Of a DNA stretch of 64,000 nucleotides, positions 1 to 64,000 are shown in pieces (the first letter of the stretch is position 1; every line of letters begins with the position of its first letter). A model generated the notes under the pieces. That model made no database searches. It had not been told where the DNA came from and worked only from the letters and a program-made list of their open reading frames with translations. Where the stretch lies: positions 10,531-74,530 of the forward strand of contig DATBLZ010000161.1 of assembly GCA_036555065.1 (NCBI GenBank), in the 5' to 3' direction. Both the position numbers and the translations under genes were made by a program. The DNA is from Gammaproteobacteria bacterium. Its GTDB lineage: Bacteria; Pseudomonadota; Gammaproteobacteria; Steroidobacterales; Rariloculaceae.

Positions 1-647
1 TTGATGCGCGCGAGCCCGCGCGTGATCTTGCGAGTAACGAATGTCTCGCCGCGAATCGGCGACTCGTGGTTAAAGAGTATGCCGTTGCAGGCATATATCC
101 CGTACGCCTCACGATAGTTCACGGTGATCCAGTACGCATACACCTTCGCAGCTGCGTACGGCGAGCGCGGATAGAACGGCGTAGTCTCGCGCTGCGGCGT
201 CTCGCGCACCTTGCCGAACATTTCCGAGCTCGAGGCCTGGTAGAAACGCGTCTTCTTGGTCAGATCGCAAATGCGCACGGCCTCGAGCAACCGCAGCGTG
301 CCGAGTGCATCGGCGTTGGCGGTGTATTCGGCCGTCTCGAACGACACGGCGACGTGACTCTGCGCCGCAAGATTGTAGATTTCGTCGGGCTGGACGTCCT
401 GAACGATGCGGATCAAGTTGGTCGCGTCCGTCATGTCGCCGTAATGCAGGAACATTTGCGGGTCGGGTGCATGCGGATCGGCGTACAGATGGTCGATGCG
501 GTCGGTATTGAAGAGCGATGCGCGCCGCTTGATGCCATGAACCTCGTACCCCTTCGCGAGCAAGAGCTCCGCGAGGTATGCGCCGTCCTGACCGGTGATT
601 CCCGTGATCAACGCGCATTTTCTTCTCTTCTCTCCTCTAGGCGGCAT
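1..647 (-). CDS. gmd: GDP-mannose 4,6-dehydratase; the 3' end runs off the window
   Basis: Absent from the ORF track because there is no stop in the window. Reverse translation from the ATG at 647 gives [54 protein letters not shown]...[24 protein letters not shown]. This carries the GxxGxxG Rossmann motif and typical Gmd blocks. Confidence 0.9.
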
Positions 648-2391
648 GCTGTACTCCGTGTCGCGGACTCAGGAAAAGACTGCGCAGAACGTGCTCTTGT
701 ATGGGCGCTCCGCGGCTCAAGTCGCGCAGATAATAGCGCGGAATACCGAAGCCTTTTTTCGGCCGATCGAGGATGCGATCCGGTAAAATTCCGCGGTACG
801 CGTAGCGCAACAATCCTTTCGTTTCGCCGTTCAAGTAACGCAGATCTTCCGCGAGCGCAAACGAAAACTCGATGATGCTGCGCGCCAAGAGCGGCACGCG
901 CGCTTCGAGCGAGACCGCCATGCTCGTGCGATCGACTTTGGTCAGAACGAGCCCGGGCATGAACGTATGGAAGTCTACGTACTGCAACCGCGTGCGCAGC
1001 GGCAGATCGGCGCGCCAAAACTCACGGTAGTGCCACCAGTCGTCGTAGTCGTCGGGGATCCCGAATTCACGCCGATACGCCGTCTTTGCGGCTTGCGGCA
1101 TGCCGAACATGATCCGCGCCCAGAGATCCAAGCCCGAGCTCAAGCCCATCTCGAGCAGCGCCAGTGTGCGCGCGAGCGGATTCCGCCGATTGAGACGCGT
1201 GCGCAGTCGCACCGCGAGCGTATCCATGAACCGCGGCCAGGCGGGCCAGCGCTCGTAACGCGCAAACCGCGCGTACGTGCTGTAGCCACCGAAGACTTCG
1301 TCGCCACCGTCGCCCGTGAGCACGACCGTGACCTTCTCGCGCGCGGTCCGCGAGACGAGAAACGTCGGCATCGACGACTCGTCGGCGAACGGCTCGTCGA
1401 ACCAGTGCTTGAGTCGCGGTAGCAGCTCTTGCGCGGCGTCGCGCAGCAGGATGCGCTCGTGATGGTCCGTGCCGAAGAGATTCGCGACTTCGCGAGCGTA
1501 CGGGGTTTCCGATACTTCATCCGCGTCGAAACCTATCGAGAACGTCGCGATGCGTCCGCCGATGCGCGCCGCGGAAGCAACGACGACGCTCGAGTCGACA
1601 CCGCCCGACAGAAAGAACCCGAGCGGCACGTCGGCGATCATCTGCTCGCGCACCGAGGTTTCGATCAAAGCGCGCAGCTCCTCCGCGGCTTCGCCCGGCG
1701 ACCGCCGCACGGGCTCGCTCGGCACCGGCAGCCGCCAAAATGCATGCGGCCCCTCGAGAGCTCCGGTCGCGGGATCGAACGTGAGCCGATGCGCGGGCCG
1801 GAGCTTGAAGCACTGCCGATAAAGCGTCTTCGGCGCGGGCACGTAGCGATACCCTAGAAAGTCGTAGAGCGCCGTGCCGTCGATCGCGAGGTCGGCGCGC
1901 GCAACGGCTGCCTCGATCGCTTTGAGCTCCGAGGCGAACGCGAAACGCCGCCCGTCGTAAAAGTAGTAGAGCGGCTTGATCCCGGGTCGGTCACGGTAGA
2001 GCTTGAGCTTGCGGACGCGGGCATCCCAGACGGCGATCGCGAACATTCCGTCGAGATGCGCGACGAAGTCGTCACCCCATTCGAGATACGCATTGAGCGC
2101 GACTTCCGTGTCCGAGCTCGTGCGAAAACGATGCTGGCGCCCCTCGAGCTCGCGGCGCAGCCGCTGGAAGCCGTAGATCTCCCCGTTGAAAACGATCCAA
2201 GTTGCGCCGTCGGCTGCAAACATCGGCTGATTCGCTTCGGGCGCAAGATCGATGATCGCGAGACGCTGAAACCCGACGCTGATCGGGCTTGCGAGGTGCA
2301 AATCGCTCGCGTCGGGGCCGCGATGCGCGATCGCGCGCAAGGCCGCCGCGTAGTCCCAGCTCGGGTCCGTTCCGCCGAAGAAGCCGCACAC
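637..2391 (-). CDS. Asparagine synthase (glutamine-hydrolysing) family amidotransferase, AsnB-like
   Basis: ORF 637..2400. It has an N-terminal Ntn glutaminase domain and a PP-loop SGGVDSS. The track start (GTG at 2400) gives MPGVCG, but the family needs Cys as residue 2. An in-frame GTG at 2391 followed by TGC gives M-CGFFGG. Confidence 0.85.
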
Positions 2392-2493
2392 GCCCGGCAC
2401 TTTATGCGCTCGTCAGCTCTGCCGCAATCGACGTCGCGGACCCTGTGTTAGGCTACGGCGGCGCCGACCGGGCGCGAGCGTGCTTTTCACCGA

Positions 2494-3534
2494 ATGACGT
2501 TCCGAGTCGCTCATGTCAACGCTGCCAAGGGTTATCGCGGCGGAGAACGGCAAACGGAGCTGCTCATTCGCGCGCTGCACGGCGGTAGCGTCGAGCAAGT
2601 GCTCGTCGCCCGCCGCGGCGGGCCGCTCAGCAGTCGGTTCGGCGATCTCGGTCTCGAGGTTCGGTCCATCTCCGGCAGTTTCCTGAGTGTGGCGCGCGCC
2701 ACGCGCGACGTGGAGCTCATCCACGTGCACGAGGGACGCAGCATCTACGGTGCGTACTTGCGCTCGCTGATCTCGGGGACGCCTTATATCGCGACGCGAC
2801 GCGTCGACAACCCGATCAGAAATCACTGGTTCGCGCACCGTGCCTATCGGCACGCGGCATTCGTCGTCGCGGTCGCCAAGCGCGTAGCCGACGTCGTCCG
2901 CGAGCACGATCCTCGCGTTCGTACTCGAGTCGTTTATAGCGCGACGAGCAGCTTGCCAGTCGACAAATCTCGAGTGGAGGAGATCCGCCGGAAGTTCGCC
3001 GGCCGCGTCCTCGTCGGCCACGTAGGCGCACTCGACAACAGCCAGAAGGGTCAGGAATTCATCATCGCCGTCGCGCGGGAGCTTAGGCTCTCCCATCCGG
3101 AGCTCCACTTCGTTCTCGTCGGCGGCGGCGCCGACGAGGCGATGCTCAAGGCCGCCGCAGCCGGGCTCGACAATTTGACGTTCACGGGCTTCGTCGACAA
3201 CGTCGGCGATTATCTCGCTGCGTTCGACATCTTCATCCTACCTTCGCGGCGCGAGGGCATCGGCAGCATTCTGCTCGACGCCATGGAACAGGGCCTGCCG
3301 ATCGTTGCGACGCGCGTCGGCGGCGTTCCGGAGATCGTGCACGACAAGGAGAACGGAATTCTCATCGACGCCGAGCGCACCGATCAATTGCGCGATGCCG
3401 TTGTCGCGCTCAGCGCGGACCGAGACTTGCGCGCGCGCATGGGCGCATCCGGCAAGCGGACCGCGTCTGGATTCTCGGCGCACGCCATGGCGCACGAGTA
3501 CCTCGATATTTACGAGTCGGTGCTCCGCGGCTAA
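2494..3534 (+). CDS. Glycosyltransferase, GT4 (GT-B fold) family
   Basis: 346 aa with the C-terminal block REGIGSILLDAMEQGLPIVATRVGGVPEIVHDKENGILID, typical of GT4 enzymes. It is divergent from the AsnB-like gene. Confidence 0.85.
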   Translation: MTFRVAHVNAAKGYRGGERQTELLIRALHGGSVEQVLVARRGGPLSSRFGDLGLEVRSISGSFLSVARATRDVELIHVHEGRSIYGAYLRSLISGTPYIATRRVDNPIRNHWFAHRAYRHAAFVVAVAKRVADVVREHDPRVRTRVVYSATSSLPVDKSRVEEIRRKFAGRVLVGHVGALDNSQKGQEFIIAVARELRLSHPELHFVLVGGGADEAMLKAAAAGLDNLTFTGFVDNVGDYLAAFDIFILPSRREGIGSILLDAMEQGLPIVATRVGGVPEIVHDKENGILIDAERTDQLRDAVVALSADRDLRARMGASGKRTASGFSAHAMAHEYLDIYESVLRG

Positions 3535-4193
3535 AGGGCCTTACGGAATGTGAGGTTGACGCGCCGCCGGCCGAGGCGCGGATGGCTGCCGTCGGCGAGC
3601 GCTGCAACGCCGTGATAATAGCGCCGCGACGCCCCACCCCAGACGACGACGTCGCCGTGCGCGAGCGCGTAGCGCGCCGGACGTTCGGCACGGCGCGCCC
3701 CGCCGAACAGGAACGTCGCGGGCAAACCGAGCGATACCGAGACGATCGGCGCTGTGAAATCGCGCTCGTCCTTGTCTTGGTGCAGCGATAAACGTGTTCC
3801 CGGCCGATAGAGATTGATCAGGCACGCATCGGGCACGAATGCCGCGAACCCGGCGGCAGCGGCCGCGGACGCAGCAAGCTCGAGGAACGCGTCCGGCATC
3901 TTCGGCCACTCGCGACCCGTCTCCGGGTCGGTCGGCGAGTATCGATATCCGTGTCGATCGGAAACCCAGCCGACGGGACCGCAATTCGTCATTGCGACCG
4001 ACATCGCGCGCCCGCCGGGCGTCAACATGCGCCGAAAAGGCGCCCGCGCCGCGACGCTGTCGATGCCGCGAAGGATCGGCTCTTCATGCGGGAGGAAGGC
4101 GCGCAAGATCACGGCGTTGGGACCGATGCTTTCACCCGGCAGGGCCGCCCGATCCCGCTCGCGCAACCTCGCCACCGCGCGAGTCGCGCGCAT
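3531..4193 (-). CDS. alkB: Fe(II)/2-oxoglutarate-dependent DNA/RNA demethylase AlkB
   Basis: The C-terminal 220 aa of ORF 3531..4682 match AlkB (LINLYRPGTRLSLHQDKDE...VVWGGASRRYYHGV...RVNLTFRK). The ATG at 4193 overlaps the upstream gene's stop as TGATG. The remaining 163 N-terminal aa of the track ORF overlap the upstream gene in another frame. Confidence 0.88.
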   Translation of the reverse strand: MRATRAVARLRERDRAALPGESIGPNAVILRAFLPHEEPILRGIDSVAARAPFRRMLTPGGRAMSVAMTNCGPVGWVSDRHGYRYSPTDPETGREWPKMPDAFLELAASAAAAAGFAAFVPDACLINLYRPGTRLSLHQDKDERDFTAPIVSVSLGLPATFLFGGARRAERPARYALAHGDVVVWGGASRRYYHGVAALADGSHPRLGRRRVNLTFRKAL

Positions 4194-4942
4194 CAATCGC
4201 CCGGGTTCGGCAGCGCATCGACGTCGGGCAACACGAGCCCACGTTCCGCCAGATACGCTTCCCAGAGCGACACCGAGCATGTGTACTCGAGAATCGTCAG
4301 ATCCGGGCGATGGACGGCCTCGGCGCGCGTACGGATCGGCTCCGTGTACAGCTTCGGATCCGTGACCACGAGCTCGTCGACGAGGTATTTGCGCGTCTGC
4401 CCCTCTTCGACGCGTTCCTCGAGCCACATGCGCTCGACGATGTGCGCGTCCGACGTCGTCGGGAAACGACTCATATAGGGGTAGGCTTTCAGATGCGTCG
4501 TCTCGATCACGAGCACATCGTCCTCCCAGTGCGCGATCGAGTGTCCCATCGCACTCGGCAGGATCGCCTCCGGAGGATTGTGATCCGCCATGTAGACCTT
4601 GCGGTACATGCCGTAGCCTTCCCAGAAGATCGTCAGGTCCTGCGGGCGGTGAAACACTTCGATCGCGAACGGCGCACCCCACGGCGCCCGCGGCATGCCG
4701 GGCCAGATGCAGTAGTACCCCGGATCGTCCTCGATCCGAAACTGCTTTGCGTATTCGTCGGCGAGCGCCTGCGCCGCCGGCGTATACGGAAGCGGACTGG
4801 GGAGGCGTTGACGCCCCGAGCCCGGCGCCGGGAAATAAACGCCGCTGAAGTCCCGCGCCGACGGCGTTTGCGCTTCGGCGACCGCTACGGACGAGAATGC
4901 AAGCGCGAGCAATGCAAGCACGCGCACGGTCCCAACGGGCAT
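4193..4942 (-). CDS. Secreted hypothetical protein (signal peptide)
   Basis: 249 aa. The N-terminus MPVGTVRVLALLALAFSSVAVAEAQ looks like a Sec signal. I do not recognise a family. Its stop overlaps the alkB start. Confidence 0.6.
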   Translation of the reverse strand: MPVGTVRVLALLALAFSSVAVAEAQTPSARDFSGVYFPAPGSGRQRLPSPLPYTPAAQALADEYAKQFRIEDDPGYYCIWPGMPRAPWGAPFAIEVFHRPQDLTIFWEGYGMYRKVYMADHNPPEAILPSAMGHSIAHWEDDVLVIETTHLKAYPYMSRFPTTSDAHIVERMWLEERVEEGQTRKYLVDELVVTDPKLYTEPIRTRAEAVHRPDLTILEYTCSVSLWEAYLAERGLVLPDVDALPNPGD

Positions 4943-5010
4943 AGGCAGGTCCCCTTCTTCTTAAGGCGGACCTAATTTACGTGAAAGCCGGACCCTTGTC
5001 CTTAGCCGTC

Positions 5011-5694
5011 CTAGGAGGCCTTCGATTTCACGCGCGGCGCGTTCGTCCGCGCGCGTGGGTCGTTGTTTTCCTCGAGCGGGGCCTTGCGTCGAAACAGAAA
5101 CTCTTGCATGCCGTTGCCGAGGAGCCGGCCGCGCTCGATCGCGAAGCCCGGCATGCAGAGCTTCAGGTCTTCCGGCGAGTACCGCGGTGCCGCGCGTTCA
5201 GCGAGCGATTGACCGAGGTTGAGCAGGCGAAAATCCTGCAGCGGCACGTAGTCACCGGGCCGCGCGGGCATTCGCGATTCGCGGTACACGATGAGCGCGT
5301 GCGCAAGGCCGCCGGGCGCCGTGCGTCCCGCGAGCGCCGCCATGAGCGCCGCGAGCGCACGCCGGTCGAGGTAGTTGAGCAAATCCCAACAGAGCGCGAT
5401 GTCGAGCGGATCCGGACCGACGCGCGGAAGAAGCGCGGTGACGGCCGCCTCGAGATCGCGAGAATCGGCGCTGCCGTTCAGCGACTCTATCTCGTTACGC
5501 GCATCGACGATCTCGATCCGACAGCGAAACCGGCTGAACAACTCGAGCGTCTTCGCGTGGGCCGCGCCCAAATCGAGCACGACGATGCGCCGCGTCGCAT
5601 CGATGCGCTCGATGAGCGTCCGGAACAACGGCGCATGCGGAGTCGGCGGGACCTCGAATTCCGCTCTCGCGGTCGCGGCCCCGAGCGGTTCCAC
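5011..5694 (-). CDS. Hypothetical protein, weakly class I SAM-methyltransferase-like
   Basis: 227 aa. VVLDLGAAHAKTLE resembles methyltransferase motif I. It lies 10 nt downstream of the bactofilin gene on the same strand. Confidence 0.5.
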   Translation of the reverse strand: MEPLGAATARAEFEVPPTPHAPLFRTLIERIDATRRIVVLDLGAAHAKTLELFSRFRCRIEIVDARNEIESLNGSADSRDLEAAVTALLPRVGPDPLDIALCWDLLNYLDRRALAALMAALAGRTAPGGLAHALIVYRESRMPARPGDYVPLQDFRLLNLGQSLAERAAPRYSPEDLKLCMPGFAIERGRLLGNGMQEFLFRRKAPLEENNDPRARTNAPRVKSKAS

Positions 5695-5703
5695 CGAGCC
5701 CTC

Positions 5704-6222
5704 CTAAACCTTCGCGACCGCAGCTGGCTTCGCGACGATCGTCGGCGTCACGGCCGACGCTGGTTTCGGTGCCGACTGACTCTTTCCGAGGACCGCATCG
5801 ACGGCCTCGGGATCCATTTCTATCGAGCCCTTGAACCGCGCGCCGTCCTCGAGGCTCACTCGCGGCGCAACGATGTTGCCGATGACCCGCGCGGTCTTGC
5901 GAATGCTGACACGCTCGGAGCCGTAGAGATCTCCGTCCATGTTGCCGTCGACCGTGATGACCTTCGCATGCACGTCGGCCTTGATCTTGCCGTCCTTGCC
6001 GATCGTGAGGCTGTGGTTGTTCAGCTGGATCGTCCCGCTGACATCCCCTTCGATGCGCAAGTCTTCCTCGCCTCGAAGATTGCCGTCGATTTGAATCGAG
6101 CGGCCGATGACCGCCGCCTCACGCGCCGGCGCGTTGCCGCGAGCGCTCTCGTTCCATGGCGCCGCTTCCGGCTCGACTCCCTGCCTCTGCCCCGGCTCGT
6201 CCTTCTTACCTCGCTCGAACAT
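5704..6222 (-). CDS. Bactofilin (polymer-forming cytoskeletal protein)
   Basis: 172 aa. It has a repetitive beta-helix core (IGRSIQIDGNLRGEEDLRIEGDVSGTIQLNNHSLTIGKDGKIKADVHAKVITVDGNMDGDLYG...RVIGNIVAPRVSLEDGARFKGSIEM) with disordered tails. Confidence 0.85.
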   Translation of the reverse strand: MFERGKKDEPGQRQGVEPEAAPWNESARGNAPAREAAVIGRSIQIDGNLRGEEDLRIEGDVSGTIQLNNHSLTIGKDGKIKADVHAKVITVDGNMDGDLYGSERVSIRKTARVIGNIVAPRVSLEDGARFKGSIEMDPEAVDAVLGKSQSAPKPASAVTPTIVAKPAAVAKV

Positions 6223-6325
6223 GCGTTCCTCCTATGAGCGTTATCCAGGCACTTTCCCTGTTTAACTTAACGGAGAATAGTCCACATGAACAAGCAGTCG
6301 CAAGTCTGCGACAGTAGGCCGAAAA

Positions 6326-7270
6326 CTAACGCGCCGACGTCGACTCTAGATACCGGAAAAACTCCGACTCGGCATCGATCATGAGGGTCGTGTTCTGCCC
6401 GAGCGTGCGGTAGGTCTCGAGCGTGCGCGAGAACTCGTAGAACTCGGGGTCCTGGCCGTAGGCCTCGCCGTAGATCCGCGTCGCCTCGGCATCCGCGCGG
6501 CCGATGATCTCCTGGGCGCGCCGGTCCGCCTCGGAGCTGATGCGGCGCAGCTCCCGCTCCATGTTGCCGAGTATTTCCTGGCTTCGGCCTTCGCCTTCGG
6601 ACCTGAATCGAGCGGCAATGCTCTGACGCTCGGCGATCATCCGGCTCTCGACCTGCTCGCGGACCGAATCGATGTAGTTGATGCGCTTGATGCGCACGTC
6701 GACGAGCTCGATGCCGAGCTGCGGCATCAGGCCCACGGCCGCTGCCAGCATGTCCTGCTCGAGCTGGCCACGACCCTTCGTCGGTCGGCCGAGGTCCGTG
6801 CTGCCGAGCGCGGCCGCTTCCTCTTCGGAAAGCCCCGCGACGTCCACCTGCCAATCCGCGGAACGCACGATCTCCTCGAGCTCGGTGCCGGACACGATGT
6901 CGCGCACGACGGAGTCGAGGATATCGTCCAAGCGCGTGCGCGCGCCGAGCTCGTCACGGACCGAGCGCAGGAACTGCAACGGATCGACGATCCGCCACCG
7001 CGCCGTGGTATCGACGATGATGAACTCCCGGCCTAGGGTCGGGATTTGGCTCACGTCGCCGTCCCAGGTCAGAAGGCGCTTGTCGAACCGCCGAACCTGT
7101 TGGACGAACGGCACGCGCCAATGCAGGCCCGGCTCGGTTATGACGTCCCCGATCGGTTCACCGAACTGCACGATGATGCCTTGCTGCGCCTGATCGATCA
7201 CGAAACCGGCGCGGGTCACGAGCAGCAACGCAACCACGGCAACGAGAACGATGAACGTGATATTTTTCAT
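6326..7270 (-). CDS. hflC: FtsH protease modulator HflC (SPFH/band 7)
   Basis: 314 aa with an N-terminal TM segment, an SPFH domain and a C-terminal DPEFYEFSRTLETY...DAESEFFRYL block like E. coli HflC. It overlaps the hflK stop. Confidence 0.9.
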   Translation of the reverse strand: MKNITFIVLVAVVALLLVTRAGFVIDQAQQGIIVQFGEPIGDVITEPGLHWRVPFVQQVRRFDKRLLTWDGDVSQIPTLGREFIIVDTTARWRIVDPLQFLRSVRDELGARTRLDDILDSVVRDIVSGTELEEIVRSADWQVDVAGLSEEEAAALGSTDLGRPTKGRGQLEQDMLAAAVGLMPQLGIELVDVRIKRINYIDSVREQVESRMIAERQSIAARFRSEGEGRSQEILGNMERELRRISSEADRRAQEIIGRADAEATRIYGEAYGQDPEFYEFSRTLETYRTLGQNTTLMIDAESEFFRYLESTSAR

Positions 7271-8310
7271 TGGCTTGCAGGAGCTACCTGCGGCAACGGT
7301 TGAGCATTGCGCAGATTCAGCAGCGGCACGGGAGGCACTTGTCCCTCCTGGACGACGACGACCGAGCCGATGGCCGGCAGCACCTGGTTCAGCGTCTCGA
7401 GATACATGCGCGACCGCGTGACTGCGGGCGCGCCGCGGTACTCGGCGAGGATCGCATTGAAACGCGCACTCTCGCCGAGCGCGCGGTTGACGCGCTCCGT
7501 CGCGTAGCCTTCCGCCTCGGAGATCGCGCGCATGGCCGTGCCCTCGGCTCGCGGGATGGCCTCGTTCGCCTGGCGCGTAGCCTCATTGATGCGTCGTTCG
7601 AGCTCCTGGCGCGCCTCGTTGACCTCGTTGAATGCGGGCTGCACGCGCGGCGGCGGCACGACGTCCTGAAGCTGGACGGTAACGATGTGAATGCCGTTGT
7701 CGTAGCGGTCCATCGCTGCCTGGATTTCGGACTGCGCCGTGGCCGCGATCTCGACGCGCGCCACCGTGAGCACGTCGCTGCCGATGCGGTTGCCGACGAC
7801 GCGGCGCATGACCGATTCGGAAAGGTCGCGAAGCGTCTGCGTCGGCTCCCGCATTCCGTAGAGAAACTTGATCGGATCGCTGATGCGATATTGCACGACC
7901 CATTCGACTTGGATGATGTTGAGGTCGCCCGTGAGCATCAGCGATTCGTCGGGGAAATCGCCGGTGAACCGCGTGCGCGAATCCGCGAGCGCGTCCTCCG
8001 AACGAAAACCGAATTCCTGCTTGAGCACTCGCTCGGTCGCGACGATCTCGATCGAATCGACGCCGAACGGCAGCTTGAAATGCAGCCCCGGGTCGGCGAT
8101 GCCGGTTACTTCGCCGAAACGCTTGATCACGGCGCGCTCTTCCGGCTGGACCGTATAGAAGGAGCTGAACACGCCCCAAATACCGAGTAGCACGAGCACG
8201 GCGATCGCGATCGGCGCACCGGCGAGCCGCGGGCGCCCGATGTCCGGCGGTCGCCTTGCCCCGCCGGGCCGGTTGAACAGCTGGTCGATGAGGTCTTTGG
8301 CGTCGCTCAT
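7267..8310 (-). CDS. hflK: FtsH protease modulator HflK (SPFH/band 7)
   Basis: 347 aa. TM segment followed by YTVQPEERAVIKRFGEV...PGLHFKLPFGVD and an SPFH domain. The ATG overlaps the upstream stop as ATGA. Confidence 0.9.
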   Translation of the reverse strand: MSDAKDLIDQLFNRPGGARRPPDIGRPRLAGAPIAIAVLVLLGIWGVFSSFYTVQPEERAVIKRFGEVTGIADPGLHFKLPFGVDSIEIVATERVLKQEFGFRSEDALADSRTRFTGDFPDESLMLTGDLNIIQVEWVVQYRISDPIKFLYGMREPTQTLRDLSESVMRRVVGNRIGSDVLTVARVEIAATAQSEIQAAMDRYDNGIHIVTVQLQDVVPPPRVQPAFNEVNEARQELERRINEATRQANEAIPRAEGTAMRAISEAEGYATERVNRALGESARFNAILAEYRGAPAVTRSRMYLETLNQVLPAIGSVVVVQEGQVPPVPLLNLRNAQPLPQVAPASQ

Positions 8311-9197
8311 GGTCGGCGTGCCGCGCGTGCCTGTGCAGTTTCGGCGAAATAGTTCGTGATGCCATCGGGGTCATCGAGCCAGATCGTGCGCAGTTGAAAG
8401 CCGCCCAACGTGCTCAACGGCTGATCGACGGCGATCTTCTTCGCGCGCGCGAGCGTATCGACGACGTCGACGTTGGAGACCACGTATTGAATCCCCCCGC
8501 TGCCGGTATCCGCCGGAAGCTCGGAGCCGAAGCTGCGCAGACTCACGATCGTCGAGCCGTGCCGATAGGAATACTTCGTGGTATCGAACACCGGGTCGTG
8601 GGCCGGCGCAAGCTCCTCGAGGCCGACGAACTCTCGGTAGAACGCACGGCTCGACTCGATGTCGGACACTGTGAGGCCGACTTCGACCTCGTCGGAAGCG
8701 CCCCCGTCCCGAACGATTACGAGCTCGACCGCCTGCCCGTCGGGATCGACGACGAGCGCCGACCTGCGCCCGCCTGCACGCGTTATGAATTCGGGCGCCG
8801 CGCGGCCATGGGCAATGAACCGTTGGGCGAGCGCGGCTTCGTCAGGAAAGAAAAACGTCAGTAAGCGCACTCCGGTGGCGTCGCGAACGCCGCCGGGCAC
8901 GTATTGCCGGTTTGCGACGCGCGCGGTGAGCTTGAGCTCCGACGCGCCGGCCCGAAACCGCGCGACGCCGTTTCCGCCGCCGACGTTGAGCGTATCGAGC
9001 TGCTCGAAACCAAGCACTTCGCCGTAGAACTCGAACATCTGCTCGCGAGCGACCGCGAAACGACGAAAGACGTTCATCGACGGTTGCCACAGAACCGCCC
9101 CGACCGACGCCGAATCATCGGCACCATAAGCCGCCGCCTGCAGAGCCGCGGCGACGGCGATGGCGCTCGCGAATGCCGCAATCCTTCCTCGATGCAT
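8307..9197 (-). CDS. Secreted VOC (glyoxalase/bleomycin-resistance/dioxygenase) family protein, two domains
   Basis: 296 aa. Signal-like N-terminus (IAAFASAIAVAAALQAAAYG), then two beta-alpha-beta-beta-beta VOC-like halves. Confidence 0.65.
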   Translation of the reverse strand: MHRGRIAAFASAIAVAAALQAAAYGADDSASVGAVLWQPSMNVFRRFAVAREQMFEFYGEVLGFEQLDTLNVGGGNGVARFRAGASELKLTARVANRQYVPGGVRDATGVRLLTFFFPDEAALAQRFIAHGRAAPEFITRAGGRRSALVVDPDGQAVELVIVRDGGASDEVEVGLTVSDIESSRAFYREFVGLEELAPAHDPVFDTTKYSYRHGSTIVSLRSFGSELPADTGSGGIQYVVSNVDVVDTLARAKKIAVDQPLSTLGGFQLRTIWLDDPDGITNYFAETAQARAARRP

Positions 9198-9216
9198 GGG
9201 CCGCTCTCCGCTTCCG

Positions 9217-9813
9217 TCAGCCGTCGAGCTTAGCGGGCGCGTCCGCGTCGCGCAATGTAGTCTCCGCGCCGCGTGCGGGAATGATCATCTTCGTGAGCGT
9301 CCCGTCCTGATTGAAGGCCGTATGTTTGTACACGCCGCCGAGGTGCAGAAGAATCGTCACGAATATCAGCAGCGCCGCCCAGCGGTGTACGGCATGCACG
9401 ACAACGTTGAGCTCGAAGTTCGCCTCGAGCGGCGACGGGATCGCGAACCAGTCGAAGACGCGGATCGGCTCGCCCATCGTCCAAACGAGAAACGGGCCGG
9501 AGATCAACATCACGGCGAGGGCCACGAGCATGACTGTGTGCACCCACTTGCCGACGAGAAAGAAGAATCGCCCTTGCTTCGCGAGCGGCCCGGGATGGCC
9601 ATAGACGAAGCGCCAAATGATCCGCAGCCACAGCACCGCATACGCCGTGATCGCAATGGACGTGTGCAGAACCAGGGTGTCGCGCCGTTCGTCACCAGTG
9701 AAGCTCTCGATCGTGCTGCCGACGTAGAGCATCACGACGATGATCGCTGCCGTAACCCAGTGGAGCAATATCGAGCCCCAGCCGTAGCCGGTGGCCGTAT
9801 CCCGAATGGCCAT
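9217..9813 (-). CDS. Cytochrome b561 family membrane protein
   Basis: Only the last 198 aa of track ORF 9217..10599 look real. From the ATG at 9813 they read MAIRDTATGYGWGSILLHWVTAAIIVVMLY..., with four TM helices and conserved His residues. Confidence 0.8.
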   Translation of the reverse strand: MAIRDTATGYGWGSILLHWVTAAIIVVMLYVGSTIESFTGDERRDTLVLHTSIAITAYAVLWLRIIWRFVYGHPGPLAKQGRFFFLVGKWVHTVMLVALAVMLISGPFLVWTMGEPIRVFDWFAIPSPLEANFELNVVVHAVHRWAALLIFVTILLHLGGVYKHTAFNQDGTLTKMIIPARGAETTLRDADAPAKLDG

Positions 9814-9818
9814 AGCTC

Positions 9819-10919
9819 TTAAGCGACCGCCAAGGAGTCGATCCGCAAAATATCGATGAGATTCCCGCCCAAGATCGCCGCCTTCTCGGCGTCCGTCAAG
9901 AAGTTCGCTTCGGCAATGAGATCGATCGTGTCGGGCCAGAAGAACGGGATGTCCGAGCCGTAGACGACCTGGCTCGCGGCGGTTTCCGCGACGAGGTGGC
10001 GGAGGCCTTCGGCCGAGAAAACCATCGAGTCGACGAAGATCTGATCCTTGAAGTAGGCGCTCGGCGGCTTCCGATTCGCACAGTTCGCGTTTTCTCTGAC
10101 ACTGCAAGCGACTTCCGTGCGCCCCAGGTAGGACGGCAGATAACCTCCGCCATGCGCGGCAACGAGCTTCAGACGCGAAAAGCGGTCGAGCGTTCCGTCG
10201 AAGATCATGTGCGCGAGAAACAGTGTCGTCTCGAGCGGATTGCCGATGATGTTCCCGAGGTCGCCGCGACCGGCAAAGCCGTTGTCGCGAACCACGTTGA
10301 GCGCGTTGTTCGGATGCATGAAAACCGGCACGTCGAGCTCCTGAGCCTTGGCCCAGAAGACGTCGAACTGCTCTGCGGTCGGCGGCTCGTTGGCGACGTG
10401 CCCGCCGATCGAGGCCCCTCGGTGCCCGAGCTCCCGTACGGCGAATTCGAGTTGTTGCGCGGCGAGCTCCGGAAACTGGAGCGCGACCGAGCTCAATGCC
10501 ACGAAGCGGTCCGCATGGGCCTCGCACCAGTCGGCGAGTCGTTGATCGTGGACGCCGACGATGCGTTCCGCGAGCTCGCGCTCGGCTGCATACCACCAAT
10601 ACGTGTTGACGCTGAGCGCTTGGACCTCGATGCCGCGCTCGTCCATGACGCGCAAACGATCCGGGCCGAGCGTCCAGACCGACGGAAACGTGCGCCCCGC
10701 GAGCGGGGTGCCGGCAAGCAGATCGGCGACCTCGGGAAACACGCAGTGCGCATGAACGTCGACGACGGGCACCGACCGACCGCCGATCGCGACGCGCTTG
10801 CGCGCGTTCTGCGCAAGCGCGGCTGGCGCTACCGAGCCCCAGAAGGCCGCGGCTGCAACAGCCCGACAGAAATTCCGTCGCCCGCGCAGCGGCCCGCTAT
10901 CCGCCGTTGTTCTGCTCAT
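9819..10919 (-). CDS. Amidohydrolase-2 family metal hydrolase with a Tat-like signal
   Basis: VPVVDVHAHCVFPEV is the HxH metal motif. The start is trimmed to the ATG at 10919, giving MSRTTADSGPLRGRRNFCRAVAAAAF... (a twin-arginine-like leader). Confidence 0.75.
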   Translation of the reverse strand: MSRTTADSGPLRGRRNFCRAVAAAAFWGSVAPAALAQNARKRVAIGGRSVPVVDVHAHCVFPEVADLLAGTPLAGRTFPSVWTLGPDRLRVMDERGIEVQALSVNTYWWYAAERELAERIVGVHDQRLADWCEAHADRFVALSSVALQFPELAAQQLEFAVRELGHRGASIGGHVANEPPTAEQFDVFWAKAQELDVPVFMHPNNALNVVRDNGFAGRGDLGNIIGNPLETTLFLAHMIFDGTLDRFSRLKLVAAHGGGYLPSYLGRTEVACSVRENANCANRKPPSAYFKDQIFVDSMVFSAEGLRHLVAETAASQVVYGSDIPFFWPDTIDLIAEANFLTDAEKAAILGGNLIDILRIDSLAVA

Positions 10920-11160
10920 AGTATGACGGTGGCGCCTCGAGACACTGAGTGGCCGCGCCGCCCTCAGCCGATGTCGCATCGGGGATCAACAAGGAATCGG
11001 ACTCGTCGGGCACGGTCAGATCGTCCGGAACGCGCAGCGGAGGAACCGAAACACTCGACGCGTATCGAGATACGTCCTCGCAGCGGAGCCCCCCATCGTG
11101 CGAGCAACCGGCAAGCAGGCTCGCAGCTGCAAGGACGAAGATGAGGACGAATCGCGTCAT
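10897..11160 (-). CDS. Small lipoprotein in the BamC (NlpB) position downstream of dapA
   Basis: 87 aa. MTRFVLIFVLAAASLLAGC carries a lipobox. It lies 5 nt downstream of dapA, as bamC does in enterics, but it is far shorter than BamC. Confidence 0.55.
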   Translation of the reverse strand: MTRFVLIFVLAAASLLAGCSHDGGLRCEDVSRYASSVSVPPLRVPDDLTVPDESDSLLIPDATSAEGGAATQCLEAPPSYYEQNNGG

Positions 11161-11165
11161 GTCCT

Positions 11166-12056
11166 TCAAGCTCGACGCTTCGGCTCGACGCCGCCGGCGT
11201 GCATGGCCGCGAGCACGTCGCGGTGGTATCGAGCGGCAAGCGCCGTCAGCGGCAGGCGAATGCCCGGCCCGATGAGGCCCATCTGCGCGACCGCCCATTT
11301 CACGGGAATCGGGTTGCTCTCGAGGAATAGCTTCTGGTGCAGGGGCTGGAGCGTCGCGTCGATTCGCTCGGCCTCGGCGCGGCGTCCGGCACGGGCGGCA
11401 TCGCAAAGCGCGCGCATCGCCTTCGGCGCGATATTCGCCGTGACCGAGATTACGCCGTGGCCGCCGCGCAGCATGAAGGCGCACGCCGTGGCATCGTCGC
11501 CGCTCAACAGGCAGAAGTCCGGGCCGCACCCCTCCTTGAGCACGTCCACGCGCGCAAGATCCCCCGTAGCCTCCTTGATCGAGCGAATATTCGGGTGCGA
11601 GGCAAGGCGAATGACCGTCTCGGGCTTCAAGTCAACGCCCGTGCGGGCCGGCACGTTGTAGAGGATGATCGGCCGGTGGACGGCGTCGGCGATCGTCCGG
11701 AAGTGCTGGTACATGCCTTCCTGCGTCGGCTTGTTGTAGTAAGGCGTGACGAGCAGGAACGCGTCTACCGCGAGTTGATCCGCCTCCTGCGAAAGGCGCA
11801 ACGTCTGCGCGGTCGAGTTCGAGCCCGTGCCGGCGATGATTGGAATCCTGCGCTGAGCGAGCTGGCACGCCACCGTGAGCAGCTCGAGGTGCTCATCGTG
11901 GTCGAGTGTCGCAGACTCCCCTGTCGTTCCGGCGATGATCAGCGCCTCGGTCCCGGCGGCAACGTGAAAGTCGATGAGCCGGCCTAAGTCGGCATAGTTG
12001 ACCGAGCCATCGGCATCCATCGGCGTTACGAGCGCCACCATGCTCCCGGCCAACAT
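11166..12056 (-). CDS. dapA: 4-hydroxy-tetrahydrodipicolinate synthase
   Basis: From the ATG at 12056: MLAGSMVALVTPMDADGSVNYADLGRLIDFHVAAGTEALIIAGTTGESATL..., a canonical DapA. Confidence 0.93.
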   Translation of the reverse strand: MLAGSMVALVTPMDADGSVNYADLGRLIDFHVAAGTEALIIAGTTGESATLDHDEHLELLTVACQLAQRRIPIIAGTGSNSTAQTLRLSQEADQLAVDAFLLVTPYYNKPTQEGMYQHFRTIADAVHRPIILYNVPARTGVDLKPETVIRLASHPNIRSIKEATGDLARVDVLKEGCGPDFCLLSGDDATACAFMLRGGHGVISVTANIAPKAMRALCDAARAGRRAEAERIDATLQPLHQKLFLESNPIPVKWAVAQMGLIGPGIRLPLTALAARYHRDVLAAMHAGGVEPKRRA

Positions 12057-12188
12057 CGAGTGATTCCCTTCCGGCAAAAAGGGCACGATAGTACTGGCCG
12101 TCCCAAGGCTCTGCAACCCGCGGCATTGCGCCTCGGTCGCTTCGCGGTACACTGGCTGGATTCAGCGAGTCCGTGGCGTTACCCCTGC

Positions 12189-12722
12189 ATGGAACAACTT
12201 CTAGTCGTCTCGGCCGTCGGCGCCAACTCGACAACCGTCGTGAACGAGCTGGCCCGCGTGATTCTCGATTGCGGCGGCAACATTAAGGAAAGCCGCATGG
12301 CGGCGCTCGGGGCTGAGTTCGGGATGTTGCTGCTCGTTTCCGGCAATTGGCACACGATCAGCCGGCTCGAGCGCGAGCTCGACAAGTATGGCCAGGGCAA
12401 CGGCATCACGATGCAGCTGCGGCGCACTGAAGCCAAACGCTTGGGCAAGGAGCTGCTGCCCTATGCCGTCGACGTCGTGGGCCTCGATCAACCAGGCATG
12501 GTGCACAGCCTCAGCGGGTTCTTCACGCAGCGCAAGGTCGAAATCGCCGAGGTGTCGACGCGCAGCTACATGGCCACGCACACGGGAGCGCCGATGTTCT
12601 CCGTGAACATGTTCATCAACGTACCGAGCGCGGTGCACATTGCGGGCTTGCGCGAGGAGTTCATGGACTTCTGTGACCAGCTCAACGTCGACGCGATCAT
12701 GGAGCCGGTCAAACAGGCTTGA
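12189..12722 (+). CDS. gcvR: Glycine cleavage system transcriptional repressor GcvR-like (tandem ACT domains)
   Basis: From the ATG at 12189: MEQLLVVSAVGANSTTVVNELARVILDCGGNIKESRMAALGAEFGMLLLVSG... It is divergent from dapA and upstream of bcp, as in E. coli. Confidence 0.8.
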   Translation: MEQLLVVSAVGANSTTVVNELARVILDCGGNIKESRMAALGAEFGMLLLVSGNWHTISRLERELDKYGQGNGITMQLRRTEAKRLGKELLPYAVDVVGLDQPGMVHSLSGFFTQRKVEIAEVSTRSYMATHTGAPMFSVNMFINVPSAVHIAGLREEFMDFCDQLNVDAIMEPVKQA

Positions 12723-12736
12723 GCGAAGGAGCGCAG

Positions 12737-13210
12737 GTGGCCAAGGTAGCAGTCGGCAAGAGAGTCCCGGCGTTCAGCGCGCCCGCGACGGGCGGAACCG
12801 TTGCGAGCAAGGAGCTCGTCGGCAAGCCGTTCGTGCTCTACTTCTATCCGCGTGACGATACTCCCGGCTGCACGCTCGAGGGCGAGGCGTTTCGCGATCA
12901 CTACGCGAAATTTCGCAAGCTCGGCGTCCGCGTGCTCGGTGTTTCGCGCGACGGCTTGACCGCGCACGAGAAGTTCAAGGCGAAGTTCGCATTCCCGTTC
13001 GAGCTCATTGCCGACACCGATGCGAAGCTGTGCGGACTTTTTGACGTCATCCGCGACAAGAACATGTACGGCAAGAAAGTGCGCGGCATCGAGCGCAGCA
13101 CCTTCTTGTACGACGCCGATGGAACGCTGCGCAACGAATGGCGCAAAGTCACTGTCAAAGGGCATGTGGACGACGTCTTGCGCGCGGCAATGGCCCTCGA
13201 GGAGACATGA
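12737..13210 (+). CDS. bcp: Thiol peroxidase Bcp (peroxiredoxin Q)
   Basis: FVLYFYPRDDTPGCTLEG is the active-site block. The track start is a TTG at 12719. I prefer the in-frame GTG at 12737, which is preceded by GAAGGAG. Confidence 0.88.
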   Translation: MAKVAVGKRVPAFSAPATGGTVASKELVGKPFVLYFYPRDDTPGCTLEGEAFRDHYAKFRKLGVRVLGVSRDGLTAHEKFKAKFAFPFELIADTDAKLCGLFDVIRDKNMYGKKVRGIERSTFLYDADGTLRNEWRKVTVKGHVDDVLRAAMALEET

Positions 13211-14658
13211 GAAAACGGCTCGCCTTTGCAGCATTGACCGGCTTGCTGTGGCTTGCCCAATGCCTTGCCCAGACCTCTGAGCTTCCCGATTTCGGCTCGC
13301 CTGCCGATACGGTCTTGAGCAAGAGTCGCGAGCAGCAGCTCGGCCGCAGCGTGATGCTGCAGCTGCGCAACGCCGGCGTGATCATCGAGGATCCGTTGCT
13401 GTCCGAGTACGTCCGCGTCATCGGGTCGCAGCTCGCGAGCCAGGTCAACGACGGCGATTTCAAGTTCGAATTCTTCGTCGTCGACGACAACAGGATCAAC
13501 GCGTTCGCGCTGCCCGGTGGTTTCGTAGGCATCAATTCGGGCCTCATCATGGCGAGCGACAACGAAAACGAGCTCGCCGGCGTCTTGGCCCATGAGATCT
13601 CGCACGTCACGCAGCGCCATATCGCGCGATCGATCTACGAGAACCAACGCATGAGCCTCGTGTCGACGGCCGCGATGCTCGCAGCCGTATTGCTCGGTGC
13701 CGCTGCAGATCTCGGCGCCAACGCGACCACGGGGCTCCTGACTGCGGCGCAGGCCGGCGGCATGCAGCAGCAAATCAACTTCACGCGCGCGCACGAAGCC
13801 GAGGCGGACCGCGTCGGCATGGATGTGCTCGCCGCAGCCGGCTTCGATCCGAACGGCATGGCGACGTTCTTCGAAAAACTGTCGCGCGGCGGCAGCCTGT
13901 CGAGCGAGGCGTTACCGGAGATGCTCCAGACCCACCCCGTGAGCGCGGGACGCATCGCCGAAGCGCGCGCGCGAGCGCGCCAACTACCGCGCGTCAGTCA
14001 CGAGGACACTCCCCAATACGGGCTTGCCAAAGCGCGCCTCCAAGTATTGACGGCGCCGACGCCGGAACGCGCTTTGCAGCTCTTCGAGATCAGGGGGCCA
14101 AGCACGAAGCTCGGGGACCGCTACGGCCTGGCTCTCGCGCTCGCTGGCATGTCTCGAGGCGACGAGGCCGAGCGCATATTCCGCGACCTCGTCGCCGAAA
14201 ACCCCCACATCATGGCGTTTCGCATCGGCCAGGCCGAAGCGCTCATGAGTAGCGGGCTCACCGAGCAGGCGCTCGCCGTCTATGCCGAGGCTCTCGAGGT
14301 GTCGCCGCGGCACGTCGCCTTGGTATTGAGCTATGCGGATGCTTTGATCGCCGGTGGACAACCCGCACGCGCCCACGAAGTGCTGCTCGACCTCTTGAAC
14401 AACGTGCCCGCGACACCGACGCAGATCGCGCTGCTTGCGCGAGCGGCCAACGCCGAGGGTGACGTCGTCAGCGCTTACCATTACATGTCCGAGTATTACG
14501 CTTCGATCGGCGATCTGCGGCTCGCGATGAGCCAACTGCAGCTCGCGCTCGAGTCGCCGGATGCGACAGCGATCGAGCGGGCCCGTTTCGAGGCCCGAAT
14601 GAAAGAGTTTGCCGAATACCTCCCCGAAGACGAGCGAGATCGCGCCGCCAGGAACTGA
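13207..14658 (+). CDS. bepA: Beta-barrel assembly-enhancing protease BepA (M48 peptidase plus TPR)
   Basis: From the ATG at 13207 (ATGA overlap with the bcp stop): signal peptide, the zinc motif HEISHVTQRH, and a C-terminal TPR region. Confidence 0.88.
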   Translation: MRKRLAFAALTGLLWLAQCLAQTSELPDFGSPADTVLSKSREQQLGRSVMLQLRNAGVIIEDPLLSEYVRVIGSQLASQVNDGDFKFEFFVVDDNRINAFALPGGFVGINSGLIMASDNENELAGVLAHEISHVTQRHIARSIYENQRMSLVSTAAMLAAVLLGAAADLGANATTGLLTAAQAGGMQQQINFTRAHEAEADRVGMDVLAAAGFDPNGMATFFEKLSRGGSLSSEALPEMLQTHPVSAGRIAEARARARQLPRVSHEDTPQYGLAKARLQVLTAPTPERALQLFEIRGPSTKLGDRYGLALALAGMSRGDEAERIFRDLVAENPHIMAFRIGQAEALMSSGLTEQALAVYAEALEVSPRHVALVLSYADALIAGGQPARAHEVLLDLLNNVPATPTQIALLARAANAEGDVVSAYHYMSEYYASIGDLRLAMSQLQLALESPDATAIERARFEARMKEFAEYLPEDERDRAARN

Positions 14659-14682
14659 GCCGTCTGCTTGCGGCCGGGCTAA

Positions 14683-14703
14683 ATAGGACTAAAATGGTCC
14701 TAT
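14683..14703. promoter_or_regulatory. Perfect 7-bp inverted repeat ATAGGAC-N7-GTCCTAT upstream of the Rrf2/suf operon (candidate operator)
   Basis: The sequence reads aaATAGGACtaaaatgGTCCTATatt, about 20 nt upstream of the regulator's ATG. The right arm runs into a TATATT -10-like hexamer. Confidence 0.5.
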
Positions 14704-14723
14704 ATTGCCGGCGAGGGCCGACT

Positions 14724-15176
14724 ATGTTGCGCATGAGCAAGCTCACGGACTATGGGACGCTGGTGCTGTCGCAGCTCGCCGCGCAGCGCGGCGGTGTTGC
14801 CTCGGCCGGACAAGTCGCGGACGCCACGCACTTGGGCCCGGCGACGGTCAGCAAGGTATTGAAATCCCTCGCGCACGCGGGTCTCGTCGTGTCGGCGCGC
14901 GGCGTCCAGGGCGGTTACGCTCTCGCGCGCCCGGCCGAGGAGATCACGGCCGCCGAGATCATCGACGCGCTCGAAGGACCCGTCGCCATCACGGAATGCA
15001 GCTCCAAGAACAGCTGCTGCGATCTCGAGGAGTTCTGCCGCGTCGGCCGTGCCTGGCAAAAGATCAACTGGAGCATCCGCAAGGCCCTCGAAAACGTGAG
15101 CCTTGCGGACTTGCAGACCGACGGTCGCCCGTTACCGCCGCCCGATCTCAGAGCCGGCCTCGCCGGCGCTCGTTGA
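14724..15176 (+). CDS. Rrf2 family (IscR/SufR-like) Fe-S-binding transcriptional regulator
   Basis: [19 protein letters not shown]... is a winged-helix N-terminus. The Cys cluster [15 protein letters not shown] follows. It is the first gene of the suf operon. Confidence 0.85.
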
Positions 15177-15178
15177 TC

Positions 15179-16627
15179 ATGGCTACCGATCAAGACCAGC
15201 TCTCGAGCCTCGTTGCCAAGAAGTATCGGCACGGCTTCGTCACCGACATCGAGCAGGAGACGGTGCCGCCGGGCCTCAATGAGGACGTGATTCGGCTGAT
15301 CTCCGCAAAGAAAGGCGAGCCCGAGTTCCTCACTCAGTGGCGGCTGAAGGCGTTCGCGCACTGGCAGACCATGAAGGAGCCGACATGGGCGCACGTACGG
15401 TACGCGCCCATCGATTACCAGGCGATCTCGTACTACGCCGCTCCGAAGCAGCCGAACGACGCGCCGAAAAGCCTCGCCGAGGTCGACCCGAAGCTCCTCG
15501 AAACCTATGACAAGCTCGGCATACCGCTCCACGAACGCGCGAAGCTTGCAGGCGTCGCCGTGGATGCCGTATTCGACAGCGTGTCGGTCGCGACGACTTT
15601 CAAGGAAAAGCTCGCCGAGGCCGGCGTCGTGTTCTGCTCGTTCTCGGAGGCCGTCCGCACGCATCCCGACCTCGTGCAGAAGTACTTGGGAACCGTCGTG
15701 CCCTATCGCGACAACTTCTTCGCCACGCTGAACTCGGCCGTGTTCAGCGACGGCTCATTCGTCTATGTCCCGAAAGGCGTGCGCTGCCCGATGGAGCTAT
15801 CGACCTACTTCCGAATCAATGCCGCGAAAACCGGTCAGTTCGAGCGCACGCTGATCATCGCCGACGAAGGCGCGTACGTGAGCTATTTAGAAGGTTGTAC
15901 TGCTCCAATGCGCGACGAACATCAGCTCCACGCGGCCGTCGTCGAGCTCGTCGCGCTCGACAACGCACAGATCAAGTATTCGACGGTACAGAACTGGTAC
16001 CCGGGCGACGAGAACGGTGTCGGCGGTATCTACAACTTCGTGACCAAGCGCGGGGACTGCCGCGGCGCCAACTCGAAGATCTCCTGGACACAGGTCGAGA
16101 CGGGCTCGGCGATCACATGGAAGTATCCGAGCTGCATCCTGCGCGGGGAGAACTCGGTCGGCGAGTTCTACTCCGTCGCAGTGACGAACAACTACCAGCA
16201 GGCGGATACGGGCACGAAGATGATCCACATCGGCCGCAACACGCGCAGCACCGTGATCTCGAAAGGCATCTCTGCCGGTCATGGGCAGGCGGCGTATCGC
16301 GGCCTCGTGCGCGTGATGCCCACTGCGCGCGGCGCGCGCAACTACACGCAGTGCGATTCGCTGCTGCTCGGCAACCAGTGCGGGGCACATACGTTCCCGT
16401 ATATCGAATCGCGCGAGCGCACCGCGCGCATCGAGCACGAGGCGACGACCTCCAAGATCAGCGAAGAGCAGCTCTTCTATTGCCGGCAGCGCGGACTGTC
16501 CGAGGAAGACGCCGTCAACATGATCGTGAACGGTTTTTGCCGCGAGGTTTTCAAGGAGTTGCCGATGGAGTTCGCCGTCGAGGCGCAAAACTTGCTGAAC
16601 GTGAGCCTCGAAGGCGCAATCGGCTGA
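15179..16627 (+). CDS. sufB: Fe-S cluster assembly scaffold SufB
   Basis: From the ATG at 15179: [27 protein letters not shown]... through ...[20 protein letters not shown]. The N-terminal extension in the track overlaps the regulator. Confidence 0.95.
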
Positions 16628-16644
16628 AGGTTAGAGACGTAAGA

Positions 16645-17400
16645 ATGCTCAAGATCCACGATCTCCACGTTACCGTCGGCGGCAAAGCTATCTTGCAGGG
16701 CCTCTCCCTCGACGTCCCGGCCGGCGAGGTCCACGCGCTCATGGGACCGAACGGCTCCGGCAAGAGCACGTTGGCTCAAGTGCTCGCGGGCCGCGAAGAC
16801 TACGAGGTCACGGCTGGGACCATCGAATACCTCGGCCGGGATCTGCTTGCGCTCAAGCCCGAGGAACGCGCGCGCGCGGGCGTATTTCTCGGCTTTCAAT
16901 ACCCGATCGAGATCCCCGGCGTGAACAATGCCTATCTGCTCAAGGCCGCGCTGAATGCGCAGCGGCGCGCGAACGGCCAAGAGCCCGTCGATGCATTCGA
17001 GTTCATGCGCCTCATCCGGGCCAAGATGGATCTCATGCAGATCTCCAAGGAGTTCCTCAATCGCAGCGTCAACGTCGGGTTCTCCGGCGGCGAGAAAAAG
17101 CGCAACGAGATCCTGCAGATGCTCATGCTCGAGCCGCGCCTCGCCGTGCTCGACGAGACCGATTCGGGCCTCGATGTCGACGCCCTCAAGATCGTCGCCG
17201 CCGGCATCAACAGCCGCCGGGGCCCGGAGCGCTCGACGCTCTTGGTCACGCACTACGAGCGCTTGCTCGAGCTCGTCGTTCCCGACCGCGTGCACGTTCT
17301 CGTCGGCGGCCGGATCGCAAAATCCGGCGACGCACAGCTCGCGCAGGAGCTCGATGCGCGCGGCTACGACTGGGTTCAAAACGAGGCGGTGCGCACTTGA
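16645..17400 (+). CDS. sufC: Fe-S cluster assembly ATPase SufC
   Basis: MLKIHDLHVTVGGKAILQGLSLDVPAGEVHALMGPNGSGKSTLAQVLAGREDYEV..., with Walker A and ABC signature motifs. Confidence 0.95.
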   Translation: MLKIHDLHVTVGGKAILQGLSLDVPAGEVHALMGPNGSGKSTLAQVLAGREDYEVTAGTIEYLGRDLLALKPEERARAGVFLGFQYPIEIPGVNNAYLLKAALNAQRRANGQEPVDAFEFMRLIRAKMDLMQISKEFLNRSVNVGFSGGEKKRNEILQMLMLEPRLAVLDETDSGLDVDALKIVAAGINSRRGPERSTLLVTHYERLLELVVPDRVHVLVGGRIAKSGDAQLAQELDARGYDWVQNEAVRT

Positions 17401-18716
17401 GCACGACCTCCCTCCAAGCGCATCTCGAGACGCAGCAGCGGATGCTACCTGCCGAGGCAGCATCGCAGTCGTGGCGCCGCGACGCGTTGGCGAGCTTTGC
17501 CGCCCGCGGCTTTCCGACGCGGCGCGAGGAGCGCTGGCACTACACGGATCTCAGGCCGCTCGAGAACGGGCAGTTCCCGCTCGTGCCCCGCGCACCGAGC
17601 GCGGATACGCGCGCCGTGGCACGGGCGTTGCTCGAGAAGCAAGGCATCGACCTCGCGGGAGAACGCCTCGTGTTCGTCGACGGCCACCTCGACGCGACGC
17701 TCTCGCGCTTCGGCGCCGTGCGGGGTCTCGAGATTTCGACACCGAGCGCCGCCTGGGATTCGTTCTCGCCCGAGCGCGCCACGGCAGCGATCCCGGCGCG
17801 TGTCTACCCGCTTGCGTTGCTGAACACGGCGTTCCTGCAGCAAGGTGCGTTCGTCAAAGTCGGCCCGGCCAACGATCCACGGACACCGCTGCAATTCGTT
17901 TTTCTAGCCGTCGGCGACGAGCGCTCGGCGCCCCAGCCGCGCATCATCGTCGAGCTCGCCGAAGGCGCGCAGGCAACGATCGTGCAGCACTTTCTCGACG
18001 CCCCCGGAGCGGCAACGGGCTGGCTCAACCTCGTGACCGAAATCGTGCAGGCGGCCGCTTCGACGCTCACGCTCTATCGAATTCAAGAGCACGGCCCCGC
18101 GCATCTGCACACGTCGTTGTTGAACGTACGGCTCGGGCGCGATGCAGCGTTGACGGCCGGCTACATCGAGCGCGGCGGTCGCCTGGTACGCAATGACATC
18201 GACGTCATGCTCGTAGAAGCCGGCGCACGCGCGGACCTCTTCGGCCTCACGCTTGGTAGCGGCGAGCAACACGTCGACAACCACATCTGTGTCGAGCACG
18301 CCGCAGCCCGAACCGCGAGCACTGCGGCTTTTCGCGCGATCGCCGATGACAGCGCGCGTTGCGTCTTCTGTGCAAAGGTCATCGTGCAGCCCGGTGCACA
18401 AAAAGTCGACGCGCGCCAGGCCAGCGACGGTCTCTTGCTGTCGCCACGCGCCGAAATCGATTCGAAGCCCGAGCTCGAGATTTATGCCGACGATATCAAA
18501 TGCGCACACGGCGCGACCGTCGGCGAGCTCGATGAGGGGCAACTGTTCTACCTGCGCGCGCGCGGCATGGACGGCGCTGCGGCGCGCGCGATGCTGACGC
18601 TCGCATTTGCGCAAGTCGCCGTCGACCGCATTGCCCTCGCCCCGGTCCGCGCCCGCGCGATTGCGGAGCTCGCCGCGCGCCTGCCGGAGGCGCGCGCCGG
18701 AGAAGACACATGGTGA
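17397..18716 (+). CDS. sufD: Fe-S cluster assembly protein SufD
   Basis: 439 aa. The TTG start overlaps the sufC stop (TTGA). The C-terminal block SKPELEIYADDIKCAHGATVGELDEGQLFYLRARG is present. Confidence 0.9.
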   Translation: MSTTSLQAHLETQQRMLPAEAASQSWRRDALASFAARGFPTRREERWHYTDLRPLENGQFPLVPRAPSADTRAVARALLEKQGIDLAGERLVFVDGHLDATLSRFGAVRGLEISTPSAAWDSFSPERATAAIPARVYPLALLNTAFLQQGAFVKVGPANDPRTPLQFVFLAVGDERSAPQPRIIVELAEGAQATIVQHFLDAPGAATGWLNLVTEIVQAAASTLTLYRIQEHGPAHLHTSLLNVRLGRDAALTAGYIERGGRLVRNDIDVMLVEAGARADLFGLTLGSGEQHVDNHICVEHAAARTASTAAFRAIADDSARCVFCAKVIVQPGAQKVDARQASDGLLLSPRAEIDSKPELEIYADDIKCAHGATVGELDEGQLFYLRARGMDGAAARAMLTLAFAQVAVDRIALAPVRARAIAELAARLPEARAGEDTW

Positions 18717-19966
18717 TCGCGGCGCCTCGAACCACCCCGCAAGCGCCCATAACCGACATCACGGCGCTGCGTGCCGATTTTCCCGGCTTGCGGCAACAGA
18801 TCCACGGCTGGCCGCTCGCGTATCTCGACAGCGCGGCATCCTCGCAGGTGCCGCAGGCCGTTCTCGACGCGTTCGTTGCTCAGCAAGCAATGAACCATGC
18901 CAACATCCATCGCGGTGTTCACGAGCTCAGCGAGCGCGCGACGCGCGCTTACGAAAACGCCCGCGTCAAGGTCCAGAAATTCCTGAATGCCGCCGAGCCC
19001 GAGGAGATAATCTTCACGCGCGGCACGACCGAATCGATCAACCTCGTTGCGGCGAGCCTCGGTGGCGCCGTTCTGCGTCCCGGCGACGAGGTGCTCATCA
19101 GTTGGATGGAGCATCACTCGAACATCGTGCCGTGGCAATTGATCTGTGCGCGCACGGGAGCCAGGCTCGTGCCGACACCGATCACGAACAGCGGCGAGCT
19201 CGATGTCGACGCGTTCGATCGCTTGCTCAACGAACGCACGAAAATCGTCGCGCTCGCGCACGTCTCGAACGCGCTCGGCACCGTCAATCCTGTCAAGGAG
19301 CTCGCGGCCAAGGCACATGCCGCCGGGGCGCTCGTGCTCATCGACGGCGCGCAAGCCGTTGCGCACCGGCGCGTCGACGTTCGGGATATCGATTGCGACT
19401 TCTATGCGTTCTCCGGCCACAAGATGTATGCGCCAACGGGCATCGGCGCGCTCTACGCCCGGCGCCGAGTGCTCGAGACGCTTCCACCGTATCAGGGCGG
19501 CGGCGAGATGATCCTGTCTGTCACGTTCGAGGAAACGACCTACAACGCGCTCCCGCACAAGTTCGAGGCTGGGACTCCGAACATCACGGGGGCCGTCGCA
19601 CTCGGCGCGGCGATCGACTATCTCTCGCGCGTCGACTCCGGCGCGATCGCGCGCCACGAAGCGGATCTGCTCTCTTACGCCACCGCGCGTCTCGCGGAGA
19701 TCGAAGGCACGCGCGTGATCGGCACTGCCCGCCATAAGGGCGGCGTCGTATCGTTCGTGCTCGAAGGCATCCACGCGCACGATGTCGGCACGATCCTGAA
19801 CCAACACGGAGTGGCGGTCCGCACTGGGCACCATTGCGCGATGCCCGTCATGCAGCGCTTCAATGTCCCGGCGACCGCGCGCGCGTCGTTCGGCGTCTAC
19901 ACGAATCGAGTCGACATCGATCAGCTCATCCATGGCTTGCACAAGGCGCGGGAGATATTCGCGTGA
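18710..19966 (+). CDS. sufS: Cysteine desulfurase SufS (group II)
   Basis: 418 aa, with FSGHKMYAPTGIGALY (PLP lysine) and RTGHHCAMPV (active-site Cys loop). Confidence 0.95.
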   Translation: MVIAAPRTTPQAPITDITALRADFPGLRQQIHGWPLAYLDSAASSQVPQAVLDAFVAQQAMNHANIHRGVHELSERATRAYENARVKVQKFLNAAEPEEIIFTRGTTESINLVAASLGGAVLRPGDEVLISWMEHHSNIVPWQLICARTGARLVPTPITNSGELDVDAFDRLLNERTKIVALAHVSNALGTVNPVKELAAKAHAAGALVLIDGAQAVAHRRVDVRDIDCDFYAFSGHKMYAPTGIGALYARRRVLETLPPYQGGGEMILSVTFEETTYNALPHKFEAGTPNITGAVALGAAIDYLSRVDSGAIARHEADLLSYATARLAEIEGTRVIGTARHKGGVVSFVLEGIHAHDVGTILNQHGVAVRTGHHCAMPVMQRFNVPATARASFGVYTNRVDIDQLIHGLHKAREIFA

Positions 19967-20409
19967 ACGAGCTCCGCGAGCTCTATCGCGAGGTCATCCT
20001 CGATCACAACCGCGAGCCGCGCAATTTCGGCGAGCTTGCCGAAGCGGATCACGTCGTCGAGGGCGTCAACCCCCTCTGCGGCGACAAAATGACGCTGTAT
20101 GTGAAGCTCCGCGGCGGAATCATCGAGGACGTGCGCTTCAAGGGGTCGGGATGCGCCATCTCCGTCGCGTCTTCCTCGCTCATGACCGAGCGCGTCAAAG
20201 GCCGCCCAATCGCGGCGACGCTCGATCTCGTCGCGGAGGTTCACGAGATGCTCACGGGCAGAGCCGACGAGCCGGGCGAGAACATGGAGAAGCTCGCGGC
20301 GCTCGCGGGCGTGCGCGAGTTCCCGAGCCGCGTCAAGTGCGCAAGTCTCGCGTGGCACGCGCTCAAAGCGGCGCTGACTGGAGCGGACAAGAGAGTCAGC
20401 ACGGAGTAG
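19963..20409 (+). CDS. sufU: SufU-type sulfur-transfer/scaffold protein (NifU N-terminal-like)
   Basis: The GTG at 19963 overlaps the sufS stop (GTGA). LYREVILDHNREPRNFG...NPLCGD...GSGCAISVASSSLMT...RVKCASLAWHAL follows the SufU pattern, including the insertion before the last Cys. Confidence 0.85.
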   Translation: MNELRELYREVILDHNREPRNFGELAEADHVVEGVNPLCGDKMTLYVKLRGGIIEDVRFKGSGCAISVASSSLMTERVKGRPIAATLDLVAEVHEMLTGRADEPGENMEKLAALAGVREFPSRVKCASLAWHALKAALTGADKRVSTE

Positions 20410-20412
20410 CGC

Positions 20413-20964
20413 GTGTATAGACACGACAATGAACCGGTGACGCTGACGCGACCCTGCGACGCGATCCTGATTCCGGCCGGCAACAAGGTCACTCTGCCCG
20501 AGGGCAGCACGGGGTTCGTTACGCAGGCGCTCGGCGGCAGCTTCACGGTATATATCGACGGAAACTTGTTCCGCATCGCGGGCGCCGACGCCGACGCGAT
20601 CGGCGAGGACCCGATCCTGCCGCCCGAGGTGCCCGATGAAGCGACGCCGGAGCAGTTTGAAGCGGTGGTATGGGACCAATTGCGCACCTGCTTCGATCCG
20701 GAAATACCGATCAACATCGTCGACCTCGGGCTCGTCTACGAGTGCCGTGTCGAGCGGGCGCCCACGGGAAAACGGTCCGTGTACGTCAAGATGACGCTGA
20801 CGGCCCCGGGTTGCGGCATGGGTGACGTTCTGGCACGCGATGTCCGCGAGAAGCTCGACGTGATTCCGACCGTAGAGAAGGCCGAGGTCGACCTGGTCTT
20901 CGATCCTCCGTGGAACCAGGCGATGATGTCCGAGGCGGCGCGCCTCGAAGCAGGACTCCTGTAG
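20413..20964 (+). CDS. sufT: SufT-like Fe-S assembly protein (DUF59 domain)
   Basis: 183 aa. It contains the C-terminal DUF59 block CFDPEIPINIVDLGLVYEC...MTLTAPGCGMG. Confidence 0.8.
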   Translation: MYRHDNEPVTLTRPCDAILIPAGNKVTLPEGSTGFVTQALGGSFTVYIDGNLFRIAGADADAIGEDPILPPEVPDEATPEQFEAVVWDQLRTCFDPEIPINIVDLGLVYECRVERAPTGKRSVYVKMTLTAPGCGMGDVLARDVREKLDVIPTVEKAEVDLVFDPPWNQAMMSEAARLEAGLL

Positions 20965-20977
20965 ACGGACTGCAGCA

Positions 20978-21484
20978 ATGAAACGACTTACCTTGCTCCG
21001 TCACGCAAAGTCGAGTTGGCGCGATACCGATCTACCCGACCATGAGCGCCCACTGTCGGGCCGCGGTGAAAGAGACGCGCCGCGCATGGGTGAGCGTCTA
21101 AGCGCGCGCCGCGTCCGCCCGTCATTGATCATCACGAGCACGGCGAAGCGCGCGCTCGATACGGCGCGCACGGTCGCGCGCGTCCTCGGCTATCCGCGTG
21201 AGTTCGTGCAAGTGGAGCCGTCGCTATATTTGGCGGATCCCGCGTCGATCCTGGACGTGATCGGCAAGCAGGAGGAGCGCTTCACCGAGATCCTGCTCGT
21301 CGGCCACAACCCGGGCTTCACCGAGCTCGTGAATCGCCTGTTGCCGGATCTCGAGCTCCACAATCTGCCGACCGCGGGCGTCGTCGCCATGGAATCGACG
21401 GCCGCGCGCTGGGCCGACGTCGCGGCACGCAATACGACGCTGCTCTTTTACGACTATCCGAAGAATGCCAACCCGGCCGATTAA
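20978..21484 (+). CDS. Histidine phosphatase family protein, SixA-like
   Basis: MKRLTLLRHAKSSW carries the RHA catalytic motif, with LVGHNPG downstream. Confidence 0.75.
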   Translation: MKRLTLLRHAKSSWRDTDLPDHERPLSGRGERDAPRMGERLSARRVRPSLIITSTAKRALDTARTVARVLGYPREFVQVEPSLYLADPASILDVIGKQEERFTEILLVGHNPGFTELVNRLLPDLELHNLPTAGVVAMESTAARWADVAARNTTLLFYDYPKNANPAD

Positions 21485-23349
21485 CGGACGTCGCAAAAGC
21501 AGTACGCGTAAATCCCGCGCGGATCGTTGAGCCGCGCTAGGAACTCGAGCGGCTCCGTGGCCGCCTTGAGCATATCGAGGAACGCGGGGGAGATACGCGG
21601 CTCGAGGCCGAGCGCAGCACCGATCGGCGCCGTCGCTGCTCCGAGCTCGACCAAGAGCTGCGCGGCGATGCCGAGCTCGGGCTCGAAATAATCGATGTCG
21701 TACTCGCCCTTTTCGAGGCCGGCGAGCGCCGCCGCCGACTCGATCGCGGCGTCGAGATCTCCGAGCTCGTCGACGAGCCCGCGCTCGAGCGCATCGCGGC
21801 CGACCCAAACGCGGCCGCGCGCGACGGCGTCGATCTCCTCGACGGACCGCTCGCGGCTCGTCGCGACCTTGCTCACGAACTCGTCGTAGGTGTGGCGTAT
21901 CGATTCGCCGATAATCGCGTCGATGTCGGGGCCGAGCGCGCGCGTTAGATCGTATTGTCCCGAGAGTTTCGTCGTGCCCATGCCGTCGACATGGACGCCG
22001 ATTCGATCCAACAACCGCGGAATCGTCGGCGTGTAATAGCCGACTCCGATCGAGCCGGTCAGCGTCGACGGGCTCGCCCAGATCTCGTCGGCGCTCATCG
22101 AAATCCAATAGCCCCCCGAGGCCGCGACGCTACCCATCGACACGACGACGGGGCGGCCCGAGTCGCCAAACACTTCCACCTCGCGCCGGATGATCTCCGA
22201 AGCGAAGGCGCTGCCGCCGGGGCTGTCGACCCGCAAGACGAGCGCCTTGACGTGCTCGTCGGCCGCCGCATCGCGGATGAGCTGGGCCGTCGAATCCCCG
22301 CCGATCGCACCCGGCGGCTGAACTCCATCGAGAATCGTGCCGGCCGCGACGACGACCGCGACCTTGCTTCGGCCGTCGAACTGCAGTTCCGTGAGCCGTA
22401 GCGCTTTGAGGTAATCATGGTGCGTGATCGCGGGAAAGTCGTCGCCCGAAGCACTCGAGCCTACGATCGCGCGGATCCGCTCGCGCACTTGGTCGGGGGT
22501 GAGCAGCTCGTCGACCAAGCCGTAGTCCGCGGCGAGTCGCGCAGTATCGCCGCCGGCCGCGCGCAGCAACGCGACGAAATCATCGGCATAGCGTTGCAAA
22601 CTGTCGCCATCGAGCTCGCGTGCAGCCGTGACGTCGCTCTGGTAGTCGCGCCAAAGCGCGCCGAGGTAGACGGCCTTCGCCTCGCGATCCTCGGGCGACA
22701 TGTCGTCGCGCGTGAATGGCTCGACGAACGATTTGTACTCGCCGACCGTCCACACCTCGTAGTCGACGTAGGCCTTCTCGAAGAACGACTTGAAATAAGG
22801 CGAATACTGGCTGTAGCCCTCGAGCAGCACGCCGCCCATCGGATGCATAAATATGTCGTCGGCCTGCGCCGCAAGATAGTACTGCCTCTGATCGAATCCT
22901 CCGCCGGTCGCGATGACCGGCTTGCCGCTTTCCTTGAACGCCGCAAGCTCCCCGGCAAGGTCCTGCAGCTTGCTCAAGCCGCCGCCCGTCAACTCATCGA
23001 GGTCGAGCACGAGCGCCTTGATTCGCCGATCCCCGCGTGCCTGCCGAATCGCCTCGATGAGGTCACCAACGCGCGTCTCGCTGGCCGCGACCCCTTGCGC
23101 CCGCGCGAGCGCACGGTCGAGCGGGTCCCCCGAGAGCTGCTCGACGAGCTCGCCTTCGGGCGCCAGGATCAATGCGGCCGACGCCGGCACGACGGGCTGC
23201 TGCGGGCTCAGAGCCGCGATAAGCAGGATTAGTCCGCCGACAAGCACGATGAAATGGAGCGCCTTGCGGATGCGATCCAGGCCGCGGAAGACCGCGCCTG
23301 CAATCCGGCGGAATAACGAGGGGTTCGACGTAGTCACGTGCGCCTCCAA
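21481..23349 (-). CDS. sppA: Signal peptide peptidase SppA, 67K type
   Basis: 622 aa with an N-terminal TM segment and two ClpP-like halves (MGSVAASGGYWISMSADEIWASPSTLTGSIGV). Confidence 0.9.
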   Translation of the reverse strand: MEAHVTTSNPSLFRRIAGAVFRGLDRIRKALHFIVLVGGLILLIAALSPQQPVVPASAALILAPEGELVEQLSGDPLDRALARAQGVAASETRVGDLIEAIRQARGDRRIKALVLDLDELTGGGLSKLQDLAGELAAFKESGKPVIATGGGFDQRQYYLAAQADDIFMHPMGGVLLEGYSQYSPYFKSFFEKAYVDYEVWTVGEYKSFVEPFTRDDMSPEDREAKAVYLGALWRDYQSDVTAARELDGDSLQRYADDFVALLRAAGGDTARLAADYGLVDELLTPDQVRERIRAIVGSSASGDDFPAITHHDYLKALRLTELQFDGRSKVAVVVAAGTILDGVQPPGAIGGDSTAQLIRDAAADEHVKALVLRVDSPGGSAFASEIIRREVEVFGDSGRPVVVSMGSVAASGGYWISMSADEIWASPSTLTGSIGVGYYTPTIPRLLDRIGVHVDGMGTTKLSGQYDLTRALGPDIDAIIGESIRHTYDEFVSKVATSRERSVEEIDAVARGRVWVGRDALERGLVDELGDLDAAIESAAALAGLEKGEYDIDYFEPELGIAAQLLVELGAATAPIGAALGLEPRISPAFLDMLKAATEPLEFLARLNDPRGIYAYCFCDVR

Positions 23350-23356
23350 TGCTGGC

Positions 23357-24613
23357 TCAGCTCAAGAGCCACAATGATAGACCAGGAACGTAGGCGATGA
23401 TGACCACGCAGGTCGCCAATACCAACAAGAACGGTAACGTGGCTATGCAGACCTCGGCCACGTCCTTGTCGAAGCGATAACTCGAGATGAACAAGTTCAA
23501 GCCGACGGGCGGCGTGAGGTAGCCGAGCTCCATGGCGGCCAAGAAAACGATTCCGAGGTGAATGGGATGAATGCCGAACTCGGCCGCGACGGGAAGCACG
23601 AGCGGCACTACGAGCACGATCGCGGAGAAAATATCGAGAATGGCGCCGAGCACGAGCAGAAACCCGAGCAGCGCCGCGAGGAACGTCGCGGGCGTGTCGA
23701 TGTATTCACGAATCACGCCGAAGAGCTTCTGCGGAACCTCGACATCGATCATGTAATTGGTCGATGCGAGCGACGTCCCGAGGATGACGAGAATCGCCCC
23801 GACCAAGACCATCGACTCGCGCACGATCCGCGGGAGCTCCCGCCAACCGACCTCGCGCAAGATCAGCAGCTCGACGACGGCAACGTAGAGCGCGGTGACG
23901 GCCGCGGCCTCGGAGATCGCAAAGTAGCCGCCGTAGATGCCGCCGAGCACGAAAACCGGCAGCGGCAGCTCCCATTTCGCTTCGATGAGCGCATCGCGAA
24001 CCCCGGCGAGCGACATCTCGCGAACACTGCCGCGCAAGTGGCGATTGCGCCAGTAGCTGTAACCCGCGAGCAGCACGAGCATGAGCGTGCCCGGCAATAC
24101 TCCGGCAACGAAGAGCTCATCGATCGAAGCCTCGGCGACGACGCCATAGAGAATCAGCGGCAGCGACGGCGCGAACAAGAGGCCGAGGCTGCCGCCCGCC
24201 GTCACGAGCCCTAGTCTGAAGCGCGGGTCGTAACCGGCGTGAGCAAGAGCCGGCATGAACAATGCGCCGAGCGCGATGATCGTCACTCCCGATGCGCCCG
24301 TGAACGCCGAGAACAACGCGCACGTCGCAAGGGAGATCATCGCGAGCCCGCCGGGCAGCCAGCCGAGCAGCGCCTGCGATAGGCGCACGAGCCGCTGCGG
24401 TGCCCGGCCGGCGCCGAGCAAATATCCTGCGAACGTGAAGAGCGGAATCGCGACGAGCACGGGCGTCTCCGCGATTCCGAAAAACTCGATCGCGACGACC
24501 GATAGATCGATGCCCGCACGCGTGAAGCCGAGCAGCGCGCTCGCCGCAATGACGGCGAAGATCGGCGCCCCGAGGACCGCGAGCAGCAGCACGAGCGCCC
24601 CGAGCAGGATCAC
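23357..24613 (-). CDS. dctM: TRAP transporter large permease (DctM family)
   Basis: Polytopic membrane protein. The start is trimmed to the GTG at 24613, which overlaps the dctQ stop (GTGA). The N-terminal extension in the track overlaps dctQ. Confidence 0.88.
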   Translation of the reverse strand: MILLGALVLLLAVLGAPIFAVIAASALLGFTRAGIDLSVVAIEFFGIAETPVLVAIPLFTFAGYLLGAGRAPQRLVRLSQALLGWLPGGLAMISLATCALFSAFTGASGVTIIALGALFMPALAHAGYDPRFRLGLVTAGGSLGLLFAPSLPLILYGVVAEASIDELFVAGVLPGTLMLVLLAGYSYWRNRHLRGSVREMSLAGVRDALIEAKWELPLPVFVLGGIYGGYFAISEAAAVTALYVAVVELLILREVGWRELPRIVRESMVLVGAILVILGTSLASTNYMIDVEVPQKLFGVIREYIDTPATFLAALLGFLLVLGAILDIFSAIVLVVPLVLPVAAEFGIHPIHLGIVFLAAMELGYLTPPVGLNLFISSYRFDKDVAEVCIATLPFLLVLATCVVIIAYVPGLSLWLLS

Positions 24614-25110
24614 CGCTTGACCCCGGCAATGCGTCGCAGGCAGCCCGACGCGTAGCGGTACGAAATGAGCGCGAACCCGACGGGCAAGATCAGCTGAAAG
24701 AGCCACGCGGGCCAGTCGCCGAGCACGGTGTCGCCGAACGCACGCGAATCGCGGACGAAGGACCACGAGTAATAGGCAAGAAAACCGCAGACCGTCGCCG
24801 TGAATGCATCCACGACAACCGCAACAGGCCGCCAGAAACGCTCGGGCAACAGGCGGCGCGCCAGGTCGATCGCGATGTGCTTCTGGTCACGGCTTGCAGC
24901 AACCGCCCCGAGTAACGCGATCCAGAGTACGCCGATGCGCACGAGCCCGTCGCCCCAGACGAAGCCCGCGAACCCGAGGTTGCGCAGCAGTATCTGCATC
25001 ACGGAGACGAGCGTGAGCACGCCAAAAAGGCCGACGAGCAACGCGTCTTCGAGCCACCTGCCGGCGCTTTCGATGCGCATCAACCAAGGGCGCCGCGGCG
25101 TGTCGATCAA
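24610..25110 (-). CDS. dctQ: TRAP transporter small permease (DctQ family)
   Basis: 166 aa with four TM helices, located between dctP and dctM. Confidence 0.85.
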   Translation of the reverse strand: MIDTPRRPWLMRIESAGRWLEDALLVGLFGVLTLVSVMQILLRNLGFAGFVWGDGLVRIGVLWIALLGAVAASRDQKHIAIDLARRLLPERFWRPVAVVVDAFTATVCGFLAYYSWSFVRDSRAFGDTVLGDWPAWLFQLILPVGFALISYRYASGCLRRIAGVKR

Positions 25111-25119
25111 TGTGCCGCC

Positions 25120-26169
25120 TCAACGGCCCGGGTCGGCCGGCGATGACTCCGCCTGCTGCGCCCGGAATTCGGCGATGACCGCGAGCAGCTCGTCGAACAT
25201 CGCAACGTCGACGTCTGCGCGGCCCCGAAGCGTGGGATAAATCGTCTCTATCGTGCTTCTCAAGCCCTCGATGTCGGTATTGGTCACGGCGATCGGCGCC
25301 ACGCCCGTGTTGGTCATGACCTCGGCGGCGCGCCGGTTGTCTTCGCGCGATGCACGATCGATATCGCGCATGACTCCGCCCATGACCTCGCGCAGGATCT
25401 CTCGGTCTTCGGCGGTCAAGGAGTCGAAGGCCCGTGCATCGAGCGCGAAGATGCCCATCGCATAGCTCACGGGAAGCTCGGTGCGATACCTGACCTTCGT
25501 ATGCCACTGGAGAACCAACGCACCGACGGGCGAGTTCGCGACGACGTCGAGGAGCCCAGTCTGCAGCGCCGTCAAGACGTCGGTTGCCGGCAGCACTACG
25601 GGTGAAAGGCCGAGCGATTCCATTGCGAGAAAACTGATGGCATCGCCCTCGGGAACCCAGATTTTCTTGCGCCGCAGGTCGTCGACGTTGCGAATGGGCT
25701 CGTTCGCCATGAGATTGGCGAACCCGCCTTCGCTGAATCCAAAGCTCACAAAACCCGCAGCCTCGAGCCCCGCCGCAAGCTTGGGATCGAGCCGCGCGCG
25801 CACGAAGTCGACTTCCTCGAGCGAGTTGAACAAGAGCGGGACGCCGTAGAGATTGAGCGCCGGGTAGCGCTCCGCCAGGCCGCCCGCCGTGAACGCGCCG
25901 CCGTGGAGCTGACCGATGCGAATCCTCCGCAGGACCTGGCTGTCGTTGCCCATGACCCCGCCGGGATAGAACTTGAGCACGACGCGTCCCGCGGTGCGCT
26001 CCTTGATCTGCTCGCCGCCGGCGCGCATCGACCGCATCCACTGCGAGCCGTCGGGCGCGATCGTTGCGACCTTCAATTCGGCTGCGCCGGCCGGCAGTGC
26101 CATGGCGCACGCCGTGAGGACAGCGAGGACCCAGAACGCACCTGGGCATCCGCCTTTCGCCCGACTCAT
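25120..26169 (-). CDS. dctP: TRAP transporter periplasmic solute-binding protein (DctP family)
   Basis: 349 aa with a signal peptide and KVATIAPDGSQWMRSM...FYPGGVMGNDSQVLRRIRIGQL. Confidence 0.88.
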   Translation of the reverse strand: MSRAKGGCPGAFWVLAVLTACAMALPAGAAELKVATIAPDGSQWMRSMRAGGEQIKERTAGRVVLKFYPGGVMGNDSQVLRRIRIGQLHGGAFTAGGLAERYPALNLYGVPLLFNSLEEVDFVRARLDPKLAAGLEAAGFVSFGFSEGGFANLMANEPIRNVDDLRRKKIWVPEGDAISFLAMESLGLSPVVLPATDVLTALQTGLLDVVANSPVGALVLQWHTKVRYRTELPVSYAMGIFALDARAFDSLTAEDREILREVMGGVMRDIDRASREDNRRAAEVMTNTGVAPIAVTNTDIEGLRSTIETIYPTLRGRADVDVAMFDELLAVIAEFRAQQAESSPADPGR

Positions 26170-27060
26170 CTAGAAGTACTCCCCGGAGGTCGCGAGCAAC
26201 TGCTCGGCTTCCTGTTTCGCGAGCACGTTGAACAATGTCAAGCCTTCGGCCTCGACGGGCGCGGCCAACACTTCCATGAGCAGCCGGTCGTGTAGGTCTT
26301 GCTCGAACATCATACGTGCATAGCGACGCGCGTATTCTACTTTGGCCGACAGATCGCGGCCGGCCGAAAGCTCGATCGCCCGCTCGAAATGTTGGCGCGC
26401 CACTTCAGGACGTCCCCCGAGGGCAGGCGGCCGCAGTGAATTCAAGATGCCGAGGTAGGCGTGCAGACCACCCTCCGCGTAGGTCTCGTCGAGCGCGAGC
26501 GCGCGCTCGAGCGCGGCCTCGACCCACGGCAGCTCCGCAACGGCGCTCCAATCCTCGCTCGTCGCATCGAGATAGCTCAACCAACTGACCGCATACGCAT
26601 AGAGATAATCGATCCGCTTGCGGTCGACCGTCTGCAGTTGGCTCACGAAGTCGTCGTAGCTCAACCCCCGCCACGAGCACGCCGGTTTGTGCGCGAGACA
26701 CAGCGCGCGCTCGCCGTAGCCGCGCGCCTTTTCGGTGAGGCGCACGACGCGCGCGGGATCGGGCTCGAAACGCGATCCGTAGAGCGCGAACAGTTGCGCG
26801 CCCGCGGCGAGCAGGTCCTCGTTGTCGCCGCTGCGGCTGATCATGCCGTCGACGAGCAGCAGGTACGCCGGAACGCCGCTCGCGACGAGCTCCGGATCGT
26901 TTTGATCGAGAATTGCCGCTTGCAGCGTGTCGGCCGCCATTCCGCCGACGAGGCTCGCGCAGCCGCTTAGGCAGGCGAGCGCCAGCGACAGCAGCGCCCA
27001 AGCGAACGGAATGCCGACTGGCCTACGCCGCGAGCGCCCTCTCGCAGCTGCGATCGCCAT
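26170..27060 (-). CDS. TatT-family TPR lipoprotein (T component of a TPR-protein-associated TRAP transporter)
   Basis: From the ATG at 27060: ...AWALLSLALACLSGC carries a lipobox. DPELVASGVPAYLLLVDGMI..., ...LGGRPEVARQHFERAIELSAG... and the C-terminal ...LLATSGEYF match the TatT family. The stop abuts the dctP start. Confidence 0.8.
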   Translation of the reverse strand: MAIAAARGRSRRRPVGIPFAWALLSLALACLSGCASLVGGMAADTLQAAILDQNDPELVASGVPAYLLLVDGMISRSGDNEDLLAAGAQLFALYGSRFEPDPARVVRLTEKARGYGERALCLAHKPACSWRGLSYDDFVSQLQTVDRKRIDYLYAYAVSWLSYLDATSEDWSAVAELPWVEAALERALALDETYAEGGLHAYLGILNSLRPPALGGRPEVARQHFERAIELSAGRDLSAKVEYARRYARMMFEQDLHDRLLMEVLAAPVEAEGLTLFNVLAKQEAEQLLATSGEYF

Positions 27061-27067
27061 GCACCGA

Positions 27068-27412
27068 TCAGAGCTTTTCTTTGATGCGTGCGGACTTGCC
27101 GCTTCGATCGCGTAGGTAGTAGAGCTTTGCTCGTCGGACGTCGCCACGCCGCTTGACCTGGATCTCCGCGACGGCCGGGCTGTGAGTCTGAAAGACGCGC
27201 TCCACACCCTCGCCGTGCGATACCTTCCGCACCGTGAACGACGAGTTTACCCCACGATTGCGCTTGGCGATCACAATGCCCTCGTAGGCTTGCAGACGCT
27301 CGCGTTCACCCTCGGTTACGCGAACCTGCACGACGACCGTATCGCCGGGGGCGAAGTCCGGCACGCCTTTCTTCATTTCGCGCTGTTCGAGCTCATCGAT
27401 CACTCTAGACAT
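27068..27412 (-). CDS. rplS: 50S ribosomal protein L19
   Basis: [54 protein letters not shown]... Confidence 0.97.
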
Positions 27413-27426
27413 GGCAAAGCCCTCTT

Positions 27427-28182
27427 CTATTCGCCGCTGTTCGCAGCGATCTCAGTCCTAAATTCCTCGAGCAGCTCACGCTCTTCCGCCGTGAACTTCC
27501 GTGCCGCGAGCAGCTCCCGTCTGCGCAACCACGTTCGACCGAGCGCCTGCTTGAGGCGCCAGCGGCGAACCGCCTCGTGGTCGCCGCCGAGAAGAACAGG
27601 CGGCACGTCCATACCGTCGACCTCCTCCGGACGCGTGTACTGCGGACAATCGAGCAACCCATCGGTGTACGAGTCCTCGATCGGCGAAGCCGCATGTCCG
27701 AGCGTTCCCGGCAACAACCGCACGATCGCATCGATCATGACAGCCGCGGCCAGCTCGCCCCCGCTCATGACGTAGTCGCCGAGCGCGACCTCCTCGGCGC
27801 CGAGACCCGTCACGATGCGCTCATCGATCCCTTCATAACGGCCCGCGACGAGCAACAATCCAGGCGCCGCCGCCAATTCGCGCGCGAGCGGCTGGTCGAA
27901 ATGGCGGCCCTGCGCGCTCAACACGATGACGCGGCTTCCGTCCGGCAGCCGCGCCTGCAAGCTCCGGATCGCGTCGCGCATCGGCCCGTAGCGCAGCACC
28001 ATTCCGGGCCCGCCGCCGTAGGGGCGGTCGTCGACCGTGCGGTGCCGATCGCTCGCAAAATCGCGCGGTGAAGCGTGCACGAGCTCGATGAGGCCGCGCT
28101 CGCGCGCTCGACCGACGACCCCGACGCTCGCAACCGGCTCGACGAGCTCCGGGAACAAAGCGACGACGCCGATCCGGTACAT
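27427..28182 (-). CDS. trmD: tRNA (guanine37-N1)-methyltransferase
   Basis: [14 protein letters not shown]...[13 protein letters not shown]...[10 protein letters not shown]...[11 protein letters not shown]. Confidence 0.97.
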
Positions 28183-28186
28183 GTCG

Positions 28187-28705
28187 CTAGTCCCAAAAGC
28201 TTCGTTCCCATTCGACGGTCACGACGCCCGCATCGAGATCGATGCGCTTGACGATCGTGCCTACGGCGAATGGAATCATTCGCGCTTTCGCGCCTGCGAG
28301 CACGATCACGTCGTGCGCAGGCATCGCGAGCAAATGATCGATCGTTCCGAGCTCCTCACCCGCGGCCGTGCGGACGCTCATTCCCTCCAAATCCGTCCAG
28401 TAATACTGTCCCGGCGCACAAACCGGCAGCGCCGCTCGCTCGACCATGACCGTGGCACCCGCGAGCTCGCGTGCTGCCTCGCGATCGTCGATGCCGCCGA
28501 GCTTGGCGACGACGTCCTGACCGTGAAGCTTGCTCGCTTCGACTGCAACGCGGCGCTGGAAATCGCGTTTTTCGAGAATCCAATCGTCGAACCGGCCGAT
28601 ATCGCCGCGTCGCTCGGTGTACGACCGGATCTTCACCCAGCCTTTGGTGCCGTATGCGCCGCTGATCCGGCCGAGCGTCACCCGCTTTTCGCCGTTCGCC
28701 CTCAC
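28187..28705 (-). CDS. rimM: 16S rRNA processing protein RimM
   Basis: VTLGRISGAYGTKGWVKIRSYT... The track start at 28810 would overlap rpsP. I chose the in-frame GTG at 28705, but a GTG a few codons downstream is also possible. Confidence 0.85.
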   Translation of the reverse strand: MRANGEKRVTLGRISGAYGTKGWVKIRSYTERRGDIGRFDDWILEKRDFQRRVAVEASKLHGQDVVAKLGGIDDREAARELAGATVMVERAALPVCAPGQYYWTDLEGMSVRTAAGEELGTIDHLLAMPAHDVIVLAGAKARMIPFAVGTIVKRIDLDAGVVTVEWERSFWD

Positions 28706-28731
28706 TGCACGATCGCGGGCCAGCGAGCTCG

Positions 28732-28986
28732 TCAGGCTGCCGCCGCGCCTCGAAATTCCTTGATCAAGTCGGAAACTCGGTCCGACGTCTGCGCCCCGCG
28801 CGCGACCCAAAAGTCCACGCGCTCCAAATCCACCTTGAGCTTCGGCTCATGCGCCGCCGCTTTCGGATTGAAGAATCCGATGCGCTCGATATAACGGCCG
28901 TCACGCGCTTTGCGGCTATCCGCAACCACGATGTGGTAGAAAGCCCGTTTCGTTGCGCCGCCGCGCGACAATCGAATCGTTACCAT
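28732..28986 (-). CDS. rpsP: 30S ribosomal protein S16
   Basis: [41 protein letters not shown]..., with the start trimmed to the internal ATG at 28986. Confidence 0.95.
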
Positions 28987-29007
28987 AGAACCCGTAATCC
29001 TGCCCAA

Positions 29008-29035
29008 ATTAAAAGCGGCCCCTTAGGGACCGCTC
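29008..29035 (-). terminator. Rho-independent terminator downstream of ffh
   Basis: The minus strand reads GCGGTCCC-TAA-GGGGCCGC followed by TTTTAATTT. It lies about 70 nt after the ffh stop and before rpsP. Confidence 0.6.
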
Positions 29036-29102
29036 GTTCGAGGCGCGCAATTCTACTGGTTTTGCCGCCGGAGCGTAAGCCCGGCAGCGCCTGCGGACGA
29101 CG

Positions 29103-30455
29103 TCACCGGGGGCCGCGGAGACCCGGCCGGCGCGGCGGCGCGCCGAAAGTCTGGCGCAAGCCCCCGCGTTTGGCCACGTGCTTCATCGTCTTCACGAGTT
29201 GCGTGTGCTGCTTGAGCAGGCGATTCACGTCTTGCACGGCGGCCCCCGCTCCCGCGGCTATACGACGCTTGCGTGAGCCGTCGATGAGCTCGGGTCTAGC
29301 GCGCTCGCGCCGCGTCATCGAATCGATGAGCGCGATCTGCCTGCGCATTGCACGCGCGTCGAACGCCGCCGCCTGTGCAGCGCCGACCGGGATGCCGGGC
29401 AACTTCTCGAGCAGCGATTCGAGGCCGCCGAGCTTGGCGATCTGCTCGAGCTGTTCCTTGAAGTCGTTGAGGTCGAGACTCCGCCCGCGTTTGACTTTGC
29501 CGGCAACTCGCTCGGCCGCCTCGCGGTCGACTCGGGCGTGGACCTGCTCGACGAGCCCGACGATGTCGCCCATGCCGAGAATTCTTGCTGCGAAACGCGT
29601 AGGTGCAAACGCTTCGAGCGCATCGAGCTTCTCGCCGGTGCCCAAGAGCTTGATCGGCACGCCCGTGACGGCGCGCACCGAGAGCGCCGCGCCGCCGCGC
29701 GCGTCGCCATCGGTCTTCGTGAGAATCACGCCCGTGAGCGCGACGGCCTCGTTGAACGCTCGCGCCGCGTTCAGCGCGTCTTGGCCGCTCATCGAATCGA
29801 GCACGAACAGCGTCTCGGCCGGCGCTACGGCCGATTGGATCGCGCCGATCTCCGCCATCATCTCGGCATCGACGTGCAGACGTCCGGCCGTGTCGATGAT
29901 GAGCCAACGGCAACTCCGTCGTTTTGCTTCGGCCACGGCTTCGCGTGCGATCCGCAGCGGATCGGCTTCGCTGGTCGCGAGAAACCCTACGCCGAGATCG
30001 AGCGCGAGGCGGCGGAGCTGCTCGCGCGCCGCGGGCCGGTAGACGTCCGTGCTCGCGAGCAGAACCTCGCCCTCCGCGCCGCGACCGAGGTAGCGCGCGA
30101 GCTTGCCCGCCGTCGTCGTCTTTCCCGCACCCTGCAATCCGACGAGCAGCACGATGGTCGGTCGGCCCTGCGCGACGATCGCGCTCGGCTCCTCGCCGAG
30201 CGTTCGCACGAGCTCGTCATGAACGATCTTGGTGAAAGCCTGGCCCGGATTCAGGCTCCGCGCGACCTCGTCGCCGATCGCACGATCGCGTACGCGATCG
30301 ATGAAGCTCTTGGCGACGGGCAGCGCAACGTCGGCTTCGAGAAGCGCCATGCGGATTGCGCGCACGGTGTCGCGGACGTTGTCTTCGGTGATGCGTCCGC
30401 GGCCCGTCAGATGCCGTACGGCGTCGCTCAGGCGTTGAGTCAGAGCTCCGAACAT
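29103..30455 (-). CDS. ffh: Signal recognition particle protein Ffh
   Basis: 450 aa. MFGALTQRLSDAVRHLTGRGRITEDNV..., GLQGAGKTTT, DTAGRL, and a Met-rich M domain. Confidence 0.97.
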   Translation of the reverse strand: MFGALTQRLSDAVRHLTGRGRITEDNVRDTVRAIRMALLEADVALPVAKSFIDRVRDRAIGDEVARSLNPGQAFTKIVHDELVRTLGEEPSAIVAQGRPTIVLLVGLQGAGKTTTAGKLARYLGRGAEGEVLLASTDVYRPAAREQLRRLALDLGVGFLATSEADPLRIAREAVAEAKRRSCRWLIIDTAGRLHVDAEMMAEIGAIQSAVAPAETLFVLDSMSGQDALNAARAFNEAVALTGVILTKTDGDARGGAALSVRAVTGVPIKLLGTGEKLDALEAFAPTRFAARILGMGDIVGLVEQVHARVDREAAERVAGKVKRGRSLDLNDFKEQLEQIAKLGGLESLLEKLPGIPVGAAQAAAFDARAMRRQIALIDSMTRRERARPELIDGSRKRRIAAGAGAAVQDVNRLLKQHTQLVKTMKHVAKRGGLRQTFGAPPRRPGLRGPR

Positions 30456-30613
30456 CGATTACCGAATCTGCTTGGACCGCGCGCAGCCTAGCACGCGCGC
30501 GATTACCGCGCCGCGAATACGTCGACGCGGCGGCACGATCAATCGCGACGCCGTGCTGCGGGCGCGTTCTTGACCGGTATTTTTCGTTCCGTCAGGCTTA
30601 TTTGTTCACCTCG

Positions 30614-31930
30614 ATGGCGGAGGGCTCGGTTTCTTTGAACGGCGGCATTCCTCTTAGTGTGATGTTCGGCATCCTCGTCGTGCTGATCGTCCTGTCCGCC
30701 TTCTTCTCGTGCACGGAAACAGCGCTCATGAGCCTCAATCGGTACCGGTTGAGACACAGCGCCCGCTCAGGCCATCGTGCCGCGCGGGTTGCGGAGTGGC
30801 TGCTGCAGCGCCCAGATCGTCTGATCGGCGTCATCCTGCTCTACAACAACGCCGCGAACATCGGCGCCGCGTCGCTCGCGGCGATAATTGCGCTGCGAAT
30901 CGGGGGCGAGGATGCGATCCTAGCCGGCTCGATAATCGTAACGGTCGTGGTGCTCATTTTCGCCGAGGTCGCGCCGAAAACGATCGGTGCGCTCAACGCG
31001 ACGAAGATCGCGTTACCCGCGGCGCTCATTTATTACCCACTGCTCAAGATCACTTATCCCGTCGTTTGGTTGCTCAACGTTTTCGCGAACGGACTCCTGC
31101 GGTTGCTCGGTATACGCGCCGACCAAATCGCTTCTCACTCGCTCAGCGCCGAAGAATTGCGCACGATCGTCGCCGAAGCCGGAATCATGGTGCCGCGCCG
31201 GCATCAACGCATGCTGCTCAGCATCCTCGATCTCGATGCCATGACCGTCGATGACGTCATGGTTCCGCGCCAAGACATCGTCGGCATCGATCTCGATCGC
31301 GACTGGCACCACAATCTCGCAATCATTCGCGACAGTCAGTTCCACCGGCTGCCCGTGTACCGCGGCGACGTCGACAACACGCTCGGAGTCGTGCAAATAC
31401 GGAAGTTAGTCCCATATCTCGCCAGCGGAACGCTCGACGAGCACCAACTGCTGCAGCTCACGCGCGAGCCCTACTTCGTGCCCGAAGGCACGCCGCTCAA
31501 CAAGCAGCTCTTGAATTTTCAGCAGCAGCAGCGGCGGTCGGCTTTCGTCGTCGACGAGTACGGCGACGTTCAAGGCCTCATCACGACCGAGGACATCCTC
31601 CGCGAGATCGTCGGCGAGTTCGACCGCTCGGCGGGGCCGGCGGACATCGGCATCGTGCGCGAGAACGAGCTCAGCTTCGTCGTCGACGCCGGCGCCAACG
31701 TGCGTCAGCTCAACCGCGTCATGAGTTGGAGTTTGCCGACGGATGGTCCGAAGACGTTGAACGGATTGCTCATCGAGAAGCTCGAGACGATTCCGAAGAA
31801 AGGCGCCCATGTCAGAGTCGGGGACTATCAAATAGAGATACTCGAAACGACCGAGCACGGCATCCAGAACGTGCGCGTGCGCATCCCGCCGAATCCTCCC
31901 GTCGAGCACCTCAGGGCCGCGAACGATTGA
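30614..31930 (+). CDS. CNNM/CorB-type transporter (DUF21 TM domain, CBS pair, CorC/HlyC C-terminal domain)
   Basis: LSAFFSCTETALMSLNRYRLRH resembles E. coli YfjD/CorB, which is also next to ffh. The track start is a TTG at 30602; the ATG at 30614 is equally plausible. Confidence 0.85.
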   Translation: MAEGSVSLNGGIPLSVMFGILVVLIVLSAFFSCTETALMSLNRYRLRHSARSGHRAARVAEWLLQRPDRLIGVILLYNNAANIGAASLAAIIALRIGGEDAILAGSIIVTVVVLIFAEVAPKTIGALNATKIALPAALIYYPLLKITYPVVWLLNVFANGLLRLLGIRADQIASHSLSAEELRTIVAEAGIMVPRRHQRMLLSILDLDAMTVDDVMVPRQDIVGIDLDRDWHHNLAIIRDSQFHRLPVYRGDVDNTLGVVQIRKLVPYLASGTLDEHQLLQLTREPYFVPEGTPLNKQLLNFQQQQRRSAFVVDEYGDVQGLITTEDILREIVGEFDRSAGPADIGIVRENELSFVVDAGANVRQLNRVMSWSLPTDGPKTLNGLLIEKLETIPKKGAHVRVGDYQIEILETTEHGIQNVRVRIPPNPPVEHLRAAND

Positions 31931-31935
31931 GGAGT

Positions 31936-31981
31936 CCCGGTTAAAGCCGCTTCCACAAACGTAGGGGCGGCTTAGCTGCGA
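31936..31981. repeat. REP-like hairpin pair (inverted copies)
   Basis: cccggttaaagccgcttccacaaa followed by cgtaggggcggcttagctgcga. These are variants of the GTGGGAGCGGCTTTAGCCGCGA family seen at three other loci. The pair lies between the convergent corB-like gene and radA. Confidence 0.6.
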
Positions 31982-33333
31982 GCTTCTTCGAAAATGACGC
32001 GCAGAGCTTCGTCGAGGCGCTCGACCCCGACCGTCTCGATACCGACGCTCTTGCGCGGCACGTTGGCGCGCGGCACGAGCGCCCGGCGAAACCCGTGCTT
32101 GGCCGCCTCGACTAATCGCTCTTCGCCGAACGGCACGGGCCGAACCTCGCCCGTGAGTCCCACTTCGCCGAAAAGGATGAGGTCCTGGCTCACCGCACGC
32201 TCTTTGAAGCTCGAGAGAACTGCGGCCAAGAGCGCAAGATCCGCCGCGGTCTCGGTCACGCGCAGGCCGCCGACGACGTTTGCGAAAACGTCGCTGTCGC
32301 CGATTACGATGCCGCAGTGCCGGTGCAGAACGGCAAGCAATAAATTCAGGCGCTGTGGATCGAGCCCTTGCGCGACGCGCCGCGGCGACTGTACGAGGCT
32401 CTGGTCGACGAGCGCCTGAACCTCGACGAGCACGGGCCGGGTTCCTTCGCGCGTGACGAGCGTCACGCTGCCGGGAACGGGCTCTGCGCGGCGCGCCAGG
32501 AATATTGCGGATGGATTCTTGACCTCTTTGAAGCCGCTCGCGTCCATCACGAAGAAACCCATCTCGTTGGCGGCGCCGAACCGGTTCTTGGCGGCGCGAA
32601 TGATCCTGAATCGGCTGCCTGTGTCGCTCTCGAAGTAGAGGACTGTATCGACCATGTGCTCGAGCACGCGTGGCCCTGCGAGCGTTCCTTCTTTGGTCAC
32701 GTGCCCGATGAGCACGGTCGCGACGTTGCGAGTCTTGGCGAATCTCACGAGCTGCGCCGCGCTCTCGCGAACTTGGCTCACGGAGCCCGGCGCCGATTCG
32801 AGCGTTTCGCTGTAGAGCGTCTGAATCGAGTCGATGACGAGCACCGCGGGCGGCTCGCGCTCGAGGCTCGCGACGACGCGCTCAACACAGGTCTCGGCGA
32901 GCAGCTGCACCGGCGCCGTACCCGCCCCGAGACGCTGCGCGCGCAACGCAATCTGCTCGACGGATTCCTCGCCCGTGACGTAGCAGGTGCGCTCGCGCGC
33001 CGCGATCTCGGCAAGCGCGCGCAGCAGCAGCGTGGACTTGCCGATGCCCGGGTCCCCGCCGATCAGAACGACGGAACCCGGGACCAATCCCCCGCCGAGG
33101 ACGCGATCGAGCTCGCCGAGCCCCGTGCTCGACCGCGCAACTCGATCGACTGAAACTTGGTCGAGACGCGCAAGCTCGATGCGCGCGGCGTTGTCGACAC
33201 GCCGCGGACCACCGACCGCACGTACGCCTTCGACGAGCGTGTTCCACGCGCCGCAATCGGGACACTGGCCTTGCCACTTGGGCTGCTCCGAGCCGCATGC
33301 ACCGCAGCTATAGACCCGCTTTGCTCTCGCCAT
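31972..33333 (-). CDS. radA: DNA repair protein RadA (Sms)
   Basis: From the ATG at 33333: MARAKRVYSCGACGSEQPKWQGQCPDCGAWNTL (zinc finger), GDPGIGKSTLL (Walker A), KNRFG, and a Lon-like C-terminal domain. Confidence 0.95.
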   Translation of the reverse strand: MARAKRVYSCGACGSEQPKWQGQCPDCGAWNTLVEGVRAVGGPRRVDNAARIELARLDQVSVDRVARSSTGLGELDRVLGGGLVPGSVVLIGGDPGIGKSTLLLRALAEIAARERTCYVTGEESVEQIALRAQRLGAGTAPVQLLAETCVERVVASLEREPPAVLVIDSIQTLYSETLESAPGSVSQVRESAAQLVRFAKTRNVATVLIGHVTKEGTLAGPRVLEHMVDTVLYFESDTGSRFRIIRAAKNRFGAANEMGFFVMDASGFKEVKNPSAIFLARRAEPVPGSVTLVTREGTRPVLVEVQALVDQSLVQSPRRVAQGLDPQRLNLLLAVLHRHCGIVIGDSDVFANVVGGLRVTETAADLALLAAVLSSFKERAVSQDLILFGEVGLTGEVRPVPFGEERLVEAAKHGFRRALVPRANVPRKSVGIETVGVERLDEALRVIFEEARS

Positions 33334-33447
33334 GAGCCGCAGAATAGCCCAAAAGCAAGATGCGTCGGGGCCGAAGAAAGTGCGCTTGGGATCACAGGGG
33401 GCGCCGCCTCGTGCGTGGCATACTCGCGTGGCCCGAGAACCGCGCCG

Positions 33448-35538
33448 ATGAGCAACTCTCCCCATCCTCGATCCGACCGCAGAACGGCGGCCTTGCTGGG
33501 AATCGCAGCGGCCCTGGCAATTCATCTCCCGCCCTTCGATTTGGCCTGGCGCATCGACGGTCTCGTCTTCGACACATGGTCGCGGCTCGGCGCGCCCGCA
33601 GCGCCAGCCGATACCGTCATCGTCACGCTCGACGATCCCGCTTGGTTCGCTACGCTCGCCGACATCGCGCACCGCGAGCGCGCGCAATTGCTCGTCGCGA
33701 CCTTGCCGCAGCCGACTTCGCCGCTGCTCGCCGAGTCCGCGTTCGGCCCCACGGAGCTCGCGCTGAACGAGCGGCTGCTGCGCAAAACCGACTGGCAGCG
33801 CGGTGGGTTCTTATGGTTCGGGCCGGAACGCGACGGCGTCGTCCGCGAGGACGTGCCGTTCATCAACGATACCGAGACGCCGTCGCTCGCACTGGCCGCA
33901 GCACGCAGCCTCGAGGCGGCCGGTCACGATTCAGAAGCGGCGGTACGCGCTGGCGACGCGGCGCACCGCGCCGGTTGGCTGCGGTTCTACGCCCCAACCT
34001 CGTTTACGCACTTGCGCCCGCATGATTTGCTCGCCGAACCCGGTCAGCTCGCGGGGAAAATCGTTGTCGCGGGACGGGACTCGCCCACCTACGTCACGCC
34101 CGTGGGGCGCTTGGCTGCGCATGAGCTCCTCGCGCATTTCATCGCCGGTCATCGCGACGGCGACGTAATACGTGTGAGCGTCTTCGGCAACGTCGTTGCA
34201 TGGGTGCTCGCTTTGCTGCTCGTCGGCGCCGCCGCGGTCCGACCGAACACACTGGCGCGCGCGCCGCTCGTGCTGCCTGTCGCGGGAGCGGCCGGCGCAC
34301 TCGGTTTGAGCGCATTGGCGTATTTTGCCCTGAGCTTCTGGATACCGCCCGCGGCTCCGGTCGTGCTCGCGCTCGTTACGGGCGGCATGCTGGCCACGCG
34401 CTCGCCTCGAATCGGCCGCCGTCGTCAGCTGGGTCCGAATCTCGAGGAAGCGCGCGCGGCGCTTGCCGATGGCGACATGGATCGCGCGTGGCGGCTCTAC
34501 CGGAGCATGCCGCCGACCAGCAATCTGAAGGAGGAGCTCTACGAGCTCGGAGCGACGCTCGAACGCTGTGCTTCTCATGCGCAGGCCGCCGACGTCTTTC
34601 ATCGCGTCGCGATCGTCGATCCGCACTTTCGCGACGTCGCAGAGCGCCTGCTTGCGGCGGCGCGCTGTGGAGCGCCACAGTTTGCGCAAGCCGATGTACG
34701 CGGGGCCCCGCTGAAGACGCTCGGGCGTTACGAGATTCTCGCGATCATCGGGGAGGGTGCGACCGGCAAGGTCTTCCTCGGCCGCGACCCCAAGATCAAC
34801 CGGCTGCTGGCGATCAAGGTCATCGACCTTGCCACCGAGTACGAGTCGAGCGAGCTCGTCGACGCCGCCGATCGCTTTCGGCGCGAGGCCGAAACGGCCG
34901 GTCGCCTGACCCATCCCAACATCGTCACGGTGTTCGATATCGGCGAAGCGGACGGCCTCGCCTACATCGCCATGGAGTACCTAAAAGGCCGCCACCTCAG
35001 CGATTTCACGAAGCCCGATACCCTCCTGCCGGCCGCGCTCGTGCTCGAGCTCATGGCCCTGACGGCTGAGGCGCTCCACTACGCCCATAGCCAAAACGTG
35101 GTTCATAGGGATATCAAGCCGGCCAATATTATGTATGATTCCGTCTCGGGTACTTTGAAGATCACCGACTTCGGAATAGCGAGGTTAATCGACGTCAGCA
35201 GAACGCGCACCGGGATCGTCTTGGGCACACCGTCGTTCATGGCGCCGGAGCAGCTCGAGGGGAATAACGTGAACGGGCACACGGACTTATTCGCGTTGGG
35301 TGTTAGCCTTTACGAACTCCTGGCCGGCCGTTTGCCCTTCCGCGGAGCATCCATGACCAAGCTCATGTTCGTGATCGCGAACGAACCGCACCCCCCTGTC
35401 AGCGCCGCCCGCCCGGATCTCCCGCAGCAGTTGGACGCGTTGCTCGACATTGCCCTCGCGAAAAACCCGGCGGACCGGTTCCAGACCGGCGCCGATATGG
35501 CCGATGCGCTTCGCGCGGTCGCTGCTCAGATGAGGTAG
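33448..35538 (+). CDS. Membrane Ser/Thr protein kinase with an N-terminal CHASE2-like sensor region
   Basis: 696 aa from the ATG at 33448. One TM segment, an extracytoplasmic region of about 280 aa, three TM segments and a TPR-like linker precede a Hanks kinase domain (GEGATGKVFLG, AIKVI, HRDIKPANIM, DFGIA, MAPEQ). Confidence 0.85.
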   Translation: MSNSPHPRSDRRTAALLGIAAALAIHLPPFDLAWRIDGLVFDTWSRLGAPAAPADTVIVTLDDPAWFATLADIAHRERAQLLVATLPQPTSPLLAESAFGPTELALNERLLRKTDWQRGGFLWFGPERDGVVREDVPFINDTETPSLALAAARSLEAAGHDSEAAVRAGDAAHRAGWLRFYAPTSFTHLRPHDLLAEPGQLAGKIVVAGRDSPTYVTPVGRLAAHELLAHFIAGHRDGDVIRVSVFGNVVAWVLALLLVGAAAVRPNTLARAPLVLPVAGAAGALGLSALAYFALSFWIPPAAPVVLALVTGGMLATRSPRIGRRRQLGPNLEEARAALADGDMDRAWRLYRSMPPTSNLKEELYELGATLERCASHAQAADVFHRVAIVDPHFRDVAERLLAAARCGAPQFAQADVRGAPLKTLGRYEILAIIGEGATGKVFLGRDPKINRLLAIKVIDLATEYESSELVDAADRFRREAETAGRLTHPNIVTVFDIGEADGLAYIAMEYLKGRHLSDFTKPDTLLPAALVLELMALTAEALHYAHSQNVVHRDIKPANIMYDSVSGTLKITDFGIARLIDVSRTRTGIVLGTPSFMAPEQLEGNNVNGHTDLFALGVSLYELLAGRLPFRGASMTKLMFVIANEPHPPVSAARPDLPQQLDALLDIALAKNPADRFQTGADMADALRAVAAQMR

Positions 35539-35566
35539 CCGGGAAGCGCAGTCGTCGAGTGATCTT

Positions 35567-36400
35567 ATGAGTCTTAAAGGGAAGCTCGCCCACGTTGCCC
35601 TGACGGATGTCGGCAGAGTGAGAGAGCACAACGAGGACAGTATCGGGAGCCAGCCGGAGGTGGGTCTTTGGGTGCTCGCCGACGGCATGGGCGGTTACAA
35701 CGCCGGAGAAGTGGCGAGCGGTATCGCCGTAAAAACGATAATCGATCTTGTCACTGAAGCCTGTAAACGTGAGAAGCGAAACGAGACAGAGCCGGCCACG
35801 GGGTACATGCGCCAGACGATCGTGCTGCGGGACGCCGTCGCGCGCGCGAACAAGATCATCCATCAGACCGCGCAGTCGCAGCCGCAGTGCGAAGGCATGG
35901 GCACGACTCTCGTCGCATGCCTCTTCTATGACGACAAGGTCTCGGTCGCGCACGTCGGCGATTCGCGGCTATACCGGATGCGCGACAACCGCTTCGAGCA
36001 GATAACGATGGATCACTCGCTACTGCAGGAGCTCGTCGATCGCGGTTTCTACTCGCAGGAGGAGGCGCAGCGTTCGACGAACAAGAACTATGTCACGCGC
36101 GCGCTCGGCGTCGATCTGAACGTCGAGATCGAAGTCCAGGAAATCGAGGCCCGCAAGGGCGATTACTTTCTCATGTGCTCGGATGGATTGCCCGACATGG
36201 TCGAGGACGAGGATATTCATCTCACGATCAATACCTTCGATTCGGACGTGAAGACAATCGGCGAGCAGTTGATCAAGCTCACGAACGACAACGGCGGCCG
36301 CGATAACGTTTCCGTCGTCATAGTCCGAGTGAACGAGGGGTTCCCGGCAAACGCAGGAATCCTGGCGAAGTTTCGCAACCTATTTGCGCAATCGGGATAG
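35567..36400 (+). CDS. PP2C-family Ser/Thr phosphatase (Stp1-like)
   Basis: TDVGRVREHNEDS, LADGMGG, MCSDGL and GGRDNVSVVIV metal-binding blocks are present. Confidence 0.9.
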   Translation: MSLKGKLAHVALTDVGRVREHNEDSIGSQPEVGLWVLADGMGGYNAGEVASGIAVKTIIDLVTEACKREKRNETEPATGYMRQTIVLRDAVARANKIIHQTAQSQPQCEGMGTTLVACLFYDDKVSVAHVGDSRLYRMRDNRFEQITMDHSLLQELVDRGFYSQEEAQRSTNKNYVTRALGVDLNVEIEVQEIEARKGDYFLMCSDGLPDMVEDEDIHLTINTFDSDVKTIGEQLIKLTNDNGGRDNVSVVIVRVNEGFPANAGILAKFRNLFAQSG

Positions 36401-36406
36401 CAAGCC

Positions 36407-37207
36407 ATGGCACGTTTGATTCTAAGCTTGGATGGCCAAACTCTGGCCGAGTACAACATGACCAAGGAGCGCTACACGGTTGGCCGGCTCCCCGATAACG
36501 ACATTCGCATCGACAACGCCGCGGTCAGCGGTCATCACTCGTTGATCATCAATATCCTCAACGATTCGTTCCTCGAGGATCTGAACAGCACGAATGGAAC
36601 CTACGTCAACGGCAAGCTCATCAAAAAGCATGCGCTCCAGCACGATGACGTGATCACCGTCGGGCACCATCAGCTGCGCTACGTCGAAGATCAGGCCCAG
36701 GACGCCGCCGAGGATGAGTTCGAGAAGACCATGGTCATCGAGCCGAGCGGCCAGATGGAGAAGCGCGTCGTTCAGGCAGCCAAAGCCGCCGATGCGGTTG
36801 CCGCAGCGAGCGCAGCGCCTGCGAAGGCCGCAGCCAAGGAGCCGGCGAAGGAGAAGGAAGCCGCTAGGCCCAAGAAGCCCTTCTCGCCGACGACGACTCA
36901 GGACGTCGAGGAGCGCGCAGCCGCCGCCGCGACCCTGCCGGTCGCGAAGCTCCAAGTGCTGTCAGGGACGTTCGCCGGCCGCGAGCTCAAGCTCAACAAG
37001 GCGTTGACGACGTTGGGCCGTCCGGGCGTTCAAGTCGCAGCCATTACGCGGCGCGCGGAAGGCTACTTCATCGTCCACGTCGAGAGCGGCGAGAAGGACA
37101 ACTTTCCGCTCGTCAACGGCATGAGCATCGGCCCACAGGCGCGCGTGCTCAACGACAACGACGTCATTCAGCTCGCCGGCGTGAAGATGGGGTTCTTCCT
37201 AACCTGA
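36407..37207 (+). CDS. FHA-domain protein (canonical N-terminal FHA, Ala/Lys/Pro-rich linker, FHA-like C-terminal domain)
   Basis: The N-terminus has YTVGRLPDNDIRIDNAAVSGHHSLII...DLNSTNGTYVNGKLI. The C-terminus has TLGRPGVQVAAI...PLVNGMSI...NDVIQLAGVKMGF, which lacks the SxxH and NGT signatures. Confidence 0.85.
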   Translation: MARLILSLDGQTLAEYNMTKERYTVGRLPDNDIRIDNAAVSGHHSLIINILNDSFLEDLNSTNGTYVNGKLIKKHALQHDDVITVGHHQLRYVEDQAQDAAEDEFEKTMVIEPSGQMEKRVVQAAKAADAVAAASAAPAKAAAKEPAKEKEAARPKKPFSPTTTQDVEERAAAAATLPVAKLQVLSGTFAGRELKLNKALTTLGRPGVQVAAITRRAEGYFIVHVESGEKDNFPLVNGMSIGPQARVLNDNDVIQLAGVKMGFFLT

Positions 37208-37210
37208 CTG

Positions 37211-37260
37211 TCGAAGCGGCTTTGTGCGAGCGGCCTTGTGGGACCGGCTTTAGCCGCGAT
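37211..37260. repeat. REP-like elements (degenerate copy plus good copy)
   Basis: tcgaagcggctttgtgcgagcgg is followed by cttgtgggaccggctttagccgcgat. The locus lies between the convergent FHA gene and dnaB. Confidence 0.6.
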
Positions 37261-37263
37261 CCC

Positions 37264-39918
37264 TCAGAAAACGCCCTCGCCGTACGCCTCGGCCACGAGG
37301 TTCTCGAATTTCGTGTATTCGCCGAGGAACGTGAGGTGGAACTCCCCGGTCGGGCCATTCCGCTGCTTGCCGATAATGATGTCGGCGACACCCTTGCGCG
37401 GCGTGTCGGGCTCGTAGACCTCCTCGCGATAGATGAAGACGATGAGGTCAGCGTCCTGCTCCAGGGCTCCGGAGTTATGCGTAACGAGGCCGTCGGCGAG
37501 CCAGTTCGCGGGACCCGGGACCGTGAGATCGAACACGTCTTCCTCGCCGTCGGGAGTGACGGCTACGACGCGATCCCAGAAAACGTCCGACTCGGACCAT
37601 TCGCCAATCTCCGGGGCTTCCCGGAGGCGAGCGTAGTCGGCAACCATCTCCCTGCCCGGTGCAAACGTGGAGTGGCGGCTTCCACCGTAGGCCGTACCAC
37701 GCATTCGTGCCATGGCCCGGGTGGTGACGCCGCGCACACGCATTTGTCCGCGGATCGCGCCGAAGCTTTCGAGCGGTAGCGTAGCGACGTTCGGATTCGG
37801 CTCGATCGCCGATAGGTACCGCTCGAGCTCCGCGACAGACCCTGCGCGCGGCCCAAAGCCGCCGACGACGGCACAAAATCTGCGCTGGGCTTCGCTGCCG
37901 CTGACATCGACCGAGAACACGGGTCGGTACCCGGGAGTATGGACGACGCGCAACCGCGCGACGATTCCCAGGCGCAACAGCAACGCCGCGACATCGTGAG
38001 CGAGTCGCGTGCTCGACGTCGAGAAGTGGACATTGGGCGCGCCGCGGCTTCCGGGCCTGCGCAGCGTGACCGAGCCAGCGGTTGCCCACAGGTGCCGCAA
38101 CAAAAGCGCGATCTGGTCATCCGCGAGCGCGAATACGGCTCCTGGCAGGTGCTTCTCGTGCGAGCGCTGGCCGAAAATCCCGAGACTCTTGAGCCACGCG
38201 CCGACACCGGCCGGGTGCCAACGGTTGCCATTGCCGCTAATAAGGAGCTGATGCCACCGGTCGCGACCTGCATAGCGCTTCACCTCGGCCCCAAAAGACT
38301 GCGCCGCCTCACGGACGGCCGTGCTGTTATCCTCCGATGCCGTCGCATAGCGTAAGGGTTGGTTCGACAGATAGCGGCCGTCCCCAACCAGATGCCCCAG
38401 CAAGATCAGATGATGTTCGGGCCAACGCAGCGGACGGGCAGGTTCCGGCACGCGCCGCGCCAGCGCGAGCCGGTGCCCCGGCGCAAGCGCTGCGACCTTC
38501 GTCCACCCGCTCCCGCTCAACAAGCGATGCTCGGCGGTCGCGCGAATCGACCGGCCGCTCGCGAGCTGCACACGGAATACAGGCTTGCGCCCCACGCGCC
38601 ATATCTTGTCGGTGACTGCACGCGTAAAGCGCTGGTGCTCATCGAGGGACCACACTTCCGCTGTCGCCCCGACTAGACTGCGGATCGGCACACGCCGTCC
38701 GTCCGCGCAACACACGAGAGTATCGCCGGTGACGCACTCGCGAAGATCCGACATCACCGGACGCTTGTCGGTGCGCTGCTCGACGCTGCGGTTGAGCTGC
38801 GAGATTGCGATCACGGGAACATCGAGCTCTTTCGCGAGCGCCTTGAGCGAGCGCGAAATCTCGGAGATCTCGGTCGCGCGGTTCTCGACGGTGCCGACGA
38901 CCTGCATGAGTTGCAGATAATCGATCACGATGAGCCCCAACCCATGTTCGCGCTTCAAGCGCCTCGCGCGGGCGCGAACCTCGGTGGGAGTCAGCGACGA
39001 GCTATCGTCGATATGGATCGGCGCGCTCGACATCATCGATACGGCTGAATCGATGCGCGACCAATCCTCGTCCGAGAGCCTCCCGCGTCGCAAATTCGAC
39101 TGGTTGACGCGCCCGATCGAGCCGATCATCCGGAACGTCAGCTGCTCGGCCGACATTTCCATGCTGAATATCGCAACGGGTATTTGCTTGCCGATGGCCG
39201 CATTCTCGGCGATATTGATCGACAACGTGGTTTTTCCCATGGATGGTCTCCCCGCAACGATGATGAGGTCACCGCGCTGGAGTCCCGCCGTGAGCGAGTC
39301 CATCTCGTTAAAGCCCGTCGATACGCCTGTCACGTCAGCGCCCGCGTGGCTCAACATGTCGAGCCGATCGATCGTTTGCGACAAAACCTGTTTGATCGGC
39401 ACGAAACCCGCGCCGCGGCGCTGCCCGCGCTCGGCGATCTCGAACACGCGCTGCTCCGCGAGATCGACGAGCTCGCCGACGGTCCGGCCCTCGCTGTTGT
39501 GCACGCTCGTCGCAATATCCCCGCCGATTTGGATGAGCTCGCGCGCCATCGCATGCTCGCGGATGATGTTGGCGTAAGCGCGCACGTTGGCCGCGCTCGG
39601 CGTCTCCTCGACGATGCGGGCGATGTAGTCGAGCCCGCCTGCGGCCGCGAGCTCGCCGAGGCGCTCGAGATGCTCGCTGACCGTGACCGCGTCGGGCGGC
39701 TGCCCGCGCTCGACGAGCGTGCCGATCGTCGTAAAGATCAGGCGGTGGTCGGCGCGGTAGAAATCCTCGGCGCGGACGGCATCGGCAACTTGGTCCCATG
39801 CGCGCTGATCGAGCATGAGGCCGCCGAGCAGCGAGCGCTCGGCTTCGACCGAGTGCGGCGGCAAGCGCAGCCTCTCGGTCGCGCGCCTTGCAAGCTCGGC
39901 GGCAGCCGATTCAGCCAT
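37264..39918 (-). CDS. dnaB: Replicative DNA helicase DnaB, interrupted by an intein (precursor 884 aa; spliced product 463 aa)
   Basis: N-extein: ...GRPSMGKTTLSINIA...ISQLNRSVEQRTDKRPVMSDLRE. C-extein: SGALEQDADLIVFIYREEVY...GKQRNGPTGEF. The two join into a normal DnaB. Confidence 0.95.
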   Translation of the reverse strand: MAESAAAELARRATERLRLPPHSVEAERSLLGGLMLDQRAWDQVADAVRAEDFYRADHRLIFTTIGTLVERGQPPDAVTVSEHLERLGELAAAGGLDYIARIVEETPSAANVRAYANIIREHAMARELIQIGGDIATSVHNSEGRTVGELVDLAEQRVFEIAERGQRRGAGFVPIKQVLSQTIDRLDMLSHAGADVTGVSTGFNEMDSLTAGLQRGDLIIVAGRPSMGKTTLSINIAENAAIGKQIPVAIFSMEMSAEQLTFRMIGSIGRVNQSNLRRGRLSDEDWSRIDSAVSMMSSAPIHIDDSSSLTPTEVRARARRLKREHGLGLIVIDYLQLMQVVGTVENRATEISEISRSLKALAKELDVPVIAISQLNRSVEQRTDKRPVMSDLRECVTGDTLVCCADGRRVPIRSLVGATAEVWSLDEHQRFTRAVTDKIWRVGRKPVFRVQLASGRSIRATAEHRLLSGSGWTKVAALAPGHRLALARRVPEPARPLRWPEHHLILLGHLVGDGRYLSNQPLRYATASEDNSTAVREAAQSFGAEVKRYAGRDRWHQLLISGNGNRWHPAGVGAWLKSLGIFGQRSHEKHLPGAVFALADDQIALLLRHLWATAGSVTLRRPGSRGAPNVHFSTSSTRLAHDVAALLLRLGIVARLRVVHTPGYRPVFSVDVSGSEAQRRFCAVVGGFGPRAGSVAELERYLSAIEPNPNVATLPLESFGAIRGQMRVRGVTTRAMARMRGTAYGGSRHSTFAPGREMVADYARLREAPEIGEWSESDVFWDRVVAVTPDGEEDVFDLTVPGPANWLADGLVTHNSGALEQDADLIVFIYREEVYEPDTPRKGVADIIIGKQRNGPTGEFHLTFLGEYTKFENLVAEAYGEGVF
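37474..38736 (-). mobile_element. DnaB intein (421 aa) with a LAGLIDADG homing-endonuclease domain
   Basis: It starts CVTGDTLV (Cys1 codon at 38736..38734). Block B is RATAEHRLL. The LAGLIDADG motifs are LLGHLVGDG and LLRHLWATAG. It ends ...GLVTHN (Asn codon at 37476..37474), followed by the +1 Ser. Confidence 0.9.
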
Positions 39919-39921
39919 GCG

Positions 39922-40380
39922 CTACTCGGTTTGATCGACGGATTCGATGATGACGGTGACCGGGACGTTGATGTCCGCGTGCAAATGGAGATCCACGTGG
40001 TGCTCGCCGAGCACGCGCAGCGGGCCACTCGGCAGTCGGACCTCGCTACGCTCGACCGCAACGCCGAGCGCCGCGCAGGCCTCGGCGATATCCACTGTGC
40101 CGATCGAGCCGAAGAGCTTGCCTTCCGTGCCCGCCTCCGCGTGCAGGCGCAGCACCGCGCCCACGAGCTTCGCGGCGCGCTCTTTTGCGGCGGTGAGCTC
40201 GCCTTCGGCCTTTTTCTCGAGATCGGCGCGAATCTTCTCGAACTTCGCGATGTTCTCGGGCGTTGCGAGCGTGGCCTTTCCTTTAGGAATTAGGAAGTTA
40301 CGCGCGAAACCTGATTTCACTTTGACGCGGTCGCCGATGCCGCCGACGTTGTCGACCTTATCCAACAATATGACTTCCAT
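39922..40380 (-). CDS. rplI: 50S ribosomal protein L9
   Basis: [44 protein letters not shown]... Confidence 0.96.
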
Positions 40381-41242
40381 GGTTCTTCCTTGGACGCAAC
40401 GCGAAAATATTATCGACCAACCCGATGACGCTCAAACCCCCGAACGGAATCACGGCCCACGGGGTCACGAACAGTATATACACCGGCCAGAGCCACGCCG
40501 CATTCCAGCGACGCGCGTGCACCCAAGCGTGCACCACGGCGACTCCCTGAAACAAGAACGCAAACAGGGCAATCGGCGCCAGATTCTGCACGAGCGGCGT
40601 CTCCGCGACGAACGCGATGCCGACGACGATGATCGCCGGGATGCCGAGGACGCGCCCCAAGCGCAATGCCCGGAATTCCGGCCCGAAATAGGGCTCCGCG
40701 CGCGCCAGCCCGAACGCCCAATAACCGAGAAACAACGCGCCCACCGATTGCAAGAAGGCCGCGGCGAATGTCATGCCCGGCAACAACGGGCCAAAGCTCT
40801 CGATCAACGCAGCCTGCTCGGGTGGCGCCGCGTTTCCCCACACGAAGTCGGTGATTCTCTCGGCGAGCAAGCGCGCCAGAACCTCGTGCTCCGGTCCGAA
40901 CACCGTGACCGCGGCCGCGATCAGGGCCGTTGCGAGCACCGCTCCTTGGAATGCGAGCACGAGCAGCCCGCCCCAGCGCAGCAACGCCCCGATCAGCGCT
41001 CCCGTCAACATCGTCGTTCCGCCGACGACGGCGACCTCGCGCCATTGGCCCCCGGTCACGACCGCGAGCAGCGCAAGCGCGGCGCTCGCCGCGAGCGCCG
41101 TAAGCAGGCCGTCGCGGGCCCCTCGATGGAGCGTATCGAGCACCATCAGCGCCGGCGCAACCGCGGGCAGCGGCGAGAACACGATCGCCGCGAGCACCAA
41201 CCAGTAGCGCTGAGACAGCACCCATTGAACGAATACCCTCAC
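40358..41242 (-). CDS. Polytopic inner-membrane protein between rpsR and rplI (family not recognised)
   Basis: About 290 aa of TM helices. The track start at 41326 would overlap rpsR. In-frame GTGs at 41242 and 41221 are candidate starts. The same gene position exists in Pseudomonas (rpsF-rpsR-membrane protein-rplI-dnaB). Confidence 0.6.
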
Positions 41243-41264
41243 CGGGCGCCTCGCCCGTACGTCG

Positions 41265-41489
41265 TCAGTGCTGATCCGTATAAGGCAACAAGGCCAGGAA
41301 TCGCGCGCGCTTGACCGCGGTCGCAAGCTGCCGCTGATAGCGGGCGCTCGTCCCCGTGATGCGGCTCGGCACTATCTTGCCGGTCTCGGTGATATTGGCC
41401 TTGAGCGTCGCGAGATCCTTGTAGTCGATCTCCTCGACGCCTTCGGCGGTAAACCGGCAGAACTTCTTCCGTCGAAAATAGCGTGCCAT
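41265..41489 (-). CDS. rpsR: 30S ribosomal protein S18
   Basis: From the ATG at 41489: [74 protein letters not shown]. Confidence 0.96.
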
Positions 41490-41501
41490 CTCTTTCCCTC
41501 C

Positions 41502-41525
41502 TGTGGGAGCGGCTTTAGCCGCGAC
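41502..41525. repeat. REP-like hairpin element in the rpsF-rpsR spacer
   Basis: tgtgggagcggctttagccgcgac, with a GCGGC-TTTA-GCCGC stem-loop. Confidence 0.6.
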
Positions 41526-41529
41526 TCCT

Positions 41530-41982
41530 CTACCGCTCGGTGGGCTCATCGGGGACCTCCTCGACTTCCTCGACCGGCTCGTCGCTGCTCGCGGCATCCT
41601 GGTAGTCGCGGCGCGGTCGCGTGTCGCGGCCGGTCACCTGAGCCTCGCGCGCCTTCTCTTCCTCGTGCGCCTGCGCGATCGGCGAAGGCTCGGTAATCGC
41701 CTTGTCGCGGTGGATCACGAGGTGGCGCAGGACGGCATCGCTGAACCGGAACGCGCCGGTGAGCTCGTCGAGCGCGGCCTGCCCGCACTCGATGTTCATG
41801 AGCAAGTAGTGTGCTTTGTGGACTTTAGCGATGGAATGGGCCAGCTGCCTGCGACCCCAGTCTTCTTGGCGGTGAATCTTTCCGCCCGAGCCTTCGATGA
41901 GACTCCGGTAGCGCTCGAGCATCGCCGGAACCTGCTCACTCTGGTCAGGGTGGACCAGAAACACCACTTCGTAGTGTCGCAC
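41530..41982 (-). CDS. rpsF: 30S ribosomal protein S6 with a long acidic C-terminal tail
   Basis: The GTG at 41982, preceded by GAGGAG, gives [30 protein letters not shown]... The tail reads ...[17 protein letters not shown]. Confidence 0.93.
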
Positions 41983-42071
41983 TCGAACTCCTCTCGGTTG
42001 CAAGCCTCCCGACGAGCGGTGAGGCAAGGAGCGATCTAGTTTTAAGGGCGCGCCATGCTACTACAAAAAGA

Positions 42072-42116
42072 ATCGCGGCTAAAGCCGCTCCCACAGCTGA
42101 AGCCGCTCCTACGAGG
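42072..42116. repeat. REP-like hairpin pair
   Basis: atcgcggctaaagccgctcccaca is the exact reverse complement of the 41502 copy apart from one end base. The variant gctgaagccgctcctacgagg follows. The last bases overlap the rlmB stop. Confidence 0.6.
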
Positions 42117-42867
42117 ACGCTTTGGGCGGCGATTGGCGCAGGAGCTCGAACAAGACGATGCCGGCCGCAACCGAAACGTTGAGGCTCGCGACGGTTCCGT
42201 GCATCGGGATGGCGACGAGCTCGTCGCACGACTCGCGCGTGAGCCGCCGCAGTCCCCGGGCTTCGGCGCCGAGCACGAGCGCGATCGGCGGGGCGAGCTT
42301 GGCCGCATACAGCGACTGCGGAGCGGCCGAATCGGCGCCGACGATCCAAACACCGGCGTCCTTGAGCCAGCTGAGCGTACGCGCGAGATTCGGCGCCGTG
42401 AATACGGGCACGGACTCGGCAGCTCCGGTCGCGGCCTTTTGTGCGGCGCCGCCGAGCTTCGCGGAGTGCGCCCGCGGCACGACGACGGCGTCGACGGCCG
42501 CGGCGTCGGCCGTGCGCAGGCAAGCACCGAGATTTCTCGGGTCCTCGACCTGGTCGAGCACGAGGAGTCGGAGCGCTCGGCCGCGAGCGACGACGAGCTC
42601 CTCGAAGTCCTCGACCGTGAACTCCTTGCGGCCGCGGACCTCGAGAATCACACCCTGGTGGCTGCCGCCCTGCGCGAGCCGATCGAGCTCGCTGCGCGCT
42701 ACGTAGCCGACCTCGGCGCCGGCCCGGTGCAGCCCCGCGCCGAGCGCGGCCAGGGGTCCTGCGCCGCGGTCGAGGAGCCAAGCGCGCACGACGTCGTCGG
42801 GCCGCCGCTCGAGCACCGCACGCGCGGCGTGCAAGCCGAAAACGAGCCGTGGACCGGTTTCAGCCAC
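42109..42867 (-). CDS. rlmB: 23S rRNA (guanosine-2'-O)-methyltransferase RlmB (SpoU/TrmH family)
   Basis: 252 aa. VLDQVEDPRNLGACLRTADAAAVDAVVV... and IPMHGTVASLNVSVAAGIVLFE are present. It lies downstream of rnr, as in many gammaproteobacteria. Confidence 0.9.
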   Translation of the reverse strand: MAETGPRLVFGLHAARAVLERRPDDVVRAWLLDRGAGPLAALGAGLHRAGAEVGYVARSELDRLAQGGSHQGVILEVRGRKEFTVEDFEELVVARGRALRLLVLDQVEDPRNLGACLRTADAAAVDAVVVPRAHSAKLGGAAQKAATGAAESVPVFTAPNLARTLSWLKDAGVWIVGADSAAPQSLYAAKLAPPIALVLGAEARGLRRLTRESCDELVAIPMHGTVASLNVSVAAGIVLFELLRQSPPKASS

Positions 42868-45064
42868 GGCGGCGGCCGCGCTCGCGGCCTCGCGGGCGCG
42901 GGGATTCGACGGGCATGAAGTCGATCTTTCGCTCCTCGAGGTTCACGCCCGCGAGCCGCACGCGCATCCGCTCCGTGAGCCCGTAGGTCGTGCCCGTGCG
43001 CTCGCCGACGAGCTTCGTGCCGCTCGGGTCGCGGTGATAGTAGTCGCGCTCCAACGAGCTCACGTGGACGAGGCCGTCGACCTGCATCTCCGGAATGCGC
43101 ACGAAGAGGCCGAACGGCACGATGCTCGACACCAGGACGTCGAACTCCTGCCCGACCTTGTCCTGCATGAAGATGCACTTGAGCTCTTCCTCGACGTCCC
43201 AAACGGCTTCGTCCGCGCGCCGCTCGGCCTGCGAGGTGCGTTCGCCGAGCTGCTCCATCTCAGCCATCGAGTACGCGTAACCCTTCGGGCCGCGGTTCTT
43301 GATCGCCCATTTGATCGCGCGGTGCACGAGCAAGTCCGGATAGCGCCGAATCGGCGACGTGAAATGCGCGTACGCGGCGAGCGCGAGCCCGAAATGACCG
43401 ACGTTCTTCGGCTGATAAACGGCTTTGCTCATCGAGCGGAGCACGACGGTCTCGATGAGATCTGCCTCGGGTTTGTCGCCGAGCTTCTCGAGCACATGGC
43501 TCAGGTGCTTCGGCGCGAGCTTGCCACCGGGCGGCAGCTTGAGCCCGAACGTGCGCAGGAAGAGCAGGAGCTCCTCGAGGCGGTCCGCATCCGGCCCTTC
43601 GTGCACGCGGTAAAGGCTCGGCAAATGCGCCTTCAGTATCTTGCGCGCGGCCTCGACGTTCGCCGCGATCATGCACTCCTCGATGATCTTGTGCGTGACG
43701 AGACGCTCGAGCGGGTGCACGTTCTTGACCTTGCCGTCGTCGCCGAGCTCGATGACGGTCTCGACGAGATGAAAATCGATCGCACCGCGGTGCCGGCGCG
43801 CGCGGTCGAACGCCTTATAGACGTCGTGCAGATACTCGAGCTCCGGCGTGAGCTTCGCGTACCTGCCGCGCCCCGTTCGGTCGTTCAAGAGATCCGCGAC
43901 CTCGGCGTACGTCAGACGCGCTGCAGAGCGCATGACGGCTTCGAAGAAGCGTGACCGCGTGACGTCACCTTTTTGGCTCACGTGCATCTCGCACGCGAGG
44001 CAGAGTCGATCGACGTGCGGATTGAGCGAGCAAAGGCCGTTCGACAACGCCTCGGGCAACATCGGCACGACGCGGTCCGGGAAATAGACCGACGTTCCGC
44101 GCACCTTCGCTTCGCGATCGAGCGGCGTGTCGGTCTCGACGTAGTAGCTGACGTCGGCGATCGCGACGATGAGCCGCCAGCCGCCTTGCGCCGGCTCGCA
44201 GAACACGGCGTCGTCGAAATCCTTCGCGTCCGCGCCGTCGATCGTCACGAGCGGCAAGTTGCGCAGGTCCTCGCGGCCGCGCTTGGCATCCTCGGTGACA
44301 TGGTCGGGAATGCGGCTCGCCTGCTCGACGACCGCTTGCGGCCATTCGTTCGGAATGCCGTGGGCGAGAATCGCGACGTCGATCTCGACCCCCGGATCGT
44401 CCTCGCGGCCGATGACCTGCACGACTTTGCCGATCGCGGGGCTGCGCTCCGTCGGATACTCGATGATCTCGGCGCGCACGATGTCGCCGGGTTTCGCGTG
44501 CGCGTTCGCGCCGCGCGCGATGAGCACCTCGGTGCGCGCGTCGCTCTGCTCGAGCACGTAGTGAATGCCGCGTTCGCGCCGGAACTGGCCGATCACGTGC
44601 GTTTTCGCGCGCGCGAGTATCTCGACTACCTTGCCTTCGCGGCCGCGCGCAGTCGGCTGCGTGCGCACGGCGATCCGGTCGCCGTCCCATAACGTGCGCA
44701 TCTCGCGTCCCGAGAGGTAGACGTCGTCGCTGCCCTCGTCGGGACGCAGGAATCCGAAGCCGTCGCGGTGCGCTTTGACCGTGCCCGTGACGAGGTCGAG
44801 CGCGCGGACGAGACAAAACTCGTGCGCGCGATTGCGCAGCAGCTGGCCGTCGCGAACCATGGCCTTGAGCCGTTGCTCGAGCGCGTGCAGGTGCTGCTCC
44901 GTGCGGATCGCGAACTTGCCGCCGAGCCCTTCTAACGATAAAGGCCCCGGGGCCTTGTCGAGCGCCGCCAGGATGTCGTCGCGGGTTGGAATCGTGTGCT
45001 GGTAGCGCGGCGCGGAAGCAGGCGCCGCGGAGCGGCGTTGCCGGCGCGGCGGTTTCGATTGCAT
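42860..45064 (-). CDS. rnr: Ribonuclease R
   Basis: 734 aa with cold-shock-like domains, an RNB catalytic domain (DGADAKDFDDAVFCE) and an S1 domain plus a basic tail. Confidence 0.95.
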   Translation of the reverse strand: MQSKPPRRQRRSAAPASAPRYQHTIPTRDDILAALDKAPGPLSLEGLGGKFAIRTEQHLHALEQRLKAMVRDGQLLRNRAHEFCLVRALDLVTGTVKAHRDGFGFLRPDEGSDDVYLSGREMRTLWDGDRIAVRTQPTARGREGKVVEILARAKTHVIGQFRRERGIHYVLEQSDARTEVLIARGANAHAKPGDIVRAEIIEYPTERSPAIGKVVQVIGREDDPGVEIDVAILAHGIPNEWPQAVVEQASRIPDHVTEDAKRGREDLRNLPLVTIDGADAKDFDDAVFCEPAQGGWRLIVAIADVSYYVETDTPLDREAKVRGTSVYFPDRVVPMLPEALSNGLCSLNPHVDRLCLACEMHVSQKGDVTRSRFFEAVMRSAARLTYAEVADLLNDRTGRGRYAKLTPELEYLHDVYKAFDRARRHRGAIDFHLVETVIELGDDGKVKNVHPLERLVTHKIIEECMIAANVEAARKILKAHLPSLYRVHEGPDADRLEELLLFLRTFGLKLPPGGKLAPKHLSHVLEKLGDKPEADLIETVVLRSMSKAVYQPKNVGHFGLALAAYAHFTSPIRRYPDLLVHRAIKWAIKNRGPKGYAYSMAEMEQLGERTSQAERRADEAVWDVEEELKCIFMQDKVGQEFDVLVSSIVPFGLFVRIPEMQVDGLVHVSSLERDYYHRDPSGTKLVGERTGTTYGLTERMRVRLAGVNLEERKIDFMPVESPRPRGRERGRRRG

Positions 45065-45085
45065 AGGGGCGGCATCTTAGCCCGT

Positions 45086-45114
45086 TTGACAGCCCCACGC
45101 GCGCTCAAATACAT
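45086..45114 (+). promoter_or_regulatory. Candidate sigma70 promoter for tRNA-Leu
   Basis: TTGACA (45086-45091), a 17-nt spacer, then ATACAT (45109-45114). It lies about 22 nt upstream of the mature tRNA 5' end. Confidence 0.4.
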
Positions 45115-45136
45115 TCGTCCGCCTTCAGCACACCGT

Positions 45137-45223
45137 GCCCAGGTGGCGGAACTGGTAGACGCGCTGGTTTCAGGTGCCAGTGGGGTAAAACCTGTGGAGG
45201 TTCGAGTCCTCTCCTGGGCACCA
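45137..45223 (+). tRNA. tRNA-Leu (anticodon CAG), type II with a long variable arm and encoded CCA
   Basis: The acceptor stem GCCCAGG pairs with CCTGGGC. The anticodon stem-loop is CTGGT-TTCAGGT-GCCAG. The T arm is GGAGGTTCGAGTCCTCT, and the 3' end is ACCA. Confidence 0.93.
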
Positions 45224-45320
45224 AATCAAAGACCACAAGAGACCACATAAGACTACTGATTTATAACCATTTTCCGTGTTTTTTGCTCTTCCCAAGATTG
45301 GCATGAGTGGTCTGATTTGG
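45221..45320. repeat. AT-rich segment 3' of the tRNA carrying an imperfect inverted repeat and GACCAC motifs
   Basis: CCAAATCAAAGACCAC (45221-45236, starting in the tRNA CCA) pairs with GTGGTCTGATTTGG (45307-45320), leaving a 2-nt bulge. AGACCACA is directly repeated at 45230 and 45240. Confidence 0.5.
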
Positions 45321-45388
45321 TCGACAAAATGGAGCGCTTGTGGAGCGTGACGACGGGCTTCTTAAGCCATTGGGAAAACCCAAAATAG

Positions 45389-45679
45389 CGTGACGATTCT
45401 CAGCGGCGAACACTCGGCAGCCGCGACGTCATTAACGGGCTCGGCGTCGAGCCGCCCGAGGACGACAACGACGACGAGATTCTCGATGCCTTGAGGATCG
45501 TCCTCGAGAAGGATCCGTTGGTCGACGCGACCGAGGTCGGCGCTACCTGCACGAACGGGGTCATCACGTTGCGCGGGCTCGCCGACAACGACCGGCAGAA
45601 GCACCTGATCGAGCTCGACGCCTGGTATCTGTTCGGCGTGGACAAGGTCGTCAACGAGCTCGAAATCGCGCTTACGTGA
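45389..45679 (+). pseudogene. BON-domain gene fragment with no canonical start codon
   Basis: The frame is open from 45389: ...DDNDDEILDALRIVLEKDPLVDATEVGATCTNGVITLRGLADNDRQKHLIELDAWYLFGVDKVVNELEIALT. The only canonical start is the TTG at 45491, which lies inside the domain. Confidence 0.55.
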
Positions 45680-45706
45680 CCCGGCTCATTTGCGCTGCGC
45701 CGTTCC

Positions 45707-46525
45707 TCAGGGGCGGCGCCCCAGGGGTTGGCAGCGCCAGCAATAGTAGCCGGTCCGGCCCGCGAGCTTGAACGTCGCGAGGCGCTGTCGGCAACGCGGG
45801 CACCGCCCGCCGGGACTGCGCACGCGCAACAGGAACCCGCGCGGAAGACGCTGCGCGAGGTGCTCGGAGTCCGCCCGGCATTCGATGGCCGCTTTGAGTA
45901 CGCGGCCCGCGCTGCGATGGACGGCCCGGACTTGGGCGGACGTCATGCGCCCGACGGAGGTCAGCGGGTGCACGCGCGCTTGAAAGAGAATCTCATCCGC
46001 GTAGATGTTGCCGATGCCGGCCACGAGCGACTGGTCCATGAGCACCGCCTTGATCGGCGTCGCCGCGTTGCGACCCGCTATGATGCGCTCGAAGGCTCGC
46101 CGGTCGAACCGGCGATCGAGCGCGTCCGGCCCGAGACGGCGCTCCGCGACGAATGTGCGCACGTCATCCGTCAGGCCGATCCGCCCGAGCAGGCGCACGC
46201 TCGTGTAGGCGAGCCCACCGCCATCGCCGAAGTCGATGCGCAGCCGCGTGTATTGCGGCTTCTTGGCGCCTGTCGCAAGCGGTACGAGCGTGCCGGTCAT
46301 GCCGAAGTGCAGCGCAAGCCAACCGTTGCGCTCGAGCCCGAGGAACAGGTGCTTGCCATGGCGGCGACTCGAGACGAACCGGCTCCCTTCGAGTGCCCGG
46401 GCAAGGCCCGCGCGCGAGACGCTTTCGAGCAGGCGCGGCGCATCGAGCGCGACGCGCGCGATCCGTCTGTGGAACACCGCCCGGCTACGGCGCCTGAACA
46501 ACTCGACGTCCGGCAGCTCCGGCAT
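45707..46525 (-). CDS. Fpg/Nei family DNA glycosylase/AP lyase
   Basis: The ATG at 46525 gives MPELPDVELF (catalytic Pro2 and Glu3). H2TH region: LMDQSLVAGIGNIYADEILFQA. C-terminal zinc finger: CPRCRQ...YYCWRCQ. Confidence 0.88.
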   Translation of the reverse strand: MPELPDVELFRRRSRAVFHRRIARVALDAPRLLESVSRAGLARALEGSRFVSSRRHGKHLFLGLERNGWLALHFGMTGTLVPLATGAKKPQYTRLRIDFGDGGGLAYTSVRLLGRIGLTDDVRTFVAERRLGPDALDRRFDRRAFERIIAGRNAATPIKAVLMDQSLVAGIGNIYADEILFQARVHPLTSVGRMTSAQVRAVHRSAGRVLKAAIECRADSEHLAQRLPRGFLLRVRSPGGRCPRCRQRLATFKLAGRTGYYCWRCQPLGRRP

Positions 46526-46583
46526 GCGCGTCTCGCCTCGTTGGATCCGACGAGCCAGTCTAATCGTCGCGTCGCACGCCCGT

Positions 46584-46661
46584 CCTAAGTAGAAATACGA
46601 AGGGTCCACAGAACCCATGCCCCTTAGTCTTTAACGATGATGCAGCGCTTAACCTCGGCTG
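46584..46661 (+). repeat. Copy A of a roughly 78-nt imperfect direct repeat (nei / THUMP divergent intergenic region)
   Basis: cctaaGTAGAAATACGAA-[22-nt GC hairpin-prone core]-CTTAGTCTTtaaCGATGAtgcagcgcttaACCTCGGCTG. Compare with 50696-50774. Confidence 0.7.
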
Positions 46662-46690
46662 GGGCGGAACGCGCTCTTAGGGTGAATCGC

Positions 46691-47242
46691 ATGACTGAAT
46701 CCCCCTTCGACTGGAACGTCGTGGTTACGGTCTACGACGGCGAGTTCAACGAAGCCGTCCGGTTGCTCCGGCCCTACGGCGAAGTCGCGCGGACCGACTA
46801 CTGGAACGTGCTCGCAATGCGGGTCGAAGACGTTGCCGAATTCGTCCAGGCTCTTGAAAGCGCCACACGAGAGGACGCCACGATTCCCAATGCGGTCGCG
46901 AGAATCGTCCCGGTCACGGCCAAGTTCCGGTTTCAGTCGCCCGCGGAGTTCGAGGAGAAGACGCGCGCGCTCGTCGAACGATGGCTATCCGACCTCAAAG
47001 GCAAGAGCTTCCACGTGCGAATGCACCGAAGAGGTTTCAAGGGTCGATTATCGAGCCAGCACGAAGAGCAGTTCCTCGATCATCATTTGCTCGAGCGCTT
47101 GACACAGGAAGGCGGCCCGGGCCGAATCGATTTCGCCGATCCCGACGTGATCATCGCCGTCGAGACGCTTGGACAAACCGCGGGCTTGTCGCTCTGGACG
47201 CGCGAGCAGCGTCAATCGTTCGAGCTGCTCGATCTCGACTGA
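46691..47242 (+). CDS. Stand-alone THUMP-domain protein (putative RNA binding)
   Basis: From the ATG at 46691: MTESPFDWNVVVTV... is a ferredoxin-like N-terminal domain. FHVRMHRRGFKGRLSSQHEEQFL...IDFADPDVIIAVETLGQTAGLSLW follows the THUMP pattern. The 18 upstream codons in the track lie inside repeat copy A. Confidence 0.65.
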   Translation: MTESPFDWNVVVTVYDGEFNEAVRLLRPYGEVARTDYWNVLAMRVEDVAEFVQALESATREDATIPNAVARIVPVTAKFRFQSPAEFEEKTRALVERWLSDLKGKSFHVRMHRRGFKGRLSSQHEEQFLDHHLLERLTQEGGPGRIDFADPDVIIAVETLGQTAGLSLWTREQRQSFELLDLD

Positions 47243-47268
47243 CGACGCGCTATTGGCGTTTCCCGACC

Positions 47269-47994
47269 ATGCCCAGCGCAGCGATCCACATTGGGACATC
47301 GGGCTGGTCATACGAGCACCGGAAAGGAACCTTTTACCCGGAAGATCTCGGGAGCCGGGACATGCTCGGCCACTACGCCCAGCGTTTGCGCTCCGTCGAG
47401 ATCAACAGTTCCTTTTACCGGCTGCCGGACCGGGCGACCTTCGAGCATTGGCGAGATGCCGTGCCTGACGGATTCGTGTTCAGCACGAAGGCGAGCCGCT
47501 ACATCACGCACATGAAGAAGCTCAAGAACCCGACGGCGAGCGTTCGCCGGTTCTTCACGCGCGTCGGCGCGCTGGGCCACACGCTGGGACCGATTCTCTT
47601 CCAATTGCCGCCGCGCCGGTCCTTCCACGAGCGCCGGCTCGTCGACTTCCTCGATCATCTGCCTGCGAAATATCGCTATGCCTTCGAATTCAGGGACCCG
47701 ACTTGGCTCAATGATCGCGCGTTTGCAGCGCTCAGGCGGCACAACGCGGCTTTGTGCATCTACGATCTCGCCGGCTTCAGGTCGCCCCTCGAGATCACAG
47801 CCGGTTTCGTCTACCTGCGTCTTCACGGCCCCGGCACGGCCTACGCGTGCCGCTACGAAACGCATGCGCTGGCGCGCTGGGCCAAGCGGATCTCGACCTG
47901 GTCTGAATCCGGCCGCACCGTGTACTGCTATTTCGACAACGATGAGCGCGGCTATGCAGTGGACAACGCATTGTGCCTAAGAGCGATGCTATGA
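47269..47994 (+). CDS. DUF72 (YecE/UPF0759) family protein
   Basis: From the ATG at 47269: IHIGTSGWSYEHRKGTFYP...VEINSSFYRLP...FVFSTKASRYITH...ILFQLPP...YCYFDND. Confidence 0.85.
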   Translation: MPSAAIHIGTSGWSYEHRKGTFYPEDLGSRDMLGHYAQRLRSVEINSSFYRLPDRATFEHWRDAVPDGFVFSTKASRYITHMKKLKNPTASVRRFFTRVGALGHTLGPILFQLPPRRSFHERRLVDFLDHLPAKYRYAFEFRDPTWLNDRAFAALRRHNAALCIYDLAGFRSPLEITAGFVYLRLHGPGTAYACRYETHALARWAKRISTWSESGRTVYCYFDNDERGYAVDNALCLRAML

Positions 47995-48103
47995 CGTCCG
48001 CGAGAGCGGGCGACGTAAACGCCGATCGCTCGAGTCCGTACTATATAAGGAGTGGACCGTCTCACGCGCGTGTGGAGTCCATCATCGACGGGCAAGGCGT
48101 GGG

Positions 48104-48457
48104 TCAAAACACCAGAACCCTATCTGCGGCGAGCGTTTCGGCCGCGAGCATATCCATCGTGCTTCGCTTTGCGCCGTCGATGACGTCCTCCTCGCCGATG
48201 CCGCGTGCCTCCATGCATATCCCGCACAACAACACCTGCGCCTTCTCAATCATCAAACGTTTCAACATGTGCTCCATGTTGTAGTAGCCGGCCGGTGTCT
48301 TCTGTCCCTTGCGCGCGGCGACGACGGCATCGGCCATGAGGAACACGACGACTTGCGCGGGCGGATCGCTTGCCGCCAATGCTTGCGCGAGTCGCAGGGC
48401 GTTGTAGCAGCGCTCCGTGCCATATGGCGGGTCGTTAAGAATGAGCAGAGCTTTCAT
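48104..48457 (-). CDS. DsrE/DsrF-like sulfur-relay family protein
   Basis: MKALLILNDPPYGTERCYNALRLA...VLLCGICMEARG. The ATG at 48457 lies 9 nt after AGGAG. The track start is a TTG two codons upstream. Confidence 0.7.
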   Translation of the reverse strand: MKALLILNDPPYGTERCYNALRLAQALAASDPPAQVVVFLMADAVVAARKGQKTPAGYYNMEHMLKRLMIEKAQVLLCGICMEARGIGEEDVIDGAKRSTMDMLAAETLAADRVLVF

Positions 48458-48925
48458 CGACAAGAACTCCTGTGTTTTCCCAGAAGCTACATCGTGCGCC
48501 GACCGCGCCCCTTCGCCCCAGACCTTGGAAACAACGGCCTCAGCGTGGGAAGATCGGCGGCGGGCCCCCGGCGGTCAATACGTAGCTGCCGCGGCGCTGC
48601 CAATCGGGTACGGGTAAACCGCTATCGCCCCTTGCGCGCCTCGGTGCCAGCGTTGAGACACGTTGCTGACCGCGGATCTCGGGGTGTGGTGCACCGCTTG
48701 AGCGCATGAAACTTCACGCGCCGCGCGCGCACCGTATAGAGGCGGCATCATCGATCTCGCACAGCGCAGCAATCGGGTTCACGTATGGAAGAGATGTTCA
48801 TTTGGAAATTGACAGGAAACGACGGAATATCGCGGTGGCGCAAATCGTCGAACGGAGCCGCCACGACAGGAATAGGCCACTCGAGGTCCTCGAGCCCTCG
48901 CAGCCGGCGATGCTAACCACGGATG

Positions 48926-49525
48926 CTACTGCCGAGCACCGACTGGCAGTAACGCGAGCGGGCTCTCGCTCGGCGGCAGCTCGAGCACGTCTCGCACGCG
49001 CTCGTCCTTGAATGCCCCGATGATCACCGTGCCGAGACCGAGGGACTGCGCCTCGAGATAGATGTTCTGGGCGGCATGACCCACCTCCATATGGACGTAG
49101 CGGTCGCCACGAGAGCCGTACTTCGCTGAGGTTCGCCCGTAAACGGCAACAACAACGAGGATGGCCGGGGCCCCCGTCACCGCACTTTGTCCGAGCGCGG
49201 CTCCGCCAAGCGCCCGGCGCCGATCACCGGAGCAATGAAGCCGAAGCCGATGGCCGCGGGGGTCGTATCGGTAGACGCCGGGCGCGACCTGCTCCACGCT
49301 TCCCGCGACCAGATAGAGCTCGAGCGGATAGAGCCCGCCGGCTGACGGGGCCGTTCGTTCGCCCGTCGACGCCGTCAGACCTTGTGCGGCCCAGAGTAGC
49401 TGGCCTACGGATGCAAGCGAGAGCGACGCGGCGCGGAATTCGCGCACAGAGCGCCTCTCACGCAGACTCGCCTCGACGGAGCACGCGCTCCGGAACTTCG
49501 GCTTGGGCAAGAGGGTGTCTGTCAT
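48926..49525 (-). CDS. SagB-type dehydrogenase / nitroreductase family protein
   Basis: From the ATG at 49525: RERRSVREF...LGQLLWAAQG...PSAGGLYPLELYLV...VHMEVGHAAQNIYLEAQSLGLGTVIIGAF. Confidence 0.75.
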   Translation of the reverse strand: MTDTLLPKPKFRSACSVEASLRERRSVREFRAASLSLASVGQLLWAAQGLTASTGERTAPSAGGLYPLELYLVAGSVEQVAPGVYRYDPRGHRLRLHCSGDRRRALGGAALGQSAVTGAPAILVVVAVYGRTSAKYGSRGDRYVHMEVGHAAQNIYLEAQSLGLGTVIIGAFKDERVRDVLELPPSESPLALLPVGARQ

Positions 49526-49621
49526 GTCTTTGACTCGCGTGCTCTGTTCACAGGGCGCTCTGCTCAGTGCCACTCTTTTCGAGATACGTCTAAAGCGCCT
49601 TGGTTGGCCTCAGACGTCCCG

Positions 49622-50647
49622 TCACTCTTGCCGCACTGCGACCCTCCATGCTCCGGCGCCGCCGGCCGGGCGGCACTCGATCGCGAGCGGCAGGAATTGC
49701 CGAACGACTTCGATATTCGTCAGCGTATGGCGGCTCGGCGGCATAGTCATGAAGCTGCCGGCGCCGGCAAGCGCGAACGGCAGCAGCAACTGATCGGCCA
49801 GATGAACACCGATGGCAACGCCGGCGCTCAGATAGGCCTTGGCGGCGTCAACGACGGCCTGGGCCACGCTCTCCGCGGGCACGCCGCGACGGCCGAAGGC
49901 CGTGAAGGCCTCAGTGAGCGCCTCGCTGATAACGAACGCGCTCACGGCGTTCCCCGGCCCCAGGGTGTCCTGCACGAGGCGAATGCGCACCGACGCGGGC
50001 CCGAAACCGAGCCCCTGCGCGAGCACCGCCGCTTCGCGCTCGGCGATGTGGCGTGGCAGCTTGCTGAGCAGGACTTCCGCCTCGAGACGCTGCAGCGGGC
50101 CGCGCATCTCAAGATGGAGCGCCTCGAGCCGTGCCGCTGGCGCGACGCGCACGCGCACGCGGCCGCCGCCCGCTGGCTCGAAGCCGATACGCTCGAGCTC
50201 GATCGAGATCCGCGGACCCATGCGTTCGATGAGCGGCAGGTAAGCCCGCGCCAGGAAGTCGAACGTCGGCGCGCGCGGATTGTGCGTTCCGCCCTCGAGC
50301 AAGAGCTCCGAGCCCGCCCTCGCCGTCAAGAGCGCCGGAAGCACGGTTTGCAGCACCAGGCTCGTGCTGCCGGCCGTACCGATCGCAAAGCGATAGCTGC
50401 CGGGCTTGATGTCACCGGGAACGAACGTGAGGTCCTGCCCGTTTAGCGCGGCACCACGAACTTCGGCGCCGGAGACCTCAGCCGCCGCTCGGACGGCCGC
50501 GAGATGCTGGGGCCGAAGCCCGGGCCTCGGCCGCCGCGCCCGGATGTTGACGATGCGGCAGGGGCGCCGTTCACACAGCGCCAACGCGACGGCCGTGCGC
50601 AGGATTTGCCCGCCGCCTTCACCGGTCGAACCGTCGATCGTGATCAT
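49622..50647 (-). CDS. rtcA: RNA 3'-terminal phosphate cyclase
   Basis: 341 aa. MITIDGSTGEGGGQILRTAVALALCERRPCRIVNIRARRPRPGLRPQHL...LADQLLLPFALA matches the RtcA family, including the adenylylated-His region. Confidence 0.9.
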   Translation of the reverse strand: MITIDGSTGEGGGQILRTAVALALCERRPCRIVNIRARRPRPGLRPQHLAAVRAAAEVSGAEVRGAALNGQDLTFVPGDIKPGSYRFAIGTAGSTSLVLQTVLPALLTARAGSELLLEGGTHNPRAPTFDFLARAYLPLIERMGPRISIELERIGFEPAGGGRVRVRVAPAARLEALHLEMRGPLQRLEAEVLLSKLPRHIAEREAAVLAQGLGFGPASVRIRLVQDTLGPGNAVSAFVISEALTEAFTAFGRRGVPAESVAQAVVDAAKAYLSAGVAIGVHLADQLLLPFALAGAGSFMTMPPSRHTLTNIEVVRQFLPLAIECRPAGGAGAWRVAVRQE

Positions 50648-50695
50648 CGTTCAATCAACAGACCCGCAAGTGTATTCGTCGAGCCGCTCGCGGTG

Positions 50696-50774
50696 TCTAG
50701 GTAGAAATACGAACGGCCCACGGGGGCCGCGCGGCTTAGTCTTCAAACGATGAGTCTCAGCATTACCTCGGCTG
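50696..50774 (+). repeat. Copy B of the roughly 78-nt imperfect direct repeat (rtcA / PEBP divergent intergenic region; includes the first 8 PEBP codons)
   Basis: tctagGTAGAAATACGAA-[22-nt GC core]-CTTAGTCTTcaaaCGATGAgtctcagcattACCTCGGCTG. Confidence 0.7.
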
Positions 50775-51226
50775 CGTTTGGCGATAACGGAGAGATTCCG
50801 GCCATTCATACCTGCGAGGGGGAGAATGCGTCGCCACCATTGAGCTTTTCGGGCGTGCCCGAGAACGTCGCGAGCCTGGCGCTGATTGTCGACGATCCGG
50901 ATGCGCCGGACCCGCGCGCGCCGAAAACGACGTGGGTGCACTGGATTCTTTACGACATTCCTCCCGATTGCCCAGGCCTGCCGGAGGCGGTCGCGACGAG
51001 CGCGCTGCCGAAAGGATCGAGACAAGGCAAGAACGATTGGCGCCGTACCGACTACGGCGGGCCTTGTCCGCCGATCGGCCGGCATCGATACTTCCACAAG
51101 CTTTATGCGCTCGACGTACGATTGGGCGATCTCAAGACGCCAAGCAAGGCCACGCTCGAACGTGCGATGGATGGCCACGTGGTCGCGAAGGCCGCGCTGA
51201 TCGGCACCTACGAGAAGCACGGGTAG
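50750..51226 (+). CDS. YbhB/YbcL family PEBP (Raf kinase inhibitor-like) protein
   Basis: MSLSITSAAFGDNGEIPAIHTCEGENASPPLSFSGVP...LIVDDPDAP...WVHWILYDIP...YGGPCPPIGRHRYFHKLYALD. Confidence 0.88.
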   Translation: MSLSITSAAFGDNGEIPAIHTCEGENASPPLSFSGVPENVASLALIVDDPDAPDPRAPKTTWVHWILYDIPPDCPGLPEAVATSALPKGSRQGKNDWRRTDYGGPCPPIGRHRYFHKLYALDVRLGDLKTPSKATLERAMDGHVVAKAALIGTYEKHG

Positions 51227-51252
51227 CGCTCCGTGCTCCGCGGCTGGCACCC

Positions 51253-53175
51253 ATGCATGAAGACCGCGTCCTCGCAAAGCTCGAAGGGCACAGCCGCATC
51301 CTGCTGACGGGCGCGATCGGCGCCGGGAAGTCGACGCTCGCGGCTCTGCTCGGTGCGGCCCTCAATCGGGAGAGTCGCGCGTGCGCGTGCGTCGGCTGCG
51401 ATCCGGGCTCGCCGGCCTTCGGTGTCCCGGGTGCCGTGTGCCTCGCCGGGTGGCGGGACGGGGCGTGGGCGCTCGTGGATTTCGAGCCCTTGTGCAGTCT
51501 AGACGCGGCGCGCTTTCGCTTGCCGCTGATCCAGTGCGTGGCACGTCTACTGGAGCGCACGGCCTACGAGCGCGTGCTGTTCGATGGTCCCGGGGTCGTT
51601 CGCGGCGTCGCCGGAGCCGAGCTCCTTGCCGGGCTCGTCGCAGCCGCGCGGATCGACGTCGTCCTCGCACTCGAGCGTTCCGGCCGCGTCGGCGAGCTCG
51701 ATGCCGAGCTCGCCGCGCTCGCGGTACCCGTGCACCGTGTTCCGGCCGCCGCCGAGGCGCACGCGCCGAGCAAGCGGGTCCGGGCACGCCGGCGAACGTC
51801 ACTCTGGGACGCGCATCTCAGTGGCGCTGACGAATATCGCATCGATCTGCGAAGCCTGTCGTGCGTCGGCACGCCCCCGCCACACGACGCGGCGGACGCA
51901 TGGGCTGGGCGCCAAGTAGCGCTCTTGCGTGACCAGAAATGCGTGGCGTTCGGCGAGGCTGCAAGCGTCGAGGGAAAGACGTTGAGAGCGCGGCTGCGCG
52001 GCGCTCCGTCCAGCGCGAGCGCGCTCCTCGTGCGTGATGCGCAGCGCGGCGTGCATGGCCTGCTCGAGACCGCGCGTCCGTTTGCCGCCGACGTCACCGA
52101 CCTATCAGCCAGGCGGAATGCGCATCCGCCGAGCGCCGGGTTCGGCCCGCGCCCTGCCGCGAAAGTCGGACCGTTCACCGCCGCGCTCATCAACGGCGTC
52201 TTTGGCGATCCCCTGCTGCTCGTGCGGCTGCGCCATGGACGGCGCTGTCTGCTGTTCGATCTGGGCGAGGCCGGACGCCTGCCCGCGCGGACCGCGCATG
52301 CGGTGACCGACGTCTTCATCAGCCACGCCCACATCGATCACATCGCGGGTTTCATGTGGTTTCTTCGCTCGCGAATCGGCGAGTTTCCACCATGTCGCGT
52401 CTACGGCCCCTCGGGTCTGGCGAATAACGTTGCGGGCATGATCGCGGGCGTCCATTGGGACCGCGTGGGCGAGCGCCGTCCGCGTTTCGAGGTCATGGAG
52501 CTGCACGGCGAGCACATTCTGCGCTTCGCCGTTTCCGCCGGCTGCGGCGCCCCGCGAGGTCTCGGGGAAGAAAGCGCGCCCGGTGGGATCCTGCTTGTCG
52601 ACTCGCTTTTCCAGGTTCGCGCAACCGTGCTCGATCACCGCACGCCGGTCCTGGCCTACGCGCTCGACCCGAGCACCGAGATCAAGGTGCGCAAGGACCG
52701 CCTCGCCGCGTCGGGCTTGCGACCCGGCCCTTGGCTCACGGAGCTCAAGCAAGCCATCGTCGAGCGCGAGGACGATGCGCTCCTCGAGCTGCCCGACGGC
52801 AGCACGAGGCGTGCCCAGGCGCTCGCCGACGAGCTCGTGATGGTCCGCCCCGGCGAGAGGCTCGCCTATGCCACCGACCTCGCCGATACGGCCGCGAACC
52901 GCGAGCGCCTGAGCGCGCTCGCCCGCGGCGCGCATACGTTCTTTTGCGAGGCGACTTTTTGCGAGTCCGACGCCGCGCGGGCCGCGCGCACGGGCCATCT
53001 TACGGCGCGCGCCTGCGGCGAGATCGCCACCGCGGCCGGCGTCGAGCGCCTGATCCCGTTCCATTTCTCGCGGCGCTACGAATCCAGTCCCGCGCGGGTC
53101 TACCGCGAAGTGCGCGCAGCCTGCTCGCGAGCGGTCGTGCCCCGCGGGATATCGGGCCTCGACGATGTCGGATGA
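51253..53175 (+). CDS. Fusion protein: N-terminal Clp1/Grc3/Nol9-like polynucleotide 5'-kinase and C-terminal RNase Z-like metallo-beta-lactamase
   Basis: 640 aa from the ATG at 51253, 26 nt after the PEBP stop. N-terminal half: Walker A LLTGAIGAGKSTL, CDPGSPAFGVPG (compare Clp1/Grc3 D-x-D-x-GQ) and VLFDGPGVVRGVAGAELLAGLVAAARIDVVLAL (compare Clp1 NTxGWVxGxG...VV.L). C-terminal half from about aa 305: DVFISHAHIDHIAGF (HxHxDH), LRPGPWLTELKQ and a terminal HFSRRY. Confidence 0.75.
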   Translation: MHEDRVLAKLEGHSRILLTGAIGAGKSTLAALLGAALNRESRACACVGCDPGSPAFGVPGAVCLAGWRDGAWALVDFEPLCSLDAARFRLPLIQCVARLLERTAYERVLFDGPGVVRGVAGAELLAGLVAAARIDVVLALERSGRVGELDAELAALAVPVHRVPAAAEAHAPSKRVRARRRTSLWDAHLSGADEYRIDLRSLSCVGTPPPHDAADAWAGRQVALLRDQKCVAFGEAASVEGKTLRARLRGAPSSASALLVRDAQRGVHGLLETARPFAADVTDLSARRNAHPPSAGFGPRPAAKVGPFTAALINGVFGDPLLLVRLRHGRRCLLFDLGEAGRLPARTAHAVTDVFISHAHIDHIAGFMWFLRSRIGEFPPCRVYGPSGLANNVAGMIAGVHWDRVGERRPRFEVMELHGEHILRFAVSAGCGAPRGLGEESAPGGILLVDSLFQVRATVLDHRTPVLAYALDPSTEIKVRKDRLAASGLRPGPWLTELKQAIVEREDDALLELPDGSTRRAQALADELVMVRPGERLAYATDLADTAANRERLSALARGAHTFFCEATFCESDAARAARTGHLTARACGEIATAAGVERLIPFHFSRRYESSPARVYREVRAACSRAVVPRGISGLDDVG

Positions 53176-53310
53176 ACCATGCGTGGAGCTGGTCGAATGG
53201 AGGCTGCCAGCCCTCGAGCTCCGCTGAGCCGGCTTTCGGCGCGCGCATTCATCGGGGCTGAAGCTCTTGACGAGCTTCTTGTGCGCGATGCGCCCATCGT
53301 TGAACGGTCT

Positions 53311-53578
53311 TCAACAAGGCAATGAGTGCAGCTTCTTCATGACTTCGCGGAGAAACGTTGGAAGATCGCGAAGCACGCCGGCGCTGATCAGGATCTGCGG
53401 ACCGTGACAGATCGCGAACACGGGCTTTTTCGCCCGGAAGAAGGCACGCACGACCCCCAGCACGGCCGGGGAATTGGAGGAGCGATTGGGGCGCTTGGCC
53501 GCCTGGGAGCAGCAGCCCGCCATGCTTGCCCGTAATGCGGCCCGGCCCGAGCGAGGCGATGTCCACGCCGATGCCTTC
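53311..53578 (-). pseudogene. DJ-1/PfpI family gene remnant
   Basis: KKPVFAICHGPQILISAGVL (nucleophile elbow) and DLPTFLREVMKKL (family C-terminus) share one frame, but the roughly 45 aa normally between them are missing. The upstream ITGKHG / LLLPGG block lies in a different frame. Confidence 0.5.
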
Positions 53579-53612
53579 TGCGGATTCACGTGCGCATCCA
53601 TCTCGGGATCGG

Positions 53613-54006
53613 CTACCGCAGCACCTTCGCCATGCCGTCGCGTGCGATCTCGACGTCGACGCCCCATTCCTCGCCGAGGCGAGAAACTCTCGCGCGGACG
53701 GTACGCTCGTCGGCCGCGACGATGCCCATGCCGCAGTGCGTGACCATCATGGGGGGAACGCCCTCTTCCCGGCACCACTTCAGTTGCTCGCCAATCGTCG
53801 TATGACCGGCGCGCGTGCCAGTGGCTTTCTCGGTGTGAACGATCGGCCGGAATGACGCCGCCCCGTCGCCGACATAAAGCCGAGCGCCCCGCAGCGCTGC
53901 GTGCCTCTCCGGGATAGAAAGAACGTCCGGCACCCAGAACACAATGACCGTTGTGGCCGTGATGCGGTAGCCGACCGCAGCGCGTGCCCAGAAACGTGAT
54001 CTTCAT
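53613..54006 (-). pseudogene. MBL-fold hydrolase gene remnant (internal deletion plus frameshift)
   Basis: The ATG at 54006 gives MKITFLGTR, a typical family N-terminus. About 10 codons later the homologous frame jumps by 1 nt straight to ...GYRITATTVIVFWVPDVLSIPERHAALRGARLYVGDGAA...HTTIGEQLKWCREEGVPPMMVTHCG...EIARDGM, the family's C-terminal half. The HxHxDH region is absent. Confidence 0.6.
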
Positions 54007-54023
54007 GGCGGTTGCGGCGACCC

Positions 54024-55070
54024 TCACCACTGACAGTCGATGCCATTCTCGATGCTCTTGATGAACGCGCTCGCAGCATGTCCCGTAACATCGATCCTCT
54101 GTGCCCGGTCGTTACGGGACATGCCGAAACCGCCCCGCTCCCTGCCGGAACCGTCATCCGTGCATTGCAGCCCAAGCAAATACGTCAATCCGCTGCAGAT
54201 GCAGCGGCGATAACGTTGAGCACGATCGTCGTGCGACGCACACGCCAGCGCATAGGCCTCGTTCAAGCCCTCGAGCGCACAAGCCGCCTCCACCGAGAAC
54301 AGTTCGCCCGGGCGGCGCTCGACGGACTCGTAGAAGCCCTGGTCGGCGATCTGGTCGTGGATGCGACAGACGTAGTCCATGACTTGCTGCTTGAGCGCGG
54401 GGCTTCGTGCACACTCGAACAGACGCCGGCAAGCCTGGGATTGCCAATTGCCGAAAAAAACGAGTGCGTTCTCGCTGACACGGTCGCGCGCGTAGTATTG
54501 CGTGTTGTAGAAGGAGAAACCGCGTTCCACGCTTTGCAGGTAGCGTGCCTCCGGCAGCTGGCGATAGGCTTCCATTAGCGCGAGCATGGCCTCACCCGCA
54601 TACAGCTCCTCGCCGGTATCCGGCATATCGTGAAAGTACACCTTGTACGAGCCGTCTCGTCTTTGTTGACGGAGTATCCCCTCGGCGAGTGCGCTGATCT
54701 GCCGCGTGCTGATCGGCGGCGGGGCGCACAACAGAGCCAGGGCCATGAAGGCGCTATGGGCGATCGATGAGGGCTCCTGGAGGCGGCGTGAATCGAGAAT
54801 CATGTAGCCATCGCGGTCCAGGAGGTAGCCGTCGTAGTGCGCCAAGGACTTGCGAACCAACGGGCCAAGCTCGCGGGTCCCGAGAAAATCGCCGAGTAGC
54901 TCCGCGTCCCACACCGAAGCGATGTCCCGGATCGGGGATTTCTCACGTACGAAGGCGTCAGTCTGAGGGAGGTAGAGGTACTCGAACATCCCCGTGTCCG
55001 GATTCACCATACCCTCGTACCATCGATAAACGAGACGCAGGCGCTGCGTAAGTACCTCAGCCGTTTTCAT
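54024..55070 (-). CDS. Hypothetical protein, possibly an alpha/alpha-toroid fold
   Basis: 348 aa, all-helical by eye, with repeated aromatic/acidic hairpin-like segments. I do not recognise a family. GC is lower than in the core genes. Confidence 0.5.
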   Translation of the reverse strand: MKTAEVLTQRLRLVYRWYEGMVNPDTGMFEYLYLPQTDAFVREKSPIRDIASVWDAELLGDFLGTRELGPLVRKSLAHYDGYLLDRDGYMILDSRRLQEPSSIAHSAFMALALLCAPPPISTRQISALAEGILRQQRRDGSYKVYFHDMPDTGEELYAGEAMLALMEAYRQLPEARYLQSVERGFSFYNTQYYARDRVSENALVFFGNWQSQACRRLFECARSPALKQQVMDYVCRIHDQIADQGFYESVERRPGELFSVEAACALEGLNEAYALACASHDDRAQRYRRCICSGLTYLLGLQCTDDGSGRERGGFGMSRNDRAQRIDVTGHAASAFIKSIENGIDCQW

Positions 55071-55494
55071 GCGGGGCCGCCTCGCTGTTCGGGCCGCTCA
55101 GCGTGAATTTCCCCGAAGACGGCGGCCGTCGAGTATAGGTACTTGCCGAGCGCACCGATCGAAGACGCGGCGAAGCCTCCGCACGTCCGCAAATACGTGC
55201 AAACCGCAATCGCGGCGGGCTGCGAGTCGGGCTAGGATACCAATAGACGTCATGCGCAAGGGACGGAAGCTGATGAGCACCAGCGTGGGGACGTCATGGG
55301 TGATTCTCTCGTCAAATCCGTCGTCGTCAAGGGCGGCGGGAATTACGCTCGTGGTGTTGCCGGCAACTCGCCGTGTTCGCTTAGCGTCATTGCGCGAATA
55401 CTTCGGTCAGCCCTGTGACTTGGTGAGCCCTTCTCATCGCGGACCAGCGCGGAGCGTTTTTCCGTGAATACAGCGGCAGGCAAGGAATGTTCCA

Positions 55495-56061
55495 ATGCAA
55501 GTACCACTGGAAATTAGGTTCCACAACATGGATCGCTCCGAAGCGATCGAATCAGCCGCTCGCGCGAACGCAATGAAACTCGAACGTTTCGCCGAGCACA
55601 TTGTCAGCTGTCGCGTGACTGTGGAAGCGCCTCACAAGCATCATCGCCAGGGCAAGCTCTTTCACGTGGTGGTTGACGTTCGCCTGCCGGGCGGTGAGCT
55701 CGTGGTGAGCCGCGACCCAGACCAGCATCATGCCCATGAGGACGTACACGTCGCACTACGTGACGCTTTCAAGGCCGTGCGACGCCAAGTCCAAGACTAC
55801 GTCCGCGTGCAGCGCGGAAAGCTCAAGACTCACGAGGTCCCGCCATACGGCAGGATCGTTGCTTTGCATCCAGACGAGGACTATGGGCGTATCGCAACAC
55901 CGGACGGACGCGAGATCTACTTTCACCGCAATAGCGTCGTGAACGCCGATTTCGACCGCTTGAAGGTCGGCCTCGAAGTCAGGATCAGCGAGGAGGCGGG
56001 GGATCGCGGACCGCAGGCCAGCACCGTGTACGTCATCGGCAAGCACCACTTGGTCGGCTGA
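55495..56061 (+). CDS. HPF/RaiA-like ribosome-associated factor fused to a cold-shock (CSD) domain
   Basis: The N-terminus MQVPLEIRFHNMDRSEAIESAARANAMKLERFAEHIVSCRVTVE...VHVALRDAFKAVRRQVQDY is S30AE/HPF-like. The C-terminus YGRIVALHPDEDYGRIATPDGREIYFHRNSV...LKVGLEVRISEEAGDRGPQASTVYVI is CSD-like. Confidence 0.75.
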   Translation: MQVPLEIRFHNMDRSEAIESAARANAMKLERFAEHIVSCRVTVEAPHKHHRQGKLFHVVVDVRLPGGELVVSRDPDQHHAHEDVHVALRDAFKAVRRQVQDYVRVQRGKLKTHEVPPYGRIVALHPDEDYGRIATPDGREIYFHRNSVVNADFDRLKVGLEVRISEEAGDRGPQASTVYVIGKHHLVG

Positions 56062-56107
56062 GCAAACAGGAAACCGCGCCGATCCGCATCAAGCATGAGC
56101 GCGGCAG

Positions 56108-56524
56108 ATGCGAGCCCGCTACGAGCACTTCGCGCACCGCGCCGATATCGGGGTCCGCGGATTCGGTGGGTCCGGAGCGCAGGCTTTCGAGCAAGCCGCG
56201 CTTGCGATGACGGCCGCAGTCACCGATCTCGAAACCGTAGCCGCCTTGCAGGAGGTCGACGTCTTGCTGCGGGGCACCGGACCGCGAGCTGCTGCTCGCC
56301 GACTGGCTGAACGCGATCGTCTACGAAATCGCGACGCGCCACATGGTGTTTGGACGTTTCCAAGTCCACATCGAGGAGTGCAGTCTGCACGGCAAGACCC
56401 GGGGCGAAGAGATCAGCGCCGCCAAGCACGAGCCAGGCGTGGATTGATCGGTGGGTACGAGTTCTTACGTATACTCCCGTCCCCGAGGTCGCGCGAGAAT
56501 GCCTTCCAGCGCGAAGTTGATCGT
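56108..56524 (+). pseudogene. Archease (RtcB ligase cofactor family) requiring two compensating frameshifts
   Basis: Frame A (from 56108): [55 protein letters not shown]. Frame B (from about 56271): [58 protein letters not shown], then a stop at 56445. Frame A again: [10 protein letters not shown]...AFQREVD. The first shift falls at a GGGG run (56271-56274). Confidence 0.6.
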
Positions 56525-56552
56525 CCGCTTTTCTTTCAAATCCAGAGAGGTC

Positions 56553-56936
56553 ATGACGCAACAGAGCCAACAGCGATCGCCCCTCATCAAGCATATCTCC
56601 TGGGGGCGAATGACGGTCGATAACGTCGGTGCGGGAAAAGACTTCAAACTCTGGCCCGGCGGTGGACGAGCGTGGGATTGGACGGAAACCGGCACGCATC
56701 ACGTTCCGGGCATTCAACCGGCCGATGTCGAGGAGCTGCTGGGTCACGGCTGCAACATCATCGTTCTGAGCCGCGGCGTGCTGATGAGACTGGGCACCTG
56801 CAAGGAGACGCTCGAGCTGCTGAAAGCCAAGGGCGTGGAGGTGAGAACGGCGGAAACGATGGAGGCTGCAAGAGTGTACAACCGGCTCGCTTCAAGCGGC
56901 CAGGCCGTCGGGGGCCTGTTTCATTCGACGTGCTGA
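56553..56936 (+). CDS. Mth938-like (DUF498) domain protein
   Basis: From the ATG at 56553 (AGAGAGG upstream): ...[52 protein letters not shown]...IIVLSRGV...[23 protein letters not shown]. Confidence 0.7.
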
Positions 56937-56966
56937 ATCGTACAATCAATGCCATTGGGAGCTGCC

Positions 56967-57206
56967 ATGCCATTCCGGGAAGGTCAAGAAGTTCGGATCA
57001 AAGCGCTGCTTAAACCCAAACGTTGGGAGCGCCACGAAGCCATCTCCTCCAGGGAACCGGTCGTCGGTGATATCGGGCTCGTGGTCGACGTCGATGCCAG
57101 CACCGGAAGAATGATCTACACAGTCGAGTGCATCGACACCCATGGCTCGGAGCGCTGGCTCACGCAATTCGAACAGGACGAGCTCGAGCCGATTCCAGCG
57201 CGATAG
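56967..57206 (+). CDS. Small hypothetical protein, DUF4926-like beta-barrel pattern
   Basis: 79 aa from the ATG at 56967. ...VVGDIGLVVDVDASTGRMIYTVECIDTHGSERWLTQFEQDELEPI. The assignment is weak. Confidence 0.4.
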   Translation: MPFREGQEVRIKALLKPKRWERHEAISSREPVVGDIGLVVDVDASTGRMIYTVECIDTHGSERWLTQFEQDELEPIPAR

Positions 57207-57428
57207 TCCCCGCTGCCGCGACCGCACCCGGAGGATCCCGGTCCGAAGTCGGCAGCGCCGTTGTGGGAACGCGTGCCGCCGACGTTGGATGGAGCCGGTC
57301 GGCGCACGTCGTCGCCGAACGCTTCCGTCGAGGTCATGAGGTTCCTCGATTTCGCGAGCGGCAAGTCGCGCACGCCGGCCGAGCCCCTGCGGACGGACAT
57401 GAGGGCACAACGCGCTGCGGCGCATCGT

Positions 57429-58271
57429 CTACATCCGAGGACTCGCGCCGTGCTTCTCGGCTTTCCGATAGACAGCGTGTCGGTCAGACCACGTGGAGAA
57501 ACCGATCGTGCCGGGCGGGAGCTTCTCCTTTCGGCCCAAGACCAACGCCCCTCCGTCACGGAGGCTGCCGCAGAGCGTCCATGCCGCCGCGGCTTGTTGC
57601 TCGAGCCCAAAGTACGTGAAGGCCACGTTCCGGCAGCTGATCAGATGGAATGATCCCCCGACCGGGCCGTGCCGCAGATCGTGCGAGCGGAAACTGATCC
57701 GGGCTTTGTAGGCGGCCTTCAGACGATACAGGCCGTGCTCCTCATCGAAGGCGTCAGCGAGCCAGGCGCGCGGAACGTGCTTCACGGCGCCCCCCGTATA
57801 GCAGGCGGCTTTCGCGCGCTCGAGCAGGTGCGGATCGATATCCGTGCCGACGACCTGGAGATCGAGGCGCGGAAACCGTGTTGCGACGAGGAAGTGCCAG
57901 ACGAGCGCCAATGTATAAGGCTCCTCTCCCGACGCGCAGCCCGCGCTCCATGCCTTAAGCTCGGATTCGCCGCGAGCGGCTGCGCCGGTCGCGAGCTCCG
58001 GCAGCACGACGCGTCCGAGGAATCCAAAGACCTCGCTGTCGCGGTTGAAGCTCGAGATCGTCACTGTGCAGAAGGAATCCGCAACGGCCCATTCCTCGGG
58101 GTGGTTTTCGAGATACGAGCGGTACTCCCGTCCGTCCGACAAGCACAGCTCGGCCAGTCGGCGAGCGATCCGCTTGCAGACCTGCTTCCGCACCGCCCGA
58201 AAGCCGGCCCATCGCAGGCCGAGCCGCGGCAACAGCCACGTCAACAGCGCGACACAGTCATCATCTCTCAT
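57429..58271 (-). CDS. CheR-family protein-glutamate methyltransferase-like protein (orphan)
   Basis: 280 aa. KAWSAGCASGEEPYTLA is the SAM-binding motif, and ISCRNVAFTYF is also present. There are no other che genes nearby. Confidence 0.8.
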   Translation of the reverse strand: MRDDDCVALLTWLLPRLGLRWAGFRAVRKQVCKRIARRLAELCLSDGREYRSYLENHPEEWAVADSFCTVTISSFNRDSEVFGFLGRVVLPELATGAAARGESELKAWSAGCASGEEPYTLALVWHFLVATRFPRLDLQVVGTDIDPHLLERAKAACYTGGAVKHVPRAWLADAFDEEHGLYRLKAAYKARISFRSHDLRHGPVGGSFHLISCRNVAFTYFGLEQQAAAAWTLCGSLRDGGALVLGRKEKLPPGTIGFSTWSDRHAVYRKAEKHGASPRM

Positions 58272-58530
58272 GACTCAAAGTCGCCAAGCTCACCGGTTCG
58301 CCCACGGTCCGCGTGCCACGCGGCCCACGGCCGGATGCGCTCGCTCGAGCAGCTGTCGAGCTTGTCCATGTCCGACCCCGACAACAGCGCCTCAGCGACC
58401 AACGAAGACCGAATTGCCCTCCGCCCAGATGCAGCCGGGGCCGATGTTCGAGCGACCCACACCGTCCGGCGCGTCACGGGCGTATCCTTCCGTCGCCGTC
58501 GCAAGCGCGGCGCGCTGAACCGTAAGACAG

Positions 58531-59748
58531 TTACCGCCGCCGCCCTTCGGCATCCATGCGGTCGCGCGCGACAGCGCGAGCCTCGTGCACGGACAGCCAC
58601 TTCAGCACGTCTTCGCGCCGCAGCAGGCCGACGAGCTTGCCGTGCTCGAGAACCGGCAGCTGATTGACGTCCAGCTGGGCGAGCATCGTCAGCGCCTCGC
58701 TCGCATCCTGGCTCGCGGACACGCTGACCAAGTCGGAAGCAGGCGTCATGATGTCGCGCGCCGTGATCCGCTCCCAGGCGCTGCGCTCGGCCTTCCGTAA
58801 ATCCCGCAAGCAGACCATGCCCAATAGACGGCCGTCCTCTTCGACGGGAAACACGCGTTGGCCGCTCGCCATCAGATGCACGTCCACGAGCTCGCTGATG
58901 GGAATGGCCGGCCCGACGCTCGTGAAGCGCGTCTGCATGATGCGGGCAACCGGAACGTCCTCGAGCGTCTCCTTGACGAGCAGCTGGCGGTAGCTCATGA
59001 GCGCGGCGTTGTTCAGGAACCAGCCGATGAACATGAGCCACAGACCGCCGATCGGTCCGCCGCCGAGCAGCGGTACATGCAAGCCAAAAAGCATGAGCAC
59101 GCCCGTGCCCATGAGCAGCCAGGCGAAGCCCTGCCCTCCGGCCGTGGCCCAGCGCGTGGCTCTCCGCAGGTTCCCCGTGATGCCCCACAGCACCGCGCGC
59201 AGCACGCGCCCGCCGTCCAGCGGGAAACCCGGCACGAGGTTGAAGATCGCGAGCAGAATGTTGACGGGTCCGAGCCATAGCAGAAGAGTCGCGAGCGGCG
59301 ACAGCGCGGCAAGCGCCTCGCGCGGGTTCTCGACGTCGATCTCGATCGGGCCGGCGACGACGCCTGCGAGGAACAGAAAACCCATCCCGAGCACCAGGCT
59401 CGTGATCGGTCCGATCGCCGCCATCACGAGCTCGGAACGCCACGTTGGGGGCTCGTTCTCCATCTGCGCCACGCCGCCGAACATGAACAGCGTGATGCGG
59501 CGCACGTGGATGCCGCCGGCGCGGCCCACGAGCGCATGCGAGAGCTCGTGGGTGAGGACCGAAGCGAAGAACAGCACCGCCGCGGCCACGGCCGTGCTCC
59601 ACGCGAGCGCCGGATTCCACTCCGGATGCCAGGACGGAAATACGCCGCCCGCCAGGCTGAAGGTGATCAACGTGAAGATGATCAGCAGGCTCCAATCGAC
59701 GACGACCTCGATGCCGGCGATTCGGCCCAGGCGGATTCCGTTTGTCAT
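58531..59748 (-). CDS. Site-2 protease (M50) family metalloprotease with a C-terminal CBS pair
   Basis: From the ATG at 59748: MTNGIRLGRIAGIEVVVDWSLLII... HELSHALVGR is the HExxH motif, with FNLVPGFPLDGGRVLR and then two CBS domains. Confidence 0.88.
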   Translation of the reverse strand: MTNGIRLGRIAGIEVVVDWSLLIIFTLITFSLAGGVFPSWHPEWNPALAWSTAVAAAVLFFASVLTHELSHALVGRAGGIHVRRITLFMFGGVAQMENEPPTWRSELVMAAIGPITSLVLGMGFLFLAGVVAGPIEIDVENPREALAALSPLATLLLWLGPVNILLAIFNLVPGFPLDGGRVLRAVLWGITGNLRRATRWATAGGQGFAWLLMGTGVLMLFGLHVPLLGGGPIGGLWLMFIGWFLNNAALMSYRQLLVKETLEDVPVARIMQTRFTSVGPAIPISELVDVHLMASGQRVFPVEEDGRLLGMVCLRDLRKAERSAWERITARDIMTPASDLVSVSASQDASEALTMLAQLDVNQLPVLEHGKLVGLLRREDVLKWLSVHEARAVARDRMDAEGRRR

Positions 59749-59841
59749 CTCAGCACGAAGCCCCCTTTCGGCGGCTGGCACGATTCATATGGGCCGGTTG
59801 TCTCGGCCCCGTCGCCCGTCGTCATCGATTCCGCCGGCGCC

Positions 59842-60279
59842 TCAATTATTCTGCTGGTCCTCCGCTTGCTGCTGCATGTGCTCCATCATCTGCTGCATCA
59901 TCTGACGCATCATCCCCATATTCTGCCCCATCATGCGCTGCTCGTTTTGCATCCGCTCCATGCGGCAATTCGTGTCGTCCTGCCGGCACTGTCCCGCGCG
60001 GCCTCCCCGGCCGGCACCCTGACCCATCGGGCCGCGCATCATCTCGCCCATCATCATCATGCCCTGGCGCATGCTTTGCATATGCTCCTGCATCAATCGC
60101 TGCCGCTCTTCGGGATCCTCGGTCGCCTGAATTTGCTCCATCAACGCCTGCATCGCCCGCATTCGCGCCTGCATCTGCTGCGTTTGTTGAGTGGTCGCGC
60201 TCTCATCGGTCTCGGCTTCCTGCGCCAACAGTGCGACCGCAAAGAACGACAGCGCGATGAGCAAATACGTTCTCTTCAT
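59842..60279 (-). CDS. Secreted Met/Gln-rich low-complexity protein
   Basis: From the ATG at 60279: the signal peptide MKRTYLLIALSFFAVALLAQEA is followed by ...MQARMRAMQALMEQIQ...MQEHMQSMRQGMMMMGEMMRGPMGQG...CRQDDTNCRMERMQNEQRMMGQNMGMMRQMMQQMMEHMQQQ. Confidence 0.65.
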   Translation of the reverse strand: MKRTYLLIALSFFAVALLAQEAETDESATTQQTQQMQARMRAMQALMEQIQATEDPEERQRLMQEHMQSMRQGMMMMGEMMRGPMGQGAGRGGRAGQCRQDDTNCRMERMQNEQRMMGQNMGMMRQMMQQMMEHMQQQAEDQQNN

Positions 60280-60485
60280 TGTTGTTTGTCCTGTGGGAGA
60301 TCGACGTTCAATTGCCACGCGCCGGAAAACCGCGCGGGAAGCCCCATCTGGTGGTCGAGCCAAGGAACCACGGTATCCCTCATGGCGAGGTGGCGGCATT
60401 CGCACTTCTACCTACCCCCGCGGCGCCGTCGCCCCCCGAGTCGCGAAAACCGTTACGCTGACTGCGCATCGCTTGCGGCACGCGC

Positions 60486-61946
60486 TTGCACCGGACGGCG
60501 ACGGCGTACGTCAATCCGCGGAACGGTTTCACGCCGCCGGTGCTGCCGCGGCTCGATGAGATCGCGATCGATCCGCCCGTGCTCGCGTTCGTCGCCCTGC
60601 TGTCGGTCGTGACCGGCGTGCTCTTCGGGCTGCTGCCGGCGCTGCGCCTTTCGAAGGACGGCGCCCGCGGGCACACGTCCGCATCGCAGCTCTCGACGCT
60701 CGTGCGCAACTCGCGGCTCGGCCACGCGCTCGCCGCGGTGCAACTGGCGTGCGCGATGGCGCTGCTCATCGGCGCCGGCCTGCTCGTCGGGAGCTTCCTG
60801 AAGCTGACGGGCATCGACCCCGGTTTCGATGCGCGCGGGGTCTTGAGCTTCGAGCTCGTCGTGCCCGGCGACTCCACGGCGGAGCGCAAGCTCGAAGTGG
60901 CGGAGACGCTCGTGGCGCGCCTCGAGACCCATCCGCGCGTGACGAGGGCCGGGTTCGCAGATCTGCCGCCGGGCACATCGATCACATTCGGTTTCATGTT
61001 GCTGATTCCGGAAGGCAAGACAGGGCTCGAAATCCTCGAAGAGTCGCGGGCGGAGCGACCTGGCGCCGGGACGCGCCAGGTGACGGTGAGCCCGGGCTAC
61101 CTGCGCGCGCTGGGTGCGCGGCTCGTGGCGGGCGAGTGGCTCGACGAGCGCGCAGGCGCAGGTCCTGCCGTGCTCGTGAGCCGCCCCTACGCCGACCACT
61201 ATTTCCCAAACCGCAACGCCGTCGGCGCCAGCTTGACGGTCCTTAGTCCACTGGCGCCGGATAGCGTCGTCACGATCGCCGGCGTCGTCGACGACATCCA
61301 TCTTCGTAACCTCGAACAGGCCGCCGAGCGCGTGGTGTTCATCGACCCACGGCGCGCCTTGGCGGCGCCGCGACCGTCGGACCGGAACTTCCTGACCGTC
61401 ACGGTCAACAGCATCGCGTTCGCAGCGCGAACGACGGGTGATCCCACGTCGATCATCTCGGACTTACGCGCCATTGCACGGGACATCGACCCGCGCCTCG
61501 CGATCGACGCGGCGGTGCCGATGGAACGAATCGTGTCCGGACTCACGACGCGCCCGCGCTTTTACGCAGCGGTCCTGACCACGTTCGGTGCGATCGCCGG
61601 CTTCATCGCCGTGATCGGCCTTTATGGCGTGCTCTCCTACGTTGTCAGCCAGCGGACCAAGGAGCTCGGCATCCGCATGGCGCTCGGCGCACGTCGCGGG
61701 GCCGTGCTCAAGTTTGTATTGCGACAGGGCGCCTTGGTCGTCGGCATCGGTGTCGTCTGCGGCATCGCGGGCGCCGCAGCGCTGACGCGCTACCTCGCGG
61801 GCATGCTCTACGGCCTGACGGCGCTCGATCCCGTGGTCTACGCGCTCGCCGCGGTGGCGTTCACTGCGGCTGCGATGTTCGCGGTGTATGTGCCGGCGCG
61901 GCGCGCGACCACGATCGATCCGCTCTCGGCCTTGCGGTACGAGTGA
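60486..61946 (+). pseudogene. 5'-truncated ADOP/MacB-like FtsX-family permease (C-terminal unit plus the tail of the first unit)
   Basis: Homology starts at ...LPRLDEIAIDPPVLAFVALLSVVTGVLFGLLPAL. It continues with TM segment AAVQLACAMALLIGAGLLVGSF, a periplasmic domain, an FtsX domain and the canonical end VPARRATTIDPLSALRYE. An in-frame stop lies at 60459, and I see no N-terminal unit upstream. Confidence 0.55.
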
Positions 61947-62181
61947 CACCGCGTCGCTGCTAGTCCGATAGCTCGTCGACGTACGCGTCCGGATGACGCG
62001 GCGACTCGCCACACCCGGATCGCGACGGCGCTATCTCTGACCGTCCGTTTGTGGCCGATGCATGCCGGACGCAGAAGCTGCTCGACCCTCATTGTTAACC
62101 GGCAAGGGTGAACTGCACTCCGGCCGTTCACACTGTAACAAGCGAACAATTTCGTAATGCGCGATAAAGCTGCTTTCGCGG

Positions 62182-63258
62182 TCAGAAGCGCCGCATGAAC
62201 GAGATGCTGCCCCACGTGAATCCGCGCGCGCCGGGGCCGTGCGCAATCTCCTGCGTCTGCGTGCGGATCGTGTAGCTCACACCGAGACCCGTCTTGAGCG
62301 TTGTTGCAACGCCGAGCCACGCTTCAACGAGCACGTGCTCGAGCTCGTCGGACGAGAACGTCACGTCGCTATGGCGTACCTGTCCTTGAAGGAACGCGTT
62401 GTAAAGGCGCGCACGCGCTTCGATGCCGACCTCGAAGACCACTCCACGGCTCGTCGCGGCGCCCGTATCGAACAGCGCCGCGAACGGCCGCTGTCCCGCG
62501 TAGTCGGCGGACAGCGGCGGCGCGCTCCACCACGGCACACGCAGCGGCCCCGAACGATAGGCGATCTCGGCGCTCACCTCCGTGATGTAGCCGATGCTCG
62601 CGCCGAGCCCGAACTGCACGGAGTATGGACGCTCTTCGCGCGCGCCGCTCCGGAGCAAGCGTTCTCTCGAAATGGCATACCTGAAGGTCGGCTCGCCGCC
62701 GTTGGATATCTGATGTGCGTAGCCGTTTGGCAACGGGCTCGAGAGCAGCACGTGGAGGTTGCGATGCAGCGCGCCGACGGCCGGCAGGCCGAGCAGCCCG
62801 ACCGTAAGCGAGGACTCGAGCGCGACGGCGCGGTCCGCGTCGAGCGCGAGCTTCGCGCCTGTCACGTACGCGAGCGTCGCGTACGGCCGATCGTCCGGGA
62901 GCGGCTGCTCGGCTTCGAGATCCCGAGGCGTGAACAACTGCAAACCGAACGCGACCGCGCGGCGCGCGCTCGCCGGATCCGAGCGGAGCCGGCCGAACCG
63001 TGTCACGTCGTCGACCCAGTCGAGCGCGCCGCCAAGCAACAGTGGGTGCGCGGCGGGATCTTCGTCGACTAAGGTGTACGCGAAGCCGGCGGTGTAGTCT
63101 TCGTCGCGCTGCGCGAGCGCGAGGAAGTCGTCGTCGATCTGTACGATCCAGGCGCGCTGCTCGCTTTCGCCGCCGATTGCCGCGCTCGGGTATGGCGCCG
63201 CGGCGAGCGCGCCGGCCGCGAGCGACGCAAGCCATCGGGCGCGTTGACGATCAATCAT
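62182..63258 (-). CDS. lpxR: Lipid A deacylase LpxR-family outer-membrane protein
   Basis: From the ATG at 63258: signal peptide, then IVQIDDDFLALAQRDEDYTAGFAY (the family DNDxF...D..YT.G block), beta-strand periodicity and a C-terminal Phe. Confidence 0.7.
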   Translation of the reverse strand: MIDRQRARWLASLAAGALAAAPYPSAAIGGESEQRAWIVQIDDDFLALAQRDEDYTAGFAYTLVDEDPAAHPLLLGGALDWVDDVTRFGRLRSDPASARRAVAFGLQLFTPRDLEAEQPLPDDRPYATLAYVTGAKLALDADRAVALESSLTVGLLGLPAVGALHRNLHVLLSSPLPNGYAHQISNGGEPTFRYAISRERLLRSGAREERPYSVQFGLGASIGYITEVSAEIAYRSGPLRVPWWSAPPLSADYAGQRPFAALFDTGAATSRGVVFEVGIEARARLYNAFLQGQVRHSDVTFSSDELEHVLVEAWLGVATTLKTGLGVSYTIRTQTQEIAHGPGARGFTWGSISFMRRF

Positions 63259-63428
63259 GGCTCGAACGACCAAGAGTGGAACGCTACCACGCATCCGTTG
63301 CTACGGGGAGCGGTGAGACGGTCGACGCCTTGCTCGATCGTGTTCCGTGACGTTCGTTACGGAAACCGTGACCAAAACCGTGACGCGTGTCGCGACGGAC
63401 TCGAACTACCCGCGCGAAAGTATTACGC

Positions 63429-63662
63429 ATGAACATGCCAACCACCCGCAGCAACGCCGAGGCCATCGCGCGCGCCCGCGGTTACGCCGTCACGGTCGAG
63501 GACGGCCGCATCGCGATCCACACGCGCGACGGAGAACTGGTGCATCGCACGACGAAGTGGGCGGCCGCACTGCAGTTCCTGCTCGAAGCGCCGCGCCTCG
63601 GCAACGTTGCCGCGCCGCAGGGCCGGCCCTCTGCCGGCAGCGGTAACGCGCCGTCGCGCTAA
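63429..63662 (+). CDS. Small hypothetical protein
   Basis: 77 aa from the ATG at 63429 (MNMPTTRSNAEAIARARGYAVTVEDGRIAIHTRDGELVH...). No family is recognised, and it could be a non-coding shadow ORF. Confidence 0.3.
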   Translation: MNMPTTRSNAEAIARARGYAVTVEDGRIAIHTRDGELVHRTTKWAAALQFLLEAPRLGNVAAPQGRPSAGSGNAPSR

Positions 63663-64000
63663 TCGCCGGCTGCGAGCTCGAGGCGCAGCGGCACGCGCGC
63701 GGATTCCCCTTCCGTCGCCTGCGGCTCGAGTATCGAATAACGAGCTTCGGGCAGCCGCGCCTCCACGGACAGATAATCGGTCGCCGCGCGAGCGCGGCTC
63801 ATCGCCAGGTCGTTGAGCGCTCCTTCGGGCAGGGGGAACGCCTCGATGAGCTCCTCGCGCAGCGCGTTCGCGAGCGTCGTCTCATCCAAGCGCGCGGGAA
63901 CCGCGGGCGTTGCGCTCGTCGCCGGTTGCGCGGCAGTCGTATTCGCCACCCGCAGCGCGGTCAAGCGTTCGGCTGGGAATTGCTCGAGAAACAGCATTTC
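63659..64000 (-). CDS. C-terminal end of a larger hypothetical protein (5' part lies outside the window)
   Basis: The frame is open to the window edge, and the track Met at 63997 is probably internal. It ends ...ARYSILEPQATEGESARVPLRLELAAGD. Confidence 0.4.
   Translation of the reverse strand, partial: EMLFLEQFPAERLTALRVANTTAAQPATSATPAVPARLDETTLANALREELIEAFPLPEGALNDLAMSRARAATDYLSVEARLPEARYSILEPQATEGESARVPLRLELAAGD

Follow-up and report, generated by a model that had tools for sequence, protein, structure and literature searches.

The window analysed here is a 64,000-nucleotide stretch of a gammaproteobacterial contig, in which genes for RNA repair and ribosome stress lie downstream of tRNA-Leu(CAG) (45137..45223, + strand; ARAGORN, Rfam tRNA 51.3 bits). 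The tRNA gene serves as a landmark only, and nothing ties it to the repair system. A first-pass annotation had listed five co-occurring genes in this region: a stand-alone THUMP gene, RtcA, a Clp1-kinase::RNase Z-like fusion, an HPF/RaiA-cold-shock fusion and an archease. Three of these (RtcA and the two fusions) are intact and the THUMP gene is upheld by its fold, but the archease is a pseudogene.

Gene content of the window

The THUMP gene (46709..47242, + strand) encodes a putative RNA-binding protein of ~180 aa with NFLD and THUMP modules. Its open reading frame opens at 46637, and alignments with homologues begin at residue ~25. Though its Pfam score of 19.5 bits is under the 20.6 cut-off, its AlphaFold (AF2) model has a pLDDT of 94.7 and resembles the THUMP modules of Trm14, CDAT8, ThiI, Trm11 and THUMPD1; all top 22 Foldseek matches are THUMP enzymes. 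Because the model matches NFLD+THUMP modules only, the predicted fold identifies the product as a true stand-alone THUMP protein. The family comprises 510 representative clusters; NCBI labels it ‘THUMP domain-containing protein’, and the JGI name is TAN1. Next comes a DUF72 gene (47335..47994, + strand; Pfam 242 bits), a recurrent partner of THUMP genes that follows THUMP in L029 and L040 as well. The DsrE-family gene beyond it (48104..48463, − strand; Pfam 87 bits) is absent from all comparison loci of the HPF-CSD, THUMP and fusion surveys and is probably a bystander.

RtcA, the RNA 3'-terminal phosphate cyclase (49622..50647, − strand), scores 247 bits against Pfam RTC and 403.5 bits against the NCBIfam equivalog NF003246 (cut-off 352), and carries the motif GVHLADQLL. 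Downstream on the same strand is a nitroreductase gene (NTR; 48926..49573, − strand; Pfam 115 bits). The RtcA-NTR order is found in L029/L030 too, and NTR genes adjoin THUMP in L124 and lie near HPF-CSD in L077, L082 and L089. Two copies of a promoter/5'-leader repeat of ~115 nt, belonging to repeat families D1 and D8, are present on the + strand: one upstream of THUMP, between Fpg and THUMP (46549..46661), and one between the divergent RtcA and PBP genes (50661..50774). Both positions are kept in the relatives L029, L028 and G001.

The PBP gene (50750..51226, + strand), a YbhB/YbcL (PEBP) family member by TIGR00481 (123 bits), sits directly upstream of the fusion; it is also called in L029/L030 and adjoins the fusion-CheR pair in L122. 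The fusion itself (51253..53175, + strand; 640 aa) joins a Clp1-family P-loop kinase (CLP1_P, 53.9 bits) to an RNase Z-like metallo-beta-lactamase (MBL; Lactamase_B_2, 48.4 bits), with the catalytic motifs GAIGAGKS (Walker A) and HAHIDH intact. The first-pass annotation was right about both domains but wrong about the start, which lies at ~51253 rather than 50932. The protein scores 287.9 bits against PRK02126, an RNase Z subfamily model, under its cut-off of 315; among solved structures it is closest to RNase Z (2cbn) and ELAC1, and it has more than 1100 homologues of ~640–670 aa.

In relatives the fusion is followed by a CheR-like gene; fusion and CheR adjoin in tandem in L017, L028, L029, L030 and L122, and are divergent neighbors in L034 and L035. 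What is left of that gene in the window is a 5' relic (53165..53246, + strand), recognized by blastn and by alignment with L029, L028 and L017, in which TGG has become TGA and after which homology stops. The CheR-family SAM methyltransferase gene farther along (57429..58271, − strand; Pfam CheR 130 bits; PRK10611 65 bits against a cut-off of 435) has just 67% nucleotide identity to the post-fusion CheR of relatives by blastn, and is inverted. Two further features separate the relic from the HPF-CSD gene. One is a DJ-1/PfpI pseudogene fragment (53311..54030, − strand; Pfam and tblastn), whose Pfam match is restricted to profile positions 73–114 of 165 and whose counterpart in G001 is an intact gene of 175 aa. 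The other is an orphan ORF of 348 aa (54024..55070, − strand; 328 aa by the gene calls of JGI contigs) with coding-like GC3 and no match in Pfam, NCBIfam or PDB, including ligase families.

HPF-CSD (55495..56061, + strand; 188 aa) is the HPF/RaiA–cold-shock fusion that had been claimed, with both Pfam domains above cut-off (S30AE 51.4 bits, CSD 31.5 bits). It has 2669 homologues, nearly all of 188 aa. At the far end, an M50 peptidase gene with CBS domains (58531..59781, − strand; Pfam) may be a peripheral member of the same neighborhood, as M50 stands between HPF-CSD and MBL in G435 (L154) and near HPF-CSD in L093.

Archease pseudogene and location of the ligase

The archease sequence begins 47 nt behind HPF-CSD (56108..56530, + strand); at least two frameshifts and a TGA in frame at 56445 interrupt it, and its C-terminus has decayed. 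Profile positions 1–53 are in one frame and 45–108 in another; on our reading of the translated sequence, the TYT motif returns to the first frame and the tail is degenerate. These breaks are not assembly errors, because the region 56050–56600 is reproduced gapless, at 99.5–100% identity, in four independent metagenome contigs (L132–L135). Programmed recoding, in which two ribosomal frameshifts would yield a functional archease and leave the island with a working RtcB cofactor, strikes us as extremely improbable. Archease similarity does continue across frame changes near a GGGG run, and the sequence is stable across the four assemblies, as recoding would have it, but the in-frame TGA would remain, and on our reading of the translation the last strand would need a third frame change and the C-terminal ~25 residues are unrecognizable. 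Furthermore, gene callers gave no archease ORF in L132–L135, an intact archease exists elsewhere in the genome, and we know of no archease that uses recoding.

That intact archease (136 bits) lies directly upstream of an intact rtcB (565 bits) on another contig of the same genome (G000:C2:17968-19799), and the window remnant is 51–57% identical to it. The order on C2, hydrolase-DUF6763-...-archease-RtcB, mirrors that of L038. The claim that the region lacks an RNA ligase is thus true of the window, where tblastn detects no rtcB remnant (best E 0.27), but not of the genome. The reported lack of an RtcR-type activator and of Pnkp was borne out genome-wide, the best TIGR04075 (Pnkp) score being 39.6 bits against a cut-off of 750. 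Nor does the genome contain a dedicated ATP-dependent RNA ligase able to seal 5'-P/3'-OH ends, the sole match being LigD.

In four loci (L038, L043, L072 and L074) HPF-CSD is followed by an intact archease and then RtcB, which is the order of the window. Here, the position where rtcB would be is filled by a DUF498 (Mth938-like) gene (56499..56936, + strand; Pfam 50.7 bits), for which the gene calls of L132 and L134 give 145 aa. The arrangement in relatives suggests that an rtcB gene once stood at this position. The proposal of a decaying RtcB island was therefore right locally, with a dead archease where relatives have archease and RtcB, but with the C2 pair the overall system does have its ligase. 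The first-pass annotation had itself named such a pair elsewhere as evidence against its view.

The pseudogene remnants noted earlier are real (archease, CheR relic, DJ-1/PfpI fragment). The lower GC noted with them holds only for segments: overall the stretch is not distinct (0.643 against 0.652 for the genome, the 32nd percentile among 2-kb windows), while GC is 0.614 at 46.6–48.9 kb, 0.685 at 48.9–53.2 kb and 0.606 at 54.0–56.1 kb. GC is heterogeneous, with no uniform island signature. The archease wreck is probably the leftover of a second cassette of HPF-CSD, archease and rtcB that lies in a low-GC segment and is likely foreign; its ligase part would have been redundant and decayed, and the same segment probably broke up an ancestral fusion-CheR operon.

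Recurrence of the neighborhood

We next consider whether these genes adjoin one another elsewhere. Among 83 metagenome loci, RtcB was found inside the 4-kb flanks of HPF-CSD in 14, mostly as the immediate neighbor, archease in 9 and DUF6763 in 8; the four loci with HPF-CSD, archease and RtcB in the order of the window are among the 14. By our own estimate from a 34% genome frequency, chance would place ~0.04 RtcB loci in the 361 kb of flank. Three gammaproteobacterial families that are not related to one another have THUMP-RtcA tandems (L120, L123 and L127), and in L127 the operon runs on into archease and RtcB. In L128, THUMP, archease and RtcB are read in that order, with a divergent CheR on the THUMP side and HPF-CSD beyond it. 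Other combinations include THUMP near a fusion-CheR pair with PBP alongside (L122), RtcA followed by the fusion (G099), DUF6763-fusion tandems (G291, G108), THUMP directly upstream of the fusion (L031), and HPF-CSD, DUF6763, THUMP and DUF72 in a row (L040). The canonical rtcB-rtcA tandem is present in relatives as well, for example in G032.

Co-occurrence was assessed by Fisher tests over 399 genomes, which ignore phylogeny and ecology. THUMP carriers encode RtcA in 10 of 13 cases (odds ratio 46, p 2e-9) and the fusion or MBL in 9 of 13 (odds ratio 32.5, p 5e-8). RtcB is present in 31 of the 34 genomes with the fusion or a stand-alone MBL homologue (odds ratio 25, p 8e-13) and in 35 of the 36 with RtcA (odds ratio 89.6, p 6e-17).

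These data bear on the possibility that unrelated accessory genes have gathered in a rearranged, pseudogene-rich variable region beside a tRNA, the RNA theme being a reader's pattern-matching. Gene order does vary even within the genus, as G001 has PolX beside the fusion and lacks RtcA altogether, and an 88%-identical relative (L028) has no RtcA beside the fusion. The fusion loci L020–L024 have no neighbors in common; network neighbors are missing from 6 of 12 THUMP loci and 8 of 12 loci of the full-length fusion, as they are from most HPF-CSD loci and from Geomonas; and the GC heterogeneity and several gene wrecks point the same way. However, the window neighbors RNase R, Fpg, DsrE and DJ-1 are absent from all 115 comparison loci, and the phyletic co-occurrence of the other families is strong. 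Because the same families adjoin repeatedly in unrelated gammaproteobacterial families and metagenome contigs, in varied orders and orientations, the gene set is a genuine recurring neighborhood of RNA-repair and ribosome-stress genes rather than a chance juxtaposition, an explanation we regard as very unlikely. The lack of co-conservation that had been raised as an objection is not seen across the class, where these families recur side by side in many combinations.

Proposed pathway and related systems

The window is probably one half of a modular, RtcB-centered network for RNA repair and translation stress that recurs in environmental Gammaproteobacteria. Its members would be the long, archease-dependent RtcB with archease; HPF-CSD; the stand-alone THUMP protein, frequently with DUF72 behind it; RtcA, in many cases beside a nitroreductase; DUF6763, an alpha/beta-hydrolase and HSP20; and the Clp1-kinase::RNase Z-like enzyme, which a CheR-family methyltransferase and a YbhB/PBP protein often accompany. 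In our reading, the network in the present genome is split over two loci: the window would contribute THUMP-DUF72, RtcA-NTR, PBP-fusion and HPF-CSD, along with the decayed second archease(-rtcB) cassette, and C2 the working archease-rtcB pair beside DUF6763 and the hydrolase.

In such a network, RtcB and archease would rejoin tRNA or rRNA broken with 2',3'-cyclic-phosphate/5'-OH ends, and RtcA would make 3'-phosphate ends ligatable by cyclizing them. As a Tan1-like adaptor, the THUMP protein could present both RtcA and the nuclease-kinase with tRNA acceptor ends. The RNase Z-like domain of the nuclease-kinase may trim unrepairable 3' ends to 3'-OH, allowing CCA re-addition, and its Clp1 domain may phosphorylate 5'-OH fragments and so steer them to decay. 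HPF-CSD would park ribosomes during repair.

RtcB requires a 5'-OH end, and a 5'-kinase opposes its chemistry. The Clp1 kinase would hinder rather than aid ligation by RtcB, which makes a functional link between the fusion and RtcB less certain. Such opposition is consistent with a module that THUMP, PBP, the fusion, the CheR-like methyltransferase and perhaps RtcA form by themselves, RtcB being a mere frequent co-resident; by analogy with nuclease-kinase pairs such as Las1-Grc3, this module might trim or monitor tRNA 3' ends and also phosphorylate 5' ends and methylate. The repeated fusion-CheR adjacency, the THUMP-fusion tandem of L031 and the three fusion/MBL genomes without RtcB would also fit. 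We nevertheless consider it unlikely, since RtcB is present in 31 of 34 carriers against 34% of genomes overall, the fusion or MBL lies near RtcA, DUF6763, HPF-CSD or archease-RtcB in G099, G108, G291 and G435, and the genome has no alternative ligase for 5'-P/3'-OH ends. The earlier suggestion of a ligase-free wiring is likewise unsupported by the presence of RtcB in nearly every fusion/MBL and RtcA genome.

The RtcB-centered network resembles several described systems in part. As in the RtcR-regulated rtcBA operon of E. coli and Salmonella, described as ‘An RNA Repair Operon Regulated by Damaged tRNAs’ (PMC7790460), RtcA and RtcB would be used together. However, the present genome has no RtcR, its rtcA is unlinked from rtcB, and its RtcB is the long, ~476-aa archease-paired type rather than the ~410-aa type neighboring rtcA; THUMP, HPF-CSD, the fusion and DUF6763 are partners outside the E. 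coli operon. The archease directly upstream of rtcB on C2, and the archease-RtcB pairs that follow HPF-CSD or THUMP-RtcA in relatives, are reminiscent of the archaeal/Thermus-type pair, whereas the window archease is dead with no rtcB behind it, and a ribosome-hibernation-type link is not part of the described pair. Coupling of an RtcB ligase to a ribosome-binding factor is also known from the RtcB2-PrfH ribosome-repair module (PMC9223846, PMC13166195) and by analogy suggests RNA repair within or alongside stalled ribosomes. Here the partner is HPF/RaiA-CSD instead of a release-factor homologue, the RtcB is of a different class, and the link is genetic only.

The fusion, in which a 5'-kinase is joined to an end-processing domain of phosphoesterase type, and the SAM methyltransferase beside it offer a possible parallel in logic to Pnkp/Hen1. 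The kinase of the fusion, though, is a Clp1 P-loop rather than a T4-PNK enzyme, its MBL domain is not a calcineurin-type phosphatase, the fusion has no ligase domain, and the methyltransferase is CheR-type rather than Hen1; these different folds, together with the TIGR04075 score, led us to reject membership in that system. Las1-Grc3/Nol9 and CPSF73 with Clp1 likewise join a Clp1_P kinase with an RNA endonuclease, and the CPSF73 nuclease is also MBL-fold, but here a single bacterial protein holds both predicted activities, its MBL being of the RNase Z type. A survey of bacterial Clp1 proteins that includes Ts-Clp1, a characterized prokaryotic Clp1 kinase, does not mention an MBL fusion (PMC6777427). 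Finally, the THUMP protein is akin to the stand-alone tRNA-modification adaptors Tan1/THUMPD1 in its ~180-aa NFLD+THUMP layout without a catalytic domain and in its JGI label; unlike them, it is bacterial and its genetic links are to RtcA, RtcB and the RNase Z-like fusion, its putative partner enzymes, rather than to an acetyltransferase.

Gene content downstream of tRNA-Leu

The window belongs to a 3.09-Mb gammaproteobacterial MAG of 65.2% GC and carries a tRNA-Leu(CAG) gene at 45137-45223, the sole match in an Rfam scan of 44.5-59 kb. Gene identities downstream of this tRNA were assigned by Pfam and NCBIfam profile matches. An Fpg/Nei gene (45707-46618, minus strand) comes first, followed beyond the THUMP gene by DUF72 (47335-47994, plus), DsrE (48104-48463, minus) and nitroreductase (48926-49573, minus) genes. 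A YbhB/YbcL (PEBP) gene, here termed PBP (50750-51226, plus), lies between RtcA and the fusion, and the far end is formed by DUF498 (56499-56936, plus), a CheR-family methyltransferase (57429-58271, minus) and an M50-CBS peptidase (58531-59781, minus).

RtcA (49622-50647, minus) is securely identified, as the first-pass annotation had proposed, by the RTC model of Pfam (247.4 bits, cut-off 27) and by the NF003246 equivalog (403.5 bits, cut-off 352). Its insert domain matches Pfam RTC_insert at 39 bits, and residues ~290-298 read GVHLADQLL, which resembles the E. coli motif and may contain the catalytic (adenylylated) histidine. For the stand-alone THUMP protein (46709-47242, plus) the NFLD+THUMP fold stands, but the Pfam match (PF02926, 19.5 bits) falls under the 20.6 gathering score. 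The AF2 model (pLDDT 94.7) displays an NFLD+THUMP module, and each of its top 22 Foldseek matches in the PDB, at E <= 7e-4 and probability 1.0, is either an enzyme with a THUMP domain or THUMPD1. The family comprises 510 representative clusters, named in databases either 'THUMP domain-containing protein' or TAN1.

The fusion of a Clp1-type kinase to an RNase Z-like MBL domain (51253-53175, plus) is a real Clp1_P::MBL protein, although the 747-aa frame first assigned to it is too long: homologues, of which there are more than 1000 in metagenomes, measure ~640 aa, and the PBP gene covers the first 300 nt of that frame. The CLP1_P domain scores 53.9 bits (PF16575, cut-off 26.6), with an intact Walker A motif, GAIGAGKS, at residue 20. 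The HAHIDH motif of the fusion is likewise intact, and the nearest solved structures to the MBL half are RNase Z and ELAC1. Despite this motif and these structures, the MBL half stays under the cut-offs of the RNase Z equivalog models (PRK02126, 287.9 bits against 315; TIGR02651, 103.9 against 292.95), and we therefore call it RNase Z-like rather than a filed member of the family. HPF-CSD (55495-56061, plus) was correctly recognized as an HPF/RaiA domain (S30AE, PF02482, 51.4 bits, cut-off 23.7) followed by a C-terminal cold-shock domain (PF00313, 31.5 bits, cut-off 27). It belongs to a divergent S30AE subfamily, since it reaches just 23.4 bits against the HPF equivalog TIGR00741 (cut-off 40.9); the family is very uniform, with 2669 matches, nearly all of 188 aa.

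The stretch had also been described as containing pseudogene remnants and as lower in GC than the core genes. The remnants are present, namely the 5' relic of a CheR gene, a DJ-1/PfpI fragment (53311-54030, minus) and a wrecked archease. The lower GC applies to the flanks (0.61 to 0.62) but not to the RtcA-fusion core (0.685) or to the stretch as a whole, which at 0.643 lies at the 32nd percentile and is a mosaic rather than uniform. A genomic island at the tRNA gene was considered and rejected: GC is heterogeneous, no integrase occurs among the Pfam matches from 45 to 60 kb of the window, and the repeats described next are promoter-region duplicates rather than att sites.

These repeats are two direct copies of ~115 nt (46549-46661 and 50661-50774), 71-76% identical, each in a divergent intergenic region and spanning the promoter or 5' leader and first codons, one upstream of THUMP and the other of PBP. 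Both positions are kept in the close relative L029, and the PBP position in another, L028, and in the same-genus genome G001. The repeat holds the element CTAAG...GGGYCC-loop-GGRCCC...CTTAG, whose inner hairpin shows compensatory changes, and may act at both sites as an operator or a regulatory RNA. A whole-genome fuzzy search for a regulon motif with the repeat core returned the two window copies and only weak look-alikes (e.g. C2:11725) and defined no regulon, and a sigma-32-like reading was discarded when its spacing did not fit.

The ligase and the history of the locus

The first-pass annotation had described an RNA repair island with an archease gene and no RNA ligase. There is indeed no rtcB remnant in the window, but the interval 17968-19799 of contig C2 of the same genome holds an undamaged rtcB of the long type (565 bits) and, directly upstream of it, an intact archease. 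The ligase-less interpretation is thus largely wrong, and wrong on the finding that its author had set against it, an intact pair elsewhere. Genome-wide searches bore out the absence of RtcR and Pnkp: an RtcR-type activator was not found, and the best genome match to the Pnkp model TIGR04075 scores 39.6 bits (cut-off 750). As to ATP-dependent RNA ligases, LigD is the only PF09414-like match in the whole genome, and the orphan ORFs of the window (348 aa at 54024-55070, minus; 132, 159/85 and 146 aa), considered as ligase candidates, have no Pfam, NCBIfam or PDB match. Overall, the initial description held for RtcA, the fusion, HPF-CSD and the THUMP fold, but not for the archease gene, the ligase-less interpretation or a lower GC of the stretch as a whole.

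The LigD gene (contig C115, 13784-16366; TIGR02776, 535 bits) encodes an NHEJ ligase that also has a phosphoesterase and a polymerase domain. About 1.7 kb upstream of it lies a paralogue of the window's DUF72 gene (C115:11480-12070; 36% identity), and DUF72 may associate more generally with nucleic-acid end-processing genes. Near rtcB on C2 are a beta-CASP/RMMBL (RNase J-like) gene at a distance of 6 kb (10255-11646, minus) and, 14 kb away, a plain HPF paralogue (33722-34081, minus) that shares 65% identity with the HPF portion of HPF-CSD.

The archease of the window (56108 to ~56530, plus) is a pseudogene. Judged by whether an uninterrupted ORF spans the ~136-position profile, the C2 archease passes (136.3 bits, positions 1-136), whereas the window copy, 51-57% identical to it, has positions 1-53 and 45-108 in separate frames, the second of which is cut by a TGA at 56445. 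By our reading of the sequence, the TYT motif returns to the first frame and the last strand is degraded. Frameshifts introduced by assembly error are ruled out, because the identical sequence recurs gap-free in four independent contigs from four metagenomes; the pseudogene is genuine.

On C2 the order is hydrolase, DUF6763, an inserted PGA_cap gene, archease and RtcB. The comparison locus L038 reads hydrolase, DUF6763, DksA-like, HPF-CSD, archease, RtcB. The working ligase thus sits in a conserved context, minus HPF-CSD, whose sole copy in this genome lies in the window beside the dead archease.

A second scar is found directly behind the fusion. In relatives the start of a CheR-family gene overlaps the fusion stop, and the window retains just the first ~80 nt (~27 codons) of this gene (53165-53246, plus; identified by comparison with relatives), including a TGG to TGA change, before homology stops abruptly at 53246. 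The segment 3' of this relic is low in GC and full of gene wrecks and orphan ORFs. The window also has an inverted CheR gene, so a simple inversion between fusion and CheR might account for the arrangement. We rejected it because the inverted CheR is just 67% identical at the nucleotide level to that of relatives and the fusion is still followed by a 5' relic of its own; moreover, no convincing inverted repeats that would fit such an event were found in the window. As the simplest history, we infer that another HPF-CSD>archease>rtcB cassette, probably of foreign origin, was inserted behind the fusion, breaking the fusion>CheR operon, and that archease and rtcB of this cassette, being redundant, later degenerated, leaving HPF-CSD as the part retained. 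Gene relocation and pseudogenization are an ordinary explanation for a repair island that has no ligase.

Conservation of the gene neighborhood

Among close relatives, the order THUMP-DUF72...NTR-RtcA|PBP-fusion-CheR (NTR, nitroreductase) is common only to L029 and L030 (89% identical). L028 (88% identical) has no RtcA beside the fusion, and G001 has PolX there instead and lacks RtcA genome-wide. Distant fusion loci (L020-L024) share no common neighbors. We therefore weighed chance juxtaposition, for which the poor synteny in G001 and L020-L028 speaks, against neighborhood surveys anchored on HPF-CSD, the THUMP protein and the fusion (with its stand-alone MBL homologue). The surveys and the phyletic tests outweigh it, and this independent comparative evidence supports the first-pass idea that the genes form a group.

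Around HPF-CSD (83 loci, 361 kb of total flank) the neighbors are RtcB (14), archease (9), DUF6763 (8), HSP20 (7) and alpha/beta-hydrolase (6), with THUMP (2), RtcA (1) and the fusion (1) rarer. Where at least 2 kb was available on both sides, RtcB was present in 8 of 23 loci. For the whole 361 kb of flank, we estimate that ~0.04 loci would have it by chance, taking a single-copy gene carried by a third of genomes. A ligase does sit at this position elsewhere: HPF-CSD>archease>RtcB, exactly the order of the window, is found in L038, L043, L072 and L074.

The THUMP protein occurs in 13 of 399 sampled Gammaproteobacteria, the window's genome not counted, and twelve of the 13 carrier loci were examined. 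THUMP>RtcA tandems are found in L120 and L123, a tandem of this kind in genome G240 has HPF-CSD and DUF6763 close by, and L127 reads THUMP>RtcA>archease>RtcB with fusion-DUF6763 8 kb upstream. RtcB<archease<THUMP is followed in L128 by a divergent CheR and then HPF-CSD; L122 has THUMP..fusion>CheR with PBP present, and L124 NTR-THUMP. The remaining six lack any such network neighbors, and no repair neighbors were found at a Geomonas THUMP locus. Around the fusion or its MBL homologue we observed an RtcA>fusion tandem (G099), DUF6763-fusion tandems (G291, G108), RtcA..DUF6763..HPF-CSD>M50>MBL (G435) and THUMP>fusion (L031). The control neighbors RNase R, Fpg, DsrE and DJ-1 had 0 occurrences in 115 surveyed loci. 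A CheR-family methyltransferase directly adjoins the fusion, in tandem or divergently, in seven loci (L017, L028, L029, L030, L034, L035, L122).

Phyletic profiling of these 399 genomes, by tests that ignore phylogeny but with carriers from many different families, associates THUMP with RtcA (10/13, odds ratio 46, p 2e-9), with the fusion or MBL (9/13, odds ratio 32.5, p 5e-8) and with RtcB (11/13, odds ratio 11.3, p 2e-4), as well as RtcB with the fusion or MBL (31/34, odds ratio 25, p 8e-13) and with RtcA (35/36, odds ratio 89.6, p 6e-17).

Two side observations concern the neighbors of the fusion and HPF-CSD. The CheR-family methyltransferase scores 65 bits against a CheR equivalog cut-off of 435. 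The PolX (Pol beta + PHP) gene of G001 is divergent to the fusion (L017, 3678-5399), PolX/HHH-like genes occur in 3 of the 83 HPF-CSD loci, and through such neighbors the network may be linked with the repair of DNA ends.

A candidate extension of RtcB/RtcA repair

RtcB-archease ligation and RtcA cyclization are biochemically well characterized: RtcB with archease seals 2',3'-cyclic-phosphate/5'-OH breaks, and RtcA regenerates cyclic ends. For bacteria other than E. coli, little is known of their natural substrates, of the partners they work with or of how they are regulated. The locus has a bona fide RtcA, and the organism, genome-wide, a bona fide archease-RtcB pair. The locus is no member of the RtcR-rtcBA operon type, as RtcR is absent from the genome and rtcB is on another contig, nor of the Pnkp/Hen1 type, as Pnkp is absent.

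Sealing by RtcB/archease and end cyclization by RtcA would be steps of a repair pathway. THUMP domains in ThiI, Trm11, TrmN and CDAT8 bind tRNA acceptor or 3'-CCA ends, and stand-alone Tan1/THUMPD1 is an adaptor. Together with the THUMP>RtcA operons, this recognition of tRNA ends suggests that the THUMP protein could direct both RtcA and the fusion with its RNase Z-like domain to such ends. Cleavage of the RNase Z type, 3' of the discriminator base, would strip a damaged CCA, and the CCA-adding enzyme could then extend the 3'-OH left behind. The Clp1 kinase would tag 5'-OH fragments for 5'-P-dependent decay, or oppose religation, and HPF-CSD would keep ribosomes inactive while repair proceeds. 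The weakest point of this scheme is the kinase, which is placed alongside a ligase that needs 5'-OH ends.

We advance only tentatively, and regard as rather doubtful, an undescribed extension of RtcB/RtcA repair in which a Tan1-like THUMP targeting subunit directs RtcA and the fusion, along with a methyltransferase of the CheR type, to damaged acceptor ends of tRNA, while HPF-CSD couples ribosome parking to archease/RtcB ligation. If true, a partner and a substrate class would be defined for RtcA, an enzyme whose role in the cell is little understood. In the literature open to search we came across no account of the extended partner set, parts of which may have been described earlier, and searches on THUMP with RtcB, COG1818 and HPF with RtcB returned nothing relevant. 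While the window itself represents ordinary relocation and decay, the network it exposed offers new candidate partners for RtcA and RtcB. Repeated adjacency and co-occurrence tie four little-studied or uncharacterized families to these enzymes (stand-alone THUMP, the fusion, HPF-CSD and DUF6763), and the resulting hypotheses are a THUMP-RtcA complex on tRNA ends and HPF-CSD acting with RtcB on ribosomes.

Other neighbors hint at a setting of proteotoxic stress or heat stress. An FtsH paralogue is encoded at a distance of 1.5 kb from rtcB (C2:14682-16514), a second is located between fusion-DUF6763 and THUMP-RtcA-archease-RtcB (comparison locus L141, 12808-14658; genome G108), and HSP20 genes recur near network loci (L032, L037, L038, L128, L155). 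Finally, RtcB in Gammaproteobacteria falls into two classes, one archease-linked (~565 bits, ~476 aa) and one directly beside rtcA (~430 bits, ~410 aa), exemplified by G364, G104, G200, G373, G090, G274, G355, G225, G319 and G368; the THUMP, fusion and HPF-CSD network accompanies the long type.

Follow-up and report, generated by a model that had tools for sequence, protein, structure and literature searches.

The 64,000-nucleotide stretch of gammaproteobacterial DNA analyzed here (the window) contains a gene that was predicted from its letters to encode, in one polypeptide, both a Clp1/Grc3-like polynucleotide kinase and an RNase Z-like nuclease. The locus therefore raises the question of whether such a two-enzyme bacterial protein is real and, if so, which RNA ends it might act on. 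Residue conservation and mean pairwise identities were calculated from 93 loci, and neighborhood counts refer to 68 groups (lineages).

Gene integrity and domain architecture

The gene is intact and lies at 51253..53175 (stop codon included) on the forward strand, as do all features within it described below. Its open reading frame spans 50932..53175, and translation from the ATG at 51253 yields 640 aa. An identical 640-aa sequence is on deposit as HEY7673211.1, named "Clp1/GlmU family protein," and was found on two contigs (NCBI, JGI, and Logan sources); the start MHEDRVLA is common to the fusion protein and its closest homologue. The gene is not an assembly artifact joining two genes: more than 1,300 homologue clusters carry the fusion, and the best 120 are nearly all full length.

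In the AlphaFold2 model (pLDDT 88, pTM 0.73), the two halves are connected by a poorly conserved linker at aa 286 to 305 (52108..52167; mean pairwise identity, 0.36), with pLDDT values below 50 at aa 287 to 294. HMM, profile, and fold evidence bears out the predicted architecture, and, as judged from sequence, this single bacterial gene joins domains of the RNA 5'-end kinase type and the tRNA-trimming-nuclease type in a genuine two-enzyme protein.

The N-terminal Clp1-type kinase half

The first 285 residues form a complete bacterial Clp1-type P-loop kinase unit. Its P-loop kinase domain (aa 15 to 190; 51295..51822) is delimited by the Pfam CLP1_P match, by Foldseek matches to CLP1 and Grc3, and by alignment with stand-alone bacterial CLP1_P proteins. 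The Pfam family CLP1_P (PF16575) matches aa 20 to 188 over profile positions 1 to 185 of 188 (E = 1.8e-14), with a score of 54.4 bits for a gathering cutoff of 26.6. Foldseek searches with the model of the N-terminal half recovered human CLP1 (8hmy_E; 1e-14, 294 columns), Caenorhabditis elegans Clp1 (4oi0; 2e-13, 309 columns), and Grc3 (~1e-9). These aligned lengths indicate that the beta-rich middle region (aa 191 to 285; 51823..52107), recognized from DSSP strands of the model and from the Foldseek spans, also corresponds to Clp1, in agreement with its proposed likeness to the Clp1 C-terminal domain. With the P-loop removed, a PDB search with the family profile matched Grc3 only (E = 1e-3), and the match landed on the two motifs that had been singled out originally (DPGsPafGvPG versus DPGQPEFSPPG and DaPGvvrGvagaeLl versus NTPGWIQGtGLDLL). 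Neither the HMM searches nor the structure searches placed this half in an unrelated P-loop family.

The canonical kinase motifs are partly retained. The Walker A motif GAIGAGKS (51310..51333) conforms to GxxxxGK[T/S] (G20-x4-G25-K26-S27); G20, G25, and K26 are the sole residues at their positions in 91 of the 93 loci, the other 2 being gapped, and position 27 is S or T throughout. In the Walker B region DPGSPAFGVPG (51400..51432), aligned to DPGQPEFSPPG of Grc3 and DPGQS of bacterial Clp1, the catalytic Asp50 is kept in 93/93 loci and aligns with the Asp of Grc3 DPGQ. The canonical glutamine of this motif ([D/E]hhQ), which is retained in stand-alone bacterial Clp1, is absent and is replaced by Ser53 in 88/93 loci; it contacts an RNA phosphate, and the Grc3 Q286A change lowers activity only 4- to 5-fold (PMC5900568). 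The original prediction had described this segment as a D-x-D-x-GQ clasp: the match to a Grc3 motif stood and the label did not, since this is the Walker B motif, with serine in place of its glutamine.

The actual clasp-equivalent segment, DGPGVVRG (51583..51606), aligns with NTPGWIQG of Grc3, as the predicted NTxGWVxGxG motif implied, with Gly/Ala and Val in place of the clasp Thr and Trp. The canonical clasp, defined as [T/S/L]xGW (PMC5900568), is thus absent and is represented by [G/A]112-P113-G114-V115, with V115 in 86/93 loci and R117 in 93/93. In Grc3, the W364A change nearly abolishes kinase activity (PMC5900568). Stand-alone bacterial Clp1 relatives have [T/S]xG[Y/L] at this site, with Tyr in most of those aligned. 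The lid helix RARRRTSLW (51781..51807) carries R181 and W185 in 93/93 loci and R177 in 91/93, and R177 and R181 are also invariant in the aligned stand-alone bacterial Clp1 proteins.

Those stand-alone CLP1_P proteins, of 275 to 300 aa and scoring 92 to 118 bits, share ~26 to 32% identity with the fusion over a region that takes in the C-terminal beta domain and the lid arginines. Bacterial and archaeal stand-alone Clp1 proteins resemble the fusion in the Walker A motif, the Walker B Asp, and the lid arginines, whereas the fusion differs from them in its RNase Z domain, its Walker B Ser, its clasp Val, and its own invariant LDAxRFRLP, which, with W72 and R117, forms a set of family-specific invariant motifs in this half. 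Ts-Clp1 of Thermus scotoductus and Ph-Clp1 of Pyrococcus likewise have the same PNK domain plus a small C-terminal beta domain and lack the eukaryote-type N-domain (PMC6777427).

The C-terminal RNase Z half

The C-terminal half contains an RNase Z-type metallo-beta-lactamase (MBL) domain at aa 306 to 630 (52168..53142), supported by NCBIfam NF002558 and by PDB entries 2cbn, 3zwf, and 1y44 by sequence and 2cbn, 2fk6, and 4gcw by fold. NF002558 ("ribonuclease Z") matches aa 308 to 629 (E = 1e-85), and phmmer matched Escherichia coli RNase BN/ZiPD, human ELAC1, and Bacillus subtilis RNase Z. Foldseek hits of the model to 2cbn, 2fk6, and 4gcw reached E values of ~1e-17, with ~330 aligned columns for the B. 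subtilis RNase Z-tRNA complexes 2fk6 and 4gcw. Scores nevertheless fall below the NCBIfam cutoffs, both for the NF002558 subfamily (287.9 versus 315) and for the TIGR02651 equivalog (103.9 versus 292.95). The proposal of an MBL with HAHIDH and an RNase Z-like GPWLTELK segment agrees with the HMM, phmmer, and fold results, and this half does not belong with small-molecule or other non-nucleic-acid MBL hydrolases.

The binuclear zinc site is complete and aligns with those of ZiPD, ELAC1, and B. subtilis RNase Z. Its ligands comprise motif II HAHIDH (H358, H360, D362, and H363; 52324..52341), present in 93/93 loci and aligned to HLHGDH of ZiPD, and the sole residues found across the 93 loci at motif III (H462; 52636-52638), motif IV (D542; 52876-52878), and motif V (H604). 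The last lies in a segment (52945..53064) with CEAT (C565, E566) and HLT (H582, T584), whose residues are likewise the only ones found in the 93 loci; the alignments pair them with the corresponding motifs of ZiPD, ELAC1, and B. subtilis RNase Z. The Glu/His proton-transfer pair, E566 and H582, is kept within altered surroundings, HEAT having become CEAT (C565 in 93/93 loci) and HST having become HLT.

A tRNA-binding flexible-arm (exosite) region with a GPW motif (G492, P493, W494) was located by alignment and by the model at 52678..52842, with approximate boundaries. In the phmmer alignments, the arm segment GLRPGPWLTELK aligns to GVPPGPLFQELK of E. coli RNase BN and also to ELAC1, and the GP motif pairs PGPWLTELK with PGPLFQELK. 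G492 and W494 occur in 92/93 loci, and the model has helices and strands at aa 481 to 528. No PxKxRN string occurs in aa 295 to 335 or in the family consensus (VNGVFGDPLLHxRLRH), and the phmmer alignments to ZiPD begin past that loop.

The fold of this half is the same as that of the short-form RNase Z enzymes (RNase BN/ZiPD, B. subtilis RNase Z, ELAC1, and rice TMS5/RNase ZS1), with which it shares HxHxDH, the motif III His, the motif IV Asp, the motif V His, the Glu/His pair, and the GP-motif arm. It differs from them in lacking the PxKxRN loop, in the HEAT-to-CEAT and HST-to-HLT changes, in the added N-terminal kinase, and in its position within a divergent NF002558 (PRK02126) branch, below the cutoff of that model. 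This branch also appears to be uncharacterized. The RNase Z-like half also occurs unfused, at 75 to 77% identity, and can thus work without the kinase.

Conservation, distribution, and prior literature

Twelve residues (K26, D50, R181, H358, H360, D362, H363, H462, D542, E566, H582, and H604) are the only ones found at their sites in the 93 loci, and both halves look catalytically competent from these patterns. The kinase domain has a mean pairwise identity of 0.56 and the RNase Z domain one of 0.63, which argues that neither half is decaying.

All lineages sampled belong to the Gammaproteobacteria, in which the fusion is common; one carrier, Litchfieldella xinjiangensis TRM 0175 (locus L003), is in culture. 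The family is chromosomal, with no fusion-length match in plasmids or phages, and PADLOC returned no match for the fusion. Our literature search found no paper on the kinase-RNase Z architecture and no published characterization, in line with the original statement that no characterized bacterial enzyme of this kind was known. In a census of Clp1 (Saito 2019), bacterial members measured 333 ± 74 aa and occurred in 0.9% of complete bacterial genomes, and fusions to a lactamase or RNase Z were not mentioned. These bacterial kinases are rare, and no role is known for them.

Genomic neighborhood

A PEBP (YbhB/YbcL-type) gene (50750..51226, forward strand; PF01161, E = 8e-43) ends 26 nt upstream of the fusion and is probably cotranscribed with it, and rtcA, encoding an RNA 3'-phosphate cyclase (49622..50647, reverse strand; PF01137, E = 1e-73; PF05189), is divergent from this pair, both as originally described. 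Conservation of these neighbors did not follow: PEBP adjoins the fusion in 4/68 groups and is a lineage-specific neighbor, and rtcA adjacency recurs only in L057 (divergent, next to the fusion) and in L097 (near an unfused RNase Z-like gene), so that both are loose associations rather than a conserved operon.

Other genes in the window also relate to RNA. A stand-alone THUMP (Tan1-like) protein is encoded at 46691..47242 on the forward strand (THUMP E = 0.0011; NCBI name, "THUMP domain-containing protein"), and its L089 homologue scores 23.2 bits for a cutoff of 20.6. This gene adjoins the fusion in L089 and L086 and lies in an operon with rtcA in Thiohalobacter (L098), making it a recurrent neighbor of both the fusion and rtcA. 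Archease is a cofactor of the RtcB ligase; its gene in the window (56108..56560, forward strand) is a pseudogene with a frameshift and an in-frame stop, matching Pfam Archease positions 1 to 53 of 136 only, the rest being in another frame with a stop. With CCA already encoded in the one tRNA gene of the window, there is no obvious need there for RNase Z to remove a trailer in the classical way. An orphan CheR-type SAM methyltransferase gene (57429..58271, reverse strand; PF01739, E = 9e-38) completes the set; in other lineages a CheR gene directly adjoins the fusion, in tandem or divergently, in 6/68 groups, and PGA_cap and CheR are its commonest neighbors.

Across the 68 groups, rtcA or rtcB is linked to the fusion in four (the window, L057, L016, and L074, with RtcB-archease in the last two), is absent from most loci, and does not form an operon with it. 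A THUMP protein lies near the fusion in four groups, a YbaK-like tRNA_edit (deacylase) gene in four, and HPF/CSD in three. At least one RNA-repair or tRNA neighbor occurs in 10 of the 68 groups, leaving 58 without, and there is no consistently linked ligase gene or fixed operon partner among them. The four Rtc-type clusters in 451 kb of nonredundant flank represent an enrichment, with a rough Poisson P of ~1e-4 to 1e-3, assuming a background of 0.5 to 1 Rtc cluster per Mb. The genomic link of the fusion to Rtc and tRNA genes is loose and recurrent, and because all lineages are Gammaproteobacteria, some of what the neighborhoods have in common may reflect inherited synteny instead of a functional link.

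A possible role in RNA end healing

We tentatively propose, with a confidence somewhat short of even, that the fusion heals the ends of tRNA-like RNAs that transesterifying ribonucleases (toxins or stress RNases) have broken. The invariance of both active sites, the domain identities, and the recurrent Rtc and tRNA-related neighbors speak for this reading. The Clp1-type half would convert 5'-OH polynucleotide ends to 5'-phosphates in an ATP-dependent reaction, and the RNase Z half would leave a 3'-OH, whether it cut off damaged or extended 3' ends past the acceptor stem or took away a 2',3'-cyclic phosphate. Broken RNAs with 5'-OH and 2',3'-cyclic-phosphate termini would thereby regain conventional 5'-P and 3'-OH ends, a polarity opposite to that required by RtcB. 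An ATP-type ligase might reseal the healed ends, the CCA-adding enzyme might rebuild them, or they might pass to decay enzymes that depend on 5'-P and 3'-OH. We infer here the identity of the substrate, the kinase activity on RNA, the cyclic-phosphatase or trimming activity, and the fate of the healed ends.

There are precedents for these activities. The bacterial Clp1 family member of Thermus scotoductus is a 5'-OH RNA kinase by experiment (PMC6777427), and the RNase Z short forms ELAC1 and TMS5 strip 2',3'-cyclic phosphate from tRNA lacking CCA (PMC11602120; PMC11897441). Besides the RtcB route, the pairing of a kinase with 3'-end healing is accepted as an alternative, and 5' phosphorylation takes away the RtcB substrate (PMC13247085). 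T4 Pnkp, bacterial Pnkp with Hen1, and the kinase-CPD modules of fungal and plant Trl1 likewise join a 5'-OH kinase and a 3'-end phosphoesterase in one polypeptide to yield 5'-P/3'-OH ends. They share the proposed working principle of the fusion without homology, in that their kinases fall in other P-loop branches and they use esterases of the HAD, calcineurin, or 2H type; unlike them, the fusion has neither a ligase domain nor a linked ligase gene. The CheR-type methyltransferase beside the fusion (6 lineages, ~9% of groups) offers a loose parallel to Hen1.

Other observations count against end healing. The kinase half lacks two RNA-contacting signature residues, namely, the Walker B Gln and the clasp Trp. 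The RNase Z half lacks the PxKxRN loop, has CEAT for HEAT, and falls below both NCBIfam cutoffs. An RNA-repair neighbor is missing from 58/68 groups, no ligase is consistently linked, and the existence of the RNase Z-like half on its own also weighs against this reading.

The missing Walker B Gln and clasp Trp would suit another reading, a housekeeping tRNA 3'-end nuclease of the RNase Z/BN type whose N-terminal Clp1-like module serves as an ATP-binding regulator or scaffold, or phosphorylates a non-RNA substrate, and is not a polynucleotide kinase. Yeast Clp1 binds ATP without kinase activity (PMC6777427), the family-specific invariant LDAxRFRLP, W72, and R117 replace the canonical motifs, and a repair context is absent at most loci. 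However, invariance of Asp50, Lys26, Ser/Thr27, and the lid arginines is not expected of a pure scaffold, and the aromatic clasp position is already variable (Y or L) in stand-alone bacterial Clp1; we consider this reading unlikely.

Distinctly unlikely, in our view, is a decay-licensing enzyme opposing RtcB, in which 5'-P/3'-OH ends would steer broken RNA fragments away from repair and toward degradation by 5'-monophosphate-stimulated RNase E and 3'-OH-dependent exonucleases. Its chemistry is identical to that of end healing, and no ligase is linked in the 68 groups. Phosphorylation of 5' ends eliminates the RtcB substrate, in insect cells CLP1 behaves as a negative regulator of ligation by RTCB (PMC13247085), and phosphorylation by Grc3 primes exonucleolytic processing (PMC5900568). 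On the other side, the tRNA-specific arm and the THUMP and YbaK-like neighbors favor tRNA salvage over bulk decay, and the 5'-P dependence of RNase E in these organisms is an assumption.

The original prediction favored a cut-and-phosphorylate enzyme, in which the RNase Z domain would cleave RNA and the Clp1 domain would phosphorylate the new 5' end by analogy to Las1-Grc3 or TSEN-Clp1. Those systems also hold a Clp1-family kinase and an RNA endonuclease in physical association, the fusion kinase has no closer solved sequence relative outside the P-loop than Grc3 (the sole PDB match after P-loop removal), and both active sites of the fusion are invariant. In contrast to the fusion, which is one chain with an MBL nuclease, they consist of separate subunits with a HEPN or tRNA-splicing endonuclease fold. 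RNase Z and other MBL nucleases act by hydrolysis and leave 3'-OH and 5'-phosphate ends, so the kinase is not needed on the cleavage product of the fusion itself. Las1 (HEPN) and TSEN leave 5'-OH ends (PMC5900568; PMC13247085) and are paired with a kinase because their products carry 5'-OH plus 2',3'-cyclic phosphate; the coupling logic of the fusion therefore differs. In addition, the RNase Z-like half functions on its own in close relatives, and the analogy is weak enough that we regard this reading as very improbable. Eukaryotic mRNA 3'-end cleavage involves CPSF73, a beta-CASP MBL rather than an RNase Z, and Clp1, a separate protein whose kinase activity is dispensable there. An MBL-fold RNA endonuclease and Clp1 (CF II / CF IA) meet there in one machinery (PMC3273802).

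DNA end processing, by a 5'-OH DNA kinase joined to an MBL nuclease in partnership with a PolX-type repair polymerase, is extremely unlikely: prokaryotic Clp1 enzymes do phosphorylate single-stranded DNA too (PMC6777427) and PolX (HhH-polymerase beta-PHP) is divergently adjacent in L074 and L001, but this adjacency is limited to those two groups, RNA-related neighbors are more numerous, and the nuclease, with its tRNA arm, belongs to the RNase Z type rather than to the SNM1/Artemis-type beta-CASP enzymes.

Implications for bacterial tRNA repair

The fusion could further be the healing arm of an unrecognized bacterial "5'-phosphate pathway" of tRNA repair or recycling, parallel to RtcB or acting as a switch against it, a wider scheme that we think rather unlikely. 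In such a pathway, the Clp1 half would phosphorylate 5'-OH ends, the RNase Z half would remove 2',3'-cyclic phosphates or trim damaged acceptor ends, THUMP and YbaK-like proteins would deliver or deacylate tRNA, and RtcA would prepare or activate ends. In work by Chakravarty and Shuman, RtcA reportedly can cyclize 3'-P ends and adenylylate 5'-P ends. If true, this pathway would be the first physiological role assigned to the rare bacterial Clp1 kinases.

More generally, a strictly conserved and widespread fusion with loose ties to RtcA, RtcB-archease, and tRNA-binding genes points to a bacterial route by which the 5'-OH and cyclic-phosphate ends left by ribotoxins may be returned to ordinary 5'-P and 3'-OH ends. 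Such a route would complement or oppose RtcB-type repair and would extend to bacteria the idea of "tRNA recycling" developed for ELAC1 and TMS5.

Gene structure and authenticity of the fusion

The 640-aa fusion protein is encoded on the forward strand within an open frame that runs from 50932 to 53175 in our ORF analysis of the window. We place its start at the ATG at 51253, because this codon lies 26 nt past the stop of the gene for the YbhB/YbcL-type neighbor PEBP (50750 to 51226), because the closest homologous protein shares its first residues (MHEDRVLA), and because the 640-aa product that results is in the databases without any change. A longer ORF from the GTG at 50932 was rejected, as it would overlap the PEBP gene and the ATG is the start in homologues. 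On the minus strand, the rtcA gene (RNA 3'-phosphate cyclase; 49622 to 50647) points away from the PEBP gene and the fusion. A promoter and terminator scan gave no signal. The unchanged product, deposited for a gammaproteobacterial MAG as HEY7673211.1 ("Clp1/GlmU family protein"), recurs on two contigs and in three sources (NCBI, JGI, and Logan). Together with more than 1,300 homologue clusters and 93 homologue loci with invariant active sites, this led us to reject an artefact of assembly or gene calling, and the single-ORF fusion of the original prediction is therefore not an assembly join.

Domain architecture

The domain content read from the sequence at 51253 to 53175 was recovered by Pfam, NCBIfam, phmmer, AlphaFold2, and Foldseek. 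Profile searches placed residues 20 to 188 in CLP1_P (Pfam; 54.4 bits versus a gathering score of 26.6; profile positions 1 to 185 of 188) and residues 308 to 629 in the branch of the "ribonuclease Z" subfamily NF002558 (NCBIfam; E = 1e-85; 287.9 bits, just below the cutoff of 315). The PDB matches of the C-terminal half in phmmer were Escherichia coli RNase BN/ZiPD, human ELAC1, and Bacillus subtilis RNase Z. The AlphaFold2 model, built from 56 homologues, had a pLDDT of 88 and a pTM of 0.73, with disorder only at residues 287 to 294. Foldseek on this model agreed with the profiles, pairing the C-terminal half with RNase Z structures (2cbn, 2fk6, and 4gcw; about 1e-17) and the N-terminal half with human CLP1 in TSEN (8hmy_E; 1e-14, 294 columns), Caenorhabditis elegans Clp1 (4oi0; 2e-13, 309 columns), and Grc3. 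Given these long alignments, the beta-rich middle domain of the predicted structure likewise corresponds to Clp1.

A PDB profile search with the whole N-terminal half was dominated by generic P-loop matches and became informative once the P-loop was removed; the sole PDB match of the P-loop-free family profile was Grc3, exactly at the Walker B and clasp segments. Stand-alone bacterial CLP1_P proteins (275 to 300 aa; 92 to 118 bits in Pfam) were aligned with the N-terminal half, which is, judging by its sequence, a bacterial Clp1 of full extent: it has the beta domain at its C-terminal end and two lid arginines that are invariant. With motifs defined as in Pillon et al. 2018 (PMC5900568), the P-loop, the Walker B Asp, and the lid are kept, but the fusion family has Ser53 in place of the Walker B Gln and [G/A]PGV in place of the clasp [T/S/L]xGW. 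It also has invariant features of its own, namely an LDAxRFRLP segment, W72, and R117. Because the HMM match, fold, P-loop, catalytic Asp, and lid are those of Clp1 but the Gln and the clasp Trp are missing, the N-terminal half is a divergent member of this family. The phosphotransfer machinery thus appears to be intact, with two RNA-contacting signature residues replaced; a domain that is regulatory and not an RNA kinase is unlikely, though still worth weighing.

The C-terminal half carries the RNase Z metal and catalytic set (HxHxDH, motif III His462, motif IV Asp542, motif V His604, and Glu566 paired with His582). It also keeps the arm with the GP motif, reading PGPWLTELK where RNase BN has PGPLFQELK. 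The PxKxRN loop is absent from it (the family consensus there is VNGVFGDPLLH), and HEAT is replaced by CEAT, whose Cys is invariant in the family. It is a divergent RNase Z family member, since the metal site and arm are present but PxKxRN is lacking and scores fall under curated cutoffs. The NF002558 branch also includes unfused RNase Z-like genes, which are 64 to 77% identical to the C-terminal half in the window at two loci, L096 (6001 to 7038) and L097 (6001 to 7068, beside THUMP and adjoining rtcA); another, in Pseudomonadales, is 49% identical (locus L006, 9947 to 11065). Such genes without a kinase half, at these identities, indicate that the kinase half was gained or lost recently.

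The fusion joins two known families, Clp1 kinase and RNase Z. Database annotation of its relatives is generic only. The kinase-RNase Z architecture was not described in any paper that our literature searches retrieved, though an earlier mention in the RNA-repair literature is possible; the Clp1 census of Saito 2019 gives 333 +/- 74 aa for bacterial Clp1 and does not mention the fusion architecture.

Distribution and conservation

The fusion is widespread, with 1,387 matches among 90%-identity protein clusters and 93 loci. The best 120 of the 1,387 are almost all 560 to 704 aa long with both Pfam domains, and their hosts are mostly Gammaproteobacteria, with source names that include Acidiferrobacterales and Ectothiorhodospiraceae. 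The loci include one from a cultured organism, Litchfieldella xinjiangensis TRM 0175 (L003). The genome-contig scan used a single-protein query and returned eight loci, so that it undersamples the taxonomic range. The N-terminal half alone matched 333 representative clusters at the 50%-identity level (E <= 1e-3).

Conservation and gene context were compared across the 93 loci, which form 68 groups at 85% identity. Gaps aside, these loci did not vary at the Gly and Lys of Walker A, at D50, R181, and W185, or at E566, H582, and the seven residues of the zinc site. The kinase and RNase Z domains had mean pairwise identities of 0.56 and 0.63, against 0.44 in the beta domain and 0.36 in the linker. 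By these invariant catalytic residues and domain identities, both enzymes are under purifying selection. In an 88%-identical relative (L009, 7494 to 9918), several frames are needed to align PEBP and the 3' part of the fusion gene, which indicates frameshifts that stem from sequencing errors or from pseudogenization. The family is chromosomal; a role in anti-phage defense or on mobile elements was rejected, as the PADLOC defense-system search gave no match and plasmids and phages yielded no full-length match, only matches to the RNase Z-like half.

Gene neighborhood

Unbiased clustering of flanking ORFs in the 68 groups revealed no fixed operon partner; PGA_cap was the commonest family, with 7 groups, followed by an orphan methyltransferase of the CheR type in 6 (tandem or divergent). 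With CheR in so few groups, an obligate kinase-esterase-methyltransferase trio like that of Pnkp/Hen1 is unsupported beyond a subset. The PEBP and rtcA neighbors are likewise not fixed, but they do recur: the closest relatives (L001 and L009) have the order PEBP, fusion, CheR, with CheR directly after the fusion in L001, and rtcA is again divergent and adjacent in L057.

In the window, CheR is inverted and lies about 4.2 kb away from the fusion; the DNA in between contains remnants of genes, an archease gene with a frameshift, and genes for HPF-CSD and DUF498 proteins. The remnants lie on both strands directly 3' of the fusion (53176 to 54030) and comprise a DJ-1/PfpI fragment (about 53371 to 53496, minus strand; profile positions 73 to 114 of 165 only) and unidentifiable ORF pieces. 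A 348-aa ORF (54024 to 55070, minus strand) matched no Pfam family at E < 0.04. The 188-aa protein encoded at 55495 to 56061 (plus strand) has a ribosome hibernation/S30AE domain (residues 6 to 103) and a C-terminal cold-shock domain (residues 120 to 180); L038 and L089 have related genes close to the fusion. The archease gene (56108 to 56560, plus strand) matches Pfam positions 1 to 53 of 136 only, in frame 0; its remainder shifts to another frame and runs into a stop. Because the gene is broken and no RtcB motif occurs anywhere in the window, the segment resembles an archease/RtcB module in decay.

When the neighbor proteins of the window were searched against all loci, a looser pattern emerged, in which 10 of the 68 groups have at least one neighbor of the Rtc, THUMP, YbaK-like, or HPF-CSD type. 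L016 and L074 have archease-RtcB operons at a distance of 2 to 4 kb from the fusion. The gene for a stand-alone Tan1-like THUMP protein directly adjoins the fusion in L089 and L086 and is divergent in L097, where the RNase Z-like gene is unfused. Four groups have a tRNA_edit gene of the YbaK-like kind in the vicinity, and three have HPF/CSD. Four Rtc-type clusters in 451 kb of nonredundant flank give a rough Poisson P value of 1e-4 to 1e-3 with a background of 0.5 to 1 cluster per Mb that is assumed, not measured. Residual synteny contributes to the shared neighbors, since all lineages are Gammaproteobacteria.

The THUMP protein (~180 aa) recurs beside rtcA and beside the fusion or its unfused RNase Z-like relative (window, 46691 to 47242, plus strand; L089, 5385 to 5912; L097, 5311 to 5844). 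It forms an operon with rtcA, the genes 5 nt apart, in Thiohalobacter sp. IOR34 (L098, 7001 to 8586), in a locus that further encodes a YbaK-like protein, the cyclic-end-recognition protein MJ1316, and Band_7/NfeD; a literature search found no paper on a THUMP-RtcA link. In two lineages, a repair polymerase of the PolX type, which combines HhH, polymerase beta, and PHP domains, is encoded divergently beside the fusion or the PEBP-fusion pair (L074, 1144 to 2904, and L001, 3684 to 5393, both minus strand).

Proposed function

We tentatively favor a model in which the fusion heals RNA ends. The kinase half would convert 5'-OH to 5'-phosphate on ends left by transesterifying RNases, and the RNase Z half would restore a 3'-OH where the 3' end is damaged or carries a 2',3'-cyclic phosphate. 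In this proposed function, the closest parallels to the fusion are bifunctional end-healing enzymes, to which it is not homologous (T4 Pnkp, Pnkp-Hen1, and the Trl1 kinase-CPD module).

Healed ends might be resealed or have their CCA repaired. They might also commit RNA fragments to degradation, although we find such decay licensing distinctly improbable. RNase Z-type enzymes hydrolyze to 3'-OH and 5'-phosphate ends, so a kinase would be redundant for the fusion's own cleavage product. The original prediction had the RNase Z half cut and the kinase half phosphorylate the new 5' end, as in Las1-Grc3 and TSEN-Clp1, but the nucleases of those complexes leave 5'-OH (PMC5900568; PMC13247085); the analogy breaks down at this point, and we give that mechanism little chance. 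The processing of DNA ends with PolX is hardly credible.

For end healing, the pairing is chemically reasonable provided that other, transesterifying RNases produce the ends on which both domains act. A kinase with 3' healing is an accepted alternative to RtcB, and 5' phosphorylation eliminates the RtcB substrate (PMC13247085). The RNase Z short forms ELAC1 and rice TMS5 strip cyclic phosphate from CCA-less tRNA, allowing CCA re-addition (PMC11602120; PMC11897441). The sole tRNA or Rfam match in the window, tRNA-Leu(CAG) (45137 to 45223, plus strand), has a genome-encoded 3' CCA, so that there is no obvious need for classical removal of a trailer. That the fusion acts on tRNA-like substrates is suggested by its retained tRNA arm and by its neighbors of the THUMP and YbaK-like types.
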